Assembly: GCA_050697455.1 (NCBI GenBank)
Contig: JBOGZU010000011.1
Coordinates: forward strand, 2,278 to 66,277
Reading direction: 5' to 3'
Source of the DNA: Gaiellaceae bacterium
GTDB taxonomy: Bacteria; Actinomycetota; Thermoleophilia; Gaiellales; Gaiellaceae
Length of the DNA: 64,000 nucleotides
Positions 1 through 64,000 of this stretch are shown here, in pieces (the first letter of the stretch is position 1; every line of letters begins with the position of its first letter). Both the position numbers and the translations under genes were made by a program. Under the pieces are notes generated by a model that was given only the letters and a program-made list of their open reading frames with translations, was not told the origin of the DNA and did not search any database.

Positions 1-2
1 TC

Positions 3-512
3 GCGAGCGAGGCGACGCTCTTCGGCACCTTCATCGGCACCTATTACTACCTCCGCTTCAGCGACCTCAACTGGCCGCCGCCGGGGACGCCCGAGCCGCA
101 TGTCGTCATCCCGCTCGTCATGGCCGGAGTGCTCGCGACTACGAGCCTGCCGATGTGGCTCGCCGCTCGAGCAGTGCGCGGCGCCCGCCTCTGGACCGCG
201 CGCGCCTTCCTGACGCTCGCCCTGATCGTGCAGTGCGGCTACTTCGCCTACGAGGTGCACGACTACGTCCACCAGCTCCACGCGTCGCAGCCGCAGGACA
301 ACGCGTACAGCTCGATCTACTACACGCTGCTCGGCGCCGATCACGCGCACGTCGCGGTCGGGATCGTGCTCAGCGTCTGGCTGCTCTGGAAGCTCTCCGG
401 CGGGCTGACGGCCTACCGGCGCAACGCCACGCAGGTCGTCGCCTTCTACTGGCACGCCGTCAACATCCTCACCCTGATCGTGATCGGGGTCCTGACGAGC
501 GCTGCGGTATGA
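3..512 (+). CDS. ctaE: cytochrome c oxidase subunit III, C-terminal part (5' end outside window)
   Basis: The frame is open from the window edge (...EATLFGTFIGTYYYLRFSDLNWPPPG...) into ORF 120..512. YYTLLGADHAHVAVGIVLSVWLLWK and AFYWHAVNILTLIV are typical CoxIII helices. It lies directly upstream of qcrCAB, as in Actinobacteria. Confidence 0.85.
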   Translation, partial: ASEATLFGTFIGTYYYLRFSDLNWPPPGTPEPHVVIPLVMAGVLATTSLPMWLAARAVRGARLWTARAFLTLALIVQCGYFAYEVHDYVHQLHASQPQDNAYSSIYYTLLGADHAHVAVGIVLSVWLLWKLSGGLTAYRRNATQVVAFYWHAVNILTLIVIGVLTSAAV

Positions 513-913
513 GACTGCGGCGGCTGAACATCGTGCAGTGGATCGGCGTCGTCGTCGCGCCCGTCGCATGGACGCTCCAGCACGTCGTCGGCTTCGGGAT
601 CGCGCAGGCGCGGTGCAGCATCGGCGGCGAGCACTGGGGGATCTCCAACACGACGTGGGAGCTGGCGCTCCTGGCGTGCGCCGCGCTGCTGGTCGTGAGC
701 TCGGAGGTCGCCGCGGTCGCCGTCTTCCGCGCGACGCGCGAGGCGAACTACGGCGACGGCCCGGCAGGAGAGGGACGCTGGAACGGCGCGCTGCCGCAGA
801 CGCGGCTCCATTTCTTCGCCACGGCGGCGATGGTGGCGAACGTCCTCTTCCTCGCGATCCTGCTCATGGACGGCTTCGCCTCGGCACTGGAGAAGGCGTG
901 CGTCGGGTCCTAG
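509..913 (+). CDS. hypothetical integral membrane protein (134 aa, 3-4 predicted TM helices)
   Basis: An internal ATG of ORF 155..913 (MRLRRLNIVQWIGVVVAPVAW...) overlaps the ctaE stop as ATGA. The protein has hydrophobic segments. The upstream part of the ORF is an Arg/Ala-rich off-frame translation of ctaE. Confidence 0.6.
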   Translation: MRLRRLNIVQWIGVVVAPVAWTLQHVVGFGIAQARCSIGGEHWGISNTTWELALLACAALLVVSSEVAAVAVFRATREANYGDGPAGEGRWNGALPQTRLHFFATAAMVANVLFLAILLMDGFASALEKACVGS

Positions 914-1608
914 CGATCGCCGTCGCGGTGCTTCTGCTGGCGGCGGGATCCGCGGGCGCGGCGACTCCGAAGAGCCCGCTCGCCGGCTACGGCTACCACC
1001 TCTACGGCGAGTACTGCCTTCGCTGCCACAACACCGGGCTCGCGCCGTCGCTGCACGGGGTCGGCGCGCTCGCGGCCGACTTCTACCTGCGCGCCGGCCT
1101 CATGCCCCTCCGGCAGATCGGCCTGCAGCCGCAGCGCCGGGCGCACGCCTTCTTCGGAGATCGTCAGATCCGCGCGCTCGTCGCCTACATCGCGAGCTTC
1201 GGCGGGCCGCCCATCCCGAAGCCGAGCCCTTCGCGCGGCAGCCTCTCCGAGGGGATGAGCCTGTTCACCGAGCACTGCGCCGGCTGCCATCAGGTCGTCG
1301 CCCAGGGCGGCTACGTCACCGGCGCGCTGCCGCCGCCGCTCAATCAGGGGACGACGTCGCTCGAGGTCGCGGAGGCGGTGCGGATCGGGCCGTACGTGAT
1401 GCCGAAGTTCTCGCGGCAGGCGATCAGCGACCGCCAGCTCGACTCGATCGTCCGCTACGTCGCCTACGCGAACCGGCCCTACCACCCGGGCGGCTGGGGC
1501 CTCGACTTCCTCGGCCCGGTCACCGAAGGGCTCGTGACGTGGTTCATCGCGATTCCGCTGCTGCTCGGGCTCTGCCTGCTGATCGGAAAGAGGCTCTCCT
1601 CCTCATGA
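898..1608 (+). CDS. qcrC: dihaem cytochrome c subunit of menaquinol-cytochrome c reductase
   Basis: A GTG start gives the signal-like N-terminus VRRVLAIAVAVLLLAAGSAGAA. There are two CxxCH haem motifs (CLRCH, CAGCH) and a C-terminal TM helix. The gene order is qcrC-qcrA-qcrB. Confidence 0.85.
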   Translation: MRRVLAIAVAVLLLAAGSAGAATPKSPLAGYGYHLYGEYCLRCHNTGLAPSLHGVGALAADFYLRAGLMPLRQIGLQPQRRAHAFFGDRQIRALVAYIASFGGPPIPKPSPSRGSLSEGMSLFTEHCAGCHQVVAQGGYVTGALPPPLNQGTTSLEVAEAVRIGPYVMPKFSRQAISDRQLDSIVRYVAYANRPYHPGGWGLDFLGPVTEGLVTWFIAIPLLLGLCLLIGKRLSSS

Positions 1609-2612
1609 GGCGTCTCGCGAATGCGCTCGTCACGGCGCTCGTGCTCCTGCTCGGGCGTCGCCGTCGGCCGCGGCACGACGACGACCCGAACCGGGTCATC
1701 CCGGAGCAGCCGCCGAACCAGGCCGCGGAGCTCGGAGTGCTCGCGCTGTTCGGGCTCTCGTCGCTCGCGGCTCTCGGCTTCGTCCTCATCTACGCGTTCG
1801 CGGAAGACATCCCGAACGCCACGCAATTCCTCGGGCTGAGCATCGGGCTCTCGCTCATCTTCCTCGCCTTCGCGCTCGTCATCACCGGTCTCAAGCTCGT
1901 CCCGACGGAAGAGCTCGAGGACGAGTACCCGCCCGAGGAGCACCCGCGCGAGCAGGAGATCATCGCCGAGTACGTCGACCAGGCCGGCACCGGGATCACG
2001 CGCCGCCGTTTCTTCAAGCTCGGCCTGCTCGGCGCGGGCGGTGCGCTCAGCCTCGCCCTCCTCGCGCCGGCCGTCTCGTTCGGGCCGCTCTTCCGCGTCG
2101 GCGACTTCCTCCGGACGCCGTGGCGGCGGGGCAAGCGCCTCGTCGACGAGCACGGCCATCCCTACAAGGCGTCGGACGTGCAGGAGAACGACTTCTACCT
2201 CGCCTTCCCCGAGGGCGCCGGCGACACGGAGAAGGAGCAGATGGCGGCATCGCTCGTACTCGTCCGCCTGCCGCCCGATCAGCTCCGGCTGCCGCTGCAC
2301 CTGCACGGCTACGACGCGCACGGGATCCTCGCCTACTCGCGGATCTGCACCCACGCCGGCTGCGCGATCACGCTCTACCGCGCGCCGCTCTACCAGCCCG
2401 ACGAGCCGACGCCGGCGCTCGTCTGCCCTTGCCACTACTCGACCTTCAACCCGGCGACCGGCGGCACCGTTACCTTCGGGCCGGCCGGACGCGACCTGCC
2501 GCTGCTGCCGATCTACAAGGACTCGAACGGCTATCTCCGCGCCAAGGGGAACTTCGACGGGCCGGTCGGGCCCTCGTGGTGGGGCGTGCGGATCTGGAAC
2601 GCGCAGCCGTGA
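1605..2612 (+). CDS. qcrA: Rieske 2Fe-2S subunit of menaquinol-cytochrome c reductase
   Basis: The ATG overlaps the qcrC stop (ATGA). There are N-terminal TM helices. The Rieske boxes CTHAGC and CPCHYSTF are present. Confidence 0.9.
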   Translation: MRRLANALVTALVLLLGRRRRPRHDDDPNRVIPEQPPNQAAELGVLALFGLSSLAALGFVLIYAFAEDIPNATQFLGLSIGLSLIFLAFALVITGLKLVPTEELEDEYPPEEHPREQEIIAEYVDQAGTGITRRRFFKLGLLGAGGALSLALLAPAVSFGPLFRVGDFLRTPWRRGKRLVDEHGHPYKASDVQENDFYLAFPEGAGDTEKEQMAASLVLVRLPPDQLRLPLHLHGYDAHGILAYSRICTHAGCAITLYRAPLYQPDEPTPALVCPCHYSTFNPATGGTVTFGPAGRDLPLLPIYKDSNGYLRAKGNFDGPVGPSWWGVRIWNAQP

Positions 2613-4030
2613 CGAACGGCGCGCCCGCCACCCGCAGCACCGTGCGCTGGCTCGACAAGCGCAGCGCGAGCGCGCCGTTCCTGAAGAAGGCGCTGCGCTA
2701 CCTCTTCCCCGATCACTGGTCGTTCCTCCTCGGCGAGATCGCGCTCTACGCCTTCGGCGTCCTCGTCCTGACCGGGATCTACCTGACGTTCTTCTTCGTC
2801 GACTCGACGAAGGAGGTCGTCTACCACGGTCCGTACGGCCCGCTCTACGGCCAGAAGATGAGCGAGGCGTACCAGTCGGTCGTGCACCTCTCCCTGCAGG
2901 TGCGCGCCGGCCTGCTCATCCGCCAGACGCACCACTGGGCGGCGAACATCTTCGTCGCGGCGATCGTCCTCCACCTCTTCCGCGTCTTCTTCACGGGCGC
3001 CTACAGGAAGCCGCGCGAGCTGACCTACTGGATCGGCGTGACGATTCTGATGCTCACGCTGCTCGAGGCGTACATGGGCTATTCGCTCGTCGACGACCTG
3101 ATGTCGGGGATGGGCCTCGTGATCGGCTATTCGGTCGGGCTGGCGCTGCCGTTCGTCGGCGAGAACCTCATGAACTGGCTGTTCGGCGGGATCTTTCCGG
3201 GCAGCTCGCAGCTCTGGCCGCGGATGTACATCGCGCACGTCCTGATCTTCCCGATCCTGATCGGGCTGCTGCTCGGCGCGCACCTCGTGCTCGTCGCACT
3301 GCGGCATCACACGCAGTTCAAGCGGAAGCGGAAGCAGACGGAGAAGACGATCGTCGGCGTGCCGCTCTGGCCCGGGCAGACGCCGCGGTCGGTGGGGCTC
3401 GCGCTCGGGACGACCGGCTTTCTCTTCCTGCTCGGCGGCCTGGTCGAGATCAACCCGATCTGGCTGTGGGGGCCGTACCACACGTACTCCTCGACCAATG
3501 GCGCGCAGCCGGACTGGTACCTCGGCTGGCTGATCGGCGGCCTACGGCTCATGCCGAGCTTCGACTTCACGATCGGGAGCTACACGGTCGTCCCGAACCC
3601 GTTCTGGGGCGGCGCCGCGTTCCCGCTCGTCGTCTTCGGCTTCCTCTATTTCTGGCCGTGGATCGAGCGGAAGTTCACCGGGGATCAGGCGTTCCACAAC
3701 CTGCTCGACCGGCCGCGCGACGCGCCCGCGCGGACGGGGATCGGGGTCGGGATGATCACCTGGGTCGTGCTCGTCTTCCTCGCCGGCGGCGCCGATCGCG
3801 TCTTCGTCCTGTTCGGGATCTCCTACATCGCGCAGATCTGGGTGTACCGCGTGATCGTCTTCGTGCTCCCGGTCGCCTTCGGGGTCGCGACGTGGTGGCT
3901 GTGCAGGGCGCTGCAGGCGAGCGAGCGAGTCGTCGCGGCGCGCCACGAGGCGGAGGCCGAGGCCCGGCTGGCGCGCATCAAGCGCGGCGACGAGCCGCCG
4001 GCGCCCGCGGATCCCGGCACGGTGGCGTGA
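2609..4030 (+). CDS. qcrB: cytochrome b subunit of menaquinol-cytochrome c reductase
   Basis: The GTG overlaps the qcrA stop (GTGA). The sequence ...FLKKALRYLFPDHWSFLLGEIALYAFGVLVLTGIYLTFFF...HHWAANIFVAAIVLHLFRVFFTGAYRKPRELTYW... is a typical cytochrome b N-terminal domain. It is a polytopic membrane protein. Confidence 0.9.
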   Translation: MTNGAPATRSTVRWLDKRSASAPFLKKALRYLFPDHWSFLLGEIALYAFGVLVLTGIYLTFFFVDSTKEVVYHGPYGPLYGQKMSEAYQSVVHLSLQVRAGLLIRQTHHWAANIFVAAIVLHLFRVFFTGAYRKPRELTYWIGVTILMLTLLEAYMGYSLVDDLMSGMGLVIGYSVGLALPFVGENLMNWLFGGIFPGSSQLWPRMYIAHVLIFPILIGLLLGAHLVLVALRHHTQFKRKRKQTEKTIVGVPLWPGQTPRSVGLALGTTGFLFLLGGLVEINPIWLWGPYHTYSSTNGAQPDWYLGWLIGGLRLMPSFDFTIGSYTVVPNPFWGGAAFPLVVFGFLYFWPWIERKFTGDQAFHNLLDRPRDAPARTGIGVGMITWVVLVFLAGGADRVFVLFGISYIAQIWVYRVIVFVLPVAFGVATWWLCRALQASERVVAARHEAEAEARLARIKRGDEPPAPADPGTVA

Positions 4031-4099
4031 CGAATGAGGCACTCCTCCGTGCAGTACCTGGTACCGCGCCGTTTCTGTGACGTCTCTGTGTCGAGATGG

Positions 4100-4654
4100 C
4101 TACGCGGCGAGACGAGGCGCCCGGCGATTCGGGAGCCAGCTAGGCGATCGTCGCGGCCAGCTCTGCCACGTCGACCGCGCGGCCCGTGTCGACGCGGATC
4201 GTCTCGCCCGGTAGCTCGAGTGGGTCGTGGCGTCCTGTCTCGACGGCGGCCCGGAGCGCTGCGATTCGTTGTCGACGTGGCCGGGATGACGCTCGCGGGA
4301 GCGGTAACGCTCGAGCAGCAACTCGAGCGGCGCGCTGCAGTGCACTTGGACGAAGCGAGCAGGGAGAGCGGCGAGTCGAGCCGCGAACTCGCTCCCGCGG
4401 ACGAAGTTCCGTTCCAGGACGAGGCTCCCGCCGCCCACGACCGACTCCTCGACGAGAGCGAGCATCGCGAGATACGTCGCCTCCCCGAGCCGACGCGACC
4501 ACTCGAGGTCGCCGGCGCCGAGCCCGTCGAAGAGCGCCTCCTTGATCGTGTCCTTCGCGATCAGTGGGAGCCGCAACCGCGAAGCGACCTCGTGCGCGAC
4601 GGTCGTCTTCCCCGCCGCCGGCGGCCCTTGCACGACGACAACGAGCGGCTCCAC
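4100..4654 (-). CDS. P-loop (AAA/zeta-toxin-like) kinase family protein, probably frameshifted near 4265-4275
   Basis: A Walker A motif is present (VVVVQGPPAAGKTTVA). After ...RHPGHVDNE the frame turns Ser/Arg-rich. A neighbouring frame gives a clean tail, IAALRAAVETGRHDPLELPGETIRVDTGRAVDVAELAATIA, ending at 4140. Confidence 0.6.
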   Translation of the reverse strand: MEPLVVVVQGPPAAGKTTVAHEVASRLRLPLIAKDTIKEALFDGLGAGDLEWSRRLGEATYLAMLALVEESVVGGGSLVLERNFVRGSEFAARLAALPARFVQVHCSAPLELLLERYRSRERHPGHVDNESQRSGPPSRQDATTHSSYRARRSASTRAARSTWQSWPRRSPSWLPNRRAPRLAA

Positions 4655-4660
4655 GGCGCT

Positions 4661-7357
<2,697 letters not shown>

Positions 7358-7397
7358 GCTTCGAGTCTAGAGGCGGGGTAGCACCTACCGCGCCGCG

Positions 7398-8318
7398 TCA
7401 GCTACCGGCCGGCGTGGTCGTCACTTTCGTTCCCTGCTTTGCGATCCGCCCGCGCTGAGGCTCGACGACGTACTTCGGGTCGCGCGCCGACTGGAAGCCG
7501 GCCTTGAACACCGACCAGCGGAGGCAGACCTCGCCGGCGCAGACGAGCGCGCCGCCGAGGACGGCCGCGCCACGGCTCCGCTTTCCGCGGGTCGCCAGGA
7601 GCGCAGCGCCCGCCGTCGCCATCCCCTTCGCCGCCCACGCGTACTTGCCGGCCTCGCCCTGCTTGTAGACCTCGCCGACCTTTCCGAGCCGCAACTCCAT
7701 TGTCTGCATCAATGCGCCCTCGGCGAGCACGCCCGCGATCGCGAGCCGCCGCGCCGGCCCGGCCTCGCGCGGGTGGACGACCATGCACGCCGCCGCCCCG
7801 GCGCTCGCCGCAGCGCTCGCGCCGAACAGCCACGGCAGCTCGCGCCGCGCCTCGTGCCAGACCGGGATCGCCGTGTCGGCGATGAGCACGCCGGTGTACG
7901 TCGCGAGGGGCGGCCCCGCGACCGTCGCGACCGCCTCGGCGAGGAACTTGATCGGCTTCAGGCGCCCGGTGAGCGCGAGGAGTGCCGCGGTGCTCGAGGC
8001 GCCGCCGCTCACGAGCAGGATCCAGGAGCCGACGTTCATCGGCGACGTCACCTTGACGACGCGGAACATGTGGTGGAAGCGCTCCGGCCGGCCGAGGTCG
8101 GAGATGAGGAAGCCCGGCGAGACGATGTCCGCCAGCGCGCCGATGTAGAGCGAGCGGCGCGCGAGCTTCTCGTGGCCGGTCAGCTTCGCGCTCGACGAAA
8201 GGACGGACGAGGCGCCCGCGAGCCCGCCGCTGAAGAGGTAGGCCGGGATCTCCCACGTCCAGGTCGGCTCCTTGACGATCGGCCGGCCGTAGTAGGAGCG
8301 GCTGCCGTTCTCGCTCAT
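7398..8318 (-). CDS. NrfD/PsrC-type polytopic membrane anchor subunit of the formate dehydrogenase
   Basis: An internal ATG (MSENGSRSYYGRPIVKEPTWTWEIPAYLFSGGLAGAS...) overlaps the stop of the FeS subunit (ATGA). It has about 8 hydrophobic helices. The upstream part of ORF 7398..9083 is an off-frame artefact. Confidence 0.85.
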   Translation of the reverse strand: MSENGSRSYYGRPIVKEPTWTWEIPAYLFSGGLAGASSVLSSSAKLTGHEKLARRSLYIGALADIVSPGFLISDLGRPERFHHMFRVVKVTSPMNVGSWILLVSGGASSTAALLALTGRLKPIKFLAEAVATVAGPPLATYTGVLIADTAIPVWHEARRELPWLFGASAAASAGAAACMVVHPREAGPARRLAIAGVLAEGALMQTMELRLGKVGEVYKQGEAGKYAWAAKGMATAGAALLATRGKRSRGAAVLGGALVCAGEVCLRWSVFKAGFQSARDPKYVVEPQRGRIAKQGTKVTTTPAGS

Positions 8319-9178
8319 CGCCGGCCTCCGGCGAGCGTCAACGCGGTGACTCCCGCGAGCAGCGCACCCGCTGCGGCGAGCATGTTCGTCCACATCTCCG
8401 GCAGGTGCTTGGTCGAGACGACCGGGTCGGGCGGCAGCCCGTAGACCTCCGGATCGTCGAGCAGGAGGAAGAAGGCGCCAAAGCCGCCGACGCCGTCCTC
8501 GGGGTCGCGGCCGTACAGCTGCGCGCCGTTCCACCCGTCGCCGGAGAGCTTCGCCAGCCGCTCGTCGGCCTTCTCCCGCAGCTCGTCGAGCGGGCCGAAC
8601 TGGATCGACTTCGTGGGGCACGCCTTCGCGCACGCCGGCTCGTGGCCGCCCTTGAGACGGTCGTAGCAGAGCGTGCACTTCCAGACGCGGCCGTCTTCCT
8701 TCGCGAACGCCGGCAGATCCGGCGCCGGAGCGAGATGCCGCTTGTCGAGCACGCCGAACGGGCACGCCGGCACGCAGTAGCCGCAGCCGTTGCAGATGTC
8801 CTGCTGGACGACCACCGTGCCGAACTCGGTGCGGAACAGGGCGCCGGTCGGGCAGACGTCGAGGCACGCCGCGTGGGTGCAGTGCTTGCAGACGTCCGAC
8901 TCCATCAGCCAACGGAGCCCGGTCTCGCCGTCGCCGTTCGTGGCGAGCGGCTTCTCCTGCTCGACGAAGGCGACGTGCCGCCACGTGTTCGCGTTCAGCT
9001 CGGACGTGTTGTCGTAGGACTCGCCCGTCCAGGTGAGGCCGTCTTCCGGGATCAGGTTCCACTCCTTGCACGCCACCTCGCACGCCTTGCAGCCGATGCA
9101 GACGGACGTGTCGGTGAAGAAGCCGACGCGCTCCTCTTGCTCGCTCCCGTACGTCGCGATCCCGTCGGCGGCGCTCAT
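8315..9178 (-). CDS. 4Fe-4S ferredoxin-type (FdnH/HybA-like) electron-transfer subunit with C-terminal TM helix
   Basis: It starts MSAADGIATYGSEQEERVGFFTDTSVCIGCKACEVACKEWN. It carries four Cys clusters (CIGCKAC..C, CKHCTHAAC..C, CNGCGYCVPAC, CTLCYDR...CAKAC). The start overlaps the alpha-subunit stop. Confidence 0.9.
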   Translation of the reverse strand: MSAADGIATYGSEQEERVGFFTDTSVCIGCKACEVACKEWNLIPEDGLTWTGESYDNTSELNANTWRHVAFVEQEKPLATNGDGETGLRWLMESDVCKHCTHAACLDVCPTGALFRTEFGTVVVQQDICNGCGYCVPACPFGVLDKRHLAPAPDLPAFAKEDGRVWKCTLCYDRLKGGHEPACAKACPTKSIQFGPLDELREKADERLAKLSGDGWNGAQLYGRDPEDGVGGFGAFFLLLDDPEVYGLPPDPVVSTKHLPEMWTNMLAAAGALLAGVTALTLAGGRR

Positions 9179-12100
9179 GTCTTCCGCACCTCCTCGGGCT
9201 CGACGCGCGGCTCCTGCTCTCGCCGCGAATGCGCCTGCTCGCGCAGCTCCGCGACGAAGCGCGTCAGCTCGGGCCCGCGCGGCCGGCGGCCGGGCCTGAC
9301 CCCGCAGGTGAACGCCTTGACCTCCTGGATGTGGACGTTCGGGTCGAGCGCCATGTGCGCGAGGTCGTTCGCCGAGTCGCCGGTGACGATCCCGCGCTGG
9401 CCCCAGTGGTACGGCAGCCCGATCTGGTGGATGGCACGGCCGTCCATCTGGACCGGCCGCATCCGCTCTGTCACCATCACCCGCGCCTCGATCGCCGAGC
9501 GGGACGTGTAGATCGTCGCCCAGCCGCCGTGCTCGAGCCCGACCTCGCGCGCGAGATCGGGGTGCACCTCGCAGAACATCTCGGGCTGCAGCTCGGCGAG
9601 GTAGGGGACGGAGCGGGTCATGCCGCCGGCCGTGTGATGCTCGGTCAGCCGGTAGGTCGTGACGACGTAGGGATAGACCTCGGCGCCCGGCTCGTCGGCG
9701 ACCGGGTTGTACGGATCCTCCGCCATGTCCTTGTTCTGCTGGCGGCGCGGGTTCGCGCGCTGGGAGTAGAGGGGGTTGCCGAACGGCGACTCGTGCGGCT
9801 CGTAGTGCGTCGGCATCGGCCCGTCCTCGAGCCCCTGCGGGACGTAGAGCCAGGAGCGCCCGTCGGCCTGCATGACGAACGGGTGGTCGCCGGCGATGGC
9901 GTCCTCGGCCTCGGCGTCGTCGGGCGGCACGTAATGCGGGCTCTTGTCCTCCTCGAAGTCGGGGACGTCGGGGCCGGTCCACTTCCCCTCGGCGCCGTCC
10001 CACCAGACGTAGCGCTTCCGTTCCGACCACGGGTTCCCGTCGGGATCTGCCGAGGCGCGGTTGTAGAGAAGCCGCCGGTTCGCCGGCCACGCCCACGCCC
10101 ACTCGGGCGCGACGTAGCTGTCCTGCTCCCAGTGCGGCTTCTTCCGCGCGGTCTGGTTGATGCCGTCCTTGAAGCAGCCGGAGTAGATCCAGCAGCCGCA
10201 GAGCGTCGAGCCGTCGTCCTTCAGCTCCGGATAGCCCGTGAGGAACTTGCCGGTCGCGATCTCCTTGCCGTTGACCTCCTGCAGGATCGCCTCGGCGTCG
10301 GGCTCGCGGATCGCGGAGTGCGTCGGGTACTCCCAGCGCAGCGACTTGATCAAGAGGTCGCGCTCGTCCTCCGAGCCCTCGAGCTTCTGCTTGATCAGCC
10401 GGCCGAGGTGGAAGTAGAACCAGAGGTCCGAGCGGCAGTCCTCCTTCGGCTCGACCGCCTGCCAGTGCCACTGCAGCAGGCGCTGCGTGTTCGTGAAGGA
10501 GCCCTCCTTCTCGGTGTGCGTCGCGGCGGGGAGGAAGAAGACCTCGGTCGGGATCTCCTCCGTCTTCAGCTCGCCGGACTCGATCTCCGGCGCGTCGCGC
10601 CAGAACGACGCGGACTCGATCTCGACGATGTCCCGCACGACGAGCCAGTCGAGCTTTGCAAGGCCGAGCCGGTTCGCCTTGCCGTTCGCGTTCCCGACCG
10701 CCGGGTTCTCGCCGGCGATGATGTAGCCCTTCACCTTCCCCGCGAGCATCTGCTGGACGGTGAAGTAGGCAGAGTTGTCGTCGTCGATGCGCGGCAGCGA
10801 CTCGAAGAGGAAGTCGTTGTCCGCGTTGGCGTTCTCGCCGAAGTAGGCCTTCATCAGCGAGACGAAGTAGGCGCGGAAATGGCCCCACCAGCCCGTCGGC
10901 GACGTGTTCGCCGCGATGTACGCGGCGAGGTCGCCGTAGCGCTCCGTGTGCGGCATCGGCAGGTAGCCGGGGAGGATGTTGTAGAGCGTCGGGATGTCCG
11001 TCGAGCCCTGGATCGACGCGTGCCCGCGCAGCGCCATGATCCCGCCGCCGGGCCGCCCGATGTTTCCGAGCAGCTGCTGGATGACTGCCGCGGCTCGGAT
11101 CGTCTGGACTCCGGTCGTGTGCTGCGTCCAGCCGACCGCGTAACAGAACGCGCTCGTCCGCTCTCGGCCAGAGTTGGCGACGAGCGTCTCGCAGACCTCG
11201 AGGAAGTCCGCGACCGAGCAGCCGCACGTCTCGGCGACGAGCTCGGGCGTGTAGCGCTGGTAGTGCTTCTTGAGGAGCTGGAGGACGCAGCGCGGGTCCT
11301 GCAGCTCGGGGTCCTCCGACGGCGGCTCGCCGTGCTGAAGACCGCCGCCGTGGCCACCGTGACCCGAGCCCTCGCCTTTCGTGGGCGAGAAGCCGTCCTC
11401 GCGCTGGCCCGCCGCGCCGTGCGTCTCCATCCCCTCGTACATCCACTGCTCGACGTCGTACTCGCCCTCCTCGGGATCCCAGCCCGAGAAGAGGCCGTCG
11501 AGATCCTCGGTGTCCGCGAACTCCGGCCGGATGATCACCGGCGCGTTCGTGTACTTCTCGACGTACTCCTTGAAGTAGAGGTCGTTCTGGAGGATGTAGT
11601 TGGCGATGCCGCCGAGGAAGGCGATGTCGCTACCGGCGCGGATCCCGACGTGCTTCGTCGCCATCGCGCTCGTCCGCGTGAAGCGCGGGTCGACATGGAT
11701 GACCTTCGCGCCGCGCTCCCTGGCCTCCATCACCCACTGGAATCCCACCGGGTGGTTCTCGGCCATGTTCGAGCCCATGATCACGATGCAGTCCGAGTTC
11801 TGCAGGTCCTGCTGGAACGTCGTCGCGCCGCCTCGTCCGAACGAGGTGCCCAGACCGGGCACCGTGGAGCTGTGTCATATGCGGGCCTGGTTCTCGACCT
11901 GGACGATCCCGAGGCCCGTCATCAGCTTCTTGATGAGGTAGTTCTCCTCGTTGTCCAGCGTTGCGCCGCCGAGGTTGCCGATCGCCATCGTCCGGTTGGA
12001 GGGATTGCCGTCCTCGGTCTTCCACTCCCACGTCTCGGCACGGGTCTTGACGATTCGGTCGACGATCATCTCCATCGCGTCGTCGAGCGAGAGCTCCTCC

Positions 12101-12444
12101 CAGGCGCTGCCGTACGGGCGCCGGTACTTGACCTTGTACTCGCGGAGCGGGCTCTGGACGAGGCTCTTCGAGGCCTGCCCCTTCGGGCATAGCCGGCCGC
12201 GGGAGATCGGCGACGCAGGGTCGCCCTCGATGTGCGTGACCTCTCCGCCGGCGACGTAGACGAGCTGGCCGCAGCCGACCGCGCAATACGGGCAGACGGA
12301 GTGGACGACGTGCTCGGCCTCGTCGATCCGCGCGGTGAGGTTCTTGGAGCGGGGCGACTGCGCCGCCTTCCCGAGCCCGAGCAGGTCTCCCTCGCGCAGC
12401 TGCCTGAGCGCGGGCCAAGACTCGAGCAACCTCGCGAACTCCAT
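9175..12444 (-). CDS. formate dehydrogenase alpha subunit (molybdopterin oxidoreductase), selenocysteine-containing; UGA-Sec at 11875..11877
   Basis: ORFs 11875..12444 and 9175..11862 are in one frame. Read-through gives ...LGIVQVENQARI-[TGA]-HSSTVPGLGTSFGRGGATTF, the conserved FDH Sec/Cys active-site motif. The N-terminal CPYCAVGCG FeS motif is present. A SECIS-like hairpin lies 11 nt after the UGA. Confidence 0.9.
11845..11863 (-). promoter_or_regulatory. SECIS upper stem-loop for the FDH UGA codon
   Basis: The RNA GGUGCCC-GGUCU-GGGCACC forms a 7-bp perfect stem. It starts 11 nt 3' of the UGA. The apical GGUCUG string is the same as in the E. coli fdhF minimal SECIS (GGUUGCAGGUCUGCACC, from memory). 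Confidence 0.7.
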
Positions 12445-12571
12445 CCCGAAAGAGTCTTTCCGATCCGGAGGGCCAGGTAAACAGGATTGCGAGCTACCTG
12501 CAAATCGCGATGTTTTCCCAGCGTGTGGCCGGGCACCTAGCTATTACAACGGAATACGAAGGAGTGGTGTC

Positions 12572-13339
12572 ATGAGCACGATCGATGAACGCAGAGAGCG
12601 CGCCGCCGCTGGTGTCGCCCTGCGCGACGAGGAGGCGTGGCGCGACGGGTTCGCCCGGCCGCGCGTCTTCCTCCAGCCGATCGCGGCCCCCTCCGCGCTC
12701 GGCCTCGCGGGCTTCTCGGTGGCGACGATGATGGTCGCCCTGATCCAGGCCGGTTGGCTCGGCCACTGGTCGGATCTCGGCGTGGTCGGGCTCTTCGCGA
12801 TGACCTTCGGCGGTATCGCGCAGTTCGCGGCGGGCATGTGGTCATTCAAGGCGCGCGACGTCGTCGCGACCGTCGCCCACGGTATGTGGGGTGCGTTCTG
12901 GATCGCCTTCGGGCTGCTCCAGATCTTCACCATCGTGGGCAAGATCCCGGCGCCCGTGCCCGGTGCGCCGAGCACCGCGCTCGGGCTCTGGTTCTTCGGG
13001 CTCGCGTACATGACGGGGATCATCGCGCTCGCCGCGATGTTCGAGAACCTGCTCATCGCGGCCGTCCTCTGGACGCTCGCCGTGGGTTCGGGGCTTTCGG
13101 CTGCCGGCTGGTTCCTGACCGGAATCGGCAACGGCTGGCTCGGCGCTGGCGGCGTCCTGTTCGTCATCTCGGCCGGCCTCGCCGCCTACGCGGTGCTGGC
13201 GATGTCGCTGCTCGCGATGACCGGCCGGACGGTCCTGCCATTGGGCCACTACAAGAAGGAAGCGAACAAGCCCGGCGGCAGACCGATGGAGCCCATTCAG
13301 CTCGCCTGGGCGGAGCCTGGGGTCAAAAAGGGCCAGTAG
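12572..13339 (+). CDS. GPR1/FUN34/YaaH (AceTr/SatP) family carboxylate channel
   Basis: The ATG is preceded by GAAGGAG. Six TM helices are predicted. Family-like motifs are present (PSALGLAGFSVATMM, FGGIAQFAAGMWSFKARD, HGMWGAFWIAFG). It is divergent from the FDH operon. A paralogue lies at 34881. Confidence 0.85.
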   Translation: MSTIDERRERAAAGVALRDEEAWRDGFARPRVFLQPIAAPSALGLAGFSVATMMVALIQAGWLGHWSDLGVVGLFAMTFGGIAQFAAGMWSFKARDVVATVAHGMWGAFWIAFGLLQIFTIVGKIPAPVPGAPSTALGLWFFGLAYMTGIIALAAMFENLLIAAVLWTLAVGSGLSAAGWFLTGIGNGWLGAGGVLFVISAGLAAYAVLAMSLLAMTGRTVLPLGHYKKEANKPGGRPMEPIQLAWAEPGVKKGQ

Positions 13340-13366
13340 CAGCACGGCTCGCCTCGCCCGCGAGAA

Positions 13367-13400
13367 GAGGAGCCCCGGAGACGGGGCTCCTCGCCTTTTT
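13367..13400 (+). terminator. rho-independent terminator after the AceTr gene
   Basis: GAGGAGCCCCG-GAGA-CGGGGCTCCTC forms an 11-bp stem and is followed by GCCTTTTTGATT. Confidence 0.75.
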
Positions 13401-13435
13401 GATTCGCGCTGTCGCCTCGCGGGGATACAGCCCGC

Positions 13436-13900
13436 GTGAAGCACGTCGTCGCCTGGGCCGCGTGGTGGCTTGCCCTCTTCTGGCTGTGGATCCTTCTCGT
13501 GGGGCAATGGAACCGGCAGGAGTGGGTTGCCGCAGCCGTCGCCGCGACGATCGCTGCGAGCCTCGCCGAGCTCGCCCGAGCGCGGACGGGCTTCGCGGCC
13601 ACACTGCCGTTGCGCGCGATCGCCGACGTCCCGCAGCTACTCGCGATGGTCGTCGCCGACTTCGGGATCGTCGTCTGGGCGCTGCTCGCGAGCGTCGCGC
13701 AGCGGGAGATGGTGCGCGGCTCGTTCCGCTCCCGCGAGCTCGACCGCCGCGAGGACGCGAAGGGCGTCGGGCCGCGGAGCTGGGTCGCGCTTGCGGCGTC
13801 GTACAGCCCGAACGCGTACGTCGTCGACGTCGAGCCGGATAGCGCCGCCGTCCTCCTCCACGACCTCGTCCCGAACCGCAACTCGGAGAGCCCGGCCTGA
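13436..13900 (+). CDS. mrpE: Na+/H+ antiporter (Mrp/Mnh) subunit E
   Basis: GTG start. There are two N-terminal TM helices (WWLALFWLWILLVGQW...). The tail ...SYSPNAYVVDVEPD..LLHDL is typical of MnhE. Confidence 0.8.
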   Translation: MKHVVAWAAWWLALFWLWILLVGQWNRQEWVAAAVAATIAASLAELARARTGFAATLPLRAIADVPQLLAMVVADFGIVVWALLASVAQREMVRGSFRSRELDRREDAKGVGPRSWVALAASYSPNAYVVDVEPDSAAVLLHDLVPNRNSESPA

Positions 13901-14148
13901 ACGCCTTCCTCGTCGCCGCCACCGTTCTGCTCGCGGCGCTCGCGCCGCTCCTCGTCGTCGCCTCGCTTCGCCGGCCGATCGACGGGCTCGTCGCGCTCGA
14001 GACCGCGGGAGCCGTGGCGGTCATGACGCTTCTCTGCCTCTCGGTCGGGCTCGGCGAGTCGATCCTCTTCACGGTCGCGGTCATCGCGGCGGTGGCGTCA
14101 TGGATCGGCGGGCTCGTCTTCGCGCGCTTCTTCGGCCGCTGGACCTGA
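13897..14148 (+). CDS. mrpF: Mrp/Mnh subunit F (83 aa); apparent CTG start
   Basis: The frame opens only at 13843. No ATG, GTG or TTG occurs before most of the protein. A CTG at 13897 lies 6 nt after GGAGAG and overlaps the mrpE stop. The protein LNAFLVAATVLLAALAPLLVVASLRRPIDGLVALETAGAV... has three TM helices. Too short for the ORF track. Confidence 0.6.
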   Translation: MNAFLVAATVLLAALAPLLVVASLRRPIDGLVALETAGAVAVMTLLCLSVGLGESILFTVAVIAAVASWIGGLVFARFFGRWT

Positions 14149-14447
14149 TGGCCGGCTGGGATCTCGCAGTGGACGTCCTCCTTGGGCTCGGCGTCGCCGG
14201 GGAGCTGCTCTGCGTCGCCGGCGTGCTCGCGATGCGGACGACGTACGACCGGCTGCACTACGCGGCCGCGGCGACGAGCGTGCCGGCCTTCCTCGTCCTC
14301 GCCGCCGTCCTCGTGCGCGAGCACTTCTCCTCCGGCGGTCTCGACGCTATCGCCGCGGTCGTCCTTCTCTTCCTGCTCAATCCCGCGCTGGTGATCGCGA
14401 CGGCGCGCGCGGTCCGCCGGATCGAGGAACCGGAGTCCGAGCTGTGA
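14148..14447 (+). CDS. mrpG: Mrp/Mnh subunit G
   Basis: The ATG overlaps the mrpF stop. The sequence ...LLCVAGVLAMRTTYDRLHYAAAATSVPAFL... contains the MnhG-like R.pd.y.RlH motif. Confidence 0.8.
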   Translation: MAGWDLAVDVLLGLGVAGELLCVAGVLAMRTTYDRLHYAAAATSVPAFLVLAAVLVREHFSSGGLDAIAAVVLLFLLNPALVIATARAVRRIEEPESEL

Positions 14448-14731
14448 CCCTCCTCGCCGGCACCCTCGTGCCGCTGCAGGCTGTCGCCTTCGGCCTGGTC
14501 GCGCTCGGCGCGCCGCTGGTCGTCCTCACCCGTGATCCGCTGCGGCAGGCGCTCGTGAACGGGATCTACGGCGTCTCCCTCGTCTGTCTCTTCGTCGTGC
14601 TCGAGGCGCCCGATCCGGCGCTGTCGATGCTCGTCGTCTCGGCGATCGCGTATCCGCTCGTTATCGTCGCCGCCGTCGCGCGTGTGCGCGCCCACGAGCG
14701 GAGCCGCGAGCAGGAGAAGGAAGAGCCGTGA
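14444..14731 (+). CDS. MbhD/DUF4040-like small membrane subunit (equivalent to the MrpA C-terminal region)
   Basis: GTG start overlapping the mrpG stop. 95 aa with three TM helices. Its position between the G and B subunits matches mbhD. Confidence 0.6.
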   Translation: MTLLAGTLVPLQAVAFGLVALGAPLVVLTRDPLRQALVNGIYGVSLVCLFVVLEAPDPALSMLVVSAIAYPLVIVAAVARVRAHERSREQEKEEP

Positions 14732-15477
14732 GCCGGCGCATCCGTCTGGCGGTGCTCGGGCCCGCGCTCCTCGGCCTCGGCGGCCTCTTCGCCTGGGCGA
14801 TCACGGGGCTGCCGGCCTTCGGGGACTATCGCGGCCCGTACGGCTACCTCCTGAACCGGATCGTCGTCCCGCTCCGCCACACGACGAACGTCGTGATGGG
14901 GACGACGTTCGACGTGCGCGGCGTCGACACGATGGGCGAGGAGTTCATCCTCTACGCCGCCGTCGTCGGCGTGACCCTGCTCCTGCGCGACGAGGCGAAC
15001 GCGGGGCGCGTCGAGCGGCGGACGCGGCGTTTGCGCAGCGACGCCGTGCGGCTCGTCGGCGTCCTCATGGTCGGCGGCGGCCTCCTCGTGGGCCTCTGGC
15101 TCGTCGCCTTCGGCTACATCACGCCGGGCGGCGGCTTCCAGGGAGGAGTCGTGGTCGCCGGTGCGATCCTCGTGCTCTACCTCGTCGGCAGCCACCGCGA
15201 CTTCCACGTCTTCCGCGACGAGCACGGCCTCGACCCGCTCGAGGGGCTCGGCGCGGGCGGCTATGCGATGGTCGGCCTGGCGGCGCTGGCTTCGGGGACG
15301 CCGTTCCTGACAAACCTCTTCGGGCCTGGCACCACCGGCTCGCTGAACTCGGGCGGGAGCATCGCCGTCCTCAACTGGGCGTCTGCGATCGCGGTGGCCG
15401 TGGCGATGCTGCTCCTCTTCGCGGAGTTCCTCGAGACATATGACGTCCCGCTGGCGCCGGAAGACGCGGGCGCGTGA
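14728..15477 (+). CDS. mrpB: Mrp/Mnh subunit B (MbhE/F-like)
   Basis: GTGA overlap with the preceding gene. The MnhB hallmark ...NVVMGTTFDVRGVDTMGEEFILYAAV... is present. It is a polytopic membrane protein. Confidence 0.8.
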   Translation: MSRRIRLAVLGPALLGLGGLFAWAITGLPAFGDYRGPYGYLLNRIVVPLRHTTNVVMGTTFDVRGVDTMGEEFILYAAVVGVTLLLRDEANAGRVERRTRRLRSDAVRLVGVLMVGGGLLVGLWLVAFGYITPGGGFQGGVVVAGAILVLYLVGSHRDFHVFRDEHGLDPLEGLGAGGYAMVGLAALASGTPFLTNLFGPGTTGSLNSGGSIAVLNWASAIAVAVAMLLLFAEFLETYDVPLAPEDAGA

Positions 15478-15818
15478 GCTACCTGCCGTACGCGGTCGCC
15501 GCGTGGATCTGCCTCGTCGGGCTGTTCGGGGTTGCGACGAGCCGGAACCTCATCCATCTGGCGATCTGCCTGACAGTGACGCAGTCGTCGAGCTACGTCC
15601 TCCTCCTGTCGGTCGGCTATGTCAAGCACGGGGGCGCGCCGATCTTCAAAGGCGTGAAGCTCGGCACGCCGGCCGTCGATCCGGTCGTGCAGGCGCTGAC
15701 ACTCACCGACGTCGTCGTCAGCGTCGCCGTGATCGCGCTCATCCTCGCTCTCGCGCTCGACGCGCAGCGCCTCTCTGGCACGGTGGATCCCGACGGCCTC
15801 GCCGACGTCTCGGGATGA
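15474..15818 (+). CDS. mrpC: Mrp/Mnh subunit C (NuoK-like)
   Basis: 114 aa. The sequence is ...LVGLFGVATSRNLIHLAICLTVTQSSSYVLLLSVGY... GTGA overlap with the preceding gene. Confidence 0.85.
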   Translation: MSYLPYAVAAWICLVGLFGVATSRNLIHLAICLTVTQSSSYVLLLSVGYVKHGGAPIFKGVKLGTPAVDPVVQALTLTDVVVSVAVIALILALALDAQRLSGTVDPDGLADVSG

Positions 15819-17626
15819 GCTGGATCCCGCCACTCCTCGTTGCGATCCCGCTGCTCGCCGCCGCCGTGACCGCCGGTCTCGACCACGTCACGCCGAAGCC
15901 GGTGCAGGACGCGATCGTCGTGCTGGCGGCGACCGCGACGACAGCGCTCGCCTTCCTGCTGCTCTGGAGCTCGGAGAGCCACGAGGTCGTCCACTGGTTC
16001 GGCGGCTGGCAGACACGTGGCGGCGTCGCGCTCGGGGTCGACTTCGCCGTCGGGCCGCTCGCGGCGGGCATGTGCGCGGTGATCGGGCTCGTCGTCACGC
16101 TCGCGCTCGTCTATTCGCTCACCTTCACGCGAGACGCGGCGCGGCTGTTCGACGCCCTGATGCTCGTCGCGCTCGCTGCGATGTGCGGCTTCGCGATGTC
16201 GGGCGACCTCTTCAACCTCTTCGTCTGGCTCGAGCTGATGGGAGTCGCCGCCTACGCGCTCACCGGCTTCCAGGTCGAGCGGCTCGGGCCGGTACAGGGC
16301 GCGGTCAACTTCGCGATCACGAACAGCGTCGGCAGCTATCTCCTCGCCATCGGCATCGCGCTTCTCTATGCGCGGACGGGCGCGCTCAATCTCGCCGAGA
16401 TCGGGAGAGCGCTCGCGCACAGCAGCGCCGGCGGGCTCGTGATCGTGGCGATGACGCTCATCCTCTGCGGCTTCCTCGTCAAAGGAGCCGTCGTCCCGTT
16501 CCACCTCTGGGCGGCGGACGCGTACGCGGTCGCGCCGGCACCCGTCTGCGCCGTGCTCGGCGGCGTGATGACCGACATCGGGCTGATCGGCGTGGCGCGG
16601 ATGTACTGGACGGTGTTCGCGGCCTTCGACCACGGCCACGCGGTGGGAGACGTTCTCCTCTGGCTCGGGATCGTGACCGCGGTGCTCGCCGGGACGATGG
16701 CCTTCCTGCAGCGGCACCTGAAGCGGATGCTCGCCTACTCCGTCGTCTGTCACATCGGCATCATGCTCGCCGGGATCGGCCTCCTCGAGACGTCCGGGCT
16801 CGCGGGCACCGAGCTGATGTTCCTCGCGCACGCGCTGCTGACCGCCGGGCTCTTCTTCGTCGCGGGGATCCTCCACTCCGACCATGGCGTGATCGACGAG
16901 CTCCACCTGCGCGGCCTCGCGCGCGGCTGCTGGGTGCCGGCCGCGGCCTGGCTCGTGGGGACGATCGGGCTCATCGGCACGCCGTACGTCGGCGTCTATC
17001 TCGGGCACGGCCTGATCGACGAGGGAGCGACAGCGCTCGGCCGTCCCTGGATCCTGCCGTTGCTCTGGCTCGGCTCGGCGCTGAGCGGTGCGGCGCTGCT
17101 GCGCGCCGGCGCCCGCATCTTCCTCGGCTGGGGCGACGCGGGCGATCCGCTACTGGGCAAGGCGATGGAGGAGGACCCGCTCGAGCGTGACGTCCGGCGG
17201 CCGCTCCTCGTCGTGATCGCGGTCGTCGCCGTCGCGGCCGGCGTGGCGATCAGCGTCGTGCCCGGACTCGGGCAGCGGGCCGAGTACGCCGCCGGCCGCT
17301 TCCATGACCGGAGCGGTTACGTCGCGCAGGTTCTCCACGGTCACGCGATGAAGCCGCCGCCGAGCCTGCCGGTGACGATCCGCCACACCTCCCTCGACTC
17401 GCTCCTCTATGGCGGCGTCGCGACGCTGTTCGCGCTCGGTCTCGCGGCGGTCGGTCTCTACCGGCGGCGCCTGCCCCGACTCGTCGCCGCGGCGGGTGAG
17501 CGGACGCTCGGCCCGCCGGTTCGCGTTCTTCATGCGTTGCACAGCGGCGTCGTCGGCGACTACGTGACCTGGGTCGTGGTCGGAACCGCGGTCACAGGCG
17601 CCGCTTGGGCTCTGCTCCTGCGATGA
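15815..17626 (+). CDS. mrpD: Mrp/Mnh subunit D (NuoL/M/N-type antiporter-like subunit); the only such subunit in the cluster
   Basis: An internal ATG (MSWIPPLLVAIPLLAAAVTAG...) overlaps the mrpC stop. About 603 aa and polytopic. It contains ...LFVWLELMGVAAYALTGF... and VVPFHLWAADAYAVAPAPV. Confidence 0.85.
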   Translation: MSWIPPLLVAIPLLAAAVTAGLDHVTPKPVQDAIVVLAATATTALAFLLLWSSESHEVVHWFGGWQTRGGVALGVDFAVGPLAAGMCAVIGLVVTLALVYSLTFTRDAARLFDALMLVALAAMCGFAMSGDLFNLFVWLELMGVAAYALTGFQVERLGPVQGAVNFAITNSVGSYLLAIGIALLYARTGALNLAEIGRALAHSSAGGLVIVAMTLILCGFLVKGAVVPFHLWAADAYAVAPAPVCAVLGGVMTDIGLIGVARMYWTVFAAFDHGHAVGDVLLWLGIVTAVLAGTMAFLQRHLKRMLAYSVVCHIGIMLAGIGLLETSGLAGTELMFLAHALLTAGLFFVAGILHSDHGVIDELHLRGLARGCWVPAAAWLVGTIGLIGTPYVGVYLGHGLIDEGATALGRPWILPLLWLGSALSGAALLRAGARIFLGWGDAGDPLLGKAMEEDPLERDVRRPLLVVIAVVAVAAGVAISVVPGLGQRAEYAAGRFHDRSGYVAQVLHGHAMKPPPSLPVTIRHTSLDSLLYGGVATLFALGLAAVGLYRRRLPRLVAAAGERTLGPPVRVLHALHSGVVGDYVTWVVVGTAVTGAAWALLLR

Positions 17627-17654
17627 CCGGAGGACCGGCGCTACCTTTGCGCGG

Positions 17655-18017
17655 GTGAGGCCGGAGGAGATCCAGCCCGGCAGGGCGGGCATCGTCGAGC
17701 ACGGCGTTCCCGAGGAAGCCGAGGAGCTTTGGACGGAGGACGGCCATGAGCACGTCGGCTGGTTCTGCGTGCGCACCGATCCGTTCCCGTGCCCGGCGCC
17801 CGACTGCGTGTTCGTCGCCGTCTTCATGACGGCGGCGCACCTCGTGCTCGTCTGGGAGGAGCGCGACGACCCGAATCTCCTTCGCCACGCGCAGCGCGCG
17901 AAGGAGGTAGGCCGCAACCCGCGCATCATTTCGTACGACGTCGACTTCGGCCCGAGCGCCTCGTACTACGCGTGGGAGGCCGCCGGGCGGCCGGTGCACG
18001 GCGTCCGCGGCAAATAA
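17655..18017 (+). CDS. hypothetical Cys-containing protein (120 aa)
   Basis: GTG start 29 nt after mrpD. GC3 is high throughout. It contains WFCVRTDPFPCPAPDC. I recognise no family. Confidence 0.5.
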   Translation: MRPEEIQPGRAGIVEHGVPEEAEELWTEDGHEHVGWFCVRTDPFPCPAPDCVFVAVFMTAAHLVLVWEERDDPNLLRHAQRAKEVGRNPRIISYDVDFGPSASYYAWEAAGRPVHGVRGK

Positions 18018-18023
18018 CCCGCC

Positions 18024-18932
18024 ATGCTCGATCTGAGCCGCTTCGGCGCGGCGCCGCCGTGGTCGCTCGGCGTCGAGGAGGAGCTGATGCTCGTCGACGC
18101 CGAGACGCTCGAGCCCGCGCGCGACGGCTGGTCGCGAGTCTTCGGCCAGGCGACCGACCGGATAAAGCCGGAGCTGTTCGAGTCCTTCGTCGAGATCACC
18201 ACGCGGGTCGTGGAGACGGCGCAGGAAGTGGAGGCAGAGCTGCGTTCGCTGCGGCTCGAGGTTGGAGAGCGCGCGGCGGAGCACGGCCTCGCGTTGCTCG
18301 CGACCGGCTCGCATCCGACGGCGCGCGACCCGGTGCCGATCGTCCCGGTCGAGCGCTATCACCGGCTGAAGGAGCAGCTGGGCACGCAGCTCTACCGGCA
18401 GACGGTCTGCGGGCTGCACGTCCACGTCTCCGTCCCCGATCCCGCTGCCTGCCTCCGCGCCTTCGAGGGCGTTGTGCCGCACTTGCCGGGCCTCCTCGCG
18501 GAGTCCGCAAACTCGCCGTACTGGGACGGCGTTCCGAGCGGCTGGCGGTCGATCCGGGGACAGATCCTCCTCGAGATGCCGACGGGAGGGACACCGCCGC
18601 TCGTGCGCGACTGGGACGACTGGCAGGCGGCGACCCGCGGCGACAGCAAGCGCCGCCACTGGGACGCATGGCCGAGGCCGGAGTACGGCACGCTCGAGCT
18701 GCGCGTCATGGACCAGCCGACGTCGCTGCGGCGGACCGCCGAGCTGGCCGCCGAGGCGCAGCGACTCGTGCGAGAAGCGGCGGAATGGAGCGGCGAGCCG
18801 TTCGATCGCGAGGAGTACGCCGCGCTGCGCCAACGCGCAGCGCACGAAGGCGGCGGTCCGGAGGCCGAGCGCCAGCTCGAGCTCGGGCCGGAGCCGGCCG
18901 TCGCGGAGATCCGCGACCTGACGTTAGGCTGA
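18024..18932 (+). CDS. carboxylate-amine ligase, glutamate-cysteine ligase family 2 (YbdK-like)
   Basis: The motifs SLGVEEELMLVD..., KPELFESFVEITT, LLATGSHP and CGLHVHVSVPD are typical of GCS2. Confidence 0.85.
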   Translation: MLDLSRFGAAPPWSLGVEEELMLVDAETLEPARDGWSRVFGQATDRIKPELFESFVEITTRVVETAQEVEAELRSLRLEVGERAAEHGLALLATGSHPTARDPVPIVPVERYHRLKEQLGTQLYRQTVCGLHVHVSVPDPAACLRAFEGVVPHLPGLLAESANSPYWDGVPSGWRSIRGQILLEMPTGGTPPLVRDWDDWQAATRGDSKRRHWDAWPRPEYGTLELRVMDQPTSLRRTAELAAEAQRLVREAAEWSGEPFDREEYAALRQRAAHEGGGPEAERQLELGPEPAVAEIRDLTLG

Positions 18933-18936
18933 TTCC

Positions 18937-19155
18937 GTGGCCACGCAGACCGAGACGATCCAGGTGGGCGGCGTCCGCTGCGAGAAGTGCGTGATGCGTC
19001 TCGCGCATGCGCTCGAGGGATTCGACGGCCTCGAGGGTGCGAACGCGAACCTCATGGGCCAGGTCTCGCTCGCCTGGGACGACGCGCAGACGAGCCGCGA
19101 GGCGATCGTCGACCGCCTCGCGAAGTCCGGCTTCCCTGAGCTGAACGCCGTCTAG
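18937..19155 (+). CDS. heavy-metal-associated (HMA) domain-like small protein with non-canonical CxxC (GGVRCEKC)
   Basis: 72 aa with a GTG start. The pattern IQVGGVRCEKCVMRLAHALEGFDGLEGANANL... has the beta-alpha-beta-beta-alpha-beta spacing of CopZ-like proteins. Confidence 0.6.
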   Translation: MATQTETIQVGGVRCEKCVMRLAHALEGFDGLEGANANLMGQVSLAWDDAQTSREAIVDRLAKSGFPELNAV

Positions 19156-19307
19156 CCGGTCGCGTCGCGCTCTTCGGCGTCGCGGTCGGTCGGGACGCCG
19201 TGCAATTGCTCGAGCTCGGGATGCGAGTCGAGCGGAGCCTCCTCGCCGTCTTCCAGCGAAGTGGGCTCGCTTTCGGGGTGTTCCTCAGTGTCGGGTTTCT
19301 CTTCCAT
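19152..19307 (-). CDS. possible small acidic protein (51 aa), below the ORF-track cutoff
   Basis: My translation is MEEKPDTEEHPESEPTSLEDGEEAPLDSHPELEQLHGVPTDRDAEERDATG. It is convergent with the HMA gene and overlaps it by 4 nt. GC3 is moderate and there is no clear SD. Confidence 0.25.
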   Translation of the reverse strand: MEEKPDTEEHPESEPTSLEDGEEAPLDSHPELEQLHGVPTDRDAEERDATG

Positions 19308-19457
19308 GGCCCGTGCGTTCCCGGCGCCCGGAATCCGAACCGCGTTTCATCAGCGGCGGCGCTTCATAACGGACTGCCGCCTGCCCGGATAGGCGGTCGT
19401 GGGGATGTCGCTTGAGCTAGGTGACGTTTTGCGCCTTTCGTGTCGTATCTTCAACAG

Positions 19458-20615
19458 ATGAAGCGGGCCATTGCCGTCGTGCTGGTCATGGGAGTTGCGG
19501 TAGTCGGGCTGCTCACAGGGCTACGCGACCACGCACAGGCAGGAGCCGCTGCGACGCGTCCCCCGGGTGCCCGCCTGGTCGACTCGGTCGGCGCGAGCGC
19601 CGGCGTCGTGTGGGCGATCGACCGGCACGGCTTCGTGTGGCTCTCGATGGACAGCGGCCGGACGTGGCGGATCTCCCTTCGGCGCACCTTCACGGTGCGA
19701 GGCCCCGGCGTCTTCAAGGAGCCAGGCCCCGGCGTCGTCGCCAATCTCGACCAGGTCCAGTTCGTCGACAAGCGGCACGGCTGGATCAGCGCCACCCTGG
19801 ACGGCGACCCGAACAGACCCCCTATCGACACCCGTCCGTGGGCGATCGAGCGCACGATGGACGGCGGCCGTAGCTGGCGGGTCTCCTGGCTGCCGGGCTG
19901 CGGCTGCGACCCTGGGGTGCTCAGCTTCTACGACGCCCGCCACGGCTATGTGCTCGCGGCCGATCGATTGGGGCGGGGCAACCCCAGGTTGTTTTGGACA
20001 AACGACGGCGGCGCCAGCTGGCAGCTCGTGGCCCGCCCTCCGCACTTCGGCTCGATCACGTTTATCGACCGGCGGGACGGATTCCTCGGTACGTACCCCG
20101 GCAGCACCATCACCGGACCCGGCGGGGGTGGAGGGAAACGGTGGCCGGGGGTCCTCTACCGCACGACCGACGGCGGCAAGACGTGGTCGAGAGACCGGGT
20201 GCCGCCGCCCTCTTTAGGGCTCCGACTCCCCATCAGCTCGTTCGGTCGTCGTCTCGTGGTAGCGGACGGGATGGGAAACCACCCGAGGGTCTACGCAAGC
20301 GTCGACGGCGGTGCGCACTGGACGGCATTTGCCCCACCGAGACCTGTAGAGGCCCGGGTCGTCGACTTCTCAGCGGGCTCGCCGGAGGCGTGGGCGTTTC
20401 TGGCCCCCGGGAGGCTGTATGTCACACACGACGCCGGGCAAAAGTGGGACAAGATCGTTCCGCGCGGCTTGCCACGGCCCGACGATATCTACCCGCTCGT
20501 CTTCAGCTCGCCCCGCGCGGGCTGGACGTTGATGACCCGCTTCCGCGAGCTCTACCGCACGACGGACGGCGGCCGACACTGGACACCAGTCGTACTCCGG
20601 CGCACGACTCGGTAG
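19458..20615 (+). CDS. secreted BNR/Asp-box repeat beta-propeller protein (Ycf48/sialidase-like)
   Basis: MKRAIAVVLVMGVAVVGLL is a signal or anchor sequence. There are seven SxDxGxTW-type boxes (SMDSGRTW, TMDGGRSW, TNDGGASW, TTDGGKTW, SVDGGAHW, THDAGQKW, TTDGGRHW). The ORF track starts at 19440. Confidence 0.8.
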   Translation: MKRAIAVVLVMGVAVVGLLTGLRDHAQAGAAATRPPGARLVDSVGASAGVVWAIDRHGFVWLSMDSGRTWRISLRRTFTVRGPGVFKEPGPGVVANLDQVQFVDKRHGWISATLDGDPNRPPIDTRPWAIERTMDGGRSWRVSWLPGCGCDPGVLSFYDARHGYVLAADRLGRGNPRLFWTNDGGASWQLVARPPHFGSITFIDRRDGFLGTYPGSTITGPGGGGGKRWPGVLYRTTDGGKTWSRDRVPPPSLGLRLPISSFGRRLVVADGMGNHPRVYASVDGGAHWTAFAPPRPVEARVVDFSAGSPEAWAFLAPGRLYVTHDAGQKWDKIVPRGLPRPDDIYPLVFSSPRAGWTLMTRFRELYRTTDGGRHWTPVVLRRTTR

Positions 20616-20678
20616 GGACGCTCCGGCGGGAGCCCTGGGTCGCATGCGCCAGTGCTCGGGAATGTCACTTGAGGCGGC

Positions 20679-20954
20679 ATGATCCCGGCGTGGCCCATCC
20701 CATCCGGTATGCGATTCTCGATGATGCGGTCGATCAGTCATGTCGAGAAGTGGTTGTTCGAGGAGCCCGGATTCCCGGCTCGTGCACTCGATGACGCCGT
20801 AGCGGTCGTGTCCGACGACGCGAACTGGAACGCAGAGACCGCGAGCACGTTGTACGGCGTCATCACGACCGAATCAGGCGAGCGAGAGTTGAAAGCTGAG
20901 CGCGAGGCGAGTAGCCGCCGGCGACCGCCACTCTCATCGATAGGAGGTCGCTGA
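20679..20954 (+). CDS. hypothetical protein in a local GC dip
   Basis: A 91-aa ORF with only moderate GC3. I recognise no family and no competing ORF exists on the other strand. Confidence 0.3.
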   Translation: MIPAWPIPSGMRFSMMRSISHVEKWLFEEPGFPARALDDAVAVVSDDANWNAETASTLYGVITTESGERELKAEREASSRRRPPLSSIGGR

Positions 20955-20977
20955 CCGGGGGCGCTGCGCGGTGCTCG

Positions 20978-22816
<1,839 letters not shown>

Positions 22817-22859
22817 CGCCCACTCATAGCAAATCGGCTATGAGTCGAGTCTCGCCCGC

Positions 22860-22885
22860 GGAATACCCAGCTCTCCGCAGCCGTT
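22860..22885 (+). promoter_or_regulatory. SigH/SigR-type promoter (GGAAT-N18-GTT) upstream of the ECF sigma gene
   Basis: GGAAT at 22860..22864 is followed by exactly 18 nt and then GTT at 22883..22885. This is 10 nt before the ATG at 22895. Confidence 0.5.
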
Positions 22886-22894
22886 CTTTAAGCC

Positions 22895-23506
22895 ATGAGT
22901 GTCGCTGGTACGCTCGCCCGCGTGGAGGGATCAGAGGACGCGCAGCGGCTGGCGACAGAGGCGCGCGACCGGGTCAGGTTCGAGGAGGACGCGCTCGCTC
23001 TCGCCGACCAGGTCTACCGCGTCGCACGACATCTCGCGAACTCGCGGGAGGACGCCGAGGAGCTCGTACAGGAGACGTACGCGCGGGCCTTCCGCAGCTG
23101 GCGCTCGTTCACGCCGGGCACCAACCTGCGTGCGTGGCTCCTGCGCATCCTCACGAATCTCAACATCGACCGCGGCCGGCGGCAGCAGCGGGCGCCGCAG
23201 ATGCAACCGCTCGAGGCCAACGACTACTACCTCTACGACCGGCTCGCCGAGGACGGCGACGGCCCCACCGACGAGGACCGCGTCGTGGAGAGGCTGTCCC
23301 AGGACGACATCGTCACGGCGCTCGCCGAGGTGCCTCACGACTTCCGCGATGTCGTCGTGCTCGTCGACATCGGCGATTTCAGCTACGCCGATGCGGCCCA
23401 GATCCTCGACATTCCGGTCGGCACCGTCATGTCGAGGCTGCATCGTGGGCGTCGTGTCCTGAAGGGAGCGCTGGCAGAATCGGCTTTGGAGGAGGCCGGA
23501 ACATGA
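22895..23506 (+). CDS. ECF RNA polymerase sigma factor (SigH/SigR-like)
   Basis: Region 2 is present (DAEELVQETYARAFRSWRSF...NLRAWLLRILTNLNIDRGR). Region 4 is present (DFRDVVVLVDIGDFSYADAAQILDIPVGTVMSRLHRGR). Confidence 0.9.
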   Translation: MSVAGTLARVEGSEDAQRLATEARDRVRFEEDALALADQVYRVARHLANSREDAEELVQETYARAFRSWRSFTPGTNLRAWLLRILTNLNIDRGRRQQRAPQMQPLEANDYYLYDRLAEDGDGPTDEDRVVERLSQDDIVTALAEVPHDFRDVVVLVDIGDFSYADAAQILDIPVGTVMSRLHRGRRVLKGALAESALEEAGT

Positions 23507-23736
23507 GCATTGATCCGTGCGCGCACTGCGAGGAGATGATGCAGCCGTACCTCGACCACGTCCTCACGGACGCGGAGCAGGCCCAGGCGGAGGCGCATCT
23601 CGCCGAGTGCGAGGGATGCCGGCGGCGCTACCGGTTCGAGGAGAGCCTGCGCGTCTACGTCCGGAACGCGGCCGCCGAGCAGATGCGGCCTGAGCTACGG
23701 CAGAAGCTCTCCGCGCTCAGGATCCCGCTGGAATAG
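23503..23736 (+). CDS. zinc-associated anti-sigma factor (ZAS, RsrA/RshA-like)
   Basis: ATGA overlap with the sigma gene. 77 aa: MSIDPCAHCEEMMQPYLD...AHLAECEGCRRRY carries the H-x3-C-x2-C motif. Confidence 0.8.
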   Translation: MSIDPCAHCEEMMQPYLDHVLTDAEQAQAEAHLAECEGCRRRYRFEESLRVYVRNAAAEQMRPELRQKLSALRIPLE

Positions 23737-24220
23737 GGAGATCCACGTCGCCCGGCGGCGTCAGGTCGTCGCAGGCGACGAGCCGGGCCGGGAGCGATTT
23801 CGCGCCCTCGTCGGGGACGCTCGCCCACGCGGGGCGCGCGAGCAGGACGGGATGGAGCCGAACGTCGCCGTACGTCGCGGCGACGACGTCGCCGCCGTTC
23901 GCGCGCCAGTCGGCGATGACGCGGTCGACCGCGCGGGCGTCGAGATCGGGGCCGTCGGCGAGGACGACGACCGCGGCCTCGGTGTCCTCGGATAGCGCCG
24001 CGAAGCCGCAGCGGAGCGAGGCTCCCGGGCCGAGCTCCCAGTCGGCGCAGTGGACGCTCTCCACGTCGAGCTCGTGGGCGCCGGTCACCACGACGATCTC
24101 GTCCACGGAGCTCTCGAGCAGCGCCGCGAGAACGTCGGGCAGCAGCTCGACCTGCTTCGGGGGATACGTCCCGTAGCGGGAGGAGGCGCCGGCGGCCAGA
24201 ACGACGGCGGAAACGGTCAT
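23717..24220 (-). CDS. MobA/MocA-like nucleotidyltransferase (molybdenum cofactor cytidylyltransferase-like)
   Basis: An internal ATG gives MTVSAVVLAAGASSRYG... (LAAGxSxR motif). It is the last gene of the XDH-family operon and overlaps the APH-like gene stop. Confidence 0.75.
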   Translation of the reverse strand: MTVSAVVLAAGASSRYGTYPPKQVELLPDVLAALLESSVDEIVVVTGAHELDVESVHCADWELGPGASLRCGFAALSEDTEAAVVVLADGPDLDARAVDRVIADWRANGGDVVAATYGDVRLHPVLLARPAWASVPDEGAKSLPARLVACDDLTPPGDVDLPIPAGS

Positions 24221-25125
24221 GCCTCGCGCGGTCCGCATTCCAAGAGCTTCGCCAGCTGCCCGGCGATGTCGTCGACGCCGGCGGCGTCGTCGATCTGGGT
24301 GTTCCAGCACAGGTGTGTCGCGCCGATGTGCAGCTCGTAACAGTGATGCCGGATCGCCGCGTCGAGCGACGCGTCATCGGCAAGTAGTGACCACGGGTCG
24401 ATGGCCGCGATTCCCGGCAACCCCCACGTGCCCCAGAACGTCAACCATGCGATGTCGTACAACGAGTCGCCACGCGCCGAGCACTTCCAGGAGAACACCG
24501 CGCGGAGGGCGGAGAGGTCTTCGGCGACGAGCACATTCTTGGAAAGGAGGTCGCCGTGCACGAGCTCGCGCTTCTCGGGACACGCGTCGAGCAACTCGCG
24601 GATGCGCGCCTGGGCTGCGTCGGCGATCGGCGCGACCGCCGGGTTCGCCGAGATGCGTGCCCACCACTGTGCGTCGCGGCCCTCACGATCGAGGCCGGAG
24701 AGCAGCCACCGGCGCCACGTGTAGGCGACCGCTTCTTCGGGCACCTCGCGCAGGGCGCGCAACAGGCGCGCGACGACGGCCGAGAGCGCCTCCGACTCCG
24801 ACGGCTCGATCTCCTCGAGGAAGCGACCGTAGGCGCGCTCGGAGATCGCGAAGTACAGCCCGTTCATCGCGTCACCGACCACGCGAACGCGCGGGATCGG
24901 CAGGTCGGCAGACGCGAACCGGTGCATTTCTCGGTCGTTTTCGAACCAGTCACGGTTGCGTCCGAACCGCGCGACGAGCTCGTCCCCGGCCGCGCGATAG
25001 CTGAAGGCGGCCGACCACGCTCCGCCCGACAGTTCCTCGAGTCCATCGACGGCGAAGCGGTGGTACCGATCGAGGAACGACTGCGCCTCGTCGAACGAGA
25101 CGAGAGGCTTCGGCAGGGTCGTCAC
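24217..25125 (-). CDS. aminoglycoside-phosphotransferase (APH)/choline-kinase-fold kinase family protein
   Basis: The GTG start overlaps the FAD-subunit stop. ELVHGDLLSKNVLV is the catalytic HGDxxxxN motif. ...DIAWLTFW... is also present. Confidence 0.75.
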   Translation of the reverse strand: MTTLPKPLVSFDEAQSFLDRYHRFAVDGLEELSGGAWSAAFSYRAAGDELVARFGRNRDWFENDREMHRFASADLPIPRVRVVGDAMNGLYFAISERAYGRFLEEIEPSESEALSAVVARLLRALREVPEEAVAYTWRRWLLSGLDREGRDAQWWARISANPAVAPIADAAQARIRELLDACPEKRELVHGDLLSKNVLVAEDLSALRAVFSWKCSARGDSLYDIAWLTFWGTWGLPGIAAIDPWSLLADDASLDAAIRHHCYELHIGATHLCWNTQIDDAAGVDDIAGQLAKLLECGPREA

Positions 25126-25943
25126 ATGCTCGCGAGCGCCCGGCTGACGAGCGCTCGCGCGAGCGGCAGCTTCCACTCCGTGCGCGGTAACGGTGTCGCC
25201 GCATCGAGCGCCTCGATCCCGTCGATCCGCCACGGAATCGGCGCCACGCCCGCAAGGGCGATACGTATCTCCCCGCCCACCCGCGCGGCGGCCACGCCGA
25301 CTTGCGGGAAGGACCACCGCTTCCGATCCATGGCTTTGAGGTAGACGCTCGCCTCCACGTCGGGCAGCTCGACCTCGAGGATCAGCTCGCCGTCCTCGAG
25401 CGTCGTGGTGCGCCGGTCACCCTCGTCCGGCAGCCGGTACAGCTCCTCCACAGCCAGCTCGCGCCGGTTCGTCCGCAGTCGCGCGCCGAGCGCGACGAGC
25501 GCGGCCGCGACATCGGAGGGATGCGCGGAGGCGCAGAAGTCGTTGGCGAAGATCGCGTGCTCGCGGTGCTCGCCTTCGCGCGCGTGGCAGCGGTCGCCGC
25601 CGTGCAGGCGGCAGTCGTAGCCGAGCCGCCAGTACCAGCAGCGCGTCGCCTGCAGGAGATTCCCCCCGAGCGAGCCCATGTTGCGGAGCTGCGGCGACGC
25701 CGCGAGCCGGCACGCCTCGCGCAAGGCGTCCGGGATTCCCGGCTCCACTTCGAGCTCGCCGAGCGTCGTCCCGGCGCCGATCACCCCGTCGCGGACGCCG
25801 CGTGGCACGACGCCGCGCACGTCGACGAGCGTCTCCGCCTCGAGCAGACCGTCGCGCAGGAGCGGCACGACCTCCGTTCCTCCCGCAAGTAACACAGTGT
25901 TACTTGGGATTTCGGAGGCGTCAGACGGCCGCAGGAGCTCCAC
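25122..25943 (-). CDS. xanthine dehydrogenase family FAD-binding subunit (CoxM/XdhB-like)
   Basis: It contains LLAGGTEVVPLLRDG, NMGSLGGNLLQ, and a CO-dehydrogenase flavoprotein C-terminal-like tail. Confidence 0.9.
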   Translation of the reverse strand: MELLRPSDASEIPSNTVLLAGGTEVVPLLRDGLLEAETLVDVRGVVPRGVRDGVIGAGTTLGELEVEPGIPDALREACRLAASPQLRNMGSLGGNLLQATRCWYWRLGYDCRLHGGDRCHAREGEHREHAIFANDFCASAHPSDVAAALVALGARLRTNRRELAVEELYRLPDEGDRRTTTLEDGELILEVELPDVEASVYLKAMDRKRWSFPQVGVAAARVGGEIRIALAGVAPIPWRIDGIEALDAATPLPRTEWKLPLARALVSRALASM

Positions 25944-28128
25944 GCCGTTCCTTCTTCTTCGCCTCGGCCTCGCGGAGCGCGCGCAGCATCTCCTCGCGGG
26001 AGATCGGCAGCTCGCGGACGTCCGCGCCCGTCGCGTCGCGAATCGCGTTGGCGATCGCGGCGGCGACGGGGACGATCGGCGGCTCGCCGAGCCCCTTCGA
26101 GCCGAGATTCGTCAGGTGCGCGTCTGGCTTGTCGACGAACTCGCAGACGATCTCCGGCACGTCGGCGATCGTCGGCATCCGGTAGCTCTCCAGCGTCGAC
26201 GTGAGGACGCGACCCGTCGCGGGGTCGAGCAGCCGCTCCTCCGAGAGCGTGTGGCCGATGCCCTGGATGATCCCGCCCTCGACCTGGCTCGAGGCGCCGA
26301 GCGGATTGACGATGCGGCCGACGTCGTGGATCGCCGCGACGCGCTCGACGACGATCTCGCCGGTCTCGACGTCCACCGCGACTTCGACCACGTGGACGCC
26401 GAAGGTGAGGACGCTCATGCCGGCCGGGTTCGGGCCGCGTGCGCCCTTGCCGAGGATCTGCCCGTCCTCGAGCACGTCCACGACCTCCTCGACCGGCGCG
26501 TCGCGCGGCAGGCCGCGCTGCTCGGCGATGTCCTCGATCTGCTGTCGCGCGTCGGCGGCCGCGGCGCGCACGGCCGGACCCATCGAGGGAAGCGTCGACG
26601 AGCCCGCGGAGATAGAGGCGTACGGCCCGCGGGCGGAGTCGCCGAGGACGACGTCCACCTTCTCGAGCGGCAGCCGCAGCTCCTCGGCCGCGATCTGCGC
26701 CATCGCCGTGCGCGTGCCCGTGCCGATGTCCTGCATCGCCGTGATCACGGTCGCGCGGCCATCGGAGCCGATCCGCACCCACGCGTAGGAGGGAGGCCCG
26801 CCGCCGCCGTACCAGATCTGACTTGCCATCCCGACGCCGCGCTTCCACGTCGCGTCCGACCGCGCGCGCACCTCGTTGCGCCGCTCCCAGTGCGGCTCGG
26901 CCATTCGGTAGCAGTCCGCGAGGTTCTTCGAGGAGAAGGGCACGCCGTCGTTGGAGCCTGCGTAGTTGCGCCGCCGCAGCTCGAGCGGATCCATGTCGAG
27001 CTTTGCCGCGAGCTCGTCGACGAGGCACTCGAGCCCGAACGTCCCTTCGACGAAGCCCGGGGCGCGGAAGGCCTTCATCGGCGGCGTGTTCAGCTGCGCG
27101 CCGTACGTGACCGTGCGGACGTTCTCGCAGTCGTAGAGCATCTTCATCGGGCCTTCGGTGGAGGCGTTCCAGCCCGACCAGCCGACGGAGTTCGTGAACT
27201 CGCCGTCGAAGGCGACGATCGTCCCGTCGCTCTTCGCGCCGGCACGGAGCCGCTGGACGGTCGCGTTGCGGTTGCCGGCGGCGGTGTGCTCCTCGCGGCG
27301 TGTCAGCGCGCAGCGCACCGGCCGTCCCGTCCGCTTCGCGAGCTCGGCGGCGACGAACGTGTATTCGTCGGGCCCGTTCTTCGAGCCGAAGCCGCCGCCC
27401 ATGAACTCGCAGACGACGCGCACCTTGTCCGGCGGCAGCTCGAGCGTCTCGGCGACCGCGTTCCGGACTCCCCAGATGAACTGCGTCGAGATGTAGACGT
27501 CGAGCCTGTCGCCGACCCACTCGCAGATCGCCTGGTGGGTCTCCATCGAGTTGTGGAGGACGGTCTGCGTGCGGTACGTCGCCTCGACGACGACGTCCGC
27601 CTGGGCGAGCGCCTTCTCGACGTCGCCGCGCGCGTAGCTGCGCGGTTCGGCCGTGAAGAGCTCGCGCTTGACGGCGTCGTCCGGATCGAGCACGACCTCG
27701 AGCTCCTCCCACTCGACGTCGATTGCGGCGACCGCCGCCTGCGCCTGGCGGAACGTGTCGGCGGCGACGGCGGCGACTGCTGCGCCGGAGAAGCCCGCCT
27801 CCTCGTTGAGGCCGTGCGCTTCCCCCGGGCCGACGGCGGCGCGGACGCCCGGCAGCGCCAGCGCCGGCGCGAGGTCGATCCGCTTGACGCGTGCGTGCGC
27901 GTGCGGCGAGCGGAGCACGGCGGCCTGGAGCATCCCGGGCAGGCGGATGTCGGCGGTGTAGCGCGCCTCGCCGCGCACCCGTTCGGGCGCGTCCTTGCGC
28001 GGCGCGGGGCGGCCGACGACCTCGCGCGGCCCTTCCGGCCATTGCTCCAGCGGATCCTCCTCGACGACGATCCAGACCTCCTCGAACCGCCCTTCGACCT
28101 CTTTTTCGGTCCGGATCAGCCTTGCCAC
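25921..28128 (-). CDS. xanthine dehydrogenase family molybdopterin-binding large subunit
   Basis: A GTG start (VARLIRTEKEVEG...) overlaps the 2Fe-2S gene end. It contains GEARYTADIRLPGMLQAAVLRSPHAHARV, GGGFGSK, and about 735 aa of aldehyde oxidase/XDH a/b hammerhead plus Mo domains. Confidence 0.9.
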   Translation of the reverse strand: MARLIRTEKEVEGRFEEVWIVVEEDPLEQWPEGPREVVGRPAPRKDAPERVRGEARYTADIRLPGMLQAAVLRSPHAHARVKRIDLAPALALPGVRAAVGPGEAHGLNEEAGFSGAAVAAVAADTFRQAQAAVAAIDVEWEELEVVLDPDDAVKRELFTAEPRSYARGDVEKALAQADVVVEATYRTQTVLHNSMETHQAICEWVGDRLDVYISTQFIWGVRNAVAETLELPPDKVRVVCEFMGGGFGSKNGPDEYTFVAAELAKRTGRPVRCALTRREEHTAAGNRNATVQRLRAGAKSDGTIVAFDGEFTNSVGWSGWNASTEGPMKMLYDCENVRTVTYGAQLNTPPMKAFRAPGFVEGTFGLECLVDELAAKLDMDPLELRRRNYAGSNDGVPFSSKNLADCYRMAEPHWERRNEVRARSDATWKRGVGMASQIWYGGGGPPSYAWVRIGSDGRATVITAMQDIGTGTRTAMAQIAAEELRLPLEKVDVVLGDSARGPYASISAGSSTLPSMGPAVRAAAADARQQIEDIAEQRGLPRDAPVEEVVDVLEDGQILGKGARGPNPAGMSVLTFGVHVVEVAVDVETGEIVVERVAAIHDVGRIVNPLGASSQVEGGIIQGIGHTLSEERLLDPATGRVLTSTLESYRMPTIADVPEIVCEFVDKPDAHLTNLGSKGLGEPPIVPVAAAIANAIRDATGADVRELPISREEMLRALREAEAKKKERRGAPAAV

Positions 28129-28556
28129 GTGAGAATCGCCTCCTCGATCTTGGGATAGGTGCCGCAGCGGCAGATGTTCCCCGCCATCGCGTGTCTGATC
28201 TCCTCGCGCGTCGGCTCGGGATTCGCGGCGACGAGAGCGGCGGCGGAGACGACCTGGCCCGGCGTACAGAAACCGCATTGGACGGCGTCGGTGCGGACGA
28301 ACGCCTCGACGAGCGGGTGGTCGCGCAGCCCCTCGATCGTCGTCACCTCGCCGTCGACGGCGTGGACGAGCGTGATGCACGAGAGCCGCGGCATGCCGTC
28401 GACCTGGACGGTGCAGGCGCCGCAATGTCCCTCGTTGCAGGCGATTTTCGTCCCGGTCAGCCCGAGCCGGTCGCGCAGCACTGAGGCGAGACTCGTCCCG
28501 ACCGGCGCGTCGAGGACGTGCTCCTCGCCGTTGATCGTGAGCCGCGCCTCAGACAC
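28116..28556 (-). CDS. (2Fe-2S)-binding small subunit of the XDH-family enzyme
   Basis: It contains CNEGHCGACTV, FCTPGQV and NICRCGTY. Confidence 0.9.
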   Translation of the reverse strand: MSEARLTINGEEHVLDAPVGTSLASVLRDRLGLTGTKIACNEGHCGACTVQVDGMPRLSCITLVHAVDGEVTTIEGLRDHPLVEAFVRTDAVQCGFCTPGQVVSAAALVAANPEPTREEIRHAMAGNICRCGTYPKIEEAILTWQG

Positions 28557-29697
28557 TCGTCACCGCCACGGTGTCGGCGATCTGGAGGAGGCGGACGGTG
28601 GTGCGCGCCACGATCTGCCGCTCGCCGTCCTCCTCTACCTCGGGGAGCGTCCGCCAGAGGTCGCGCGCGGCGATGAGCAGCTCGCGGATCTGCTCCATCT
28701 CCTCGCGGTGCGTCCCATTCGGCTCCTCCGTCGCGTTCAGCGCGAGGCCGAGGGCGCCGAAGGCGTCGGGCTGGCGGATGAAGAGAAGCGGCATGGCCAT
28801 CGACAGATACTGGTGGATGCGCGCCTGCGCGAGCGGCTGGGTGAGCGTCTCGATCCCTTGCGGTTGCGATGGCTCGAGCGGCTCCTCGCCGTCCGCGATG
28901 CGCGCGGCGTTTCCCGCGAACATGTCCCGCAGCGTGCGCTCGTCGAAACCGGCGGTGACGGCAGAGCGGAGCGAGAGGAGCAGCGAGCCCGGCTGCTGTC
29001 CGTAGGGATAGTCCGAGGCGTAGACGATCTGCTCCGGCGGGACGAGGCGGAGCAGGCCGAGCAGGTCGATGGCGCTCCAGACGGACGTGTCGAAGAAGAC
29101 GCCGCGCTTGCCCGCGAAGCGGTACGCGAGATTGGCGAGGTCGGCGATCCCGGCGTGGGCGAGGATCAGCTGCGAGCCGGGGTATGAGTCGACGAGGTGC
29201 TCGAGCCCTGCCGCGATCGGCGGCAGGCCGCGGCCGGCGTGGATCAGGATCGGGACACGGCGCTCGGCCGCGAGCTCGAAGACCGGGGCGAGCCGCTCGT
29301 CGTTGAGCAGGAACTTCTGGGCGCGGGGATGGAGCTTGATGCCACGCGCGCCGAGGTCGAGACAGCGGCGCGCCTCCTCGATCGGCCCCTCGTCGAGCGC
29401 GAGCCGCACGAACGGGATTAGCCGTCCCTCAGATCGCGCCGCGAACTCGAGCGTCCGGTCGTTGCCGGCGCGGAAGCCCGGCTGCCGGTCGGGCTCGTCG
29501 AGGCAGAACATGAAGGCACGCGAGACGCCGTAGCGGTCCATGCCGCGGAGGAGCTCGTCGAAATTCCCGAGCATGCCGTCGATGTCCGTGCCGAGGTGCG
29601 TGTGCGCGTCGAAGATGTCGAGCCCCGAAGGGAGAGCAGCACGTAGGCGCTCGTCCCAGCCTCCGACGACCTCCCTGGCCTGCTCGAGCGCGTCCAT
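28549..29697 (-). CDS. amidohydrolase-family (TIM-barrel metal-dependent hydrolase) protein
   Basis: It contains DAHTHLG..., IKLHP..., ILIHAG and AHAG. It is the first gene of the operon and overlaps the 2Fe-2S gene by 8 nt. Confidence 0.8.
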   Translation of the reverse strand: MDALEQAREVVGGWDERLRAALPSGLDIFDAHTHLGTDIDGMLGNFDELLRGMDRYGVSRAFMFCLDEPDRQPGFRAGNDRTLEFAARSEGRLIPFVRLALDEGPIEEARRCLDLGARGIKLHPRAQKFLLNDERLAPVFELAAERRVPILIHAGRGLPPIAAGLEHLVDSYPGSQLILAHAGIADLANLAYRFAGKRGVFFDTSVWSAIDLLGLLRLVPPEQIVYASDYPYGQQPGSLLLSLRSAVTAGFDERTLRDMFAGNAARIADGEEPLEPSQPQGIETLTQPLAQARIHQYLSMAMPLLFIRQPDAFGALGLALNATEEPNGTHREEMEQIRELLIAARDLWRTLPEVEEDGERQIVARTTVRLLQIADTVAVTSV

Positions 29698-29786
29698 CTT
29701 CCGAATCTACCCGCGCGGTTGCCGACTCCGTGCCAACTCCCAAAAGGACACTGTCGGAGCGGCGTCGCGGCCGGTAGGACGGAGGC

Positions 29787-30800
29787 ATGAAGAAACTCAT
29801 CGTTCTTTTCTCCGTTCTCTCTGTCTTGCTCGGCGCCTTGCTGGGCGCCGCCTCGGCGCGCGGCAGCGGCGCCGGCAGCATCGTCGTCGGCGAGGTCTTT
29901 GCGGCCGGCGGCAACAGCGGCGCGCCGTATGCGAACGACTACGTCGAGCTCGTCAACCGCGGGAGCGGCGCGGTCTCTGTCGGAGGCTGGACGCTGCAGT
30001 ACGCGTCCGCGACTGGCACGACCTGGCAGACGACCGCGCTCGCGGGGTCGATTCCGGCGGGCGGTCGCTATCTCGTCCAGCTCGCCTCGGGCGGCCTAAA
30101 CGGCGCCGCGCTGCCGACTCCGGACGCGGCCGGAACCTTGAACCTCGCGATGACCGGCGGGAAGGTTGCGGTCGTCGACGATGGCTCGACGACCGAGGAT
30201 CTCGTCGGTTGGGGAAACGCGACCGACTTTGAGGGCAGCGGCCCAGCGCCGGCGCTTACCTCGACGACAGCCCTCGTGCGCGCCGGCGGCGGCTGCACCG
30301 ACGCCGACGACAACGCCTCCGACTTTGCCGATGCGTCGCCGAACCCGCAGAACTCCTCGGCGGCTGGGATCTCCTGCTCGGGCTCCGGATCAGCCGGCGG
30401 CGATCAGTCCGGCGCGGTCGACCTCGACCTCGAGCCCGTCCTCTCGGTCGGCCTGGACCGTGACACGCTGAGCTTCGGCGCGGCGCTGCCGGGGACGACT
30501 CCGGCGCCGCTCGCCGAGCACGTCACCGTGTCGAGCAACGACTCGAGTGGCTACACGCTCACCGTGCAGCGGACGTCGTTCTCGCCGCACGACCTGCCGC
30601 TCGGGATCGGCGTCGACGCCGGCCAGCTCGCGGCCGTGCCGGTCGCCCCGGCGAGCGGCCTTTTGTTGGCGACGGCAAACGGCCCGAGCGCTGTGGGCGG
30701 TGACGAGTGGACGACGAGTGTCGGCTTCGTCTCGCCGCTGCCGGATCTGCCGTCGGGGCAGTACACGGCGACGATCACGTTCACGGTGATCGGACGGTGA
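29787..30800 (+). CDS. secreted lamin-tail-domain (LTD) protein with C-terminal beta-rich domain
   Basis: The signal peptide MKKLIVLFSVLSVLLGALLGAASA uses low-GC codons. The LTD signature is present (YANDYVELVNRGSGAVSVGGWTLQY...GRYLV..., VDLVGWG). The C-terminus is ...GQYTATITFTVIGR. Confidence 0.8.
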   Translation: MKKLIVLFSVLSVLLGALLGAASARGSGAGSIVVGEVFAAGGNSGAPYANDYVELVNRGSGAVSVGGWTLQYASATGTTWQTTALAGSIPAGGRYLVQLASGGLNGAALPTPDAAGTLNLAMTGGKVAVVDDGSTTEDLVGWGNATDFEGSGPAPALTSTTALVRAGGGCTDADDNASDFADASPNPQNSSAAGISCSGSGSAGGDQSGAVDLDLEPVLSVGLDRDTLSFGAALPGTTPAPLAEHVTVSSNDSSGYTLTVQRTSFSPHDLPLGIGVDAGQLAAVPVAPASGLLLATANGPSAVGGDEWTTSVGFVSPLPDLPSGQYTATITFTVIGR

Positions 30801-31537
30801 GGCGGACCGCGGCCGCGTCGCTCGTCGCGGCGGCGGTCTTCGCGCCGCACGCCTCGGCGGGCACGGGGCTCAGCGTCAGCCCGCTGCGGCTGGCGCTCGT
30901 TGGGAGATCGAGCGCGACCATCACCGTGCGGAATCCGAGCGGACGGCCACTGCTCGTCGCGGCCGGCCGGGCCGGCTTTGCGCGCACGCTGCGAGGCCGG
31001 CCGCGGGTCCGTGCCGTGCGTGGCGCCGCCGACTGGCTGCGGGTCCGTCCGCGGCGCCTTCGGCTCGCGCCGCACGCGACCGGGACGCTTCGGGTCACGG
31101 CGCTGACGCCCTCGACCGCGGCGGCCGGCGACCATCCCGCGCTCGTCCTGCTCGGAACCCGCCAGCCCGGCGACCGGCGCGTCCGGGTTCTCCTGCGCGT
31201 CGGGGTCGTCGTCCTCGTCCATGTCACCGGCCCTGTGGTGCGGCGGCTCGAGCCACAGGCGCTCACGGTCGAACGGCGGGGCAGGAAGCGACTCTTCGAG
31301 TTGCGGCTCGCCAACCGCGGCAACGTCCTGGAAAGACTCGGCGGCGCCCGGCTGCGGCTCGTTCTGCTGCGCGGCGGCACCGCTATCGCGAGGCTGCGGC
31401 CTCGCCGGCTGGAGCTGCTGCCGCACAGCGCGGGTATCGCCGAGTTCGTCTATCGCGGCCGCCTGCGCGGCAGGATCGACGCCCGCGCCGAGTTGGCTTC
31501 ACCGGGGCGCTCGCGCTCTTATCGGCTCAGGCTGTGA
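30797..31537 (+). CDS. secreted PapD-/DUF916-like beta-sandwich (chaperone-like) protein, very Arg-rich
   Basis: GTGA overlap with the LTD gene. The signal is VRRTAAASLVAAAVFAPHASA. GLSVSPLRLALVGRSSATITVRNPSGRPLLV resembles the first strands of pilus-chaperone/DUF916 folds. Confidence 0.55.
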   Translation: MRRTAAASLVAAAVFAPHASAGTGLSVSPLRLALVGRSSATITVRNPSGRPLLVAAGRAGFARTLRGRPRVRAVRGAADWLRVRPRRLRLAPHATGTLRVTALTPSTAAAGDHPALVLLGTRQPGDRRVRVLLRVGVVVLVHVTGPVVRRLEPQALTVERRGRKRLFELRLANRGNVLERLGGARLRLVLLRGGTAIARLRPRRLELLPHSAGIAEFVYRGRLRGRIDARAELASPGRSRSYRLRL

Positions 31538-32162
31538 CGCGGCGGATGAACTCCGCCTCCGGCACCGAGCCATCCCAACGCGGCTCGCCGTCGACCACGA
31601 TCCGAGGCACCGCGTAGACGCCCATCTCCTGCGAGAGCTGCGGGAACTCGTTCGCCTCGATTGCAGTCGCAGTCACCCGCTCGGAGGCGAGAGCGCAACG
31701 GAACGCCAGCAGAACGGCCGGCGGGCAATGCGGTCAGGTCGGCGTGACGAAGACGTCGAGCGAGAGGTCGCGCTCGAGCTCCTCGAGCACCGCGACCGAC
31801 TCCGGCTGCAGCGACGACTCGGCCCGTCCCGCCTCCACGATCGCGCCGACAAGCGAGCCCATCTCGTAGCCCCAGGGCAGCCCGTCGTAGCGGACGCCGG
31901 CGTCGCGGCCCGCGGGCCGGACGGAGATGGACGGGAAGCGGGGCACGTCCGCCGGCTCCTCCTCGACGCGGTGCGTCACGCTCTCGCCGAGCTCGGCCAG
32001 CGCTTCCACGAGCCGCAGCGCCTCGGCGCCGAAGTCGACGTCGCCCGCTCCCGCCAGCGGCGTCTCCTCCGGCCCCAACGCGACGACGAGCTCGACGGGC
32101 CGCTCGAGCTCGGCGAACCACGCGCGCACCTTCTCGGTCTCCTCCGGGCGAAAGATCCCCAT
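31527..32162 (-). CDS. glutaredoxin-like/PDO-type thioredoxin-fold protein, candidate selenoprotein (UGA at 31734..31736; motif T-U-P-H-C)
   Basis: ORF 31734..32162 ends ...LSLDVFVTPT then TGA. The same frame continues for 68 codons with no stop: PHCPPAVLLAFRCALASERVTATAIEANEFPQLSQEMGVYAVPRIVVDGEPRWDGSVPEAEFIRRVTA. This matches the CPYC unit of glutaredoxin-like PDO proteins. Confidence 0.65.
31704..31723 (-). promoter_or_regulatory. possible SECIS-like hairpin downstream of the UGA at 31734..31736
   Basis: The RNA CGCCGGC-CGUUCU-GCUGGCG forms 7 bp including one G-U pair. It starts 10 nt after the UGA and has GU in the loop. It has not been folded computationally. Confidence 0.35.
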
Positions 32163-32169
32163 GGCCGCG

Positions 32170-33582
32170 TTATGCCCGGGCGTGGAGGTCTTCGATCGCG
32201 CGCTCGAGCTCGTCGAGCCGCGCGGCGCCGAACTCGCGCACCGTCCCGTGGGCGTCGACGGCGACGTTCGTCGGGACGCCGCGTACGCCGAGCTCGCCGG
32301 CGAGCTTGCCCTCGGGGTCGAGCAGGATCGGCCCCTTGATCCCCCACATTTCGCAGAAACGCTCGACCTCGGGACGGGGCTCCGTCCCCTCCCAGATGTC
32401 GACGAGAATCACCTCGGGGCCCGACCGGGCCCCTTCGCGAATGCGCAGCTCCTCGAGGAACGGCGCCTCCGCGTTGCACGGCCCTCACCAGGAGGCGAAG
32501 AAGTTGAGGATGTACTTCTTCTCGGCCCAGTCGTCGTTCGTGCGGCGCTCGCCCGTCCAGTAGTCCTCGAGCGAGAACTCCGGCAGGCGCTTCCCGATCC
32601 ACGGGCTCGGCTCCTCGACCACCGGCACGGGAGGGCGCGCCGCGAGGAGGTCCTCGACGATCGACAAAGTCTGGCTGCCGGCGTTGGCGACGAGGACGCG
32701 GCCGTCGTGCCGGTCGACCACGACGCCGCCAGGCCCGTTGCCGACCGGGATCTGCGTCCACTCGGTGCGGTCGGCCACGCCGATCACCGTGAGCGTCCCG
32801 GCGCCGCGGTTCGTCACGTAGATCCGATCGTGAGCGGGCGCGACGGTGAGGCCGACGGGCGCCTGGCCGGTGCGGATCTCCTCCACGACCTCGTGCGAGT
32901 CGAGGTCGACGCGCGAGACCGTGCCGGCGATCGAGTTGACGATGAACGCCTCGCCGCGCTCGGGAAGGATCCCGATCGCGCAGGTGCCGGTGCCGAGCTC
33001 GAGGCGTCCGATCTCCTCGAAGGACTCTGCGTCGAAGAGGTTCGCGGAGGCAGCGACGAAGTTGACGCAGATAACGAGGTTGCGCGTCGGGTCGACGCCG
33101 ATCGCGCCGGCGCCCGGCTCCGCGTCGACCGTCGCCACCGTTTCGAGCGAGTCGAGGTCGATGACGCTCATCGTCGAGCCGAGCGAGTTGCCGACGTAGA
33201 GGCGGCGGAACTCCGGGACGTGCGTGAGCCCGGACGGATAACCGCCGACGGGCAACGTGGTCTCCACCTCGAGCGTGGCCGAGTCGATGACCGTCACGGA
33301 ATCGGAGTGGGCGTCCGCCGTGAAGACGCGGCCGGTCTGCTCGTCGAGCCCGATGTCGATCGGTTCTGCTCCGGTGGAGATCTCCGCGATCACCCCGTGC
33401 TCCTCGAGGTCGACGACCGAGACGAAGTCGCTGCGGGAGCAGGCGACGAAGGCCCGCCGCCGCTCGACGTCGACGGCGATTCCCTCGGGGTCGAGGCCGA
33501 CCGGGATCTCGGCCACCTGCCGCCACGGCGTTCGCGCGTCGATACGGCACGCCGCGCCGACCGGGAAGGTCGCCTCCTCCAT
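32170..33582 (-). CDS. YVTN-type beta-propeller fused to a TlpA/ResA-like redoxin domain, candidate selenoprotein (UGA at 32485..32487; motif W-U-G-P-C)
   Basis: ORFs 32485..33582 and 32170..32412 share one frame with no other stop between them. Read-through gives ...KKYILNFFASW-[TGA]-GPCNAEAPFLEEL...GVRGVPTNVAVDAHGTV. The N-terminal 365 aa carry repeated ...V.VID... propeller repeats. Confidence 0.7.
32459..32475 (-). promoter_or_regulatory. weak candidate SECIS-like hairpin downstream of the UGA at 32485..32487
   Basis: The RNA AACGCG-GAGG-CGCCGUU forms a stem with one bulged C, 9 nt after the UGA. Alternative foldings exist (GAGG/CCUC). It needs computational folding. Confidence 0.25.
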
Positions 33583-33641
33583 CGCGCGAGTATCGCTGTT
33601 CGCGCCTGAGGCAGGAATAAGAACCGTCTAGGATCGAGCGC

Positions 33642-34778
33642 ATGTCCGACGTCCTGATCTACGCCGATTCGATGCGCTCCGCCGACCTGCGGCACGCCAT
33701 CCCGCTCGGGGTCCCCGACCCCATCCTCTACGCCGAGGCGCACGGTGCGAAGCACGTTTTCACCCACGCGATGGAAGCGCCACGCCTGCGCGCGCTCGGG
33801 CTCTTCGAGGTGCATGTGTCCGAGGAGTTCGGCTCCGACGAGCTGCTCGAGTCCGGGTTGAAGTCGCCGGAGATCCGTGCCCAACTCGCGGCTCGCGAGG
33901 TCGCGAGCCTCGGTCTGAAGCGTGTAGCCGTCCCCGAGGAGTTTCCCGTCTGGCTCGCGGATCACTTGCGCGCCGAAGGCGTCGAGATCGTGCCGGACCA
34001 GGACTTCTTCGACGACCGCCGGCGCTCGAAGACCGACGCTCAGCTCGCCGGGATGAGGCGCGCCCAGAAGGCCGCCGAGGCCGCGATGGACACCTGCCGC
34101 GACCTGCTGCGCCGCTCCGAGATCAAGGGCGACGAGCTGATCCTGGACGGCCAGCCGCTCACCGTCGAGCGCGTCAAGGCAGCCATGAACGTCACGTTCG
34201 CCGAGCACGACACCACGCCCGACGAGTACATCGTCGCGCCGGGCGCGCAGGGCGCCGTCGGGCACGACATGGGCTCCGGGCCGATTCCGCCGCACACGCC
34301 GCTCGTCGTGGACATCTTCCCGCGCGACAACGCGTCCGCCGTGTTCACGGACATGACTCGCACCTTCGTCGTCGGCGACGTCGCGGACGACGTGCGCGAG
34401 TGGCACCGCCTCGTCAAGGAGGCTCTCGACCGCGCTCTCGCCGAGATCCGCGCGGGGCAGGAGGGACGCGCGATATTCGACGGGACGTGCGAGATCTTCG
34501 AGGCGGCGGGCGAATCGACGCAGCGCACGAAGAAGCCGGGCGAGCCGCTCGCCGACGGGTTCTTTCACGGCCTCGGGCATGGCGTCGGCCTGCAGGTGCA
34601 TGAAGCGCCTGGAATGGGACGCATTTCCGACAAGAAGCTCGTCGCCGGCGACGTGGTCACGGTCGAGCCGGGCCTCTACCGGCAGGGGTACGGCGGCGTC
34701 CGGCTCGAGGACATCGTCCTCGTCACCGAGAGCGGCGTCGAGAACCTGACGAACTATCCGTACGACCTCGCCCCTTGA
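33642..34778 (+). CDS. M24 family Xaa-Pro aminopeptidase/dipeptidase
   Basis: It contains DMTRTFVVG, HGLGHGVGLQVHEAP, VVTVEPGLY and GVRLEDIVLVT. Confidence 0.9.
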   Translation: MSDVLIYADSMRSADLRHAIPLGVPDPILYAEAHGAKHVFTHAMEAPRLRALGLFEVHVSEEFGSDELLESGLKSPEIRAQLAAREVASLGLKRVAVPEEFPVWLADHLRAEGVEIVPDQDFFDDRRRSKTDAQLAGMRRAQKAAEAAMDTCRDLLRRSEIKGDELILDGQPLTVERVKAAMNVTFAEHDTTPDEYIVAPGAQGAVGHDMGSGPIPPHTPLVVDIFPRDNASAVFTDMTRTFVVGDVADDVREWHRLVKEALDRALAEIRAGQEGRAIFDGTCEIFEAAGESTQRTKKPGEPLADGFFHGLGHGVGLQVHEAPGMGRISDKKLVAGDVVTVEPGLYRQGYGGVRLEDIVLVTESGVENLTNYPYDLAP

Positions 34779-34880
34779 CTATTCCTGCCGAATCCGGGTA
34801 AAAGCTTTTTCCAAATACATCGGAAGGCGACGGTCGGCCCGCGGGGCCGCCGCCGCCGCCGAGAAGGAGGGCAACCTGGC

Positions 34881-35552
34881 ATGGGTGTTCTTGCCCAGGA
34901 TCAGCCGGTCACCGTCGTGCAGGGAGTTCCGGCGGCAGATCCGGCGCCGCTCGGGCTCGCAGCGTTTGCGCTGACGACGTTCCTGCTCAGCGGCCACAAC
35001 GCCAGCTTCATTCCCGATGCAGTCTGGATCGGCCCCGCGCTCTTCTACGGCGGCATGGCGCAGTTCGCCGCCGGGATGTGGGAGTTCCGGAACCGGAACG
35101 TTTTCGGCGCAACTGCGTTCTCGACGTACGGCGGCTTCTGGATGGGGCTCGGCATCATCGTCGTGCTCGCCGATCTCTCGAAGACGTTTGCCGGTGCACT
35201 AGCGGGGACGGACCTCTTTAACGGGCTCGCATGGTTCCTCTTGGCGTTCGCGATCTTCAACACGTACATGCTGCTCTGGAGCATGCGCGTCAGCGGTGCC
35301 GTCTTCGGGGTCTTCCTCACCCTGGAGATCACGGAGATCCTGCTCGTGATCGGGTTCTTCAACCTGTCGCACGGCGGCAGCACATGGATCCTCCACGCGG
35401 GCGGTTGGGCCGGCATCGTCACGGCGGGCGTCGCCTGGTACGCGTCCGCGGCGGGCGTCGTCAACGGCATGTCGCCGACACCCGTCCTGCCCGTCGGTGC
35501 CGCTCCGATCGGTCGCGTCGGATCGCCGATGCCGCGGAGAGTGGAGGCGTAG
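34881..35552 (+). CDS. satP: GPR1/FUN34/YaaH (AceTr/SatP) acetate/succinate channel
   Basis: It contains ADPAPLGLAAFALTTFLLS, YGGMAQFAAGMWEFRNRN and YGGFWMGLG. SD is GAAGGAGGG. It lies immediately upstream of acs. Confidence 0.85.
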   Translation: MGVLAQDQPVTVVQGVPAADPAPLGLAAFALTTFLLSGHNASFIPDAVWIGPALFYGGMAQFAAGMWEFRNRNVFGATAFSTYGGFWMGLGIIVVLADLSKTFAGALAGTDLFNGLAWFLLAFAIFNTYMLLWSMRVSGAVFGVFLTLEITEILLVIGFFNLSHGGSTWILHAGGWAGIVTAGVAWYASAAGVVNGMSPTPVLPVGAAPIGRVGSPMPRRVEA

Positions 35553-35555
35553 CGA

Positions 35556-37538
35556 GTGGCGAACGACACGGATCAGCAGCACTCGATCGAGACGATGCTC
35601 CTCGAGGAGCGGACGTATCCGCCGCCCGCGGACTTCGCCGCGCACGCGAACGCGCAGCCCGACATCTACGACGTCCCCTTCGAGGAGTTCTGGGAGCGGG
35701 AGGGACGCGAGCGGCTGACGTGGTTCGAGCCCTTCACCGACCTCTACCAGTGGGAGCCGCCGTACGCGAAGTGGTACCTCGGCGGCAAGCTCAACGTCTG
35801 CTTCAACTGCGTCGACCGGCACGTCGAAGCGGGTGACGGCGGCATTGTCGCGTACCACTGGGAGGGCGAGCCGGAAGGGGAGACGCGCACGATCACGTAC
35901 GCGGATCTCCAGAAGGACGTCGTCCGCTTCGCGAACGGGCTCAAGAAGCTCGGCGTGAAGAAGGGGACGCCGGTCGCGATCTACATGGGGATGGTCCCCG
36001 AGCTACCGGTGGCGATGCTCGCGTGCACGCGGCTCGGTGCGCCGCACACGGTCGTCTTCGGCGGCTTCTCGGCCGACTCTCTGTCGGGGCGGATGAACGA
36101 CATGAAGTGCGAGGTCCTCATCACCCAGGACGAGGCCTGGCGGCGCGGCTCGACCGTGCCGCTGAAGAAGGTCGCCGACGAGGCGATGGCCGACGCTGCC
36201 GTCGCCAAGAGCTGCGTCGTCCTCCGCCGCACCGGCAACGACGTGGCGATGGAAGAGGGCCGCGACCACTGGTGGCACGAGCTCGAGGAGGGCTGCTCCG
36301 ACGACGCCGAGTCGTGTCCGTGCGAGCCGATGGACAGCGAGGACCTGCTGTTCCTCATGTACACGAGCGGCACGACGGCGACGCCGAAGGGGATCATCCA
36401 CACGACCGCCGGCTACCTCACCGGCGTCGCAGCGACGCACCACTACATCTTCGACCTGAAACGGGACGAGGACGTCTACTGGTGCGCCGCCGACATCGGC
36501 TGGATCACCGGTCACAGCTACATCGTCTACGGGCCGCTCTGCAACCGGACGACGTCCGTCATGTACGAGGGGACGCCGGACTTCCCCGACAAGGACCGCT
36601 GGTGGGCGATCGTCGAGAAGTACAACGTGACGATCCTCTACACGGCTCCGACGGCGGTCCGCTCGCACATGAAATGGGGGCCCGAGTACGCGCAGCAGCA
36701 CGACCTCTCATCACTGCGCCTGCTCGGCTCCGTGGGCGAGCCGATCAACCCGGAGGCGTGGATCTGGTACCGCGAGCACATCGGCGGCGACCGGACCCCG
36801 GTCGTGGACACCTGGTGGCAAACCGAGACGGGGATGATCCTCATCACGCCGCTGCCGGGGATCACGACTCTGAAGCCAGGCTCGGCGACGCGTCCGTTCC
36901 CGGGTGTCGTACCTGCCGTGTACGACGAGCAGGGCAACGAGGTCGGGCCCGGTGGGGGCGGTTATCTCGTCCTCAAGAAGCCGTGGCCGGCGATGCTTCG
37001 TGGCATCTTCGGCGACGACCAGCGCTACCGGGACACGTACTGGTCGAAGTACGAGGACATCTACCTCGCGGGAGACGGAGCCCGGATCGACCAGGACGGC
37101 GACTTCTGGCTGCTCGGCCGGATCGACGACGTGATGAACGTCTCCGGGCACCGCATCTCGACGATCGAGGTCGAGTCGGCGCTCGTCGATCACCAGGAAG
37201 TCGCGGAGGCGGCGGTCTGCTCCCGCGCCGACTCCGTGACGGGCGAGGCGATCGTCGCGTACGTGACGCTGAAGGGCGGTGCAGAGGGCTCCGTCGAGAA
37301 GCTCGAGGAGCTGCGCGACCACGTCGCGCAGAAGATCGGGCCGATCGCGAAGCCGGCGAACATCGTCTTTACGCCGGAGTTGCCGAAGACCCGCAGCGGC
37401 AAGATCATGCGCCGCCTCCTTCGGGACGTCGCCAACGATCGCCAGCTCGGCGACACCACGACGCTCGCCGATCCCACGGTGGTCGACGAGATCTCGAAGC
37501 GCGCGGCCGACGAGAAGGCGCAGGAAGCCGAGTCGTAG
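35556..37538 (+). CDS. acs: acetyl-CoA synthetase
   Basis: 660 aa. It contains YTSGTTATPKGIIHTTAGY, WWQTETG and RSGKIMRRLLR. Confidence 0.95.
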   Translation: MANDTDQQHSIETMLLEERTYPPPADFAAHANAQPDIYDVPFEEFWEREGRERLTWFEPFTDLYQWEPPYAKWYLGGKLNVCFNCVDRHVEAGDGGIVAYHWEGEPEGETRTITYADLQKDVVRFANGLKKLGVKKGTPVAIYMGMVPELPVAMLACTRLGAPHTVVFGGFSADSLSGRMNDMKCEVLITQDEAWRRGSTVPLKKVADEAMADAAVAKSCVVLRRTGNDVAMEEGRDHWWHELEEGCSDDAESCPCEPMDSEDLLFLMYTSGTTATPKGIIHTTAGYLTGVAATHHYIFDLKRDEDVYWCAADIGWITGHSYIVYGPLCNRTTSVMYEGTPDFPDKDRWWAIVEKYNVTILYTAPTAVRSHMKWGPEYAQQHDLSSLRLLGSVGEPINPEAWIWYREHIGGDRTPVVDTWWQTETGMILITPLPGITTLKPGSATRPFPGVVPAVYDEQGNEVGPGGGGYLVLKKPWPAMLRGIFGDDQRYRDTYWSKYEDIYLAGDGARIDQDGDFWLLGRIDDVMNVSGHRISTIEVESALVDHQEVAEAAVCSRADSVTGEAIVAYVTLKGGAEGSVEKLEELRDHVAQKIGPIAKPANIVFTPELPKTRSGKIMRRLLRDVANDRQLGDTTTLADPTVVDEISKRAADEKAQEAES

Positions 37539-37546
37539 TCCTCTCC

Positions 37547-37596
37547 CTACCATTTGCCGCCGGCGGGGGATTGGCTCCGTCGGCGGCGAATGGTAG
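37547..37596 (+). terminator. long hairpin immediately after acs (possible terminator or 3' stabiliser; no U-tract)
   Basis: CTACCATTTGCCGCCG...CGGCGGCGAATGGTAG forms a 16-bp stem with one G-U pair. It starts 9 nt after the stop. Confidence 0.45.
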
Positions 37597-37861
37597 AACC
37601 GCTGTGCTGCGGATAGCTGCGCAGGTCGAAGGCACTCCAACGGGCGGATCCGGGCGAGGTGCCAACTGGACCGCCGACCTGGCAAGAATCGCCGCTGTCC
37701 GCTCTTGCTGGATGCGCCAGGCCCTCGCGGGCCGGCGCGCGCCCGCATTCGCGACGCCCCCGTCAAGGCGAGCTCTCGCAGCTCTCCGGCGCATCGAGCG
37801 CAGCGCGCTGTACGAGTCGCTGAGCCAGCGCATCCCCTCGCACGGCGTGGACGTCCTCGCT

Positions 37862-37990
37862 CTAGTCCTCCTCTCCTAACTCCTCGCATTCGAGGCAGAC
37901 CCAGGGCTCCGCGGGCTTGTCGCCGGCGCTCAGGTCGGCAGGCACCATCGTCACCCCGCAGCGTTGGCAGATCGGCGGACGATCGTCCAC
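37862..37990 (-). CDS. small zinc-ribbon protein (42 aa), below the ORF-track cutoff
   Basis: A GTG 4 nt after the M16 peptidase stop gives VDDRPPICQRCGVTMVPADLSAGDKPAEPWVCLECEELGEED. It has two CxxC pairs and high GC3. Confidence 0.5.
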   Translation of the reverse strand: MDDRPPICQRCGVTMVPADLSAGDKPAEPWVCLECEELGEED

Positions 37991-37994
37991 GCGC

Positions 37995-39260
37995 TTAGCC
38001 GTCGAGCAGTGGCTCGAAGCGCGATGGGTCGTCGAACGGGCCGATCACGGCGAGGCGGAAGCGATCCGCCGAGATCAGCTCCTGCGCGACGCGCGAGATG
38101 TCCTCACCGGTGACCGCGTCGAGCGCCGCGACGACTTCGTCCGGATCCGGCAGCCGCCGCTCCAGCACTTCCCGCCGCAGCCCAAAGCCCATCAGCCCCT
38201 GCGGACTCTCGAGCTGGAGGACGAAGCGGCCCTTCGCGAAGCTCCGCGCCTTCTCGAGCTCGTCGGCGGGCAGCGGCTCCGCGGCGATCTTTCGCAGCTC
38301 TGCGGCGATCGTTCCCACGGCCTCGTCGATCCGCGCTATATCTACCCCAGCCTGGGCATAGAGCGTCCCCGCGTCGCTGTAGCTGTGGTTGAGCCCGTAG
38401 ACGTAGTACGCCAGCCCGCGCCGCTCGCGCACCTCGGTGAACAGCCGCGAGCTCATCCCGCCGCCCAGCGCGGTCGCGAGGAGCTGGAGCGCGTAACGGT
38501 CGGGATGGTCGAGCGGGAAGCTGTGGACGCCGAGGCAGACGTGGGCCTGGTCGGACTGCTTGGTGAAGACCTTGACGCGCCCGTTCGCGTAGGCGGCCAC
38601 CGGCTCCGGCTCGCCGGTCTCCGCATCGGCGAGATCGCCGAGCAGCTCCTGCGCGCGCTCGAGCAGTCCCTCGCCGATCCGGCCGGCGACGCCGAGCACC
38701 ATCCGCGACGGCTTGTACCAGCGATCGAGGTAGCCGAGGAACGTCTCGCGCGTCGCGTCGCGCACGGTCTCCTTGCGGCCGATGACGTCGCGCCCGAGCG
38801 GCTGGTCGCCGTAGAGGAGCTCCTCGTAGACGCCGCCGATGAAGTCGCGCGGCGTGTCGAAGTACATGTTCATCTCCTCGACGATCACGCCCTTCTCCCG
38901 CTCGATCTCGTCGGCGGCGAAGCGGGAGTTGCGGAGCATGTCGACGAGGACGTCGAGCGCGACGTCGCGGCTCTCGGCGGCGCACTTGACGTAGTAGGTC
39001 GTCGTCTCCTTGCCGGTGAAGGCGTTGAACTCGCCGCCGATCGCGTCGATCTCGCCGGCGATCTGGCGCGCGCTCGGTCGCCGCTCCGTCCCCTTGAAGA
39101 ACATGTGCTCGGAGAAGTGCGCGATGCCGGCGATATCGGCCGTCTCGTAGCGCGAGCCGGCGGCGAGCCCGATCATCACCGTGACCGACTGCGCATGCGG
39201 GAGGTCGGCCGTGAGCACGCGAAGGCCGTTGTCGAGCGTGTTCCGTTCAAAGACCGCCAC
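37995..39260 (-). CDS. M16 (pitrilysin) family zinc peptidase
   Basis: The GTG start gives VAVFERNTLDNGLRVL... HFSEHMFFKGT is the HxxEH motif, and EIEREKGVIVEE is present. The upstream part of ORF 37995..39653 is off-frame. Confidence 0.85.
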   Translation of the reverse strand: MAVFERNTLDNGLRVLTADLPHAQSVTVMIGLAAGSRYETADIAGIAHFSEHMFFKGTERRPSARQIAGEIDAIGGEFNAFTGKETTTYYVKCAAESRDVALDVLVDMLRNSRFAADEIEREKGVIVEEMNMYFDTPRDFIGGVYEELLYGDQPLGRDVIGRKETVRDATRETFLGYLDRWYKPSRMVLGVAGRIGEGLLERAQELLGDLADAETGEPEPVAAYANGRVKVFTKQSDQAHVCLGVHSFPLDHPDRYALQLLATALGGGMSSRLFTEVRERRGLAYYVYGLNHSYSDAGTLYAQAGVDIARIDEAVGTIAAELRKIAAEPLPADELEKARSFAKGRFVLQLESPQGLMGFGLRREVLERRLPDPDEVVAALDAVTGEDISRVAQELISADRFRLAVIGPFDDPSRFEPLLDG

Positions 39261-39288
39261 CCCGCTCGATCGTATAGACCTCCTTCTC

Positions 39289-40170
39289 GTGCCCGGCGAG
39301 CAGACCAGACGTGCGATCGCCGCGCAGCCCGCGTGGCTCGCGCAGGTGCCGACGGACCGCAGGTTCCCCGACGGCGCGCGCTTGCTCTTCACGGGTTGCG
39401 GGACGTCGTTCCACGCCGCGATGACGGGAGGAGACGCGGTGCAGGCGCTCGAGCTCGTGCTGCGACCCGACCGCGACGCCGATCTTCTCGTCCTCGTGTC
39501 CCATGAAGGAGAGACACCGCTCACGCTCGAGGCGGCGAAGGCGTGGGACGGGCCGCGCTGGCTCGTCACCGGCAAGGCGGACGGGCCGATTGCGGCGCTG
39601 TGCGAGGAGGTGATCGTCTGCACGCCGGCGATCGAGGAGAGCTGGTGCCACACGGCGAGCTACACGTGTGCCGTGGCCGCGATCGCTGCGCTGCACGGAG
39701 AGGACGTCTCGTGGTTGCCAGACGCCGTCGAAGAGGAGCTCTCAGCCGACCTGACGCTGGTGCGGAAGCAGGAGCGCTTCGTCGTCGCAGGCGCCGGGCG
39801 CGAGCTAGCAACTGCGCACGAGGCTGTGCTCAAGCTGCGCGAGGGAGCGTGGGTAGCGGCCGAGGCGTACGAGACCGAGCAGCTTCTGCACGGCTATCTC
39901 GCGGCGGTGGACGAGTCGGTGCGCGCCTTCGTCCTCGAGGGAGAAGGAGTCGCAGCGGAACGGGCTGCCGCAGCCGTCGCGGCGCTGCGCGCGCTCGACT
40001 GCGACGCGACGCTCGTACCCACGCGGCACCCCGTCGTCGACATCGTGATGTTCCAGCGGCTCACACTCCGCATCGCCGAGGCGCGCGGCCGCGAGCCGGA
40101 CCGAATTCGCCGCCACGAGCAGCGCTGGGCCGACGCCGCCGCGGCCGCAAAGGCTGACAACGCCGCGTAG
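39289..40170 (+). CDS. SIS (sugar isomerase) domain protein
   Basis: It contains LLFTGCGTSFHAA and ...LVLVSHEGETP... A second SIS-like half follows. The start is uncertain: I chose the GTG at 39289 as the first start clear of the divergent M16 gene. Confidence 0.65.
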   Translation: MPGEQTRRAIAAQPAWLAQVPTDRRFPDGARLLFTGCGTSFHAAMTGGDAVQALELVLRPDRDADLLVLVSHEGETPLTLEAAKAWDGPRWLVTGKADGPIAALCEEVIVCTPAIEESWCHTASYTCAVAAIAALHGEDVSWLPDAVEEELSADLTLVRKQERFVVAGAGRELATAHEAVLKLREGAWVAAEAYETEQLLHGYLAAVDESVRAFVLEGEGVAAERAAAAVAALRALDCDATLVPTRHPVVDIVMFQRLTLRIAEARGREPDRIRRHEQRWADAAAAAKADNAA

Positions 40171-41325
40171 CTAGATCTCGTCGAGCGCCTCGAGCAGACG
40201 GTCGACCTCGGCCGGCGTGTTGTAGTGGACGAAGCCCGCGCGCACGGCGCCGTTCGGCTGGAGCCCGAGCCTCTCCATCCCCTCGACCGCGTAGTAGTCG
40301 CCGTCCCAGACCGCGATGCCCCGTTCCGCCAGGCGCTCCGCGGTCGTGCGCGGCGCGACTCCGTCGAGCCGGAAGGCGAAGGTCGGGACGCGACCGTCCA
40401 TCGTTCCCCGGCCGTAGAGCGTGCAGCGCCCGGGCAGCCCGTCGAGGAACCGCTGGCCCAGGGCGCGCTCGTGCGCCTGGATCGCCTCCCAGCCGAGCTC
40501 CTCGAGGTACTCCACCGCGGCGACGAAGCCGGCGAGCAGCTCGTGCGCGAGCGTCCCCGTCTCGAAGCGCCGCCCGACCGGCTCGTCCGCCGCCGGGCGC
40601 ACCTTGTACGGCTGCCACGCGCGCAGCAGCTCCTCCCGGCCGAAGGCGACGCCGAGATGCGGGCCGAAGAACTTGTACGGCGAGCAGAGCAGCACGTCGA
40701 CGCCGAGCGCCGCGACGTCGATCGGCCCGTGCGGCGCGTAGTGGACGGCGTCCGCCCAGGCGAGCGCGCCCGCGGCGTGGGCGAGCTCGACGATGCGTGC
40801 GGCGTCGGTCATCGTCCCGAACGCGTTCGAGGCGAGCGGGAAGGCGACGACGCGCGTGCGGTCGGTCAGGCCCACCTCGAGGTCGCCGAGGTCGAGGCTC
40901 GTGCCGTCGCCGATCTCGACGAAGCCGACGCGGAGGTCGAGATCGCGTGCGAGCTCGAGCCACGGCGCCACGTTGGCGTCGTGGTCGAGGCGTGTGACGA
41001 GGATCTCGTCGCCCGCCGCGAGCGTTCGTCCCAGCGCGCGGCTGAGCGCGAAGTTGAGCGTCGTCATGTTGGCGCCGAACGCGATCTCCTCCGGCCGCGC
41101 GCCGAGGAATCGCGCCGCCGTTTCGTGCGCCCCTTCCACGAGCTCGTCGCTGTGGCGGCTCGCCTCGAACGCGCCGCCGAGGTTCGCGTTCGAGTCGCGG
41201 AGATAGCCGGCGACGGCGTCGATCACCGACTGCGGAACCTGTGTCCCGCCAGGCCCGTCGAAGAACGCGACTCCGGAACGGAGCGCCGGGAAGCGAGCGC
41301 GGATCGCCTCGACGTCGAAGTTCAT
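40171..41325 (-). CDS. class V aminotransferase-fold PLP enzyme (cysteine desulfurase-like)
   Basis: It starts MNFDVEAIRARFPAL... It contains VVAFPLASNAFG and LLCSPYKFFGPHLG (PLP-Lys region). Confidence 0.85.
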   Translation of the reverse strand: MNFDVEAIRARFPALRSGVAFFDGPGGTQVPQSVIDAVAGYLRDSNANLGGAFEASRHSDELVEGAHETAARFLGARPEEIAFGANMTTLNFALSRALGRTLAAGDEILVTRLDHDANVAPWLELARDLDLRVGFVEIGDGTSLDLGDLEVGLTDRTRVVAFPLASNAFGTMTDAARIVELAHAAGALAWADAVHYAPHGPIDVAALGVDVLLCSPYKFFGPHLGVAFGREELLRAWQPYKVRPAADEPVGRRFETGTLAHELLAGFVAAVEYLEELGWEAIQAHERALGQRFLDGLPGRCTLYGRGTMDGRVPTFAFRLDGVAPRTTAERLAERGIAVWDGDYYAVEGMERLGLQPNGAVRAGFVHYNTPAEVDRLLEALDEI

Positions 41326-41615
41326 CCCTGCTCGAGCGGCGCCATCGTCAGGCCCTGCTCCCGCAGTTGCTCCCAGTACAGCTCCGCTTGCTCGCGCAGT
41401 CCCGACCAGACGATCGCCTGCCCCGAGGAATGGATCCGGTCGGCGAGCCGCAGGCCGGCGTCGTAGGAGAGGCCGGGAATGACGCTCGAGAGCGCGAAGG
41501 CGACGCCCTGGAACGTGTTGTGGTCGTCGTTGAGGACGATCACGTGCCACGGCCGCCCGAGCCCCGTTCCCTCGCCGCGGCCGAGTCGCTCGCGTGGCGG
41601 CGTCAGCGTGCTCAC
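41322..41615 (-). CDS. clpS: ATP-dependent Clp protease adaptor ClpS
   Basis: It contains ...WHVIVLNDDHNTFQGVAFALSSVIPGLSYDAGLRLADRIHSSGQAIVW... The GTG overlaps the osmC stop. Confidence 0.85.
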   Translation of the reverse strand: MSTLTPPRERLGRGEGTGLGRPWHVIVLNDDHNTFQGVAFALSSVIPGLSYDAGLRLADRIHSSGQAIVWSGLREQAELYWEQLREQGLTMAPLEQG

Positions 41616-42031
41616 GCGCCGGCCGGACGGCCGTTCACCGTCCAGCTGTACCGCGGCTTCTCGTTGAGCGAGGCGCCGACGAAGCAGTCCCGCTCGGCCT
41701 TCGCGAGCAGCTCGACGAGTTCGTCGGCCCCCGGCTCCGACTCGATCTCCACTGCGAGCTCGACGTCGCTCTCGACGACCGCGTAGCGGCCGTCGCTCTC
41801 CCGCTTCGTGACGAGCGCGCGCGTCGAGCCGGAGGCTCTTGCGATCTCGAGGCCGGCACGCTCGGCGTGGTAGCCGAGGCTCGCGAGCGAGCAGCGGATC
41901 AGAGCTGCGAGGAGCAGGTGCTCGGGCGTCCACTCCGCCGGCAGGGCAAGAGCGCTGCCGTTCTCCTCGCGCAGCTCGCCGGACGGAGCGAGGTCGACGG
42001 CGAAGCGGAGCTCACGAGCGCGGTTGGCCAT
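41612..42031 (-). CDS. OsmC/Ohr family protein
   Basis: 139 aa. It contains ...TPEHLLLAALIRCSLASL... and ...AERDCFVGASL (the two conserved Cys). Confidence 0.85.
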   Translation of the reverse strand: MANRARELRFAVDLAPSGELREENGSALALPAEWTPEHLLLAALIRCSLASLGYHAERAGLEIARASGSTRALVTKRESDGRYAVVESDVELAVEIESEPGADELVELLAKAERDCFVGASLNEKPRYSWTVNGRPAGA

Positions 42032-42290
42032 GGCCGCATCGTCTCAGATGCCGTCCCCGATGCCGTCCGAGGGGGCTCGTACGCTGCGGTCCGTGCGACG
42101 CCTGCGCACACTCACCGAGGCCGAGTGCTATATCCGCTGCTACGGCGGCTGGGAGCCGACGGTGACCCTCGTCAAGCTCGAGCCGCGGCGTCCTCACTAC
42201 GACCTGGCAGTCACTGGTGAGGACCTGCGGCGCGAGTTCGAAGCCCGCATCGACGCGCGGCCGGACGAGGCCGAAGCCGAAGCTGCTTGA
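42024..42290 (+). CDS. conserved hypothetical protein
   Basis: High GC3. It contains ...RRLRTLTEAECYIRCYGGWEPTVTLVKLEP... The start is uncertain (several Met codons). Confidence 0.45.
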   Translation: MAMAASSQMPSPMPSEGARTLRSVRRLRTLTEAECYIRCYGGWEPTVTLVKLEPRRPHYDLAVTGEDLRREFEARIDARPDEAEAEAA

Positions 42291-42808
42291 CCCCGACTGA
42301 AACTCGCAGCGACGTCCCGGATGTCCTCGGGCCGAATCTGCGCGTCGTTTTCGTCGGGATCAACCCCGGCCGCGTCTCCGCCGCCGCGCGCGCCCACTTC
42401 GCGAACCCGCGCAACGACTTCTGGCGGCTCCTCCACGCCGCCAGGTTCACCTCCCGCCTCTACGAGCCGCATGAGCAGTTCGCGCTGCTCGAGGAGGGAA
42501 TCGGCGTCACGAACGCGGCCTATCGCACGACGCCGGGGTCTGGCGACCTCCGCCGCGCCGATTTCGCCGGCTCTGCCGAACGGCTCGAGCAGCTCGCGGG
42601 CGAGCTTCGCCCCGGCTGGCTCGCCTTCGTCGGCAAGGAGGCGTATCGCGGCGCATTCGGCGAGCGCCCACAGCTCGGCGTGCAAGAGAGGACGCTCTCG
42701 GAGACGCGCCTCTTCGTCCTCCCGTCCACGTCGCCGGCGAACGCCGCCGTGCCGTGGGAGGAGCGGCTGCGCTGGTTCAGAGAGCTTGCTACGGCGAATG
42801 GTGGGTGA
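42287..42808 (+). CDS. mug: G/U mismatch-specific uracil-DNA glycosylase (Mug family)
   Basis: It contains LRVVFVGINPG, FANPRNDFWRLL and LPSTSPAN. Confidence 0.85.
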   Translation: MTPTETRSDVPDVLGPNLRVVFVGINPGRVSAAARAHFANPRNDFWRLLHAARFTSRLYEPHEQFALLEEGIGVTNAAYRTTPGSGDLRRADFAGSAERLEQLAGELRPGWLAFVGKEAYRGAFGERPQLGVQERTLSETRLFVLPSTSPANAAVPWEERLRWFRELATANGG

Positions 42809-42904
42809 CGCCGGAAGGAGGGCGCGAGCCCGGCGAGCCCGGCGAGAGCTGGGGTCATTCGCGCCGCCGCATTTGACCGAGGCGAGGGAGGTCCGCTGGT
42901 TGGA

Positions 42905-44068
42905 TCAGGCGCCTGCTCGACTGACGACGACGCGTACGTCGTCTGAGAGCTGCCGTCGCCCGCGCGCCGCGACGTCGACCTCGCCAAACGACAGCCGCCA
43001 CTCGCGTCCGACCGTCTCGAGCAGATCTACGAGACTCCGCAGCGCGATCGTCTCGCCGAGGCAGCGGCGATCGCCGATCCCGAACGCGGCGTAGGAGAAG
43101 CGGTGCTCGGCCGTGCGGCCGTCGAGCCAGCGCTCGGGGAGGAAGCGCTCCGGCTCAGGAAAGACGCCCGGGTCGCGATGGAGCGCCCCGACGTGCACGA
43201 CGACGAGCTCGCCCGCCTGCACCGGCTCGCCGCCGACGCTCGTGTCCGCGGTCGCGACGCGGACGAGCAGCGGATTGGTGGGATGGAGTCGCGTCACCTC
43301 GCGGACGAACGCCTCGCGATCCGCGGCCTCGGGCTCCGTTCCGAACCGGTAGAGCGCCCAGCCGCTCTCCTGCACGAGCGGCCCGGCCGCGCCGAGGAGC
43401 AGCTCGCCCGCCAGCGCCTGTTGCTCGCGCCGCGGGAGACCCTCGAGCGCGCTCAGCTCCGACGGCCGACTCCGGTCGGCGTTCGCGAGCAGGCTGCGGA
43501 CGACGAGCGAGAGCTGCGCGAGCAGGAACGGACGTTGCAGGCCGTGCCGCGTCGGCACGGAGCGGAGCACCCGCGGGGTGCCGCCGGCCCACGCGACGAT
43601 GCGGGCGAGGCGGTCGAGCTCAGTCGCCGTGAGGTCGCTGGCGAAGGCGCCGCGCACGACGGCGCGCGCGACGAGCGGGCGCAGCCACGGCACCAGCCGG
43701 ATCGAGTCTCCGTCCTGCCAGCCAGCGGCGGCCTCGGCCACTCCCGTGGCGAGCTCGCGTGCCGTTTCCTCCGCCCGGTCGGCTCCCATCCCCTTCGACA
43801 GCGCCCGTCGCAGCTCCGCGGGGGAGATGCGCGCTGCGGGCAGTGCTGCCCTCTTTCGGCCGAGCGGGATGGCCTGGGAGCGCGGCTTTGCCAGCTCGCC
43901 GGCCCGTTCCACGAGCGTCTCGCGCGCGCCTTCCGGCCCACTGACGAGCAACAACCGCCGCCGGCCCGCCCGAACCCTGACGAGCTCCCCGAGCGCCGAC
44001 GCGGCCAGAAGCGCCTGCTCGGGATCCCGCCGCAGCTCTGCCGCACCGGGCGCCGCCTCCGGCAGCAT
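42905..44068 (-). CDS. cytochrome P450
   Basis: The haem-thiolate loop FGIGDRRCLGETIA is present, and an ExxR-like region lies upstream. 387 aa. Confidence 0.85.
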   Translation of the reverse strand: MLPEAAPGAAELRRDPEQALLAASALGELVRVRAGRRRLLLVSGPEGARETLVERAGELAKPRSQAIPLGRKRAALPAARISPAELRRALSKGMGADRAEETARELATGVAEAAAGWQDGDSIRLVPWLRPLVARAVVRGAFASDLTATELDRLARIVAWAGGTPRVLRSVPTRHGLQRPFLLAQLSLVVRSLLANADRSRPSELSALEGLPRREQQALAGELLLGAAGPLVQESGWALYRFGTEPEAADREAFVREVTRLHPTNPLLVRVATADTSVGGEPVQAGELVVVHVGALHRDPGVFPEPERFLPERWLDGRTAEHRFSYAAFGIGDRRCLGETIALRSLVDLLETVGREWRLSFGEVDVAARGRRQLSDDVRVVVSRAGA

Positions 44069-45666
44069 CAGCTCCGCCAGTGGCTCGTGATCGGCGTCCG
44101 CCGGTCGCGCCCGAACGCTTTCGGCCGCAGCCGCACGCCTGGCGGGGCCTGGCGGCGTTTGTACTCAGCGCGGTCGATCAGCGCGACGGCGCGGGCCACG
44201 ACCTCGGGATCGAAGCCGTCCGCGCTCAACTCCTCGAGCGTGCGGTCCTCCTCGACGTACGCCTGGAGCACGCGGTCGAGCTCGGAGTACGGCGGCAGCG
44301 AGTCCTCGTCGAGCTGGCCGTGCCGGAGCTCTGCAGTCGGCGGCCGGGCGATCGTGGACTGCGGTATGAGCTCGCGGCCGGCGTGCTCGTTCAGGTGGCC
44401 GGCGAGCCGGAACACGTCCGTCTTGAACACGTCCTTGAGCAGCGCGAAGCCGCCGGCCATGTCGCCGTAGAGGGTCGCGTAGCCCACCGAGAGCTCCGAC
44501 TTGTTGCCGGTCGCCACGACGAGCCAGCCGAACTTGTTCGACAGCGCCATCACGACGGTGCCGCGGATCCGCGCCTGGAGGTTCTCCTCCGCGAGATCCG
44601 CGCCGCGGCCGGCAAAGGACGACGCAAGAACACCCGTGTACGCCTCGACCGCGGGCTCGATCTCGAGCTCCCGAAAGTCGCAGCCGAGGTTCTCGGCCAG
44701 CAGGCGCGCATCGGCGCGCGTCGCGTCGGACGAGTAGCGGGACGGCAGGGAGACGCAGTGCACGCGCTCCGGCCCGAGCGCCTCGACGGCCAGCGCCGCG
44801 GTCACGGCGGAGTCGATCCCGCCCGAGACCGAGACGACGACGTCGCCGAAGCCGTTCTTCTCGACGTAGTCGCGCAGGCCGAGGACGAGCGCGCGACGCA
44901 TCTCCTCGAGCTCGTCGTCGAGCGGCGCGATCGCCGCAGCGTCCGGCTGAGCGAGGTCGACGACGAGGAGCGCCTCCGCGAAACCGGGCCCGCGCGCGAG
45001 CACGCTGCCGTCATTTTCGAGCACCAGCGAATGCCCGTCGAAGACGAGCTCGTCCTGGCCGCCGACGGTGTTGCAGAGCGCGACGCGGACGCCGTTCTCG
45101 CGCGCCCGCGCCGAGAAGATCGCCTCCCGCTCCTGCGCCCGGCCGACGTGGAAGGGCGAGGCGGAGAGGTTGACGACGAGCTCGGCGCCGGCGGCCGCGA
45201 GCTCGGTCGTCGGCGGCCCGGGGATCCACATGTCCTCGCAGATCGTGATCCCGACTGTCGTTCCGGCCACCTCGATCAGGGAGATCTCGCTGCCCGAGGC
45301 GAAGTAGCGCTTCTCGTCGAAGACGCCGTAGTTCGGGAGGTGGCGCTTCTTCGTCCAGCCGGCGATCTTCCCGTCGACGCAGATCGCGCAGGCGTTGTAG
45401 AGCTCCTCGTCGAAGAGCGGCGTGCCGACGAGCGCGACGATTCCCGTCACGTCCCGCGCGATCGCCTCGACCGACTCCCGCGCGGCGCGCACGAAGCCGG
45501 GCCGGAGCAGGAGATCCTCCGGCGGATAGCCCGTGACGACGAGCTCGGGGAGGACGACGAGATCGGCTCGCGTATCCCGCGCCTCACCGATCCGGGTGAG
45601 GATCAGCGCGCGGTTCCCCTCGAGGTCGCCGACGACCGGATCGATCTGCGCGAGCGCGATCCTCAT
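44068..45666 (-). CDS. nadE: glutamine-dependent NAD+ synthetase
   Basis: An N-terminal nitrilase/CN-hydrolase domain (MRIALAQIDPVVGD..., LPELVVTGY) is joined to a PP-loop SVSGGIDSAV domain. Confidence 0.95.
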   Translation of the reverse strand: MRIALAQIDPVVGDLEGNRALILTRIGEARDTRADLVVLPELVVTGYPPEDLLLRPGFVRAARESVEAIARDVTGIVALVGTPLFDEELYNACAICVDGKIAGWTKKRHLPNYGVFDEKRYFASGSEISLIEVAGTTVGITICEDMWIPGPPTTELAAAGAELVVNLSASPFHVGRAQEREAIFSARARENGVRVALCNTVGGQDELVFDGHSLVLENDGSVLARGPGFAEALLVVDLAQPDAAAIAPLDDELEEMRRALVLGLRDYVEKNGFGDVVVSVSGGIDSAVTAALAVEALGPERVHCVSLPSRYSSDATRADARLLAENLGCDFRELEIEPAVEAYTGVLASSFAGRGADLAEENLQARIRGTVVMALSNKFGWLVVATGNKSELSVGYATLYGDMAGGFALLKDVFKTDVFRLAGHLNEHAGRELIPQSTIARPPTAELRHGQLDEDSLPPYSELDRVLQAYVEEDRTLEELSADGFDPEVVARAVALIDRAEYKRRQAPPGVRLRPKAFGRDRRTPITSHWRS

Positions 45667-45716
45667 AGTTTCAGCCTATCAGGCGAAAACCTCCGGCACG
45701 ACGTCGTTTGCGTAGC

Positions 45717-45753
45717 CAAGTTAGCGCCCGCTAACCTAGTGGTCACTAACTTG
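45717..45753. promoter_or_regulatory. nested inverted repeats upstream of the MFS-TetR operon (candidate TetR operator)
   Basis: The inner repeat is GTTAGCG-cc-CGCTAAC at 45720..45735. The outer repeat is CAAGTTAG (45717..45724) with CTAACTTG (45746..45753). The site lies 18 nt before the GTG at 45771. Confidence 0.45.
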
Positions 45754-45770
45754 TCGTAGAGAGGAATTGT

Positions 45771-47219
45771 GTGAGAGCAAGGGTGCTGGCGGTCTTGGTC
45801 GCCGAAGAGAATCGCAAGTGGTGGACGCTGGGAGCGGTTGCGTTCGGCCTGTTCATGATCATGCTGGACAACACGGTGGTGAACGTAGCGCTGCCCTCGA
45901 TCGAGCGCGACCTGCACATCACGATCTCCTCGCTCGAGTGGATCGTCACCGCCTACGCGCTCACCTTCGCGGCGCTGATGATCACGGGCGGCAAGCTCGC
46001 CGACGTCTACGGGCGCCGGCGCATGTTCATTCTCGGCCTGGTCGTCTTCACGCTCTCGTCGCTCGCGTGCGGGCTCGCGCCGAGCTCCGGTTTCCTGATC
46101 GGAGCGCGCGCGGTGCAGGGCGCCGGCGCAGCCCTCATGAACCCCGCGACGCTCTCGATCATCACAGCGACGTTCCCGCCGAAGCAGCGCGGCCAGGCGA
46201 TCGGGATCTGGGCCGGAGTCTCGGCCCTCGCGCTGGCGATCGGCCCGCTCGTCGGCGGCCTGATCACCCAGAACATCAACTGGAACTGGATCTTCTTCAT
46301 CAACGTCCCGATCGGCGCGCTCGCGATCGTGGTCTCCCGCCTCGTGATTCGGGAGTCGCGCGACACGTCGCGCGAGCAGAGCATCGACTTCCCCGGCCTC
46401 CTCACGTCGATCGGCTTCCTCTTTTCGCTCAGCTACGCGCTGATCGAGGGGAACCGGCACGGCTGGAGCTCGCCGGAGATCCTCGGGCTGTTCGGCGCGG
46501 CAGCCGTCCTTGTCACTGCGTTCGTCGTGCTCGAGAGCCGGCAGCGGCTGGCGATGCTCGACCTGTCCCTGTTCAGGATCGGCGCCTTCGCGGGCGCGAA
46601 CCTTGTGGCAATGCTCGTCTCGCTCGCGATGTTCGGCGTCTTCTTCTTCGTCTCGCTCTACGTCCAGAACATCCTCGGCTACAGCCCGACGAAGGCCGGC
46701 GCGATCTTCCTGCCGATGACCGTGCTGATCATCTTCATCGCGCCGCTCGCCGGCCGGCAGTCGGACCGGCTCGGCTCGCGCTGGCTGATGGGCGGCGGAA
46801 TGACGCTGCTCGGCGTCTCGCTCCTCCTCTACCAGCGCATCGGCATCCACTCGGATTTCTGGACGCTGCTGCCGGCGCTGCTCCTCGGCGGGGTCGGGAT
46901 GGCGATGACGATGTCGCCGATGACGTCGGCTGCGATGGGCGCTGTGCCCGTGGACAAGGCCGGCGTCGGCTCGGGCGTCCTGAACAGCTTCCGCCAGGTC
47001 GGCGGCTCGCTCGGGATCGCCTTGATGGGAGCGATTCTCGCCTCCTACATCCACCATCCGCCGCGCACGCCCGGAGCCGCGCAGGACTACGTGAACGGTC
47101 TGCACGCCGCCCTCGCGGTCAGCGCCGTCATCAGCTTCGCCGCGGCAATCGTGGCCGTCGTCCTCGTGCGGACGCGGCCCGAGGTCGTGCGTGAGCACAT
47201 CGCGGAGCTCGCAGCATGA
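45771..47219 (+). CDS. MFS transporter, DHA2 (EmrB/QacA, 14-TM) type
   Basis: 482 aa. It contains ...LDNTVVNVALPSI..., GKLADVYGRRRMF and many TM helices. Confidence 0.9.
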   Translation: MRARVLAVLVAEENRKWWTLGAVAFGLFMIMLDNTVVNVALPSIERDLHITISSLEWIVTAYALTFAALMITGGKLADVYGRRRMFILGLVVFTLSSLACGLAPSSGFLIGARAVQGAGAALMNPATLSIITATFPPKQRGQAIGIWAGVSALALAIGPLVGGLITQNINWNWIFFINVPIGALAIVVSRLVIRESRDTSREQSIDFPGLLTSIGFLFSLSYALIEGNRHGWSSPEILGLFGAAAVLVTAFVVLESRQRLAMLDLSLFRIGAFAGANLVAMLVSLAMFGVFFFVSLYVQNILGYSPTKAGAIFLPMTVLIIFIAPLAGRQSDRLGSRWLMGGGMTLLGVSLLLYQRIGIHSDFWTLLPALLLGGVGMAMTMSPMTSAAMGAVPVDKAGVGSGVLNSFRQVGGSLGIALMGAILASYIHHPPRTPGAAQDYVNGLHAALAVSAVISFAAAIVAVVLVRTRPEVVREHIAELAA

Positions 47220-47815
47220 GCACCGCCGCGCCCCGCATGGCGGCTGCCGACCGGCGCCGCCACCTGGTCGACACGGCGATCCGCCTCTTCACCGAGGGCA
47301 GCTACCGCGGCACGACCACGGCGGAGATCGCCCGCGCCGCAGGCATCTCCGAGCCGATCCTCTACCGCCACTTCGCGTCGAAGCGCGACCTCTACCTGGC
47401 CGCGCTCGACGACGTCTGGGAGAAGGCGCGGACGGGCTGGGAGCGGACCATCGCCGAGAGCTCCGACGCATGCGACGCGGTCGAGGCGATCGGCAAGGGT
47501 CACCTCGCGGTTCGCTCCGCGAAGCTGCAGCTCGCGGAGCTGTGGGTGCAGTCGCTGAGCGAGGCGTCGGAGGATCCGGAGCTGCGGAAGGCCGTGCGCC
47601 GCCACATGCGTGAGGTGCACGAATTCGTCGCCGGCCTGATCCGGCATGGCCAGGAGCAAGGCGCGATCTCGGTCGAGCGCGACCCCGACGCCGAAGCCTG
47701 GATCATGCTCGCCGGCGGGATCCTCGGCATGGTCGGCCGCCGGGTCGGACTGCTCGACGACGGCGAGCTAGCCGCAATCCGCGCAGCGCGCCTCGCGTGG
47801 CTTCGCGCCTCGTAG
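47216..47815 (+). CDS. TetR family transcriptional regulator
   Basis: ATGA overlap with the MFS gene. The HTH region is ...FTEGSYRGTTTAEIARAAGISEPILYRHFASKRDLY. Confidence 0.9.
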   Translation: MSTAAPRMAAADRRRHLVDTAIRLFTEGSYRGTTTAEIARAAGISEPILYRHFASKRDLYLAALDDVWEKARTGWERTIAESSDACDAVEAIGKGHLAVRSAKLQLAELWVQSLSEASEDPELRKAVRRHMREVHEFVAGLIRHGQEQGAISVERDPDAEAWIMLAGGILGMVGRRVGLLDDGELAAIRAARLAWLRAS

Positions 47816-47841
47816 CGCGCGAGACCTGCGGTCTCGCGCGC
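47815..47841 (+). terminator. perfect 12-bp hairpin at the tetR stop codon
   Basis: GCGCGCGAGACC-TGC-GGTCTCGCGCGC. No U-tract follows. Confidence 0.4.
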
Positions 47842-47889
47842 TGGGTGGAGGTACTGCGCGGGCCGGAAGCGGGGTTCCGGCCCGCTTCC

Positions 47890-47925
47890 AAAGAAAAGGC
47901 CCCGGCTGCGGCTCCGGGGCCCTTT
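47890..47925 (-). terminator. rho-independent terminator (minus strand)
   Basis: The minus-strand RNA is GGCCCCGG-AGCCGCAG-CCGGGGCC followed by UUUUCUUU. Confidence 0.6.
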
Positions 47926-48054
47926 CGGTGAGGCGCGCCCCTCTGTGGTGATTTCCGAGCGGCGGATCTGCGGCTGTCCCACCTCTCTTCGTGTCACCAG
48001 GAGTTCTGGCGCGCCCCTTGCAAGCCTCGGCCTGGCGTCCGGCCCGGTTGCAAT
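47890..48054 (-). ncRNA. candidate ~165-nt structured small RNA (family unknown)
   Basis: It is bounded by a near-consensus promoter (TTGACG-17-TATAGT) and a U-tract terminator. Internal pairing potential includes UUGCAA/UUGCAA, two GGGGCGCGCC copies, and CUCCUGGUGA/UCACCACAGAG. I found no plausible ORF. Confidence 0.45.
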
Positions 48055-48060
48055 GGGCTC

Positions 48061-48089
48061 ACTATAGGAGGACCTCGGAACGTCGTCAA
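48061..48089 (-). promoter_or_regulatory. sigma-70/SigA-type promoter for the sRNA candidate
   Basis: On the minus strand, TTGACG (48089..48084) is followed by a 17-nt spacer and TATAGT (48066..48061). Confidence 0.5.
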
Positions 48090-48127
48090 GTAGCTCGGTC
48101 AAGTGATTTTACCCCACGCTACTTGAC
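48085..48127. promoter_or_regulatory. 10-bp perfect inverted repeat GTCAAGTAGC-N23-GCTACTTGAC plus a third half-site (candidate operator of the XRE regulator)
   Basis: The arms are 48085..48094 and 48118..48127. The extra half-site GTCAAGTGA is at 48098..48106. Each arm contains a TTGAC -35-like element facing outward. Confidence 0.4.
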
Positions 48128-48194
48128 CAATTTTCCCCATGAACATGCCCAAACGAGGGATGTCCGGCGTGGACACCTTGCGCCGAAATGAAGC

Positions 48195-49562
48195 ATGCGC
48201 TTGACTATGCGGACACCCATGGCGCCGAAAGAGACCACGACCCGCACGAACCCCGCCGTCCCGGCGCTCCGCCTCGGCGAGCGCTTGCGGCAACTGCGTG
48301 CCGCGGCGGGGCTGACGCAGAGCGACCTCGCCGGCGACCGCTTCTCGAAGGAGTACGTCTCGCAGATCGAGCGCGGCAAGACGCGGCCGACGAGCGAGAC
48401 GATCGAATGGCTTGCCGCTCGGCTGGGCGTCGACGTGGGCTTCCTCGCGACGGGCGTCGCGTCCGACGAGCGGGGTCGGCTCGAGGGAGCGCTCGCCCGG
48501 GCCGAGGCGCTGTACGAGGCGAGTGAGGACGCCGAAGCCGCGCAGGAGTTCGCGCAGCTCGTCCCGGCGGCCCGCGCGACCGGCATCCCCGAGCTGCAGG
48601 TGCGGGCTCTCGTCGGCACCGGCCTGGCGAAGATGCGGGTCAGCGACCATCGCGCCGCGCTCGCGCTCTTCAATGAGGCGCGGGAGATCACCGAGGCAGG
48701 ATCGTTCTCTGACGTCGAGCGCGCCGATGTTCTGCTCCGGCTCGGCGCCTGCCGCTACCAGCTCAACAGCATTCAGTCGGCGCTCGGGCTTCTCAACGAG
48801 GGTCTGGCGCTCGCGGAGCGATCCGGCCTCCCGTGCGACGCGCTCAAGGCAGATCTCTTCTCCTGGCGCTCGCGGTGCTGGCGTCGCCAGCGCGACTACG
48901 AGGCGGCACGCGACGATGTCGAGCGCGCGCTCGAGCTCGCGCGCGGCGTCGACGACCTGCGCACGATCGGAGCTGCGTATTTCCAGGCATCGCTGGTCGC
49001 CGACCGCGAGGGGCATTGGGTTCTGGCCCGCACCTACGCGGAGCGCGCGCGCGAGGCGTACGCGCAGCTGTCCGACCGTGTCCACGTCGGCGAGCTCACG
49101 AACAATCTCGGCGGCCTCAACTTCCTGCTCGGCAACACCGACGACGCGATCGAACTGCTCAAGGAGGCGTTCGCCATCGCGCTCGAGACAGGTCGCGACT
49201 CCGATGCCGGTCGTGCCGTTTCCTCGCTCGCCCAGATCCATCTCCGCGTCGGCGATCTCGACGAGGCCGAGGAGCAGGCGCGCCATGCGCTGCGGCTCCT
49301 CGACGGTCGCGTCGACTACCTCGACGAGATCGGCAACGCCCAGCTGGTGCTCGGCCGCGCGCTCCTCGAGCAGGGAAGGCTCGACGACGCCGAGGCGACG
49401 TTCGCAGACGCCGAGCAGAGCTTCTCCCAGCTCGGCTCGGGAAGCCATCGGGCCGCAACCTGGGTCGCACGCGGCGATCTCGCCGCCCGCCGCGGGCACG
49501 ATCGAGAGGCAGCTGGGCTGTATCGCTCTGCCGCTGAGGCGTTGCAGGACGTCCGGTTCTAG
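48195..49562 (+). CDS. XRE-family HTH regulator with long TPR-like C-terminal domain
   Basis: The HTH is LGERLRQLRAAAGLTQSDLAGDRFSKEYVSQIERGKTRPTSETIEWLAARLGV. About 370 aa of repeated helical TPR-like units follow. The start could instead be 48207 or 48219. Confidence 0.85.
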   Translation: MRLTMRTPMAPKETTTRTNPAVPALRLGERLRQLRAAAGLTQSDLAGDRFSKEYVSQIERGKTRPTSETIEWLAARLGVDVGFLATGVASDERGRLEGALARAEALYEASEDAEAAQEFAQLVPAARATGIPELQVRALVGTGLAKMRVSDHRAALALFNEAREITEAGSFSDVERADVLLRLGACRYQLNSIQSALGLLNEGLALAERSGLPCDALKADLFSWRSRCWRRQRDYEAARDDVERALELARGVDDLRTIGAAYFQASLVADREGHWVLARTYAERAREAYAQLSDRVHVGELTNNLGGLNFLLGNTDDAIELLKEAFAIALETGRDSDAGRAVSSLAQIHLRVGDLDEAEEQARHALRLLDGRVDYLDEIGNAQLVLGRALLEQGRLDDAEATFADAEQSFSQLGSGSHRAATWVARGDLAARRGHDREAAGLYRSAAEALQDVRF

Positions 49563-49578
49563 GAAAGGAGGTGAGAAG

Positions 49579-49695
49579 GTGACAAAGCTGCGGTTTTTCC
49601 TCGCACTGAGTATCGCTTCGCTGTCCGCGTACATCCTCGCGCTCGCGTCTGTGGTTATCGGATACGGGATGAGCGACGGAGGCGGTTTCTACTAG
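49579..49695 (+). CDS. 38-codon micro-ORF encoding a signal-peptide-like hydrophobic peptide
   Basis: GGAGG at 49567..49571 lies 7 nt before the GTG. The peptide is VTKLRFFLALSIASLSAYILALASVVIGYGMSDGGGFY. It starts 16 nt after the regulator stop. A hairpin follows at 49731..49754. Confidence 0.5.
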   Translation: MTKLRFFLALSIASLSAYILALASVVIGYGMSDGGGFY

Positions 49696-49773
49696 GCCGT
49701 ACCTCGCAAGAGAGCAGGCCCACGGGTTGCGGCGGCCGCGTTTCCGAGGCCGCCAACGTGGGATGAAGAGACT

Positions 49774-51372
49774 GTGGGCTCACGTCTCGAGCGCGCGCGT
49801 CGCGCGCTGACTGTCGGGCGGGTCGCTCACCGGAGCGGGCTCCGCCGGATCCTCGCCGAGGTCGGCGTGGTCGGACACCGTGAGGCCAAGCGTGAGCGAG
49901 CGCGTGCCTTCCGCTGCGGCCTCGAGGAGCTCGGCACGACGTTCATCAAGCTCGGCCAGCTCCTCTCGTCTCGTCCTGACCTGCTGCCGGACGTCTACAT
50001 CGAGGAGCTGAGCCACCTCGTCGACGACGTGCCTCCCGTCCCGTTCGCGGAACTCGAGGCGGTCGTGCGGGAGGACTTCGGCGACGACGCGTTCGTCAGC
50101 CTCGACCCGGAGCCTCTCGCGACCGCATCCATCGCGCAGACCCATCGCGGCTTGCTTGTCACGGGGCATGACGTCGTGGTCAAGGTGCGAAGGCCGGGCG
50201 TTGTCGAGCAGGTCGATCTCGATCTCGCGCTCCTGCGCTCGACCGTCCGCTTCGTCTCGGGGCGCTCGGAGGCGGCGCAGCGCATGCAGCTGGAAGAGCT
50301 CGCCGACGAGCTCGAGGTGCATCTGCGAGCCGAGCTCGACTTCGTCGAGGAGGCACACAACACCGAGCTCGTTCGCCGGCTGGTCGAGGGAATCGAGGGA
50401 CTCGTCGTGCCGCAGGTGATCCGGCCTTACGTGAGCGAGCGGGCGCTCGTGCTCGAGCGGATCCCGGGGGGCAAGGTCACGCCCGACCACGGCCTCGCGC
50501 CGGAGCGGGCAACGGAGCTGGCGCGCGAGTTCTTCCGCGCCTACGTCTTCCAGGTCGTCGTCGAGGGCGTCTACCACGCCGATCCTCATGCGGGGAACGT
50601 GCTGCTCACCGACGACGGGCGGCTCGCGCTGCTCGACTTCGGTCTGCTCGGGCGGCTCGACGAGGAGACGCGCGCCAACCTCGGCCTTCTCCTGCTCGCG
50701 CTCGCTCACAACCGGGCGGACGACGTCGCCGACCTCGTGATCGCCCTCTCGCTGACAACACCGACCTCCGATCAAGCCGGCTTCGTGCAGGACGTCCGCC
50801 GCCTGCTGCCGCGCTTCCATTGGCGGCCGCTCGGAGCGATCCAGGCGGGCCAGGCTCTCGCCGAGTTGCAGAGGGCGGCGATCGACCGCGACATCCGCCT
50901 ACCGACATCCTTCGCCCTCGTCGGCAAGACACTCGCGCAGGCGGACTCGATTGCGCGGCTACTCGATCCGGAGCTCGATCCGGTGGCGCTGATCGAGGAG
51001 CAGGCGAGCGAGCTGCTGGTCCGCGAGGCTGAGCACCGGCTCGAGCCGAACCGACTGGTCGCGCAGGCGTTCACCCAGCTCGAGCCGCTCACACACCTGC
51101 CCAGGAGACTCAGCCATGTCGTCACCGAGCTCGAGCAAGGGACGTTCACGATCGGCATCGTCCCGACCGGGCTGGCCGAGCTCGAGCACAACCTCCGCTC
51201 GATCTCCAACCGCATCGGCGCTGCGATCATCGTCAGCGCGCTCCTCCTCGCCTCGTCCCTGCTCGTGCAAGTGCATGATTTCCGCTGGCTCGGCGTCGCG
51301 GGCTTCTGCCTGGCCGCGGTGTTCGGCGTCTACATGATCTGGAAGATCATCAGGACGCCAGGCGAGCTCTAG
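49774..51372 (+). CDS. ABC1/UbiB (AarF) family atypical kinase with C-terminal TM helices
   Basis: It contains LEELGTTFIKLGQLLSSRPDLLP, ASIAQTH, HADPHAGNVL and LLDFG. Confidence 0.9.
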   Translation: MGSRLERARRALTVGRVAHRSGLRRILAEVGVVGHREAKRERARAFRCGLEELGTTFIKLGQLLSSRPDLLPDVYIEELSHLVDDVPPVPFAELEAVVREDFGDDAFVSLDPEPLATASIAQTHRGLLVTGHDVVVKVRRPGVVEQVDLDLALLRSTVRFVSGRSEAAQRMQLEELADELEVHLRAELDFVEEAHNTELVRRLVEGIEGLVVPQVIRPYVSERALVLERIPGGKVTPDHGLAPERATELAREFFRAYVFQVVVEGVYHADPHAGNVLLTDDGRLALLDFGLLGRLDEETRANLGLLLLALAHNRADDVADLVIALSLTTPTSDQAGFVQDVRRLLPRFHWRPLGAIQAGQALAELQRAAIDRDIRLPTSFALVGKTLAQADSIARLLDPELDPVALIEEQASELLVREAEHRLEPNRLVAQAFTQLEPLTHLPRRLSHVVTELEQGTFTIGIVPTGLAELEHNLRSISNRIGAAIIVSALLLASSLLVQVHDFRWLGVAGFCLAAVFGVYMIWKIIRTPGEL

Positions 51373-52067
51373 GGAACGTCGCCGTTCGACGAGCCCATCC
51401 GTTCGATCACGACCTGGGGGATCCGCGCGGTGGGGCTGAGGCGCAGGCACATGCGGACGACCTCGGCGCAATCCTCCGGCCGGATCATCTCCTCGTGCTC
51501 GAGCCCCGACCACTGCGCCATCGGCGTGTCGACGAAGCCGGGGCAGATGGCGATCGAGCGGACGCCGTCCGCGTCGAGCTCGGCGTTGAGTGAGCGGGTG
51601 AGCGAGATGACTGCGGCCTTCGTCGCGCCGTATGTCGCGAGCCCGGGAGTCGGCAGCGTGCCGGCGATCGAGGCGAGATTGACGATCCAGCCACGCGATT
51701 CACGGAGGAGCGGGATGGCCGCCTGCGTAACGAGGAAGAGGCCGCGCAGGTTGATGTCGAGCTGGAGGTCGAGCTTCTTCAGATCGAGATCCTCGACCGT
51801 GCCGCCGATCCCGACGCCGGCGGAGTTGACGAGCACGTCGATTCGGCCGAACCGCTCGCGGTGCTCTGCGACCGCGCGTGCGCAGTCGTCCGGATCCGCG
51901 ACATTCGCGGCGATTGCAGCCGCCCCGAGCTCGGCCGCCGCGGCTTCGATCTTCTCCTGCTGGCGGGAGACGAGCGTCAGGTCGTAGCCCTCCTCGCGCA
52001 GGAGCCGCGCGATCGCGAGCCCGATTCCCGAGGAGCCGCCGGTGACGAGTGCCGCGCGATCTGCCAT
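51369..52067 (-). CDS. SDR family oxidoreductase
   Basis: An internal ATG gives MADRAALVTGGSSGIGLAIA (TGxxxGIG motif). NSAG and YGATKAA are also present. Confidence 0.85.
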   Translation of the reverse strand: MADRAALVTGGSSGIGLAIARLLREEGYDLTLVSRQQEKIEAAAAELGAAAIAANVADPDDCARAVAEHRERFGRIDVLVNSAGVGIGGTVEDLDLKKLDLQLDINLRGLFLVTQAAIPLLRESRGWIVNLASIAGTLPTPGLATYGATKAAVISLTRSLNAELDADGVRSIAICPGFVDTPMAQWSGLEHEEMIRPEDCAEVVRMCLRLSPTARIPQVVIERMGSSNGDVP

Positions 52068-52089
52068 TCCGCCGCCTACAGTAAACGGC

Positions 52090-53088
52090 GTGAAGACCGC
52101 AGGACTGACGAGCCTCAGCGTCGGCGGCGGCTGCGCTGCGAAGTACTCGGCGGCCCGGCTCGAGGAGTTGCTCAAGGGATTCGTGCCGGCGGAGGCGGAG
52201 GATCTCCTTGTCGGCCTCGACCCGGCCGACGACGCCGCGGTCTACAGGCTCGACGAGGAACGCGCGCTTGTCTTCACCGTCGACTTCTTCCCGCCGCTCG
52301 TCGACGATCCCGCGCTGTTCGGCCGCATCGCGGCGACGAACGCGCTGAACGACGTCTTCGCGATGGGAGGGACGCCGCTCCTCGCGCTCTCAATCGCGGC
52401 TTTCCCGGAGGAACTCCCGACCGAGGTGGTCGCCGCGGTCTTCGCCGGCGCCGAGGAGCAGGTGCGCGCCGCGGGCGCGATTCTCGCGGGCGGGCACACG
52501 ATTCGCGACGCCGAGCCGAAATACGGGCTCGCGGTCGTCGGCACCGTCCATCCGGACGCAGTCTGGGTCAAGAGCGGCGCGCGGCCCGGCGACGCCGTTT
52601 TCCTCACGAAGCCGCTCGGCACCGGCCTCGTTCTCGCCGCGAAGGGCGACATCGGGGAGGCGGCGCGGTGGATGACGACGCTGAACGACGCCGCGGCCGA
52701 CGTCCTGCGCGCCTTCTCGCCGCACGCCGTGACCGACGTCACGGGCTTCGGCCTTTTTGGGCACGCGCACGAGACCGCGGAGCGGAGTGGCGTGCAGCTC
52801 GTTCTCGAGTCGGCGTCGTTCCCCGCGCTCGCGGGTGCGCTCGAGGCGGCTCGAGCGGGGACTCGAACCGGCGGCGATCCGCGCAATCGTGAGTTCGCGC
52901 CGGTCGAAGAGGACGGCGTGCCGGAGGAGCTGCTCGCGCTCGGCTACGACGCCCAGACGGCGGGTGGACTGCTCGTGACGCTGCCGGCCGAGAAGTCGCT
53001 CTCCCTCGAGGCGGAGTTCGCGCGCTGCGATCTCTTCCTCGTGCGGGTGGGGTCGGTGGAGGAGGGAGGCGGCGTTGTCGTCCGTTAG
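52090..53088 (+). CDS. selD: selenide, water dikinase (selenophosphate synthetase), Cys-type
   Basis: The GTG start gives VKTAGLTSLSVGGGCAAKYSAARLEELL (E. coli: [20 protein letters not shown]). It contains DDAAVYRL...FTVDFFPPLVDDPALFGRIAATNALNDVFAMGGTPL and an AIR-synthase-like C-terminal domain. Confidence 0.9.
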   Translation: MKTAGLTSLSVGGGCAAKYSAARLEELLKGFVPAEAEDLLVGLDPADDAAVYRLDEERALVFTVDFFPPLVDDPALFGRIAATNALNDVFAMGGTPLLALSIAAFPEELPTEVVAAVFAGAEEQVRAAGAILAGGHTIRDAEPKYGLAVVGTVHPDAVWVKSGARPGDAVFLTKPLGTGLVLAAKGDIGEAARWMTTLNDAAADVLRAFSPHAVTDVTGFGLFGHAHETAERSGVQLVLESASFPALAGALEAARAGTRTGGDPRNREFAPVEEDGVPEELLALGYDAQTAGGLLVTLPAEKSLSLEAEFARCDLFLVRVGSVEEGGGVVVR

Positions 53089-54007
53089 CGTCGCGCACCG
53101 CCGTTTCGCCCTCGAGCTGTCGCCCGTTGCGTTCCGGAGGGTGGCGCGTGTCGCCGTCGGCATGCTCGTCCTGATCGTGGCGAGCGGGGCGACGGTCCGG
53201 CTAACCGGCTCGGGGCTCGGCTGTCCGTCGGTGACCGTGGACCTCTCCGCGTGCGTGAAGGCGTACGGGGCGCGGGGTTACCACGCAGACATCGAGTTCA
53301 TGAACCGCGTCGCCTCGGGCATCACGGTCTTGGTGGCGCTTGCGCTCGCCGCAGCCGCGTGGAGGACGGCGGGGCTCGGCCGCGGCACGAAGCTGCTCGC
53401 GACCGGAGCGTTCCTCGCCACGTTTGCGCAAGCGCCGCTCGGCGCGATCACGGTTCACTACCACCTGAACCCGTACCTCGTGATCTCGCATCTCTTGCTC
53501 GCCCTGCTCGCACTCGGCGTGGGCGTGCTCGTCCTCCTCGAAGCGAGCCGTTTCGTGGCGGGCGGCGGCAACGCTCTGCCCGCGCTCGCCCGCCTGGGCG
53601 GCGCAGCGCTGCTCGCGTCGGTGGTCGTGCTCGTCGTGTCGGGGACGGTGTCGACGGCTGCGGGCCGGTTCCCCGGCAGCTCGGGCTCGACGGTCGTGAG
53701 CAGGCTGTGGAACTTCCACTCTGCTGTGTATTGGCACGTCCGCGCGGTCGCCGTGTTCTGCGTCGTGCTCCTCGTGCTCGCAGCCTGGGCATGGCAGCGG
53801 CGCGACCGGTTCCCGTGGCTTCTGCGCGGCTGCTTCGGGCTACTCGCGCTCGTGCTCGTGCAGATGGCGATCGGCGAGCTTCAGTACCGCACCTACGGAA
53901 CGGTGCCGTGGCCGGTCATCGTGATCCACGTCACCCTCGCTGCGGCGTTGTTCGCCTCGGCGGTCGGCCTTGTGGCGCGGCTCTGGCGACCCGTAGGCGC
54001 GCACTAG
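53075..54007 (+). CDS. ctaA: haem A synthase (COX15/CtaA family)
   Basis: It is polytopic. It contains ...ATVRLTGSGLGCP... and conserved His residues in TM helices (HLLLALLAL, IHVTLAA). It overlaps selD by 14 nt. Confidence 0.8.
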   Translation: MSSVSVAHRRFALELSPVAFRRVARVAVGMLVLIVASGATVRLTGSGLGCPSVTVDLSACVKAYGARGYHADIEFMNRVASGITVLVALALAAAAWRTAGLGRGTKLLATGAFLATFAQAPLGAITVHYHLNPYLVISHLLLALLALGVGVLVLLEASRFVAGGGNALPALARLGGAALLASVVVLVVSGTVSTAAGRFPGSSGSTVVSRLWNFHSAVYWHVRAVAVFCVVLLVLAAWAWQRRDRFPWLLRGCFGLLALVLVQMAIGELQYRTYGTVPWPVIVIHVTLAAALFASAVGLVARLWRPVGAH

Positions 54008-54017
54008 ACTCCTGCGG

Positions 54018-54914
54018 ATGTCGGAGCTGATCGTCTCTTCGCGGCCCGACCTGCGCAGGCCGGTTCTCCTCGCGGCATTCCGGGGCTGGAACGACGGCGG
54101 TCAGGGCGCCACGCTCGGCGCCGGCTATCTCGCGCGGCAGTGGGGCGCCGAGGAGTTCGCGACGATCGACCCCGAGAATTTCTACGACTTCCAGGAGGTC
54201 CGACCCCAGGTCTTGCTCGAAGACGGGCTGACCCGGAAGCTCGAGTGGCCCTCGAACACCTTCCTCCACGCGCCGATTCCGGGCCTCGATCGGGACGCCG
54301 TGATCATGCTCGGCGTCGAGCCGAACCTCCGCTGGAAGACGTATTCGAATCTCGTCGTCGGATTCGTGCAGGAGCTCGGGATCGACCTCGTCGCGACCTT
54401 CGGCTCGCTGCTCGCCGATGTGCCGCACACGCGGCCGGCACCGGTGAGCGCAGCGGCGAGCGACCCGTCGCTCGTGGAGGAGATGGGCGTCGAGCCGTCC
54501 CGCTACGAAGGGCCGACCGGCATCCTCGGCGTCCTCCTCGACGATTGCCGGCACGCGAATGTTCCCGCGGTCAGCCTCTGGGCGGCCGTGCCGCACTACG
54601 TCTCGCTCGCGCCGAGCCCGCGCGCCGCGCTTGCACTCTGCCGCCGCTTCGGCGAGCTGCTCAACGTCGACATCGAGCTCGCCGAGCTTGAGACGGCGTC
54701 CGAGGAGTACAGCGAGCAGGTGACCGAGGCGGTCGCTTCCGACTCCGAGACGGCGTCGTACGTCGAGGAGCTCGAGCGGCGCGTCGACCTGATGGAGGCG
54801 GCGGAGGAGGCAGACCTTCCTTCCGGTGAGAGCCTCGCCGCCGAGCTGACCCGCTTCCTGCGCGAGCGCGAGCAGAACGGCGAGGACGAGAGCGCCGGCG
54901 GGCCGGCGAGCTAG
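54018..54914 (+). CDS. PAC2 (proteasome assembly chaperone 2-like) family protein
   Basis: It contains ...PVLLAAFRGWNDGGQGAT..., EPNLRW, YEGPTGILGVL, and an acidic C-terminal tail. Confidence 0.8.
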   Translation: MSELIVSSRPDLRRPVLLAAFRGWNDGGQGATLGAGYLARQWGAEEFATIDPENFYDFQEVRPQVLLEDGLTRKLEWPSNTFLHAPIPGLDRDAVIMLGVEPNLRWKTYSNLVVGFVQELGIDLVATFGSLLADVPHTRPAPVSAAASDPSLVEEMGVEPSRYEGPTGILGVLLDDCRHANVPAVSLWAAVPHYVSLAPSPRAALALCRRFGELLNVDIELAELETASEEYSEQVTEAVASDSETASYVEELERRVDLMEAAEEADLPSGESLAAELTRFLREREQNGEDESAGGPAS

Positions 54915-54917
54915 GGG

Positions 54918-57380
54918 CTACTCGGCTGCGGCTTCGGGCTCGGGCTTCGGCTCGGCAGCAGCCGTCTGCGCCTCGGGCTTCGCCGCGCCGCCGCCCTTCT
55001 TCCGCCGCCGTCTGCGACGCCGGCTGCGGCTCGAGCCCTGCTTCGGCGCGGGCAGGTTCTCGGCGAGCGCGAGCGCGACATCCTGGATCGTGCCGAGCTG
55101 CTCGCGCGCGTCGTCGAGGAGCTTCGTCGCCCGCGGCGTGTAGCCCTCCGCCGAGGCGAGGAGCGCGACGCCAACGGGCAGCGGGAGGGTGAGAGCCGCC
55201 TTGACGAGCTTCGCTGCGTTCTCCTCGTGCCGGTGGCCGCGCGAATTCGCAAGCGCTCCGAGGAGCCGCTTTGCCTCGGGATACTCCGCCGACGCACGCC
55301 GGTCCTGCACCTTGCGCGTCGCGCGCGCGAGCCGCCATGTCCAGCGCCCGAGGATCTGCTCGGGCGCGTCGGGCTTGTCCTCCGAGACCGCGCGAAGGAG
55401 GGTGCGAATCCCGGCGAGCCGTTCCTTCTCCCAGGTCGGCGCCTGCGTCACGAGCGTGACGAGATCGTCGAAGTCGGCGCGCTCGACCTTCATCGAGACG
55501 CGGTCCTGCAGCGCCATCATCCGCAGCCGCCGGTTCGGGTTCTCGGCCGCCGCCGTCGCCAGGAACTGCTCGAGCGCGGCCTTGCTCGCGCTGCGATCGG
55601 TGAGCTTCTGGACGAAGTTCGCGCGTTCGTCGAAGCGGATCTGCCGGCCGGCGATCGTCGCCCAGTAGCGCTGCTCGTCCTCGTCGAGGTACTTCGGATC
55701 GATCCGCTGCCACTCCCGCTGGATGACACCGACGCGGCGCCGCACGTCGGGCGTCACCGGAACGAGCCACGGCGCGGGCGTGAGGCGGCGGCGGGCGCGG
55801 CGCTGCGAGCGACGGCGCGGCGCGGGGGTGACGCGCGCCCCTTCGCGGTAGAAGTCCGCGTCGAGGAGCGAGTGGAGGGAGACGACGCGCTCATTGTGGG
55901 TCGCGCCCTTCGGGACGAAGTCCACGACGATGCCCGCTTCCTTGCGCGGGTGGAGGCGCATGATCCGGCCGATCCGCTGCTGGTAGACGCGGCGCGAGGC
56001 GGTCGGCGCGAGGTGCATGCAAACGGTCGCGCGCGGTGAGTTCCAGCCCTCGGCGAGCAGCTGCGCGTTGATCAGGACGTTGATCTCTCCGCGCTCGTAC
56101 GCGGCGAGCGTCTCGGCGAGACGCAGCGGCGGCGTCCGTCCCGAGACCGCCTCGGCCTTCAGCCCGGCCGCGCGGAACTCCTGCGCGAGGTTGTAGGCGT
56201 GGTCGACGCCGGCGGCGTAGACGATGCCCGGCGTGTTGTCGAAGCGGTCGCGGTAGAGGCTCGCGGCCGCCTGGTTGAGCGCCTGGTGGTCGAGCGTCTT
56301 GGCGAGAAGCTCCTGGTCGAAGTCGCCGCCGACGATCGGTACGGAGTTGATCGCGGTCACCGGCGGGACGCGCAGATCGCGGAGCGGGGCGATGAGCCCA
56401 CGGCGCGCGGCGTCCTGCAGCGGCAGGTCGTCGACCGAGGCGGGGAAGACGTCGGAGACCTGCTTCGCGATCAGCTGCTCGGTCGCGGTCATGCCGATGT
56501 AGAGGGCCTCCGGGAAAGAGCGGATCGCGGCCGAGGTCTTCTCTCCGAGCGCGGTGTGCGCCTCGTCGCAGATGACGAGCTGGTACGCATCGCGGTCGAT
56601 CGAGTCGACATGACGCGCGAACCAGGCGTACGTCTGGATCGTGAGCGGCGCCTTCTTCGGCACCTTGCCGCCGCTGGTGATCACGTCGACGAAACGGTCG
56701 CCGTAGCCCTCGGTCGTGAGGTCGCGCGTGAACTGGGAGACGAGCAGGCGGCGGTGGGTGAGGATCAGGACGCCGAGCGTGCGGGCCGCCTCGACGAAGC
56801 CGGCGGCCGCGATCGTCTTGCCGGACGCCGTCGGATGGCGGAAGCGATAGCGGCGGACGGCACCGGGATCGTCCTGCTGCTTCGGCTCCTCGTCCTCCGG
56901 CAGCTCCGCTTCCTCGATCTCGACGACGAGCGTCGAGTCCTCGTCCTCTTCCTCCTCCTCGGCGATCTCTTCCGCCGTGGCGGCGTCCCCGTTGCCGTTC
57001 CCGTTGACGGCGGCTTCGTCGTAGCGCTGGCTCGCGGCGATCAGCTCCGTGAGCATGCCGGCGAGCGCGTCGATCTGGTGGCGCCGGAGAGCGGTGCCGC
57101 CGGCTGTGCGCGGGTCCGGCTCGGCGAGGACGCGCTCGAGCCCGAGGAGAAGCCCGTAGCGCACCTTCCACTTCGAGGACGGCGCCTTGAGACCGGCGTC
57201 CATCTCCGCGATCGCGTCGTCGAGCGCGCGACGGCGCGCGGCGCCTTCGCCGAGCACCTCCGCGAGGTCCTCTCCGTCGCGGAGGAACGGCTCGCCCGCC
57301 CACGGCTCCGCGCGGAACGCTGCGGCGGCTACGGGGTCCGCCGCCGACTCGGTGCTGGTCGGCTGCTGAATCGCTTGCAT
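54918..57380 (-). CDS. superfamily-2 DEAD/DEAH-box helicase with long C-terminal extension and basic tail
   Basis: Motif I is HPTASGKT, motif II is ICDEAHT, MTAT is present, and motif VI is QQRIGRIMR. The C-terminus is ...SRSRRRRRRRKKGGG... Confidence 0.85.
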   Translation of the reverse strand: MQAIQQPTSTESAADPVAAAAFRAEPWAGEPFLRDGEDLAEVLGEGAARRRALDDAIAEMDAGLKAPSSKWKVRYGLLLGLERVLAEPDPRTAGGTALRRHQIDALAGMLTELIAASQRYDEAAVNGNGNGDAATAEEIAEEEEEDEDSTLVVEIEEAELPEDEEPKQQDDPGAVRRYRFRHPTASGKTIAAAGFVEAARTLGVLILTHRRLLVSQFTRDLTTEGYGDRFVDVITSGGKVPKKAPLTIQTYAWFARHVDSIDRDAYQLVICDEAHTALGEKTSAAIRSFPEALYIGMTATEQLIAKQVSDVFPASVDDLPLQDAARRGLIAPLRDLRVPPVTAINSVPIVGGDFDQELLAKTLDHQALNQAAASLYRDRFDNTPGIVYAAGVDHAYNLAQEFRAAGLKAEAVSGRTPPLRLAETLAAYERGEINVLINAQLLAEGWNSPRATVCMHLAPTASRRVYQQRIGRIMRLHPRKEAGIVVDFVPKGATHNERVVSLHSLLDADFYREGARVTPAPRRRSQRRARRRLTPAPWLVPVTPDVRRRVGVIQREWQRIDPKYLDEDEQRYWATIAGRQIRFDERANFVQKLTDRSASKAALEQFLATAAAENPNRRLRMMALQDRVSMKVERADFDDLVTLVTQAPTWEKERLAGIRTLLRAVSEDKPDAPEQILGRWTWRLARATRKVQDRRASAEYPEAKRLLGALANSRGHRHEENAAKLVKAALTLPLPVGVALLASAEGYTPRATKLLDDAREQLGTIQDVALALAENLPAPKQGSSRSRRRRRRRKKGGGAAKPEAQTAAAEPKPEPEAAAE

Positions 57381-57496
57381 ATGCGCAGCACACGTCGGTG
57401 CTGCAGTCCTTCAAGAGGTACGCGCTCGGCTGAGTCCCCCTGGCGAGCCGCGTGGCTATAAAGGATACCCCGCGTACGGGGAACGTCAATCTGGCT

Positions 57497-58093
57497 TTAG
57501 AGGCCTAGGCCTCCGAAGACCGCAAACGGATTGCTGGGCTCGGCTTGCATCGCTTCGAGGACGACCTCGCCGCCGGCCTCGACTTCGCCGTGGAGACGCT
57601 TGGCGAGCGCGTCCGCGTCCTCTTTGCTCGCCGTGCCGATGACGAGGTACTGGAAGCGGCGCTCCGGCTTGTAGCCCTCCGCCTCGAGTCGCTCGGTGAG
57701 CTCGTGCGCCTTCTTGCGGGAGCCGCACTCGACGCGCACCTCCCACGGCGCGTAACCACGTTCGAGCTCCTCTTCCTCCCACGTCTCGTGTGGCGGCTCG
57801 TCGTCCCAGCGTTCCTCGGCGTCGAGCCAGTGCTCGACCTTGCTCGTCTTCGCCTCGACTCCGTGTTGGCGCAGCTCCGCCTCGACGACGGCGTGCGCCC
57901 TCTCCACCTCGGCGCGCGTGCCGGCGTAGACGAAGACGGTCTCGCCGTCGCGGGAGACCATGAGCCGGCGCTCCTTCAACTCCGCCGCGAGCTCACGCGC
58001 CTCGAGGTCGAGCTCGCCGCCGAGCCGCTCGAGCAGGCCTTGCGCCTGGTCTTCCTCGACCTCGATCGTGATCCGCCAGTCGTCGTTCGCCAT
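57497..58093 (-). CDS. conserved hypothetical acidic protein with an internal duplication
   Basis: 198 aa with high GC3. Two similar modules are present (WRITIEVEEDQAQGLLERL... and WEVRVECGSRKKAHELTERL...). Confidence 0.6.
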   Translation of the reverse strand: MANDDWRITIEVEEDQAQGLLERLGGELDLEARELAAELKERRLMVSRDGETVFVYAGTRAEVERAHAVVEAELRQHGVEAKTSKVEHWLDAEERWDDEPPHETWEEEELERGYAPWEVRVECGSRKKAHELTERLEAEGYKPERRFQYLVIGTASKEDADALAKRLHGEVEAGGEVVLEAMQAEPSNPFAVFGGLGL

Positions 58094-58119
58094 GTCGGTC
58101 CGAGCGTAACCTGCGGCGC

Positions 58120-58719
58120 GTGGACTGGCGCGGACGGTACGAGGCTGCGGCGGCGCGGTACGCCGCCGGCGAGGAGCGAGAGCACGACGAGCGCCAGCTC
58201 GTGCAGCTCGGCAATGCGGCGTGGGCGGCCGGACTGTCGCTGCTGATGGCGGGCGACCGCGCGGCGGCTTCGGAGTGGCTGGTGCGATCGGCCGCGCGAT
58301 ACCGCGAGAGCTGGGACGCGGGCGGCGCGCCCGACGCCTGGGGCCGGCCGATCGCGGCGATCAAGGCGCTGCTCCTCGTCGGCGAGGACGCGGACGATGC
58401 GGCGAGCTGGGCGCTCGACGCCGGTGCCGCCGCCGCGGAGTCGCCGATCGGGCGCTATGCGGCGACGCTCGCACTGCTCGCGCTCGGCCGCGACGAGGAG
58501 GCGGCCGAGGTCGCGGAGACGCTGAGCGGCGACTTCCCGGCGGACGTGGCGGCCGCGCTTGTCGGGCTCGGTCGAGGAGACGCCGTGGCCTATGCCGAAG
58601 CGGCGCAAAGCGTGCGGCGCTCGTTCGAGGAGCGCGACGCCTTCCTCGAAGACGTCCCCGTTCCAGACACGTATCTCGTCCTGAAAACGCTTGCGCAGCG
58701 GCGTAAAATCCCAACGTGA
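58120..58719 (+). CDS. hypothetical Ala-rich helical (TPR-like) protein
   Basis: 199 aa with a GTG start and high GC3. I recognise no family. Confidence 0.5.
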   Translation: MDWRGRYEAAAARYAAGEEREHDERQLVQLGNAAWAAGLSLLMAGDRAAASEWLVRSAARYRESWDAGGAPDAWGRPIAAIKALLLVGEDADDAASWALDAGAAAAESPIGRYAATLALLALGRDEEAAEVAETLSGDFPADVAAALVGLGRGDAVAYAEAAQSVRRSFEERDAFLEDVPVPDTYLVLKTLAQRRKIPT

Positions 58720-59328
58720 AGCTGGCGCTCGGTCTCTGCTCGTCGAGCAAGTGGGCCTGCGGCACCGGCGCTGTCGAAGTCACGACCGATGGCGGGCGCA
58801 CCTACCACGTCGTCTTCCGCACAACGCGCCCGGTCGAGTCTGTCCAGAGTGTGGGATCGCAGGGTGCGATCGCGACCGCGTTCGGCAACCACAGCTGGCG
58901 CACGCTGGACCGTGGGCGCACGTGGCATTCGTGGCGGCCCGGCTCGCTCGAAGGGTTCAGCTTTGCGACGCCGAGACTCGGGTTCGGCTACCGGACAATC
59001 GAGGTCGGCAATCAATTCCGGCTGCGGCTGTTGGCCACGAACGACGGACAGAGTTGGACGCGCCTGCGCGCTCCTTGCCAAGCAGCCGGGCTACTGCTCG
59101 ATCGGGTCACCGCGCGGCTCGGTTGGCCGGATGGCCCAGGCTGCTGATCCCGCCGCGGCGCGGGCGCTGAGCTTCGCCGCCTTCGACGTGGACTTCGGCC
59201 TTGGCGGCTCTGCCTTCGCGAACGGCACGGGCTTCGTCCTGCTCCGGCACGGCGGGATCTCCACGCGGCTGATCCAGACGCGCGACTACGGCCGCAGCTG
59301 GCACATCGTGCGTAGCTGGCGCCGCTAG
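58716..59328 (+). pseudogene. BNR/Asp-box repeat protein with an apparent +1 frame switch near 59050-59135
   Basis: Frame A (58716..59147) carries TTDGGRTY, TLDRGRTW and TNDGQSW. Frame B (ending 59328) carries ...LSFAAFDVDFGLGGSAFANGTGFVLL...TRDYGRSWHIV. High GC3 moves from frame A to frame B. Confidence 0.5.
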
Positions 59329-60008
59329 AGCTTCGCGGCGGCGGCGGGGTCGAGGATCGCGCGCGTCGTTCCGCGGGCTGGCCGGGCGAGGCTGCCGGGC
59401 GTGTCGCGGGACGGCTCGCCGGCGAGCGCGCGGGCGACGGCGTCGGCTTTGTCCTCTCCCGTGACGAGGAAGAGCAGCTCGCGCGTCGCCGCGAGGCGCG
59501 GCAGCGTCAGAGTGACCCGGTCGACGAATGGCTCGTAGCCCGGCTCCGTGCCGACGGCGTCGCGGTCAGTGATGTCGAGTGTGGGGAAGTCCGGGAAGAG
59601 AGACGCGATATGGCCGTCGGGACCGAGGCCGAGCAGGACGAGGTCGAACGTCCCGACATCGCGCAGCTCGCGTTCGTACTCCGCGGCGCCTCCGTCGCGG
59701 CCGAGCTCGCCCTGGATGCGGTGGACGGCGGCCGGCGCTGTGTCGAGCCGATCCAATAGGGCTTCCTTCGCCATCCCGTAGTTCGACCGCTCGTCGTCCG
59801 GCGGCACGCAGCGTTCGTCTCCCCACCAGAGCTCGACCCGGCTCCAGTCGGGCTCGATCTCCGCCGCAATCTCGTACGCGCGCTTCGGCGTCGAGCCGCC
59901 GGTGAGGACGATCGAGCCACCGGCACGTGCCTGCGCCATGAGCCGCTCCGCGCAAAGCCGCGCCGCTGCCTCGGCGTCCTCCACGACCTCGATCGCGACG
60001 TCGCTCAT
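59325..60008 (-). CDS. pgl: 6-phosphogluconolactonase
   Basis: It starts MSDVAIEVVEDAEAAARL... It contains LTGGSTP, WWGDERCVP and LGLGPDGHIASLFP. Confidence 0.9.
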   Translation of the reverse strand: MSDVAIEVVEDAEAAARLCAERLMAQARAGGSIVLTGGSTPKRAYEIAAEIEPDWSRVELWWGDERCVPPDDERSNYGMAKEALLDRLDTAPAAVHRIQGELGRDGGAAEYERELRDVGTFDLVLLGLGPDGHIASLFPDFPTLDITDRDAVGTEPGYEPFVDRVTLTLPRLAATRELLFLVTGEDKADAVARALAGEPSRDTPGSLARPARGTTRAILDPAAAAKL

Positions 60009-60766
60009 CCGCCGGCGAGCTCGCGTGCTCGGTCCATCGCCGCCTGAATCGCGTTGAGAAACGCGGCCCGCACACCCGCCTGCTCGAGCTCGCGGATCGC
60101 CGCGATCGTCGTCCCGCCCGGCGACGTCACCGACTCGCGGAGCTCGACGGGATGCATCCCCTGGTCGCGCAGCTGCTTCGCCGTCCCGAACATCGTCTGT
60201 ACGACGAGCGTCGTCGAGATCTCGCGTGACAGGCCGAGCAGGATTCCCGCTTCGATCATCGCCTCGGCGAGGAGCGCGAAATACGCCGGACCGGAGCCGG
60301 AAACGGCGGTGACGGCGTCCATCAACGGCTCCGGGACGCGCACGACGCGGCCGAGATGCCCGAGCAGCTCCTCCGCGAGCGCGAGCTGGGCGTCGCCCGC
60401 ATGCGCCCCGGCGCAAAGCCCGGCCATTCCCTCGTGCACGGTCGCGGGCGCGTTCGGCATGGCGCGCACGACCGGGACGCCCGGCGCGATTCGCTCCTCG
60501 ATGTGCGCGGTCGTGATCGCGGCCGCCACTGAGACGACGGTCTGCTCCGGCGTCAGACCGGAGCCGACCTCCGCGAGGAGATCGTCGATGTCCTGCGGCT
60601 TGACCGCGATGACGACGATCGCTGCGTTGGCGGCAGCCGCGACGTTGTCGTCGCCGCGCCTGGTGACCACGACCTCGGACTCGTCGCGCCAGCCCGAGCT
60701 GAGCAGGCCCGAGAGGAGGGCCTCGCCGATTCGGCCGCCGCCGAGGATCGCGACCTTGCGTTCCAT
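60005..60766 (-). CDS. proC: pyrroline-5-carboxylate reductase
   Basis: MERKVAILGGGRIGEAL is the Rossmann motif. It also contains RAMPNAPA, SGSGPAYF and VTSPGGTT. Confidence 0.9.
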   Translation of the reverse strand: MERKVAILGGGRIGEALLSGLLSSGWRDESEVVVTRRGDDNVAAAANAAIVVIAVKPQDIDDLLAEVGSGLTPEQTVVSVAAAITTAHIEERIAPGVPVVRAMPNAPATVHEGMAGLCAGAHAGDAQLALAEELLGHLGRVVRVPEPLMDAVTAVSGSGPAYFALLAEAMIEAGILLGLSREISTTLVVQTMFGTAKQLRDQGMHPVELRESVTSPGGTTIAAIRELEQAGVRAAFLNAIQAAMDRARELAGG

Positions 60767-60782
60767 GGATGAAGGGTAGGGA

Positions 60783-61634
60783 CTAGGCCGCGTGCGCGGT
60801 CGGCAGCGGGATGAGGCCGCGGCCGAGGCCGGCGAGGAAGTAGACGCTCGCGAGGCCGGCCCACTCGCCGTACGGCTCGAGCAGCTCGGCGGTCTCCCAC
60901 GTCTCGGCCTCACGTCCCCGCGCGGCGCGCAGGTACTTGACGAGGCCGAGGTCGCCGACGAGGCCGTGCTCCCAGCGGCCGAGCCCTTCGAGACAGACGA
61001 CGCCGGCCGACCACGGGCCGAGCCCGCGCTCGCGCGCGATTCGCGTGACGACGGTCTCGGTCGGTACGTCGTGCAGGCGCTCGAGCTCGATGCTGCGGCA
61101 GAGGCGGACGAGAGCCGCGCCGCGACGCTCGTGCAGTCCCAGCCGCCGCAGCTCGAAAGGAGCAACCGCCGCCAACATGGAGGTTTGTGGAGGTTCGAGT
61201 AGACCGGTAGCAGGTACTGCACGGGGGTGTAACGCCTTGATGACGCGACGTTCGAGCGTTCGCGCCGTCTTCCAGTCGACGAGTTGGCCGCACACGGCGC
61301 GGAGCAGCGCTTGCGCCACCGTCGCCGTCCGTACCGGCCGCAGCCCGCGCAGGTGGACGGTGGCGCGGCCGAGCAGCGGGTCGTCGCGGAAGCGCCGCAG
61401 GAACTCGGAGTGGTCGTCGTCGAGCGCGAGCGCCCAGCGGAGCTTCTCCGCGGCCTCCGCCGACTCCGACCGGATCGTGACGACGCCGTCCGGCGCCTGC
61501 CACGCGCTCGCCTCCGAACCGGCGCACCGAGCTGTGACGACTCCGTCGCGAAAGCTTCGCGTCGCGTCGCCGGCGAGTCGTGCGGAGAGCCCCAAGGAGT
61601 ACGGCCCGCGCGGCTTGACGGCGATTTCGACCAT
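60783..61634 (-). CDS. DNA-3-methyladenine glycosylase II-like (HhH-GPD, AlkA family)
   Basis: It contains ...ERGLGPWSAGVVCLEGLGRWEHGLVGDLGL... (HhH-GPD region with catalytic Asp). 283 aa. Confidence 0.8.
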   Translation of the reverse strand: MVEIAVKPRGPYSLGLSARLAGDATRSFRDGVVTARCAGSEASAWQAPDGVVTIRSESAEAAEKLRWALALDDDHSEFLRRFRDDPLLGRATVHLRGLRPVRTATVAQALLRAVCGQLVDWKTARTLERRVIKALHPRAVPATGLLEPPQTSMLAAVAPFELRRLGLHERRGAALVRLCRSIELERLHDVPTETVVTRIARERGLGPWSAGVVCLEGLGRWEHGLVGDLGLVKYLRAARGREAETWETAELLEPYGEWAGLASVYFLAGLGRGLIPLPTAHAA

Positions 61635-61780
61635 CTCTTCGAGCCTACTGTCTCACGAGGACACGGCCGCTGGAGCGTCTTGCGGCGCCCTCGCAGCGCC
61701 CCTACCGTCGCCGGACGTCCACCAGGCGCGTCACTCCGCTCGACCTCGTCATCGCGGCGCTCGCTATCGCCGTCGTCGTC

Positions 61781-62188
61781 GTGCTCTTCGCCCACCACGC
61801 CGGCCCGAAGCTCGTTGCCGATCCGACGCGCACGCCTGGCGTCCTCAACCCGGACGTCTCGCAGGCCAACATCCGCTCGACGATCTGCACCCGAGGCTGG
61901 ACGTCGACGATCCGCCCGCCTGTCTCGTACACCGACCCGCTGAAGCAGAAGCAGATGCGCCAGTACGGCGAGACCGGCTCGATGTCGCAGTACCAGGAGG
62001 ATCACCTGATCAGCCTCGAGCTCGGCGGCAATCCGACCGATCCGCGCAACCTCTGGCCCGAGCCCTATCCCCGCGCGTCGCAGATGGATCTGATCGAGAA
62101 CCAGCTCAACGCCCAGGTCTGCAGCGGGCAGCTGACGCTCGCGCAGGCTCAGGCACGCGAGTCGCAGATCAAGCACACGCAGGGATAA
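61781..62188 (+). CDS. membrane-anchored HNH-nuclease-like protein (start uncertain)
   Basis: It contains ...YQEDHLISLELGGNPTDPRNLWPEPY... The frame stays open upstream through a TM helix (VTPLDLVIAALAIAVVVVLF) with no ATG, GTG or TTG. A CTG is present at 61670. Confidence 0.55.
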   Translation: MLFAHHAGPKLVADPTRTPGVLNPDVSQANIRSTICTRGWTSTIRPPVSYTDPLKQKQMRQYGETGSMSQYQEDHLISLELGGNPTDPRNLWPEPYPRASQMDLIENQLNAQVCSGQLTLAQAQARESQIKHTQG

Positions 62189-62197
62189 GGTCCCGGC

Positions 62198-62677
62198 ATG
62201 GCGCTCGATCCTCGCGTGGACATCGGCCACGTCCACCTCAAGGTCTCGGATCTGGACCGCGCGCTCGACTTTTACGTCGGCGTGCTCGGCTTCGACCTCT
62301 ACCTCCGGCACGGCGACGAAGCGGCGTTCATCTCCGCCGGCGGCTACCACCACCACATCGGTCTCAACACGTGGGAGTCGAAGGGAGCGGGGCCGCCGCC
62401 GCGCAACACGACGGGCCTCTTTCACACCGCGATCCGCTTCCCCGATCGCAAGAGCCTCGCCCAAGCGGTCAAGCGCGTCCTCGACGCGGGCATTCCGCTC
62501 GAGGGCGCCAGCGACCATGGCGTCTCGGAGGCGATCTACCTCCGCGATCCGGACGACAACGGCGTCGAGCTCTACCGCGACCGGCCGCGCGCCGAGTGGC
62601 CGACGACGGAGGACGGCACGCTGACGATGTACACGCGCCCGCTCGACGTCGCGGCGCTGCTCGCCGAAGCGGACTGA
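62198..62677 (+). CDS. VOC (glyoxalase/bleomycin resistance/dioxygenase) family protein
   Basis: It contains IGHVHLKVSDLDRALDFYVGVLGF and ...EAIYLRDPDDNGVELY. Confidence 0.85.
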   Translation: MALDPRVDIGHVHLKVSDLDRALDFYVGVLGFDLYLRHGDEAAFISAGGYHHHIGLNTWESKGAGPPPRNTTGLFHTAIRFPDRKSLAQAVKRVLDAGIPLEGASDHGVSEAIYLRDPDDNGVELYRDRPRAEWPTTEDGTLTMYTRPLDVAALLAEAD

Positions 62678-62690
62678 GTAGCTAGCTCTG

Positions 62691-63482
62691 TTAACTCGCG
62701 GCGCTCGGCAGCCAGCTGAAGCGCCACAGCGCGATCGCCAGCCCGATCGCCGCCCACAGCGCCATCACGCCGATGTCGCTCCAGACGATCCCGATGTCGT
62801 GGACGTTCGGCGCGTAGGCGCGATGGAGCCCGTCGGCGAGGTGCTCGACCGGGAAGACCTGCGCGACGTGCTTCAGCCAGCTCGGCAGGTGGATGTTCGG
62901 GACGAAGATCCCGGAGATGAAGTAGAGCGGCAGCATGATCGCCTGCACCATCGGCTGCGCGGCGTCCTCCGAATGGATCACCGTCGAGAGCGCGTAGCCG
63001 AGCACACAGAACGTGATCGAGCCGACGATCGCGGTCACCGCGATGCCCGGCAGCGTCGAGACCGGCACACGGACGCCATAGGCGAAGCGGCCGACCGCGA
63101 GCAGGACTGCGAGCACGACGAGCGCGACGACCAGCGCGGTGAGCGTCCTGGCCGCGATCAGCGCCCACGCCGGCACGGGCGTCGCGCGGCGGCGCTTGAG
63201 GATCCCTTCCTCCCGCAGCACCGTGATCGAGATCACGAGGTTGATGAATGAGGAGGCGATCACGCCGAGCGCCGCGATCCCGGGCACGTAGTAGGTCGAC
63301 AGCTTGACGCCGTCCGGTGTCACGTCCTTGCCGAAGACCGCGACGAAGATGACGAGGAAGAGCAGTGGCAGGACGAGCGTGAAGAAGCGTGCCTGGCGGT
63401 TGCGGAGGATCCCGAGCAGGTCGTAGCGCGCCTGGTGGAGGACGAGCAGGAGCGGCCCGCGCGCCGCTGCGGTCGCGCTCAT
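62691..63482 (-). CDS. ABC-2 type transporter permease
   Basis: An internal ATG (MSATAAARGPLLLVLHQARYDL...) overlaps the ATPase gene stop. It has six TM helices. Confidence 0.85.
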   Translation of the reverse strand: MSATAAARGPLLLVLHQARYDLLGILRNRQARFFTLVLPLLFLVIFVAVFGKDVTPDGVKLSTYYVPGIAALGVIASSFINLVISITVLREEGILKRRRATPVPAWALIAARTLTALVVALVVLAVLLAVGRFAYGVRVPVSTLPGIAVTAIVGSITFCVLGYALSTVIHSEDAAQPMVQAIMLPLYFISGIFVPNIHLPSWLKHVAQVFPVEHLADGLHRAYAPNVHDIGIVWSDIGVMALWAAIGLAIALWRFSWLPSAAS

Positions 63483-64000
63483 GGCTGCGCCTCCGTCAGC
63501 TCGAGGTAGACGTCTTCGAGTGTCGGCCGGCGCACGTCGAGGTCGGGGAGGTCGAGGCCGCGCCCGAGCGCCCATTCCGCGAGCGTGCGCACGTCGACGA
63601 GCGGCCTCGCGGTAGTCAGCGTGACGTGGCCGTCCTCGCCGGCGAGCCGCTCACGCAGCTCTGCCGGCAGCTCGCGGGCACTCACCTCCGCCGGCAACGT
63701 GAAGCGGATCGTCGCCGCCATCCGGTTCCTGCCGCCGAGCGTGCTGGGCGTTCCCTCGGCGACGATCTTCCCGCCCGCGATCACGGCGATCCGGTCGGCG
63801 AGCTGCTCAGCCTCGTCCATGTAGTGCGTCGTGAGGAAGACGGTCTTGCCTAGCTCGCGCAGTCCCTCGATCACGTGCCAGGCGGTGCGGCGCGCGGACG
63901 GATCGAAGCCCGTCGTCGGCTCGTCGAGGAAGATCAGCTCGGGGTCGCCGATCAGCGCGAGCGCGACGTCGAGCCGCCGCCGCTGGCCACCGGAGAGTTG
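63479..64000 (-). CDS. ABC transporter ATP-binding protein (3' part; 5' end outside window)
   Basis: The frame is open to the window edge. It contains LSGGQRRRLDVALALIGDPELIFLDEPTTGFD (signature plus Walker B) and HYMDEAE (H-loop). Confidence 0.9.
   Translation of the reverse strand, partial: QLSGGQRRRLDVALALIGDPELIFLDEPTTGFDPSARRTAWHVIEGLRELGKTVFLTTHYMDEAEQLADRIAVIAGGKIVAEGTPSTLGGRNRMAATIRFTLPAEVSARELPAELRERLAGEDGHVTLTTARPLVDVRTLAEWALGRGLDLPDLDVRRPTLEDVYLELTEAQP

What the first reader, a model, noticed from the sequence alone, without database searches (positions are those of the whole stretch)
31527..32162. Glutaredoxin-like (PDO-type) protein with TGA in place of the first Cys of CPxC (T-U-P-H-C): second candidate selenoprotein, 7 nt downstream of the first
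Seen in sequence:
- ORF 31734..32162 ends ...ERDLSLDVFVTPT then TGA.
- The same frame then runs 68 codons without a stop to TGA at 31527..31529: PHCPPAVLLAFRCALASERVTATAIEANEFPQLSQEMGVYAVPRIVVDGEPRWDGSVPEAEFIRRVTA.
- Together this is a ~211-aa two-unit thioredoxin-fold protein. Its second unit matches the archaeal/bacterial glutaredoxin-like PDO pattern (f.tptCPyCp.a......a.......i...efpela..y.V.aVP.ivi) except that the first Cys is the TGA.
- A hairpin CGCCGGC-CGUUCU-GCUGGCG starts 10 nt after the UGA (plus-strand 31704..31723). This spacing resembles the FDH SECIS in this window.

Inference: this is a Sec-dependent disulfide reductase co-transcribed with the propeller-redoxin gene. The intergenic gap is 7 nt (32163..32169).
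Basis: partly seen in the sequence, partly recalled or inferred. Interest (0 to 1): 0.8.

Follow-up and report, generated by a model that had tools for sequence, protein, structure and literature searches.

The report
Selenocysteine disulfide oxidoreductase, miscalled as truncated
This is a real selenocysteine-containing two-domain thioredoxin-fold redox protein in a soil actinobacterium (Gaiellaceae) that databases cut short at its UGA codon, but it belongs to a selenoprotein family already predicted in other microbes, so it extends a known kind and is not a new one.

Summary
On the minus strand, a 142-codon ORF (32162..31737) runs into TGA (31736..31734). It continues in frame for 68 codons to a second TGA (31529..31527).

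Evidence that the TGA encodes selenocysteine:
- The joined 211-aa protein is a full-length PDO / AhpF-N-terminal-domain-like double thioredoxin fold. The TGA aligns with the first Cys of the C-terminal CxxC.
- In 80 distinct related sequences the TGA sits at the same codon. 11 relatives have TGC there.
- The tail is under stronger purifying selection (dN/dS 0.14) than the head (0.22).
- The 7-bp/6-nt hairpin, 10 nt after the UGA, meets all published bacterial SECIS criteria.
- The hairpin's stem codons are frozen at synonymous sites in UGA forms. They drift in Cys forms of the same clade.
- The same contig carries selD and a formate dehydrogenase with UGA at its catalytic position.
- TGA is an ordinary stop in other genes of the window.

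[quoted passage not shown] This is a new, widespread and systematically mis-annotated clade in Gaiellaceae. Its link to the upstream propeller-redoxin selenoprotein is common but not obligatory.

selA, selB and tRNA-Sec were not in the window. No experimental evidence exists.

The parts
31527..32162 (-). Complete coding sequence of the selenoprotein: 211 residues (M1...A211, U143) plus the terminal TGA. It is a stand-alone double thioredoxin-fold PDO / AhpF-N-terminal-domain-like protein with one redox centre, T-U-P-H-C.
   Evidence: Translation. TIGR02187.2 hit at 158 bits covering 7-210 of the protein and 3-207 of the 209-position profile. Pfam Thioredoxin_3 on residues 136-209. PDB 1J08 E=1e-24 over the full length. 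AF2 model of a 76%-identical Cys homologue: pLDDT 94.4, TM 0.86-0.87 to 1J08/1A8L.
31734..31736 (-). In-frame UGA read as selenocysteine (residue 143), the N-terminal attacking position of the UxxC motif.
   Evidence: TGA at the identical codon in 21 of 22 genome loci and in 80 distinct sequences overall. TGC in 11. Aligned to the first Cys of CPYC in P. horikoshii PDO. 64 database proteins end exactly at ...VFVTPT or ...VYVTPT.
31704..31723 (-). Apical stem-loop of the bacterial SECIS: 7-bp stem CGCCGGC/GCUGGCG (one G-U pair) and 6-nt loop CGUUCU (CGUGCU in most relatives). It lies within codons P147-A153.
   Evidence: Hairpin -11.7 kcal/mol, loop 6 nt, stem 7 bp, G-U at loop positions 2-3, 17 nt between UGA and loop. 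These meet the bSECIS model in PMC13188914. Stem codons have synonymous heterozygosity 0/0/0/0/0.025, against a mean of 0.37 in 24 comparable codons. Cys forms in the same clade drift.
31527..31529 (-). True stop codon (TGA) of the selenoprotein gene.
   Evidence: Relatives end at the equivalent place within 0-5 codons, mostly with TAG.
32170..33582 (-). Upstream gene, probably co-transcribed: YNCE-like beta-propeller fused to a Redoxin/AhpC-TSA domain. It carries its own in-frame UGA (32487..32485) in a W-U-G-P-C motif. It is a possible redox partner.
   Evidence: Translation. Pfam YNCE, Redoxin and AhpC-TSA. FFASW-TGA-GPC conserved in 22 genome loci. Present upstream in 38 of 63 evaluable UGA-type loci.
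9175..12540 (-). Context evidence: formate dehydrogenase alpha subunit interrupted by UGA at 11877..11875, the catalytic Sec/Cys position. A hairpin GUGCCC-GGUCU-GGGCAC follows.
   Evidence: NF041513 profile positions 3-185 match before the TGA and 187-1066 after it, at 1503 bits. Hairpin seen.
51988..53088 (+). Context evidence: selD (selenophosphate synthetase), Cys type (GGGCAAK). Coordinates are the stop-to-stop ORF; the profile match starts at about 52105.
   Evidence: TIGR00476 at 326.5 bits against a cutoff of 125. Sequence.

Best explanation
The gene at 32162..31527 (minus strand) encodes a single 211-residue selenoprotein.

Decoding (inferred). During translation the UGA at 31736..31734 is decoded as selenocysteine. 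A SelB/Sec-tRNA(Sec) complex would be recruited by the SECIS stem-loop that starts 10 nt downstream, inside the coding sequence. Translation then continues to the real stop, 68 codons later.

Fold and chemistry. The product is a cytoplasmic, stand-alone double thioredoxin-fold protein of the PDO / AhpF-N-terminal-domain type. The first unit has no redox motif. The second carries U143-P-H-C146 at the strand-beta1/helix-alpha1 turn. By analogy with PDO and the AhpF N-terminal domain, it should cycle between a selenolate/thiol form and an intramolecular selenenylsulfide. It would act as an electron carrier that takes reducing equivalents from a thioredoxin-reductase-like flavoprotein (not encoded nearby) and passes them to client proteins.

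Possible client. In this genome the most obvious candidate is the beta-propeller-redoxin selenoprotein encoded 7 nt upstream.

What is shown: the reading frame, the fold, Sec/Cys pairing, purifying selection on the tail, and a nucleotide-level constraint on the hairpin that tracks the UGA.

What is inferred: actual Sec insertion, the electron donor, the client, and the direction of electron flow.
For: Frame and family
- Full-length hit to TIGR02187.2 'PDO_seleno_TRX'.
- Thioredoxin_3 domain spans the UGA.
- PDB PDOs 1J08/1A8L and AhpF N-terminal domains match, with the UGA on the first Cys of CPYC.
- AF2 model pLDDT 94.4 puts residue 143 between strand 133-139 and helix 146-159. Foldseek TM is 0.86-0.87 to the PDOs.

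Conservation of the UGA
- 21 of 22 species-level genomes have TGA and one has TGC.
- Overall there are 80 distinct TGA sequences and 11 distinct TGC sequences.
- Among the top 120 protein hits, 51 are CPHC full-length and 64 are truncated calls ending at VFVTPT or VYVTPT.

Tail is coding
- dN/dS is 0.14 in the tail against 0.22 in the head, at dS of about 0.5.

SECIS
- All four criteria of the published bSECIS model are met.
- Five of five stem codons are invariant at third positions. Only about 9% of comparable codons are.
- Within the P0010-like clade, 4 of 4 TGA forms keep the stem, while 4 of 5 TGC forms carry synonymous changes in it.

Sec trait in the organism
- The FDH alpha subunit is split by TGA exactly at profile position 186.
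- selD is on the same contig.
- A second conserved UGA redoxin lies next door.
- TGA is a normal stop elsewhere: TypA and the PepQ-like gene end at TGA at the end of their profiles.
Against: - No selA, selB or tRNA-Sec lies in the 64-kb window.
- The hairpin is not more stable than shuffled sequence.
- The hairpin shows no compensatory base changes. It is simply invariant, so the structural evidence is indirect.
- Another invariant codon run (IEANEFPQ) shows that codon freezing can occur for other reasons.
- The protein and its whole clade score below the curated TIGR02187 cutoff: 147-183 bits against 185.
- The proposed client gene is missing from 25 of 63 evaluable loci.
- No reductase gene is nearby.
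- There is no experimental evidence of Se incorporation.
Confidence: 0.9

Rival explanations
1. UGA is a genuine stop. The real product is the 142-residue protein that the databases annotate, and the 68-codon tail is a decaying remnant or a chance open frame in G+C-rich DNA.
For: - Annotation pipelines call it this way (P0007 and 63 similar truncated entries).
- Long stop-free stretches are common in this 70% G+C window.
- The hairpin energy equals that of shuffles.
Against: - Tail dN/dS is 0.14, lower than the head.
- The tail's amino-acid conservation is 0.93 against 0.87 for the head.
- The tail completes a thioredoxin fold. Only strand beta1 of that fold lies before the UGA, and a 142-residue product would have no redox motif at all.
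- The TGA is fixed at one codon in 80 distinct sequences.
Confidence: 0.03
2. The UGA is read through, but not as selenocysteine. It could be read as Trp or Cys by near-cognate suppression, or through lineage-wide UGA reassignment.
For: - Cys is the residue at this position in homologues.
- One database entry (P0003) has Trp, from TGG.
- selA, selB and tRNA-Sec were not seen in the window.
Against: - TGA terminates other genes of the window at the ends of their profile alignments.
- It is the commonest stop among likely genes, so there is no reassignment.
- A catalytic FDH position also carries UGA.
- selD is present.
- The hairpin at SECIS spacing is conserved only where the codon is TGA.
- If Cys were wanted, TGC is one mutation away, yet TGA is retained in 80 distinct sequences.
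Confidence: 0.04
3. Split gene: two separate polypeptides are made, a 142-residue head and a tail that is re-initiated. They assemble non-covalently.
For: Domain-split thioredoxin-fold proteins exist in principle. That is general knowledge and was not tested here.
Against: - There is no start codon directly after the UGA. The first Met of the tail is 36 codons in (QEMGV) and no earlier GTG or TTG lies in frame within the first 18 tail codons, so any restart would lose the PHC motif and most or all of helix alpha1.
- The break falls inside the beta1-alpha1 active-site turn.
- Cys-type homologues are uninterrupted.
Confidence: 0.01

Closest known systems
[quoted passage not shown] Reported in Carboxydothermus hydrogenoformans (ABB15282.1), Symbiobacterium thermophilum and Asgard archaea (PMC13188914 table; PMC1794560 Tables 1 and 3).
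   Same: - Same best-matching model (TIGR02187.2), aligned end to end.
- Same stand-alone ~210-aa double thioredoxin fold.
- Sec at the first position of UxxC in the second unit.
- Cys-containing homologues exist.
- The SECIS lies inside the coding region.
   Different: - The Gaiellaceae/Thermoleophilia clade scores under the curated cutoff, at 147-183 bits against 185, Cys forms included. That makes it a sister clade.
- The dipeptide is P-H, as in DsbA, whereas the PDO structures matched here have P-Y.
- The hosts appear in soil-type metagenomes, whereas the published members are thermophilic anaerobes or microaerophiles.
- I could not obtain ABB15282.1 for a direct alignment.
Protein disulfide oxidoreductases (PDO) of hyperthermophiles: P. 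furiosus 1A8L, P. horikoshii 1J08, Aquifex aeolicus 2AYT/2YWM, Aeropyrum pernix 2HLS.
   Same: - Fold TM 0.83-0.87 and sequence E = 1e-24 over the full length.
- The C-terminal-unit active site aligns (TPTCPYCP against TPT-U-PHCP).
   Different: - The P. horikoshii PDO has a second CxxC in its N-terminal unit (gkehCqyC in the alignment). This protein has no Cys there (GPEETPLAG).
- This protein has Sec where the PDOs have Cys.
N-terminal domain of alkyl hydroperoxide reductase subunit F (AhpF; 1ZYN, 1HYU, 4O5Q, 5H29).
   Same: - Double thioredoxin fold, TM 0.80-0.86.
- A single redox centre in the second unit. That is from general knowledge of AhpF.
- It acts as an intramolecular electron carrier to a peroxiredoxin. 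This suggests the carrier role proposed here.
   Different: - AhpF is ~520 aa, with the domain fused to an FAD/NADH thioredoxin-reductase-like module. This protein is a 211-aa stand-alone.
- The TIGR03140 score is only 74 bits against a cutoff of 503.
- No AhpC gene was identified among the ORFs scanned.
Bacterial SECIS consensus (bSECIS model; E. coli fdhF as the archetype).
   Same: - Stem-loop inside the ORF directly after the UGA.
- 6-nt apical loop with G-U at loop positions 2-3, 7-bp upper stem, 17-nt spacing, -11.7 kcal/mol.
- The window's own FDH has a GGUCU loop at nearly the same distance.
   Different: - No supported lower stem and no bulged U was identified.
- SelB binding is untested.

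Membership tests
Bacterial selenoprotein gene (general criteria) | In-frame UGA aligning with a conserved, redox-active Cys in homologues (Sec/Cys pair) | tested here: met
   TGA against TGC at the same codon in close relatives. 51 CPHC homologues. Aligned to the first Cys of CPYC in 1J08.
Bacterial selenoprotein gene (general criteria) | Sequence downstream of the UGA is conserved as protein, and UGA-containing homologues occur in other organisms | tested here: met
   Tail dN/dS 0.14. 80 distinct TGA-type sequences from genomes and metagenomes.
Bacterial selenoprotein gene (general criteria) | bSECIS element: 3-9 nt loop, 4-16 bp stem, G in the first two loop positions, 16-37 nt from the UGA, MFE <= -7.5 kcal/mol (PMC13188914) | tested here: met
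   Loop 6 nt (C-G-U-K-C-U), stem 7 bp, spacing 17 nt, -11.7 kcal/mol. The synonymous-site freeze is specific to UGA forms. There are no compensatory changes, because every pair is invariant.
Bacterial selenoprotein gene (general criteria) | The organism has the Sec-decoding trait (selA, selB, selC, selD) | tested here: inconclusive
   selD is present. FDH has UGA at its catalytic position. A second conserved UGA redoxin is present. selA, selB and tRNA-Sec are not in the 64-kb window, and the rest of the genome could not be searched.
Bacterial selenoprotein gene (general criteria) | Selenium demonstrated in the protein | not testable with these tools
   This needs 75Se labelling or mass spectrometry.
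NCBIfam TIGR02187.2 PDO_seleno_TRX (equivalog) | Whole-protein score at or above the curated cutoff of 185 bits | tested here: not met
   158 bits with U replaced by C. Natural Cys homologues of the clade score 147-183 bits.
NCBIfam TIGR02187.2 PDO_seleno_TRX (equivalog) | End-to-end alignment to the ~209-position model, with the CxxC/UxxC in the C-terminal unit | tested here: met
   Residues 7-210 against profile positions 3-207 of 209. It is the best family hit by more than 80 bits.
Pyrococcus-type PDO | Two thioredoxin folds in one chain | tested here: met
   AF2 secondary structure. Foldseek TM 0.86-0.87.
Pyrococcus-type PDO | Two CxxC active sites, one per unit | tested here: not met
   The N-terminal unit has no Cys where 1J08 has CQYC (alignment; sequence).
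AhpF | N-terminal double-Trx domain fused to an FAD/NAD(P)H thioredoxin-reductase-like module (~520 aa) | tested here: not met
   The ORF is 211 aa. TIGR03140 scores 74 bits against a cutoff of 503, covering only profile positions 8-195.

The most novel reading that the evidence does not exclude
In the Gaiellaceae subclade that contains this window, the U-P-H-C PDO-like protein and the adjacent beta-propeller-redoxin (W-U-G-P-C) would form a dedicated relay of two selenoproteins. A cytoplasmic selenol carrier with a DsbA-like P-H dipeptide would feed a propeller-tethered selenoredoxin.

This would make part of the thiol redox metabolism of abundant soil Actinomycetota selenium-dependent. A Sec-to-Sec electron relay encoded as one operon has not, to my knowledge, been described.
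Probability: 0.25. Interest if true: 0.55.

Novelty: new member of a known kind. Interest (0 to 1): 0.35.

Why it matters
There are three consequences.

First, annotation. At least 64 protein clusters in public databases are truncated at this UGA and labelled 'hypothetical protein' or 'AhpF'. The clade falls just under the curated model's cutoff, so pipelines will keep missing it.

Second, distribution. The finding extends a rarely reported, purely computational selenoprotein family into Gaiellaceae/Thermoleophilia, a lineage that appears in soil-type metagenomes. The published records are two thermophiles (Carboxydothermus hydrogenoformans and Symbiobacterium thermophilum) plus Asgard archaea.

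Third, an experimental handle. Natural UGA and UGC forms occur inside one clade, with and without an intact hairpin. That gives a clean system for asking what a minimal actinobacterial SECIS needs. It also allows study of repeated Sec-to-Cys exchange.

The finding does not change any concept.

Tried and rejected
- Single-sequence folding of the UGA context gave z = -0.06. It is uninformative in 70% G+C sequence.
- The Rfam gathering scan of the window found no families.
- ARAGORN found no tRNA or tRNA-Sec in the window.
- The extended lower stem proposed by RNAfold is not supported by the 80-sequence consensus fold. Only the 7-bp apical stem survives, with no covariation.
- I searched the window for selA and selB using NCBIfam and Pfam on all sizeable ORFs. 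Only selD turned up.
- The promoter/terminator scan of 31200-33900 found nothing on either strand.
I modelled the 76%-identical natural Cys homologue P0002 instead.
- I expected the metagenome scan with Cys-type queries to return Cys forms. It returned mostly UGA forms, which turned out to be more useful.
- A literature search for the exact phrase 'AhpF N-terminal domain-like' with 'selenoprotein' found nothing. 'Gaiellales' with 'selenocysteine' gave one irrelevant paper. A broader search found the catalogue entries.
- I considered lineage-wide UGA reassignment and rejected it, because TGA terminates other genes at the ends of their profiles.
Full report
**1. What is in the sequence**

On the minus strand an ATG at 32162 opens a frame of 142 sense codons ending ...ERDLSLDVFVTPT. 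A TGA follows at 31736..31734. The same frame then runs for 68 more sense codons (PHCPPAVLLAFRCALASERVTATAIEANEFPQLSQEMGVYAVPRIVVDGEPRWDGSVPEAEFIRRVTA) to a TGA at 31529..31527.

The upstream gene ends with TAA at 32172..32170, seven nucleotides before the ATG. The hairpin CGCCGGC-CGUUCU-GCUGGCG lies at 31723..31704 and starts ten nucleotides after the UGA. Every coordinate in the finding is therefore right.

Neither feature is remarkable alone. The window is 70% G+C and long ORFs overlap in all frames. The hairpin region folds no better than dinucleotide shuffles, with z = -0.06.

**2. The two halves are one protein**

With Cys substituted for the UGA, the 211-residue product matches NCBIfam TIGR02187.2 'PDO_seleno_TRX' end to end. 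Residues 7-210 align with profile positions 3-207 of 209, at 158 bits. Pfam Thioredoxin_3 covers residues 136-209 and so spans the UGA.

Against solved structures the best matches are the protein disulfide oxidoreductases of Pyrococcus horikoshii (1J08, E = 1e-24, residues 2-209) and P. furiosus (1A8L). Aquifex PDO and the N-terminal domain of AhpF follow. The UGA aligns with the first Cys of the C-terminal CPYC.

The AlphaFold2 model has pLDDT 94.4 and pTM 0.92. It shows two consecutive thioredoxin folds and puts position 143 in the turn between strand 133-139 and helix 146-159, the canonical CxxC site. Foldseek returns the same PDOs (TM 0.86-0.87) and AhpF N-terminal domains.

A product ending at residue 142 would hold only strand beta1 of the second fold and no redox motif. 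The first unit has no Cys where P. horikoshii PDO has CQYC.

**3. Comparative evidence for recoding**

The window comes from a Gaiellaceae (Thermoleophilia) MAG. The 142-aa call P0007 is 100% identical and is named 'hypothetical protein ACRDLM_08320 [Gaiellaceae bacterium]'.

- Genomes. In 22 species-representative genomes with an intact frame, 21 have TGA at exactly this codon followed by PHCPPAVLLA..., and one (L006) has TGC.
- Metagenomes. Adding metagenome contigs gives 80 distinct TGA-type and 11 distinct TGC-type sequences.
- Proteins. Among the top 120 protein hits, 51 full-length proteins have CPHC, and 64 truncated entries end at ...VFVTPT or ...VYVTPT.
- Selection. Pairwise Nei-Gojobori estimates over 19 genomes give dN/dS of 0.14 for the tail and 0.22 for the head, at dS of about 0.5. 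The part after the 'stop' is the more strongly constrained coding sequence.

**4. The hairpin as SECIS**

The published bacterial SECIS model (PMC13188914, Fig. 2) sets four requirements. The element here meets all of them.

| Criterion | Published model | This element |
|---|---|---|
| Apical loop | 3-9 nt | 6 nt (C-G-U-K-C-U) |
| Upper stem | 4-16 bp | 7 bp |
| Loop sequence | G in the first two loop positions, usually followed by G or U | G-U at positions 2-3 |
| UGA to loop | 16-37 nt | 17 nt |
| MFE | <= -7.5 kcal/mol | -11.7 kcal/mol |

The window's FDH gene has a comparable hairpin, GUGCCC-GGUCU-GGGCAC, at almost the same distance from its UGA.

The hairpin lies in codons P-P-A-V-L-L-A, so I asked whether it is constrained beyond the protein. 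In the 80 UGA-type sequences, the five stem codons have synonymous heterozygosity of 0, 0, 0, 0 and 0.025. The two loop codons have 0.025 and 0.24. Twenty-four other conserved four- or six-fold codons in the same 210-nt segment average 0.37, and only one is below 0.05 (the smaller set is).

The Cys-type relatives keep the same peptide but not the same codons. Within the P0010-like clade (82-92% nucleotide identity over the compared segment), 4 of 4 TGA forms retain the exact stem. By contrast, 4 of 5 TGC forms carry synonymous changes in it: GCC to GCG, CTG to CTC, GCG to GCA, and CCG to CCC. TGC forms nested among UGA forms (L006, L048, L070, L082) still have the stem, as expected for recent Sec-to-Cys replacements.

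There are limits to this evidence. Every stem pair is invariant, so there is no compensatory covariation. The consensus fold supports nothing beyond the 7-bp stem. Another frozen codon run (IEANEFPQ) shows that freezing is not unique to this site. The counts are also not phylogenetically independent.

**5. Does the organism decode Sec?**

- The FDH alpha subunit at 12540..9175 is split by TGA (11877..11875). NF041513 profile positions 3-185 match before it and 187-1066 after it, which places the TGA at the catalytic Sec/Cys position.
- selD (Cys type, GGGCAAK) lies at 51988..53088, scoring 326 bits against a cutoff of 125.
- The upstream propeller-redoxin carries W-TGA-G-P-C, conserved in 22 genome loci.
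- TGA is otherwise a normal stop. TypA and the PepQ-like gene end at TGA where their profiles end, and TGA is the commonest terminator of likely genes. That excludes codon reassignment.
- selA, selB and tRNA-Sec are not in the window. I could not search the rest of the genome, so their presence is inferred.

**6. Context and likely function**

Gene order is conserved. A divergent PepQ-like peptidase comes first, then the propeller-redoxin, then this gene, then a convergent gene of unknown function at 30704..31537 (+). No promoter- or terminator-like site separates the two redoxin genes, so co-transcription is plausible here.

The pairing is not universal. The redoxin gene lies upstream in 38 of 63 evaluable UGA-type loci. 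In the others the PDO-like gene directly abuts the PepQ-like gene. L003, L005 and L023 have about 900 bp between the two genes. The PDO-like selenoprotein is therefore an independent unit that acquired a neighbour in one subclade.

No thioredoxin reductase or peroxiredoxin gene was identified among the ORFs scanned.

By analogy with PDO and the AhpF N-terminal domain (established biochemistry of those families), I infer a carrier that cycles between selenolate/thiol and selenenylsulfide. It would be reduced by a thioredoxin-reductase-like flavoprotein and would reduce client proteins. The neighbouring selenoredoxin is a candidate client.

**7. Comparison with what is known**

[quoted passage not shown] It was recorded in Carboxydothermus hydrogenoformans and Symbiobacterium thermophilum (PMC1794560), and later in Asgard archaea.

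The Gaiellaceae clade is a sister group. Both its Sec and Cys members fall just under the curated cutoff, at 147-183 bits against 185. That probably explains why the truncated calls persist as 'hypothetical protein' or 'AhpF'.

It differs from Pyrococcus-type PDO in having one redox centre where PDO has two. It differs from AhpF in being stand-alone. It is therefore a new, abundant and mis-annotated member of a known kind.

**8. Verdict**

| Claim | My confidence |
|---|---|
| The UGA encodes Sec | about 0.9 |
| The 7-bp hairpin is the SECIS core | about 0.85 |
| The protein is a redox carrier | about 0.6 |
| The propeller-redoxin is its partner | about 0.3 |

Interest is moderate to low, because the family, the motif position and the mechanism are all already catalogued.

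Noticed in passing
window 9175-12540 (-), UGA at 11875-11877: The formate dehydrogenase alpha subunit (NF041513, actinobacterial type) is interrupted by an in-frame TGA at the catalytic position. A hairpin GUGCCC-GGUCU-GGGCAC follows, whose GGUCU loop resembles the E. coli fdhF SECIS loop (from memory). Databases would annotate it as two ORFs.
   Followed up: partly
window 32170-33582 (-), UGA at 32485-32487: A YNCE-like beta-propeller is fused to a Redoxin/AhpC-TSA domain with W-U-G-P-C. The TGA is conserved in 22 genome loci. A longer stem-loop follows it and shows G-C to G-U changes across 35 distinct sequences. No signal peptide is evident at the N-terminus on reading the sequence.
   Followed up: partly
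window 51988-53088 (+): selD (selenophosphate synthetase), Cys type (GGGCAAK). It sits among unrelated genes (SDR, CtaA-like, PAC2) and is not in a sel operon.
   Followed up: partly
L001-L022, last codon of the PDO-like gene: The true terminator of this gene is TAG or TAA in 18 of 21 relatives. TGA is the commonest stop among likely genes in the window. The window, L001 and L020 are the exceptions that use TGA. This might reflect avoidance of a second UGA close to a SECIS. It was not tested.
   Followed up: no
protein P0003 (JGI metagenome, 1364-nt contig): One full-length homologue has W-P-H-C, presumably TGG in place of TGA or TGC. It could be a sequencing error, an inactive allele or a suppressor-like variant.
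   Followed up: no
L003 5100-6000, L005 5091-6000, L023 5089-6000; L011 5644-6000: In these relatives about 900 bp (350 bp in L011) separates the propeller-redoxin gene from the PDO-like gene. In the window the gap is 7 nt. The forward frames show no clear ORF, so a gene on the opposite strand or a remnant may lie there.
   Followed up: no
L023 and L024 (MFD long-read MAGs), match region 6001-6634: The PDO-like gene, and parts of its neighbours, are frameshifted in these two assemblies. These are most likely assembly indel errors rather than pseudogenes.
   Followed up: no
window 25122-28548 (-): A molybdenum hydroxylase cluster: a PaoC/XdhA-like large subunit plus an FAD-binding subunit. It has sub-threshold similarity to selenium-dependent xanthine dehydrogenase models (TIGR03311 at 241 bits, cutoff 830). 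That is probably just family resemblance.
   Followed up: no
window 30704-31537 (+) versus 31527-31529 (-): The convergent gene of unknown function has no Pfam hit and is 55-66% conserved in relatives. Its ORF overlaps the stop codon of the selenoprotein gene by about 11 nt. The opposite-strand ORF 30551-31498 (-) is less conserved and is probably spurious.
   Followed up: partly
window 40171-41634 (-): A class-V aminotransferase (Aminotran_5, cysteine desulfurase / selenocysteine lyase-type fold). Any link to selenium metabolism is untested.
   Followed up: no

Follow-up and report, generated by a model that had tools for sequence, protein, structure and literature searches.

The window, i.e. 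the whole 64-kb stretch of Gaiellaceae DNA that was analyzed, harbors on its minus strand a locus that the ORF listing divides into two open reading frames, 32485..33582 (365 aa, ending in ...NFFASW followed by TGA) and 32170..32412 (80 aa). As described in the original prediction, both lie in the same frame: translation of 33582..32170 (minus strand) gave a single frame in which TGA 32487..32485 is the sole internal stop, and the 72 nt spacer between the two listed frames (32413..32484) was indeed free of stop codons. Upon read-through the junction consists of ...KKYILNFFASW, the stop and then GPCNAEAPFLEELR..., and the TGA falls where a W-C-G-P-C motif would have its first Cys. The expected G/C-richness of third codon positions past the TGA was also observed, with a GC3 of 0.93 before and 0.91 after this codon. 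The features of the locus are listed in Table 1.

A second predicted UxxC selenoprotein, which had been overlooked in the original prediction, is encoded next door (31527..32162, minus strand). Its gene starts 7 nt past the TAA of the propeller-redoxin gene, belongs to the same operon and consists of a single frame with a lone TGA on the CxxC motif. Against TIGR02187 (PDO_seleno_TRX) it scored 158 bits at a cut-off of 185, covering profile positions 3-207 of 209, and its TGA is conserved in 14 related Gaiellaceae-clade loci.

Table 1. Coordinates of the predicted features at the propeller-redoxin locus (positions within the window).
Feature	Position	Strand	Details
Predicted complete selenoprotein gene, 470 codons	32170..33582	-	Start ATG 33582..33580, terminal TAA 32172..32170
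N-terminal tail, residues 1-19, predicted disordered	33526..33582	-	pLDDT <50 for residues 1-15
Seven-bladed YVTN/YncE-type beta-propeller, residues 20-311	32650..33525	-	PF21783, TIGR02276, AlphaFold2, Foldseek
Propeller-redoxin linker, residues 312-329	32596..32649	-	Lower pLDDT, variable in alignment
TlpA/ResA-type redoxin (thioredoxin-fold) domain, residues 330-470	32173..32595	-	PF08534, PF00578, ResA 4NMU
UGA predicted to be read as selenocysteine, residue 366	32485..32487	-	TGA in 84/84 loci, Cys in relatives
Candidate bacterial SECIS hairpin	32436..32473	-	15 bp in three stacked segments, apical loop UCGA
Predicted PDO/AhpF-N-terminal-like double thioredoxin-fold selenoprotein, T-U-P-H-C	31527..32162	-	TGA 31736..31734

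Domain architecture and predicted structure

The N-terminal tail lacks a hydrophobic signal or anchor and contains a conserved Cys12 within the family motif G-G-P-S-C-x-V-D; this column is Cys in 63 of 80 aligned sequences, the rest being mostly alignment gaps. Within the propeller, Cys48, Cys172 and Cys201 are invariant in the same 80-sequence alignment. The N-terminal part matched PF21783 (YNCE) with 63 bits (cut-off 27.1), and the YVTN repeats were recognized by TIGR02276 with 134 bits (cut-off 27.85). In an AlphaFold2 model, which covers the 365-aa N-terminal part only, the propeller was predicted with a mean pLDDT of 90 and 28 strands forming seven blades, while residues 312-336 were without regular secondary structure and had lower pLDDT values. 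The best Foldseek matches for the propeller were 1L0Q (E 2e-22), 3BWS (Lp49), 3VGZ (YncE, E 1e-19) and 5C2V_B.

When the frame is read through, residues 330-450 matched Redoxin (PF08534) with 58.3 bits at a cut-off of 26.6, and AhpC-TSA (PF00578) reached a score near to this (52 bits). The PF08534 match spans the TGA, and in the match to ResA (4NMU, E 1.8e-14) the TGA aligns to the first Cys of the ResA CxxC motif, as was to be expected for a complete redoxin domain with the stop on its nucleophilic Cys. The redoxin motif W-U-G-P-C-N-A-E-A-P fits the ResA pattern CxxCxxExP. U366-G-P-C369-N-A-E372-A-P374 and G-V-P437 are invariant in the 80 sequences, and P437 fits, by its position, the usual cis-proline of the thioredoxin fold.

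The N-termini of 52 homologues are acidic and devoid of a hydrophobic segment. As neither in the protein nor in these 52 N-termini a signal peptide or membrane anchor was found, the extracytoplasmic localization of TlpA/ResA proteins is not indicated here. The structural model, the Foldseek matches and the survey of N-termini thus bear out the earlier proposal of a multi-blade YVTN propeller without signal peptide that is joined to a Sec redoxin. No model of NCBIfam release 20 covers the full-length protein, and the selenoprotein models NF041054 (WAxxUGC_long, 28 vs 300 bits) and NF045694 (TsoB, 15 vs 805 bits) stayed below their cut-offs.

Conservation of the UGA codon and of the downstream frame

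TGA was present at the Sec codon in all 84 orthologous loci examined, which were drawn from the best 80 matches, and TGC or TGT in none; in each of the 84 the TGA is followed in frame by GPCNAEAP. Since the same TGA occurs in the same context throughout, a chance TGA can be dismissed. A frameshift or sequencing error as source of the TGA was also rejected, the codon being identical in 84 independent assemblies. The gene is carried by Gaiellaceae, Acidimicrobiia, Streptomyces, Dactylosporangium, Actinoallomurus, Pseudonocardiaceae, Streptosporangiaceae, Solirubrobacterales and Rokubacteria.

Decay of the frame past the TGA was not seen in the relatives: all 83 complete loci keep it open over 100 codons or more, and identity to the window averages 62% downstream of the TGA vs 61% upstream. 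Among close relatives, third codon positions take up most of the substitutions before as well as after the TGA, with synonymous/non-synonymous counts of 400/321 downstream and 398/318 upstream. About 52 database homologues (41-54% identity) all terminate at ...N[FV]FASW and have therefore been cut by gene callers at the same codon, which is the truncation that had been anticipated.

These data bear on the possibility that the TGA is a genuine stop, so that the locus would encode a 365-aa propeller protein and, separately, a TlpA-like fragment of ~80-100 aa or the decaying relic of a fusion. This is how the locus is annotated at present: all gene callers and pipelines report a 'YncE family protein' or 'YVTN family beta-propeller protein' that ends at ASW, ~90-aa 'TlpA family protein disulfide reductase' fragments are called downstream, and TGA is the ordinary stop of many genes in the window. 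However, a stop at this position would split a single thioredoxin fold, leaving strand beta-1 and the Trp before the active site upstream and the remainder downstream. For the downstream piece no start codon is conserved, and the called fragments start at differing internal codons. Furthermore, the downstream frame is conserved like the upstream one to 42% identity, with an equal synonymous excess and without a frameshift or stop in 83 loci, and a relic would not persist across two phyla. We therefore regard a genuine stop as extremely improbable.

At the column occupied by TGA in the 84 fusions, Cys is found in standalone TlpA-like proteins and in ResA; TGA and Cys are the two states that had been suggested for comparison. 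The standalone Cys relatives P0206, P0207 and P0212 read NFFASWCGPCNAEAP and P0209 reads NFFASWCGPC; P0207 and P0212 contain a hydrophobic N-terminal segment. For the Sec form, the predicted junction peptide of cultured carriers is …YVINFFASW-U-GPCNAEAPVLEELR.

Most selenoprotein families have Cys-form orthologues. Unlike these, the fusion yielded no Cys-form orthologue, neither among the 84 loci nor in a profile search of 1.84 billion representatives. The matches of this search were dominated by giant multi-propeller YVTN proteins, and the few of suitable length were truncated or frameshifted members of the family. Use of Sec by the propeller-redoxin family is apparently obligate, and the locus is very probably a member of a family that is widespread in soil Actinomycetota and is split into two fragments by the databases.

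A candidate SECIS hairpin within the coding sequence

A stable hairpin in the vicinity of the UGA had been expected for a selenoprotein, and one was found 11 nt after this codon and conserved with compensatory changes. Counted from the U of the UGA it comprises nt 15-52, leaving a spacer of 11 nt; the apical loop occupies nt 32-35 and lies 28 nt past the UGA. The folding energy is -31 kcal/mol for 60 nt (z = -2.6), and a like hairpin was predicted in most family members. As judged by pair counting on the hairpin predicted in the individual sequences, 82% of cells were paired over the family vs 27-59% in slid controls, but since the hairpin lies inside a strongly conserved coding segment, part of this conservation stems from protein constraint. 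Seven hairpin pairs were changed on both sides, and the observed score was reached by none of 500 shuffles. RNAalifold on a 58-nt alignment did not recover the long hairpin as consensus and returned only a 3-bp mini-hairpin.

Rfam represents bacterial SECIS elements poorly, and at the gathering threshold no SECIS family was detected in the window. Under the bSECIS criteria an apical loop of 3-9 nt is placed 16-37 nt from the UGA on an upper stem of at least 4 bp with an MFE of -7.5 kcal/mol or below, and the spacing, stem and MFE of the hairpin lie within these limits. The UCGA loop carries its invariant G in the third position, vs the first or second position in the published consensus bSECIS model (PMC13188914). 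Other short hairpins that satisfy this G rule occur in 67 of the 84 sequences, but as 85% of shuffled sequences also pass, the rule has no discriminating power in this G+C-rich RNA.

Selenocysteine machinery and gene neighborhood

Both selD (TIGR00476, 326 bits, cut-off 125) and a Sec-type formate dehydrogenase are encoded in the window, in agreement with the original prediction. The latter is split by a TGA exactly at profile position 186 of NF041513 and carries the hairpin GGUGCCC-GGUCU-GGGCACC. Genes for SelA, SelB and tRNA-Sec were not found within the 64-kb window. In relatives, ARAGORN detected tRNA-Sec beside the gene in seven loci (L005, L046, L047, L049, L052, L065 and L069), at a distance of 150-450 nt from the gene start in six of them and 1.5 kb downstream in the seventh; Rfam RF01852 confirmed the tRNA in the four loci scanned (L005, L046, L065 and L069) with 58-67 bits. 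In the Streptomyces locus L071, selA lies 2.1 kb upstream (TIGR00474, 402 bits).

Apart from an MFS transporter, which was present in 11 of the 84 loci and in different clades, no neighbor is conserved across clades, and the gene neighborhood is kept only among close relatives. At the Streptomyces locus L003, arsC (LMWP type), arsR and ACR3 immediately precede the gene. This arsenic-operon context does not recur: L003 and L004 represent the same place and thus a single neighborhood, and other Streptomyces loci have unrelated neighbors.

Decoding of the UGA as a residue other than Sec, by read-through with near-cognate Trp-tRNA or by reassignment of UGA, would put Trp (W-W-G-P-C) or some other residue at position 366. 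FFASWWGPC is indeed found at the Sec position of one database protein, P0121, and the window itself lacks tRNA-Sec, selA and selB. Yet UGA ends many well-supported genes of the window, so the code is not reassigned. P0121 stems from a 1.5-kb metagenome contig, and its W is presumably, and most simply, due to a gene call under an alternative genetic code. Moreover, all Cys homologues have their catalytic Cys in this column, where a Trp would abolish the redox site. Physical linkage of the gene to tRNA-Sec (seven loci) and to selA (one locus) also speaks for Sec, as do selD and the Sec-type formate dehydrogenase in the window. Insertion of a residue other than Sec is thus very unlikely.

The reading as a selenoprotein of ~470 aa, as originally proposed, is strongly supported by the conserved TGA and frame, the hairpin, the alignment of Sec with Cys and the linkage to selC and selA in relatives. 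We estimate the probability at about 0.88 that 33582..32170 encodes one 470-residue protein with Sec at a thioredoxin-like active site, fused to a seven-bladed propeller. The ribosome would read UGA 32487..32485 as selenocysteine, and the stem-loop 32473..32436 in the coding sequence is the likely SECIS element bound by SelB.

Comparison with known proteins

UxxC redoxin/TlpA-like selenoproteins have already been catalogued as a class (PMC13188914). The propeller-redoxin protein shares with this class the fold, Pfam families above cut-off, Sec in place of the first Cys of CxxC and a hairpin inside the coding sequence after the UGA. The catalogued UxxC entries are listed by their redoxin domain alone, whereas the redoxin described here forms the C-terminal part of a cytoplasmic protein of 470 aa. 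From the 'Redoxin family protein' of that catalogue (representative HEU0032618.1) it is set apart by description only, and the two may overlap.

For residues 327-465 the best sequence matches are the ResA/TlpA/CcmG/Etrx proteins (4NMU, 1ST9, 1JFU and 4HQZ), with which the CxxCxxExP signature and the proline of G-V-P are shared; in the nearest Cys homologues the local sequence NFFASWCGPCNAEAP is identical. These are small Cys-using proteins that are either secreted or anchored in the membrane, and CcdA/DsbD recharges them. In contrast, the propeller-redoxin protein has no anchor or signal, uses Sec, contains the thioredoxin-type G-P dipeptide and carries a propeller.

The propeller resembles the YVTN/YncE propellers (1L0Q, 3VGZ, 3BWS; TIGR02276) in repeat family, blade number and the fold of residues 20-311. 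Known examples of these lack a redox domain and occur in the surface layer, in the periplasm or as secreted proteins, and the invariant cysteines 48, 172 and 201 are particular to the propeller-redoxin family.

NHLRC2 and SOQ1 likewise combine a TlpA/DipZ-like thioredoxin-fold domain and a beta-propeller in one chain; their solved structures show the redox motif directed toward the 'cup' of the propeller, where the substrate is believed to bind (PMC6107167, bioRxiv 10.1101/2021.03.16.435614). By analogy rather than membership, these proteins offer the best precedent for a possible mode of action of the propeller-redoxin protein. They differ from it in that the Trx domain comes first, the propeller is a six-bladed NHL propeller, the motif is CCINC with Cys and an extra C-terminal domain is present, and the NHLRC2 chain was absent from the PDB sequence matches at E<=0.001 and from the top 50 Foldseek matches.

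In NCBIfam and in a non-exhaustive literature search, no such propeller fusion was encountered, nor was its apparently obligate dependence on Sec. The statement in the original prediction that this architecture was unknown as a selenoprotein thus holds for the fusion and the family, for which no entry was found in either source, but not for the redoxin part, as the UxxC redoxin class is catalogued (PMC13188914). The chemistry is not new; the fusion and the family are.

Proposed function

We infer, by analogy, that the protein acts as a cytoplasmic selenol/thiol-disulfide reductase in which the propeller would serve as a docking platform. Sec366 would be the attacking nucleophile and Cys369 the resolving residue, and, like NHLRC2 and SOQ1, which also pair Trx with a propeller, the protein may use its propeller to bring a specific substrate to the active site. 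Possible substrates include invariant cysteines of the same protein (12, 48, 172 and 201). A putative redox partner in Gaiellaceae is the co-transcribed PDO-like selenoprotein.

A genuine selenoprotein with a different activity was also considered, namely a peroxiredoxin-like peroxidase or an enzyme acting on a metalloid or small molecule bound by the propeller (arsenic, selenium or an organic hydroperoxide). This would be in line with the AhpC-TSA (PF00578) score, which is almost as high as that of Redoxin, with the Gaiellaceae partner gene, a homologue of the AhpF N-terminal/PDO family that feeds peroxiredoxins, with the position of the gene in Streptomyces L003 directly after arsC, arsR and ACR3, and with the MFS transporters that neighbor the gene in 11 of 84 loci of different clades. 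On the other hand, W-x-G-P-C, CxxCxxExP and the best matches are of the ResA/TlpA/Etrx type, while a peroxiredoxin type would show PxxxTxxC, and the ars context stems from one neighborhood only (L003 and L004 being the same), with unrelated neighbors in other Streptomyces. An activity of this kind is unlikely.

Beyond a function as selenol/thiol-disulfide reductase, we tentatively propose, as a rather doubtful extension, that an obligately Sec-dependent, cytoplasmic, propeller-tethered reductase without Cys-form orthologues is maybe a main reason for many soil Actinomycetota, some Streptomyces among them, to retain or gain the Sec machinery. If true, this would explain the adjacency to selC and selA. 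The four conserved cysteines of the protein would then join a new intramolecular redox relay, or the propeller would bind a specific substrate, and the protein would be a new enzyme rather than another thioredoxin variant.

Biological implications

In public annotation the gene is split into a 'YncE/YVTN family protein' and a 'TlpA family' fragment of ~90 aa. This mis-split affects at least 80 species-level genomes, possibly several hundred, including cultured strains of Streptomyces, Dactylosporangium and Actinoallomurus, and since cultured carriers exist, the prediction is directly testable. Such carriers are Streptomyces hygroscopicus NBRC 13472, S. kebangsaanensis SUK12, S. triticisoli, Dactylosporangium salmoneum JCM 3272 and Actinoallomurus soli. 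Recognition of the family would correct these annotations and add a selenoprotein family of previously uncatalogued architecture, and it would show the use of selenocysteine in abundant soil lineages (Gaiellales, Acidimicrobiia and Rokubacteria) as well as in some Streptomyces. Given that the searches yielded no Cys-form orthologue and that several lineages show linkage of the gene to selC or selA, the propeller-redoxin family would be a good system to understand why Sec is retained over Cys.

One gene with an in-frame TGA

The ORF listing divides the locus into a 365-aa ORF, which terminates in ...KKYILNFFASW followed by TGA, and an 80-aa ORF in the same frame. Translated in a single frame, the whole gene comprises 470 sense codons interrupted by one stop, the junction reading FFASW-[TGA]-GPCNAEAPFLEELR, and GC3 was 0.93 5' and 0.91 3' of the TGA. 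Profile matches were computed on the read-through protein with Cys substituted at the stop; YNCE and YVTN profiles matched the N-terminal part, and both redoxin-type matches (PF08534 and PF00578) span the TGA. The original prediction was correct as to the split ORFs, the single TGA and the GC-rich third positions, and the matches across the stop bear out the redoxin domain that it had placed there.

In a search of 5.8 billion proteins, about 52 homologues were found (41-54% identity), annotated as 'YVTN family beta-propeller protein', 'YncE family protein' or 'hypothetical'. Each aligns with only about 76% of the query, and its last residues are precisely ...N[FV]FASW, as expected if gene callers took this same TGA for the end of the gene throughout; such truncation had been anticipated for this gene. 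In the DNA of four homologue loci, the TGA leads in frame into GPCNAEAP and the whole of a redoxin domain. When species-representative genomes were scanned, over 500 candidate places emerged; the 80 best align to query residues ~1-467, i.e. through the stop. Among these 80 are Gaiellaceae, the clade of the window (62-89% identity), Acidimicrobiia, Streptomyces (including cultured S. hygroscopicus NBRC 13472, S. kebangsaanensis and S. triticisoli), Dactylosporangium salmoneum, Actinoallomurus soli, Pseudonocardiaceae, Streptosporangiaceae, Solirubrobacterales and Rokubacteria. The window's protein is also present in MAG GCA_974121255.1.

With three more loci and the window, the 80 places form a set of 84 loci. 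The codon in the Sec column is TGA in 84/84 and TGC or TGT in none. A decayed downstream frame, which the original prediction had proposed looking for in relatives, was seen in none: each of the 83 complete loci keeps the frame open for 100-268 codons. Identity to the window averages 62% on the 3' side of the TGA and 61% on the 5' side. In a comparison with 20 close relatives, differences at codon positions 1/2/3 numbered 161/153/570 downstream and 234/140/510 upstream, and synonymous/non-synonymous codon changes 400/321 and 398/318, respectively. As judged from these sequence comparisons, purifying selection is thus equal on the two sides, which rules out gene truncation followed by decay of the tail. 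Two independent polypeptides are implausible as well, because the stop falls inside one thioredoxin fold, with strand beta-1 and the Trp before the TGA and the remaining domain after it.

Frameshifts occur within the propeller part of several close relatives from long-read MAGs (loci L042 and L070; database proteins P0001, P0054 and P0327) and garble the corresponding database entries. These frameshifts resemble assembly indels more than marks of true pseudogenes.

Sec/Cys pairing at the active site

In ResA (PDB 4NMU, E 1.8e-14), the residue aligned to the TGA is the nucleophile, the first Cys of its CxxC motif. The closest Cys-containing proteins are small TlpA-like proteins (31-41% identity) reading NFFASWCGPCNAEAP, some of which carry an N-terminal hydrophobic anchor; the column holds TGA in all 84 loci and Cys in ResA and TlpA-like relatives, which answers a question raised by the original prediction. 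U366-G-P-C369-N-A-E372-A-P374 and G-V-P437 are invariant in 80 aligned sequences, the former matching the CxxCxxExP pattern of ResA and the latter the usual cis-proline position of thioredoxin-fold proteins.

No Cys-form orthologue of the fusion was found among the 84 loci, in a search with the C-terminal domain or in the word-indexed protein search, which should have shown one since a full-length Cys form would out-score truncated calls. A further profile search, covering 1.84 billion representatives, was dominated by giant YVTN repeat proteins and gave no information on this point. Sec use in this family appears to be obligate. One database fragment (P0121, from a 1.5 kb metagenome contig) reads FFASWWGPC, with Trp in the Sec column; this Trp is probably a TGA translated by the gene caller under an alternative code (TGA = Trp).

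A candidate SECIS hairpin

In the first 60 nt from the UGA, nt 15-52 form a long hairpin (6+4+5 bp, apical loop UCGA), with -31 kcal/mol for the 60 nt (z = -2.6), so that the stable hairpin to be looked for 3' of the UGA is present. In most family members the MFE structure is this same hairpin. When pairs were counted on the ungapped 84-sequence alignment, 82% of hairpin cells were paired, compared to 27-59% with the 3' partners slid by 1-3 nt. Both-sided changes were detected in 7 of the 15 pairs (pair 28:39 is seen as UG, GC, CG, UA, AU and GU), and none of 500 column shuffles attained the observed covariation score. The hairpin sits within a conserved coding segment, and the RNAalifold consensus structure of the alignment did not contain it. 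The bSECIS model is matched in spacing (28 nt between UGA and loop), size of the loop, length of the stem and stability; the published consensus has the loop G in first or second position (PMC13188914), whereas the invariant G is third here. That consensus is also satisfied by 85% of shuffled sequences and is non-discriminating in this case.

Selenocysteine machinery and gene neighbourhood

Both selD and a classical Sec formate dehydrogenase had been recognized in the window, and both were verified by profile matches. The selD product is the Cys form (motif GGGCAAK). The formate dehydrogenase pieces match NF041513 profile positions 3-185 and 187-1066, placing the TGA on the Sec position, 186, and a classical GGUGCCC-GGUCU-GGGCACC hairpin follows the UGA. 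No tRNA (tRNA-Sec included), selA or selB lies within the 64-kb window. In other genomes, ARAGORN detected tRNA-Sec at seven loci: in five, all from Acidimicrobiia, it precedes the gene by 150-450 nt, and in two more it lies close by; Rfam RF01852 confirmed 4/4 tested (58-67 bits, gathering score 47). As the tRNA-Sec gene is single copy, its repeated adjacency at seven loci in at least three arrangements is far from chance and ties the gene to Sec decoding. In Streptomyces sp. NPDC048392 (L071), selA is located 2.1 kb upstream of the orthologue, and the Sec machinery and the propeller-redoxin gene may travel together in Streptomyces.

A second candidate selenoprotein gene begins 7 nt past the TAA. 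Its single in-frame TGA lies on a CxxC (VFVTPT-U-PHC-P), and gene callers split it into ORFs of 142 and 49 aa. The product is PDO/AhpF-N-terminal-like, and its full length aligns with TIGR02187 'PDO_seleno_TRX' (158 bits, under the cut-off of 185). Given the short gap and the retention of this TGA in 14 related Gaiellaceae-clade loci, the sequences indicate a two-selenoprotein operon in Gaiellaceae. Outside this clade the neighbours of orthologues vary. An MFS_1 transporter (~500 aa) adjoins the orthologue in 11/84 loci, from Gaiellaceae and actinomycete clades, and is the only neighbour recurring across clades. At one Streptomyces locus (L003), LMWP-type arsC, arsR and ACR3 lie directly upstream, an arrangement absent at other Streptomyces loci. 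About 8 kb from the operon, a cysteine desulfurase-like gene, with weak similarity of its product to the selenocysteine lyase SclA, adjoins an OsmC-like gene.

Features of the propeller-redoxin locus, the window and orthologous loci
Feature	Location	Strand	Details
365-aa ORF	33582..32485	-
80-aa ORF	32412..32170	-
Internal TGA (Sec366)	32487..32485	-
Terminal TAA	32172..32170	-
Candidate hairpin	32473..32436	-
C12, C48	~33549-33547, 33441-33439	-	N-terminal tail / propeller
C172, C201	~33069-33067, 32982-32980	-	propeller
Redoxin PF08534	residues 330-450		58 bits, cut-off 26.6
AhpC-TSA PF00578	residues 329-450		52 bits, cut-off 26
YNCE PF21783	N-terminal part		63 bits, cut-off 27.1
YVTN repeats TIGR02276	N-terminal part		134 bits, cut-off 27.85
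Second candidate selenoprotein gene	32162..31527	-	211 codons
Its TGA	31736..31734	-
selD	~52042..53088	+	TIGR00476, 326 bits, cut-off 125
Formate dehydrogenase alpha subunit	~12444..9175	-	actinobacterial type, NF041513
Its TGA	11877..11875	-
NrfD-like membrane subunit	7401..9083		near formate dehydrogenase
Cysteine desulfurase-like gene	40174..41634	-	TIGR01976, 426 bits
OsmC-like gene	41615..42043	-
tRNA-Sec, Acidimicrobiia	L005 9758-9851; L046 3594-3687; L047 3559-3652; L049 3558-3651; L052 3630-3723		ARAGORN
tRNA-Sec	L065 3751-3845	opposite to gene	156 nt upstream; ARAGORN
tRNA-Sec, Solirubrobacterales	L069 6958-7049		1.5 kb downstream; ARAGORN
selA	L071 426-1868	-	TIGR00474, 402 bits, cut-off 268
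arsC, arsR, ACR3	L003 7761-9731
MFS_1 neighbour	L028-L035, L040, L073, L077, L078

Protein anatomy

AlphaFold2 was applied to the 365-aa N-terminal part only (43 aligned sequences; mean pLDDT 90, pTM 0.84). In the model, residues 20-311 contain 28 strands, arranged as seven blades of four; disorder is predicted for residues 1-15, and a linker occupies 312-336. The solved structures that Foldseek ranked nearest are 1L0Q (YVTN propeller from the S-layer of an archaeon), Lp49 (3BWS), E. coli YncE (3VGZ) and hydrazine synthase beta (5C2V_B). The N-termini of the 52 homologues are acidic and have no hydrophobic segment, which points to a cytoplasmic protein, in contrast to its membrane-anchored TlpA-like Cys relatives. 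A multi-blade YVTN propeller lacking a signal peptide, as originally proposed, agrees with both results. Besides U366 and C369, conserved Cys are C48 (80/80), C172 (79/80), C201 (80/80), C12 in a G-G-P-S-C motif (63/80, the remainder mostly gaps) and C410 (67/80). Four (near-)invariant Cys in tail and propeller are unusual for a cytoplasmic YVTN propeller.

Function and significance

Taken together, the in-frame TGA originally noticed on the CxxC of a propeller-redoxin fusion is confirmed: there is one gene, its complete thioredoxin fold requires UGA decoding, and it occurs in organisms with the Sec trait and with a conserved hairpin in the right place. We consider it very likely (probability roughly 0.9) that the gene encodes a selenoprotein.

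Its specific function we can only infer. By analogy with established thioredoxin-fold UxxC selenoproteins and ResA/TlpA enzymes, Sec366 would attack a substrate disulfide, or other oxidised sulfur or selenium species, and Cys369 would resolve the intermediate; the oxidised selenenylsulfide would then be re-reduced by a cytoplasmic system. The operon structure suggests the PDO-like selenoprotein as a likely partner in Gaiellaceae. NHLRC2 and SOQ1 likewise join a TlpA/DipZ-like domain to a propeller, and the redox motif of that domain points towards the propeller's cup (PMC6107167; bioRxiv 10.1101/2021.03.16.435614). By analogy, the propeller of the present protein could serve for substrate docking, and the conserved Cys within it could be relay or target residues.

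A 2026 catalogue of 119 prokaryotic selenoprotein families includes UxxC proteins with Redoxin, AhpC-TSA or TlpA-like domains (PMC13188914, Table 1; PMC9312934), so neither the chemistry nor this kind of recoding is new. No description of a propeller/YVTN/YncE selenoprotein or its motif was found in the literature searched, coverage of which was incomplete; no model in NCBIfam release 20 covers the protein (best selenoprotein model 28 bits, cut-off 300), and NCBI and JGI annotations hold truncated products. This suggests that the family is undescribed, although it may overlap with the catalogue's 'Redoxin family protein' entry. Its domain architecture is new, and it is further marked by a presumed cytoplasmic location, apparently obligate Sec, linkage to selC or selA and a broad distribution over soil Actinomycetota and Rokubacteria. 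No new principle is involved; the selenoprotein family is, however, real, widespread and mis-annotated, its architecture is unusual, and since cultured carriers exist, direct tests are possible.
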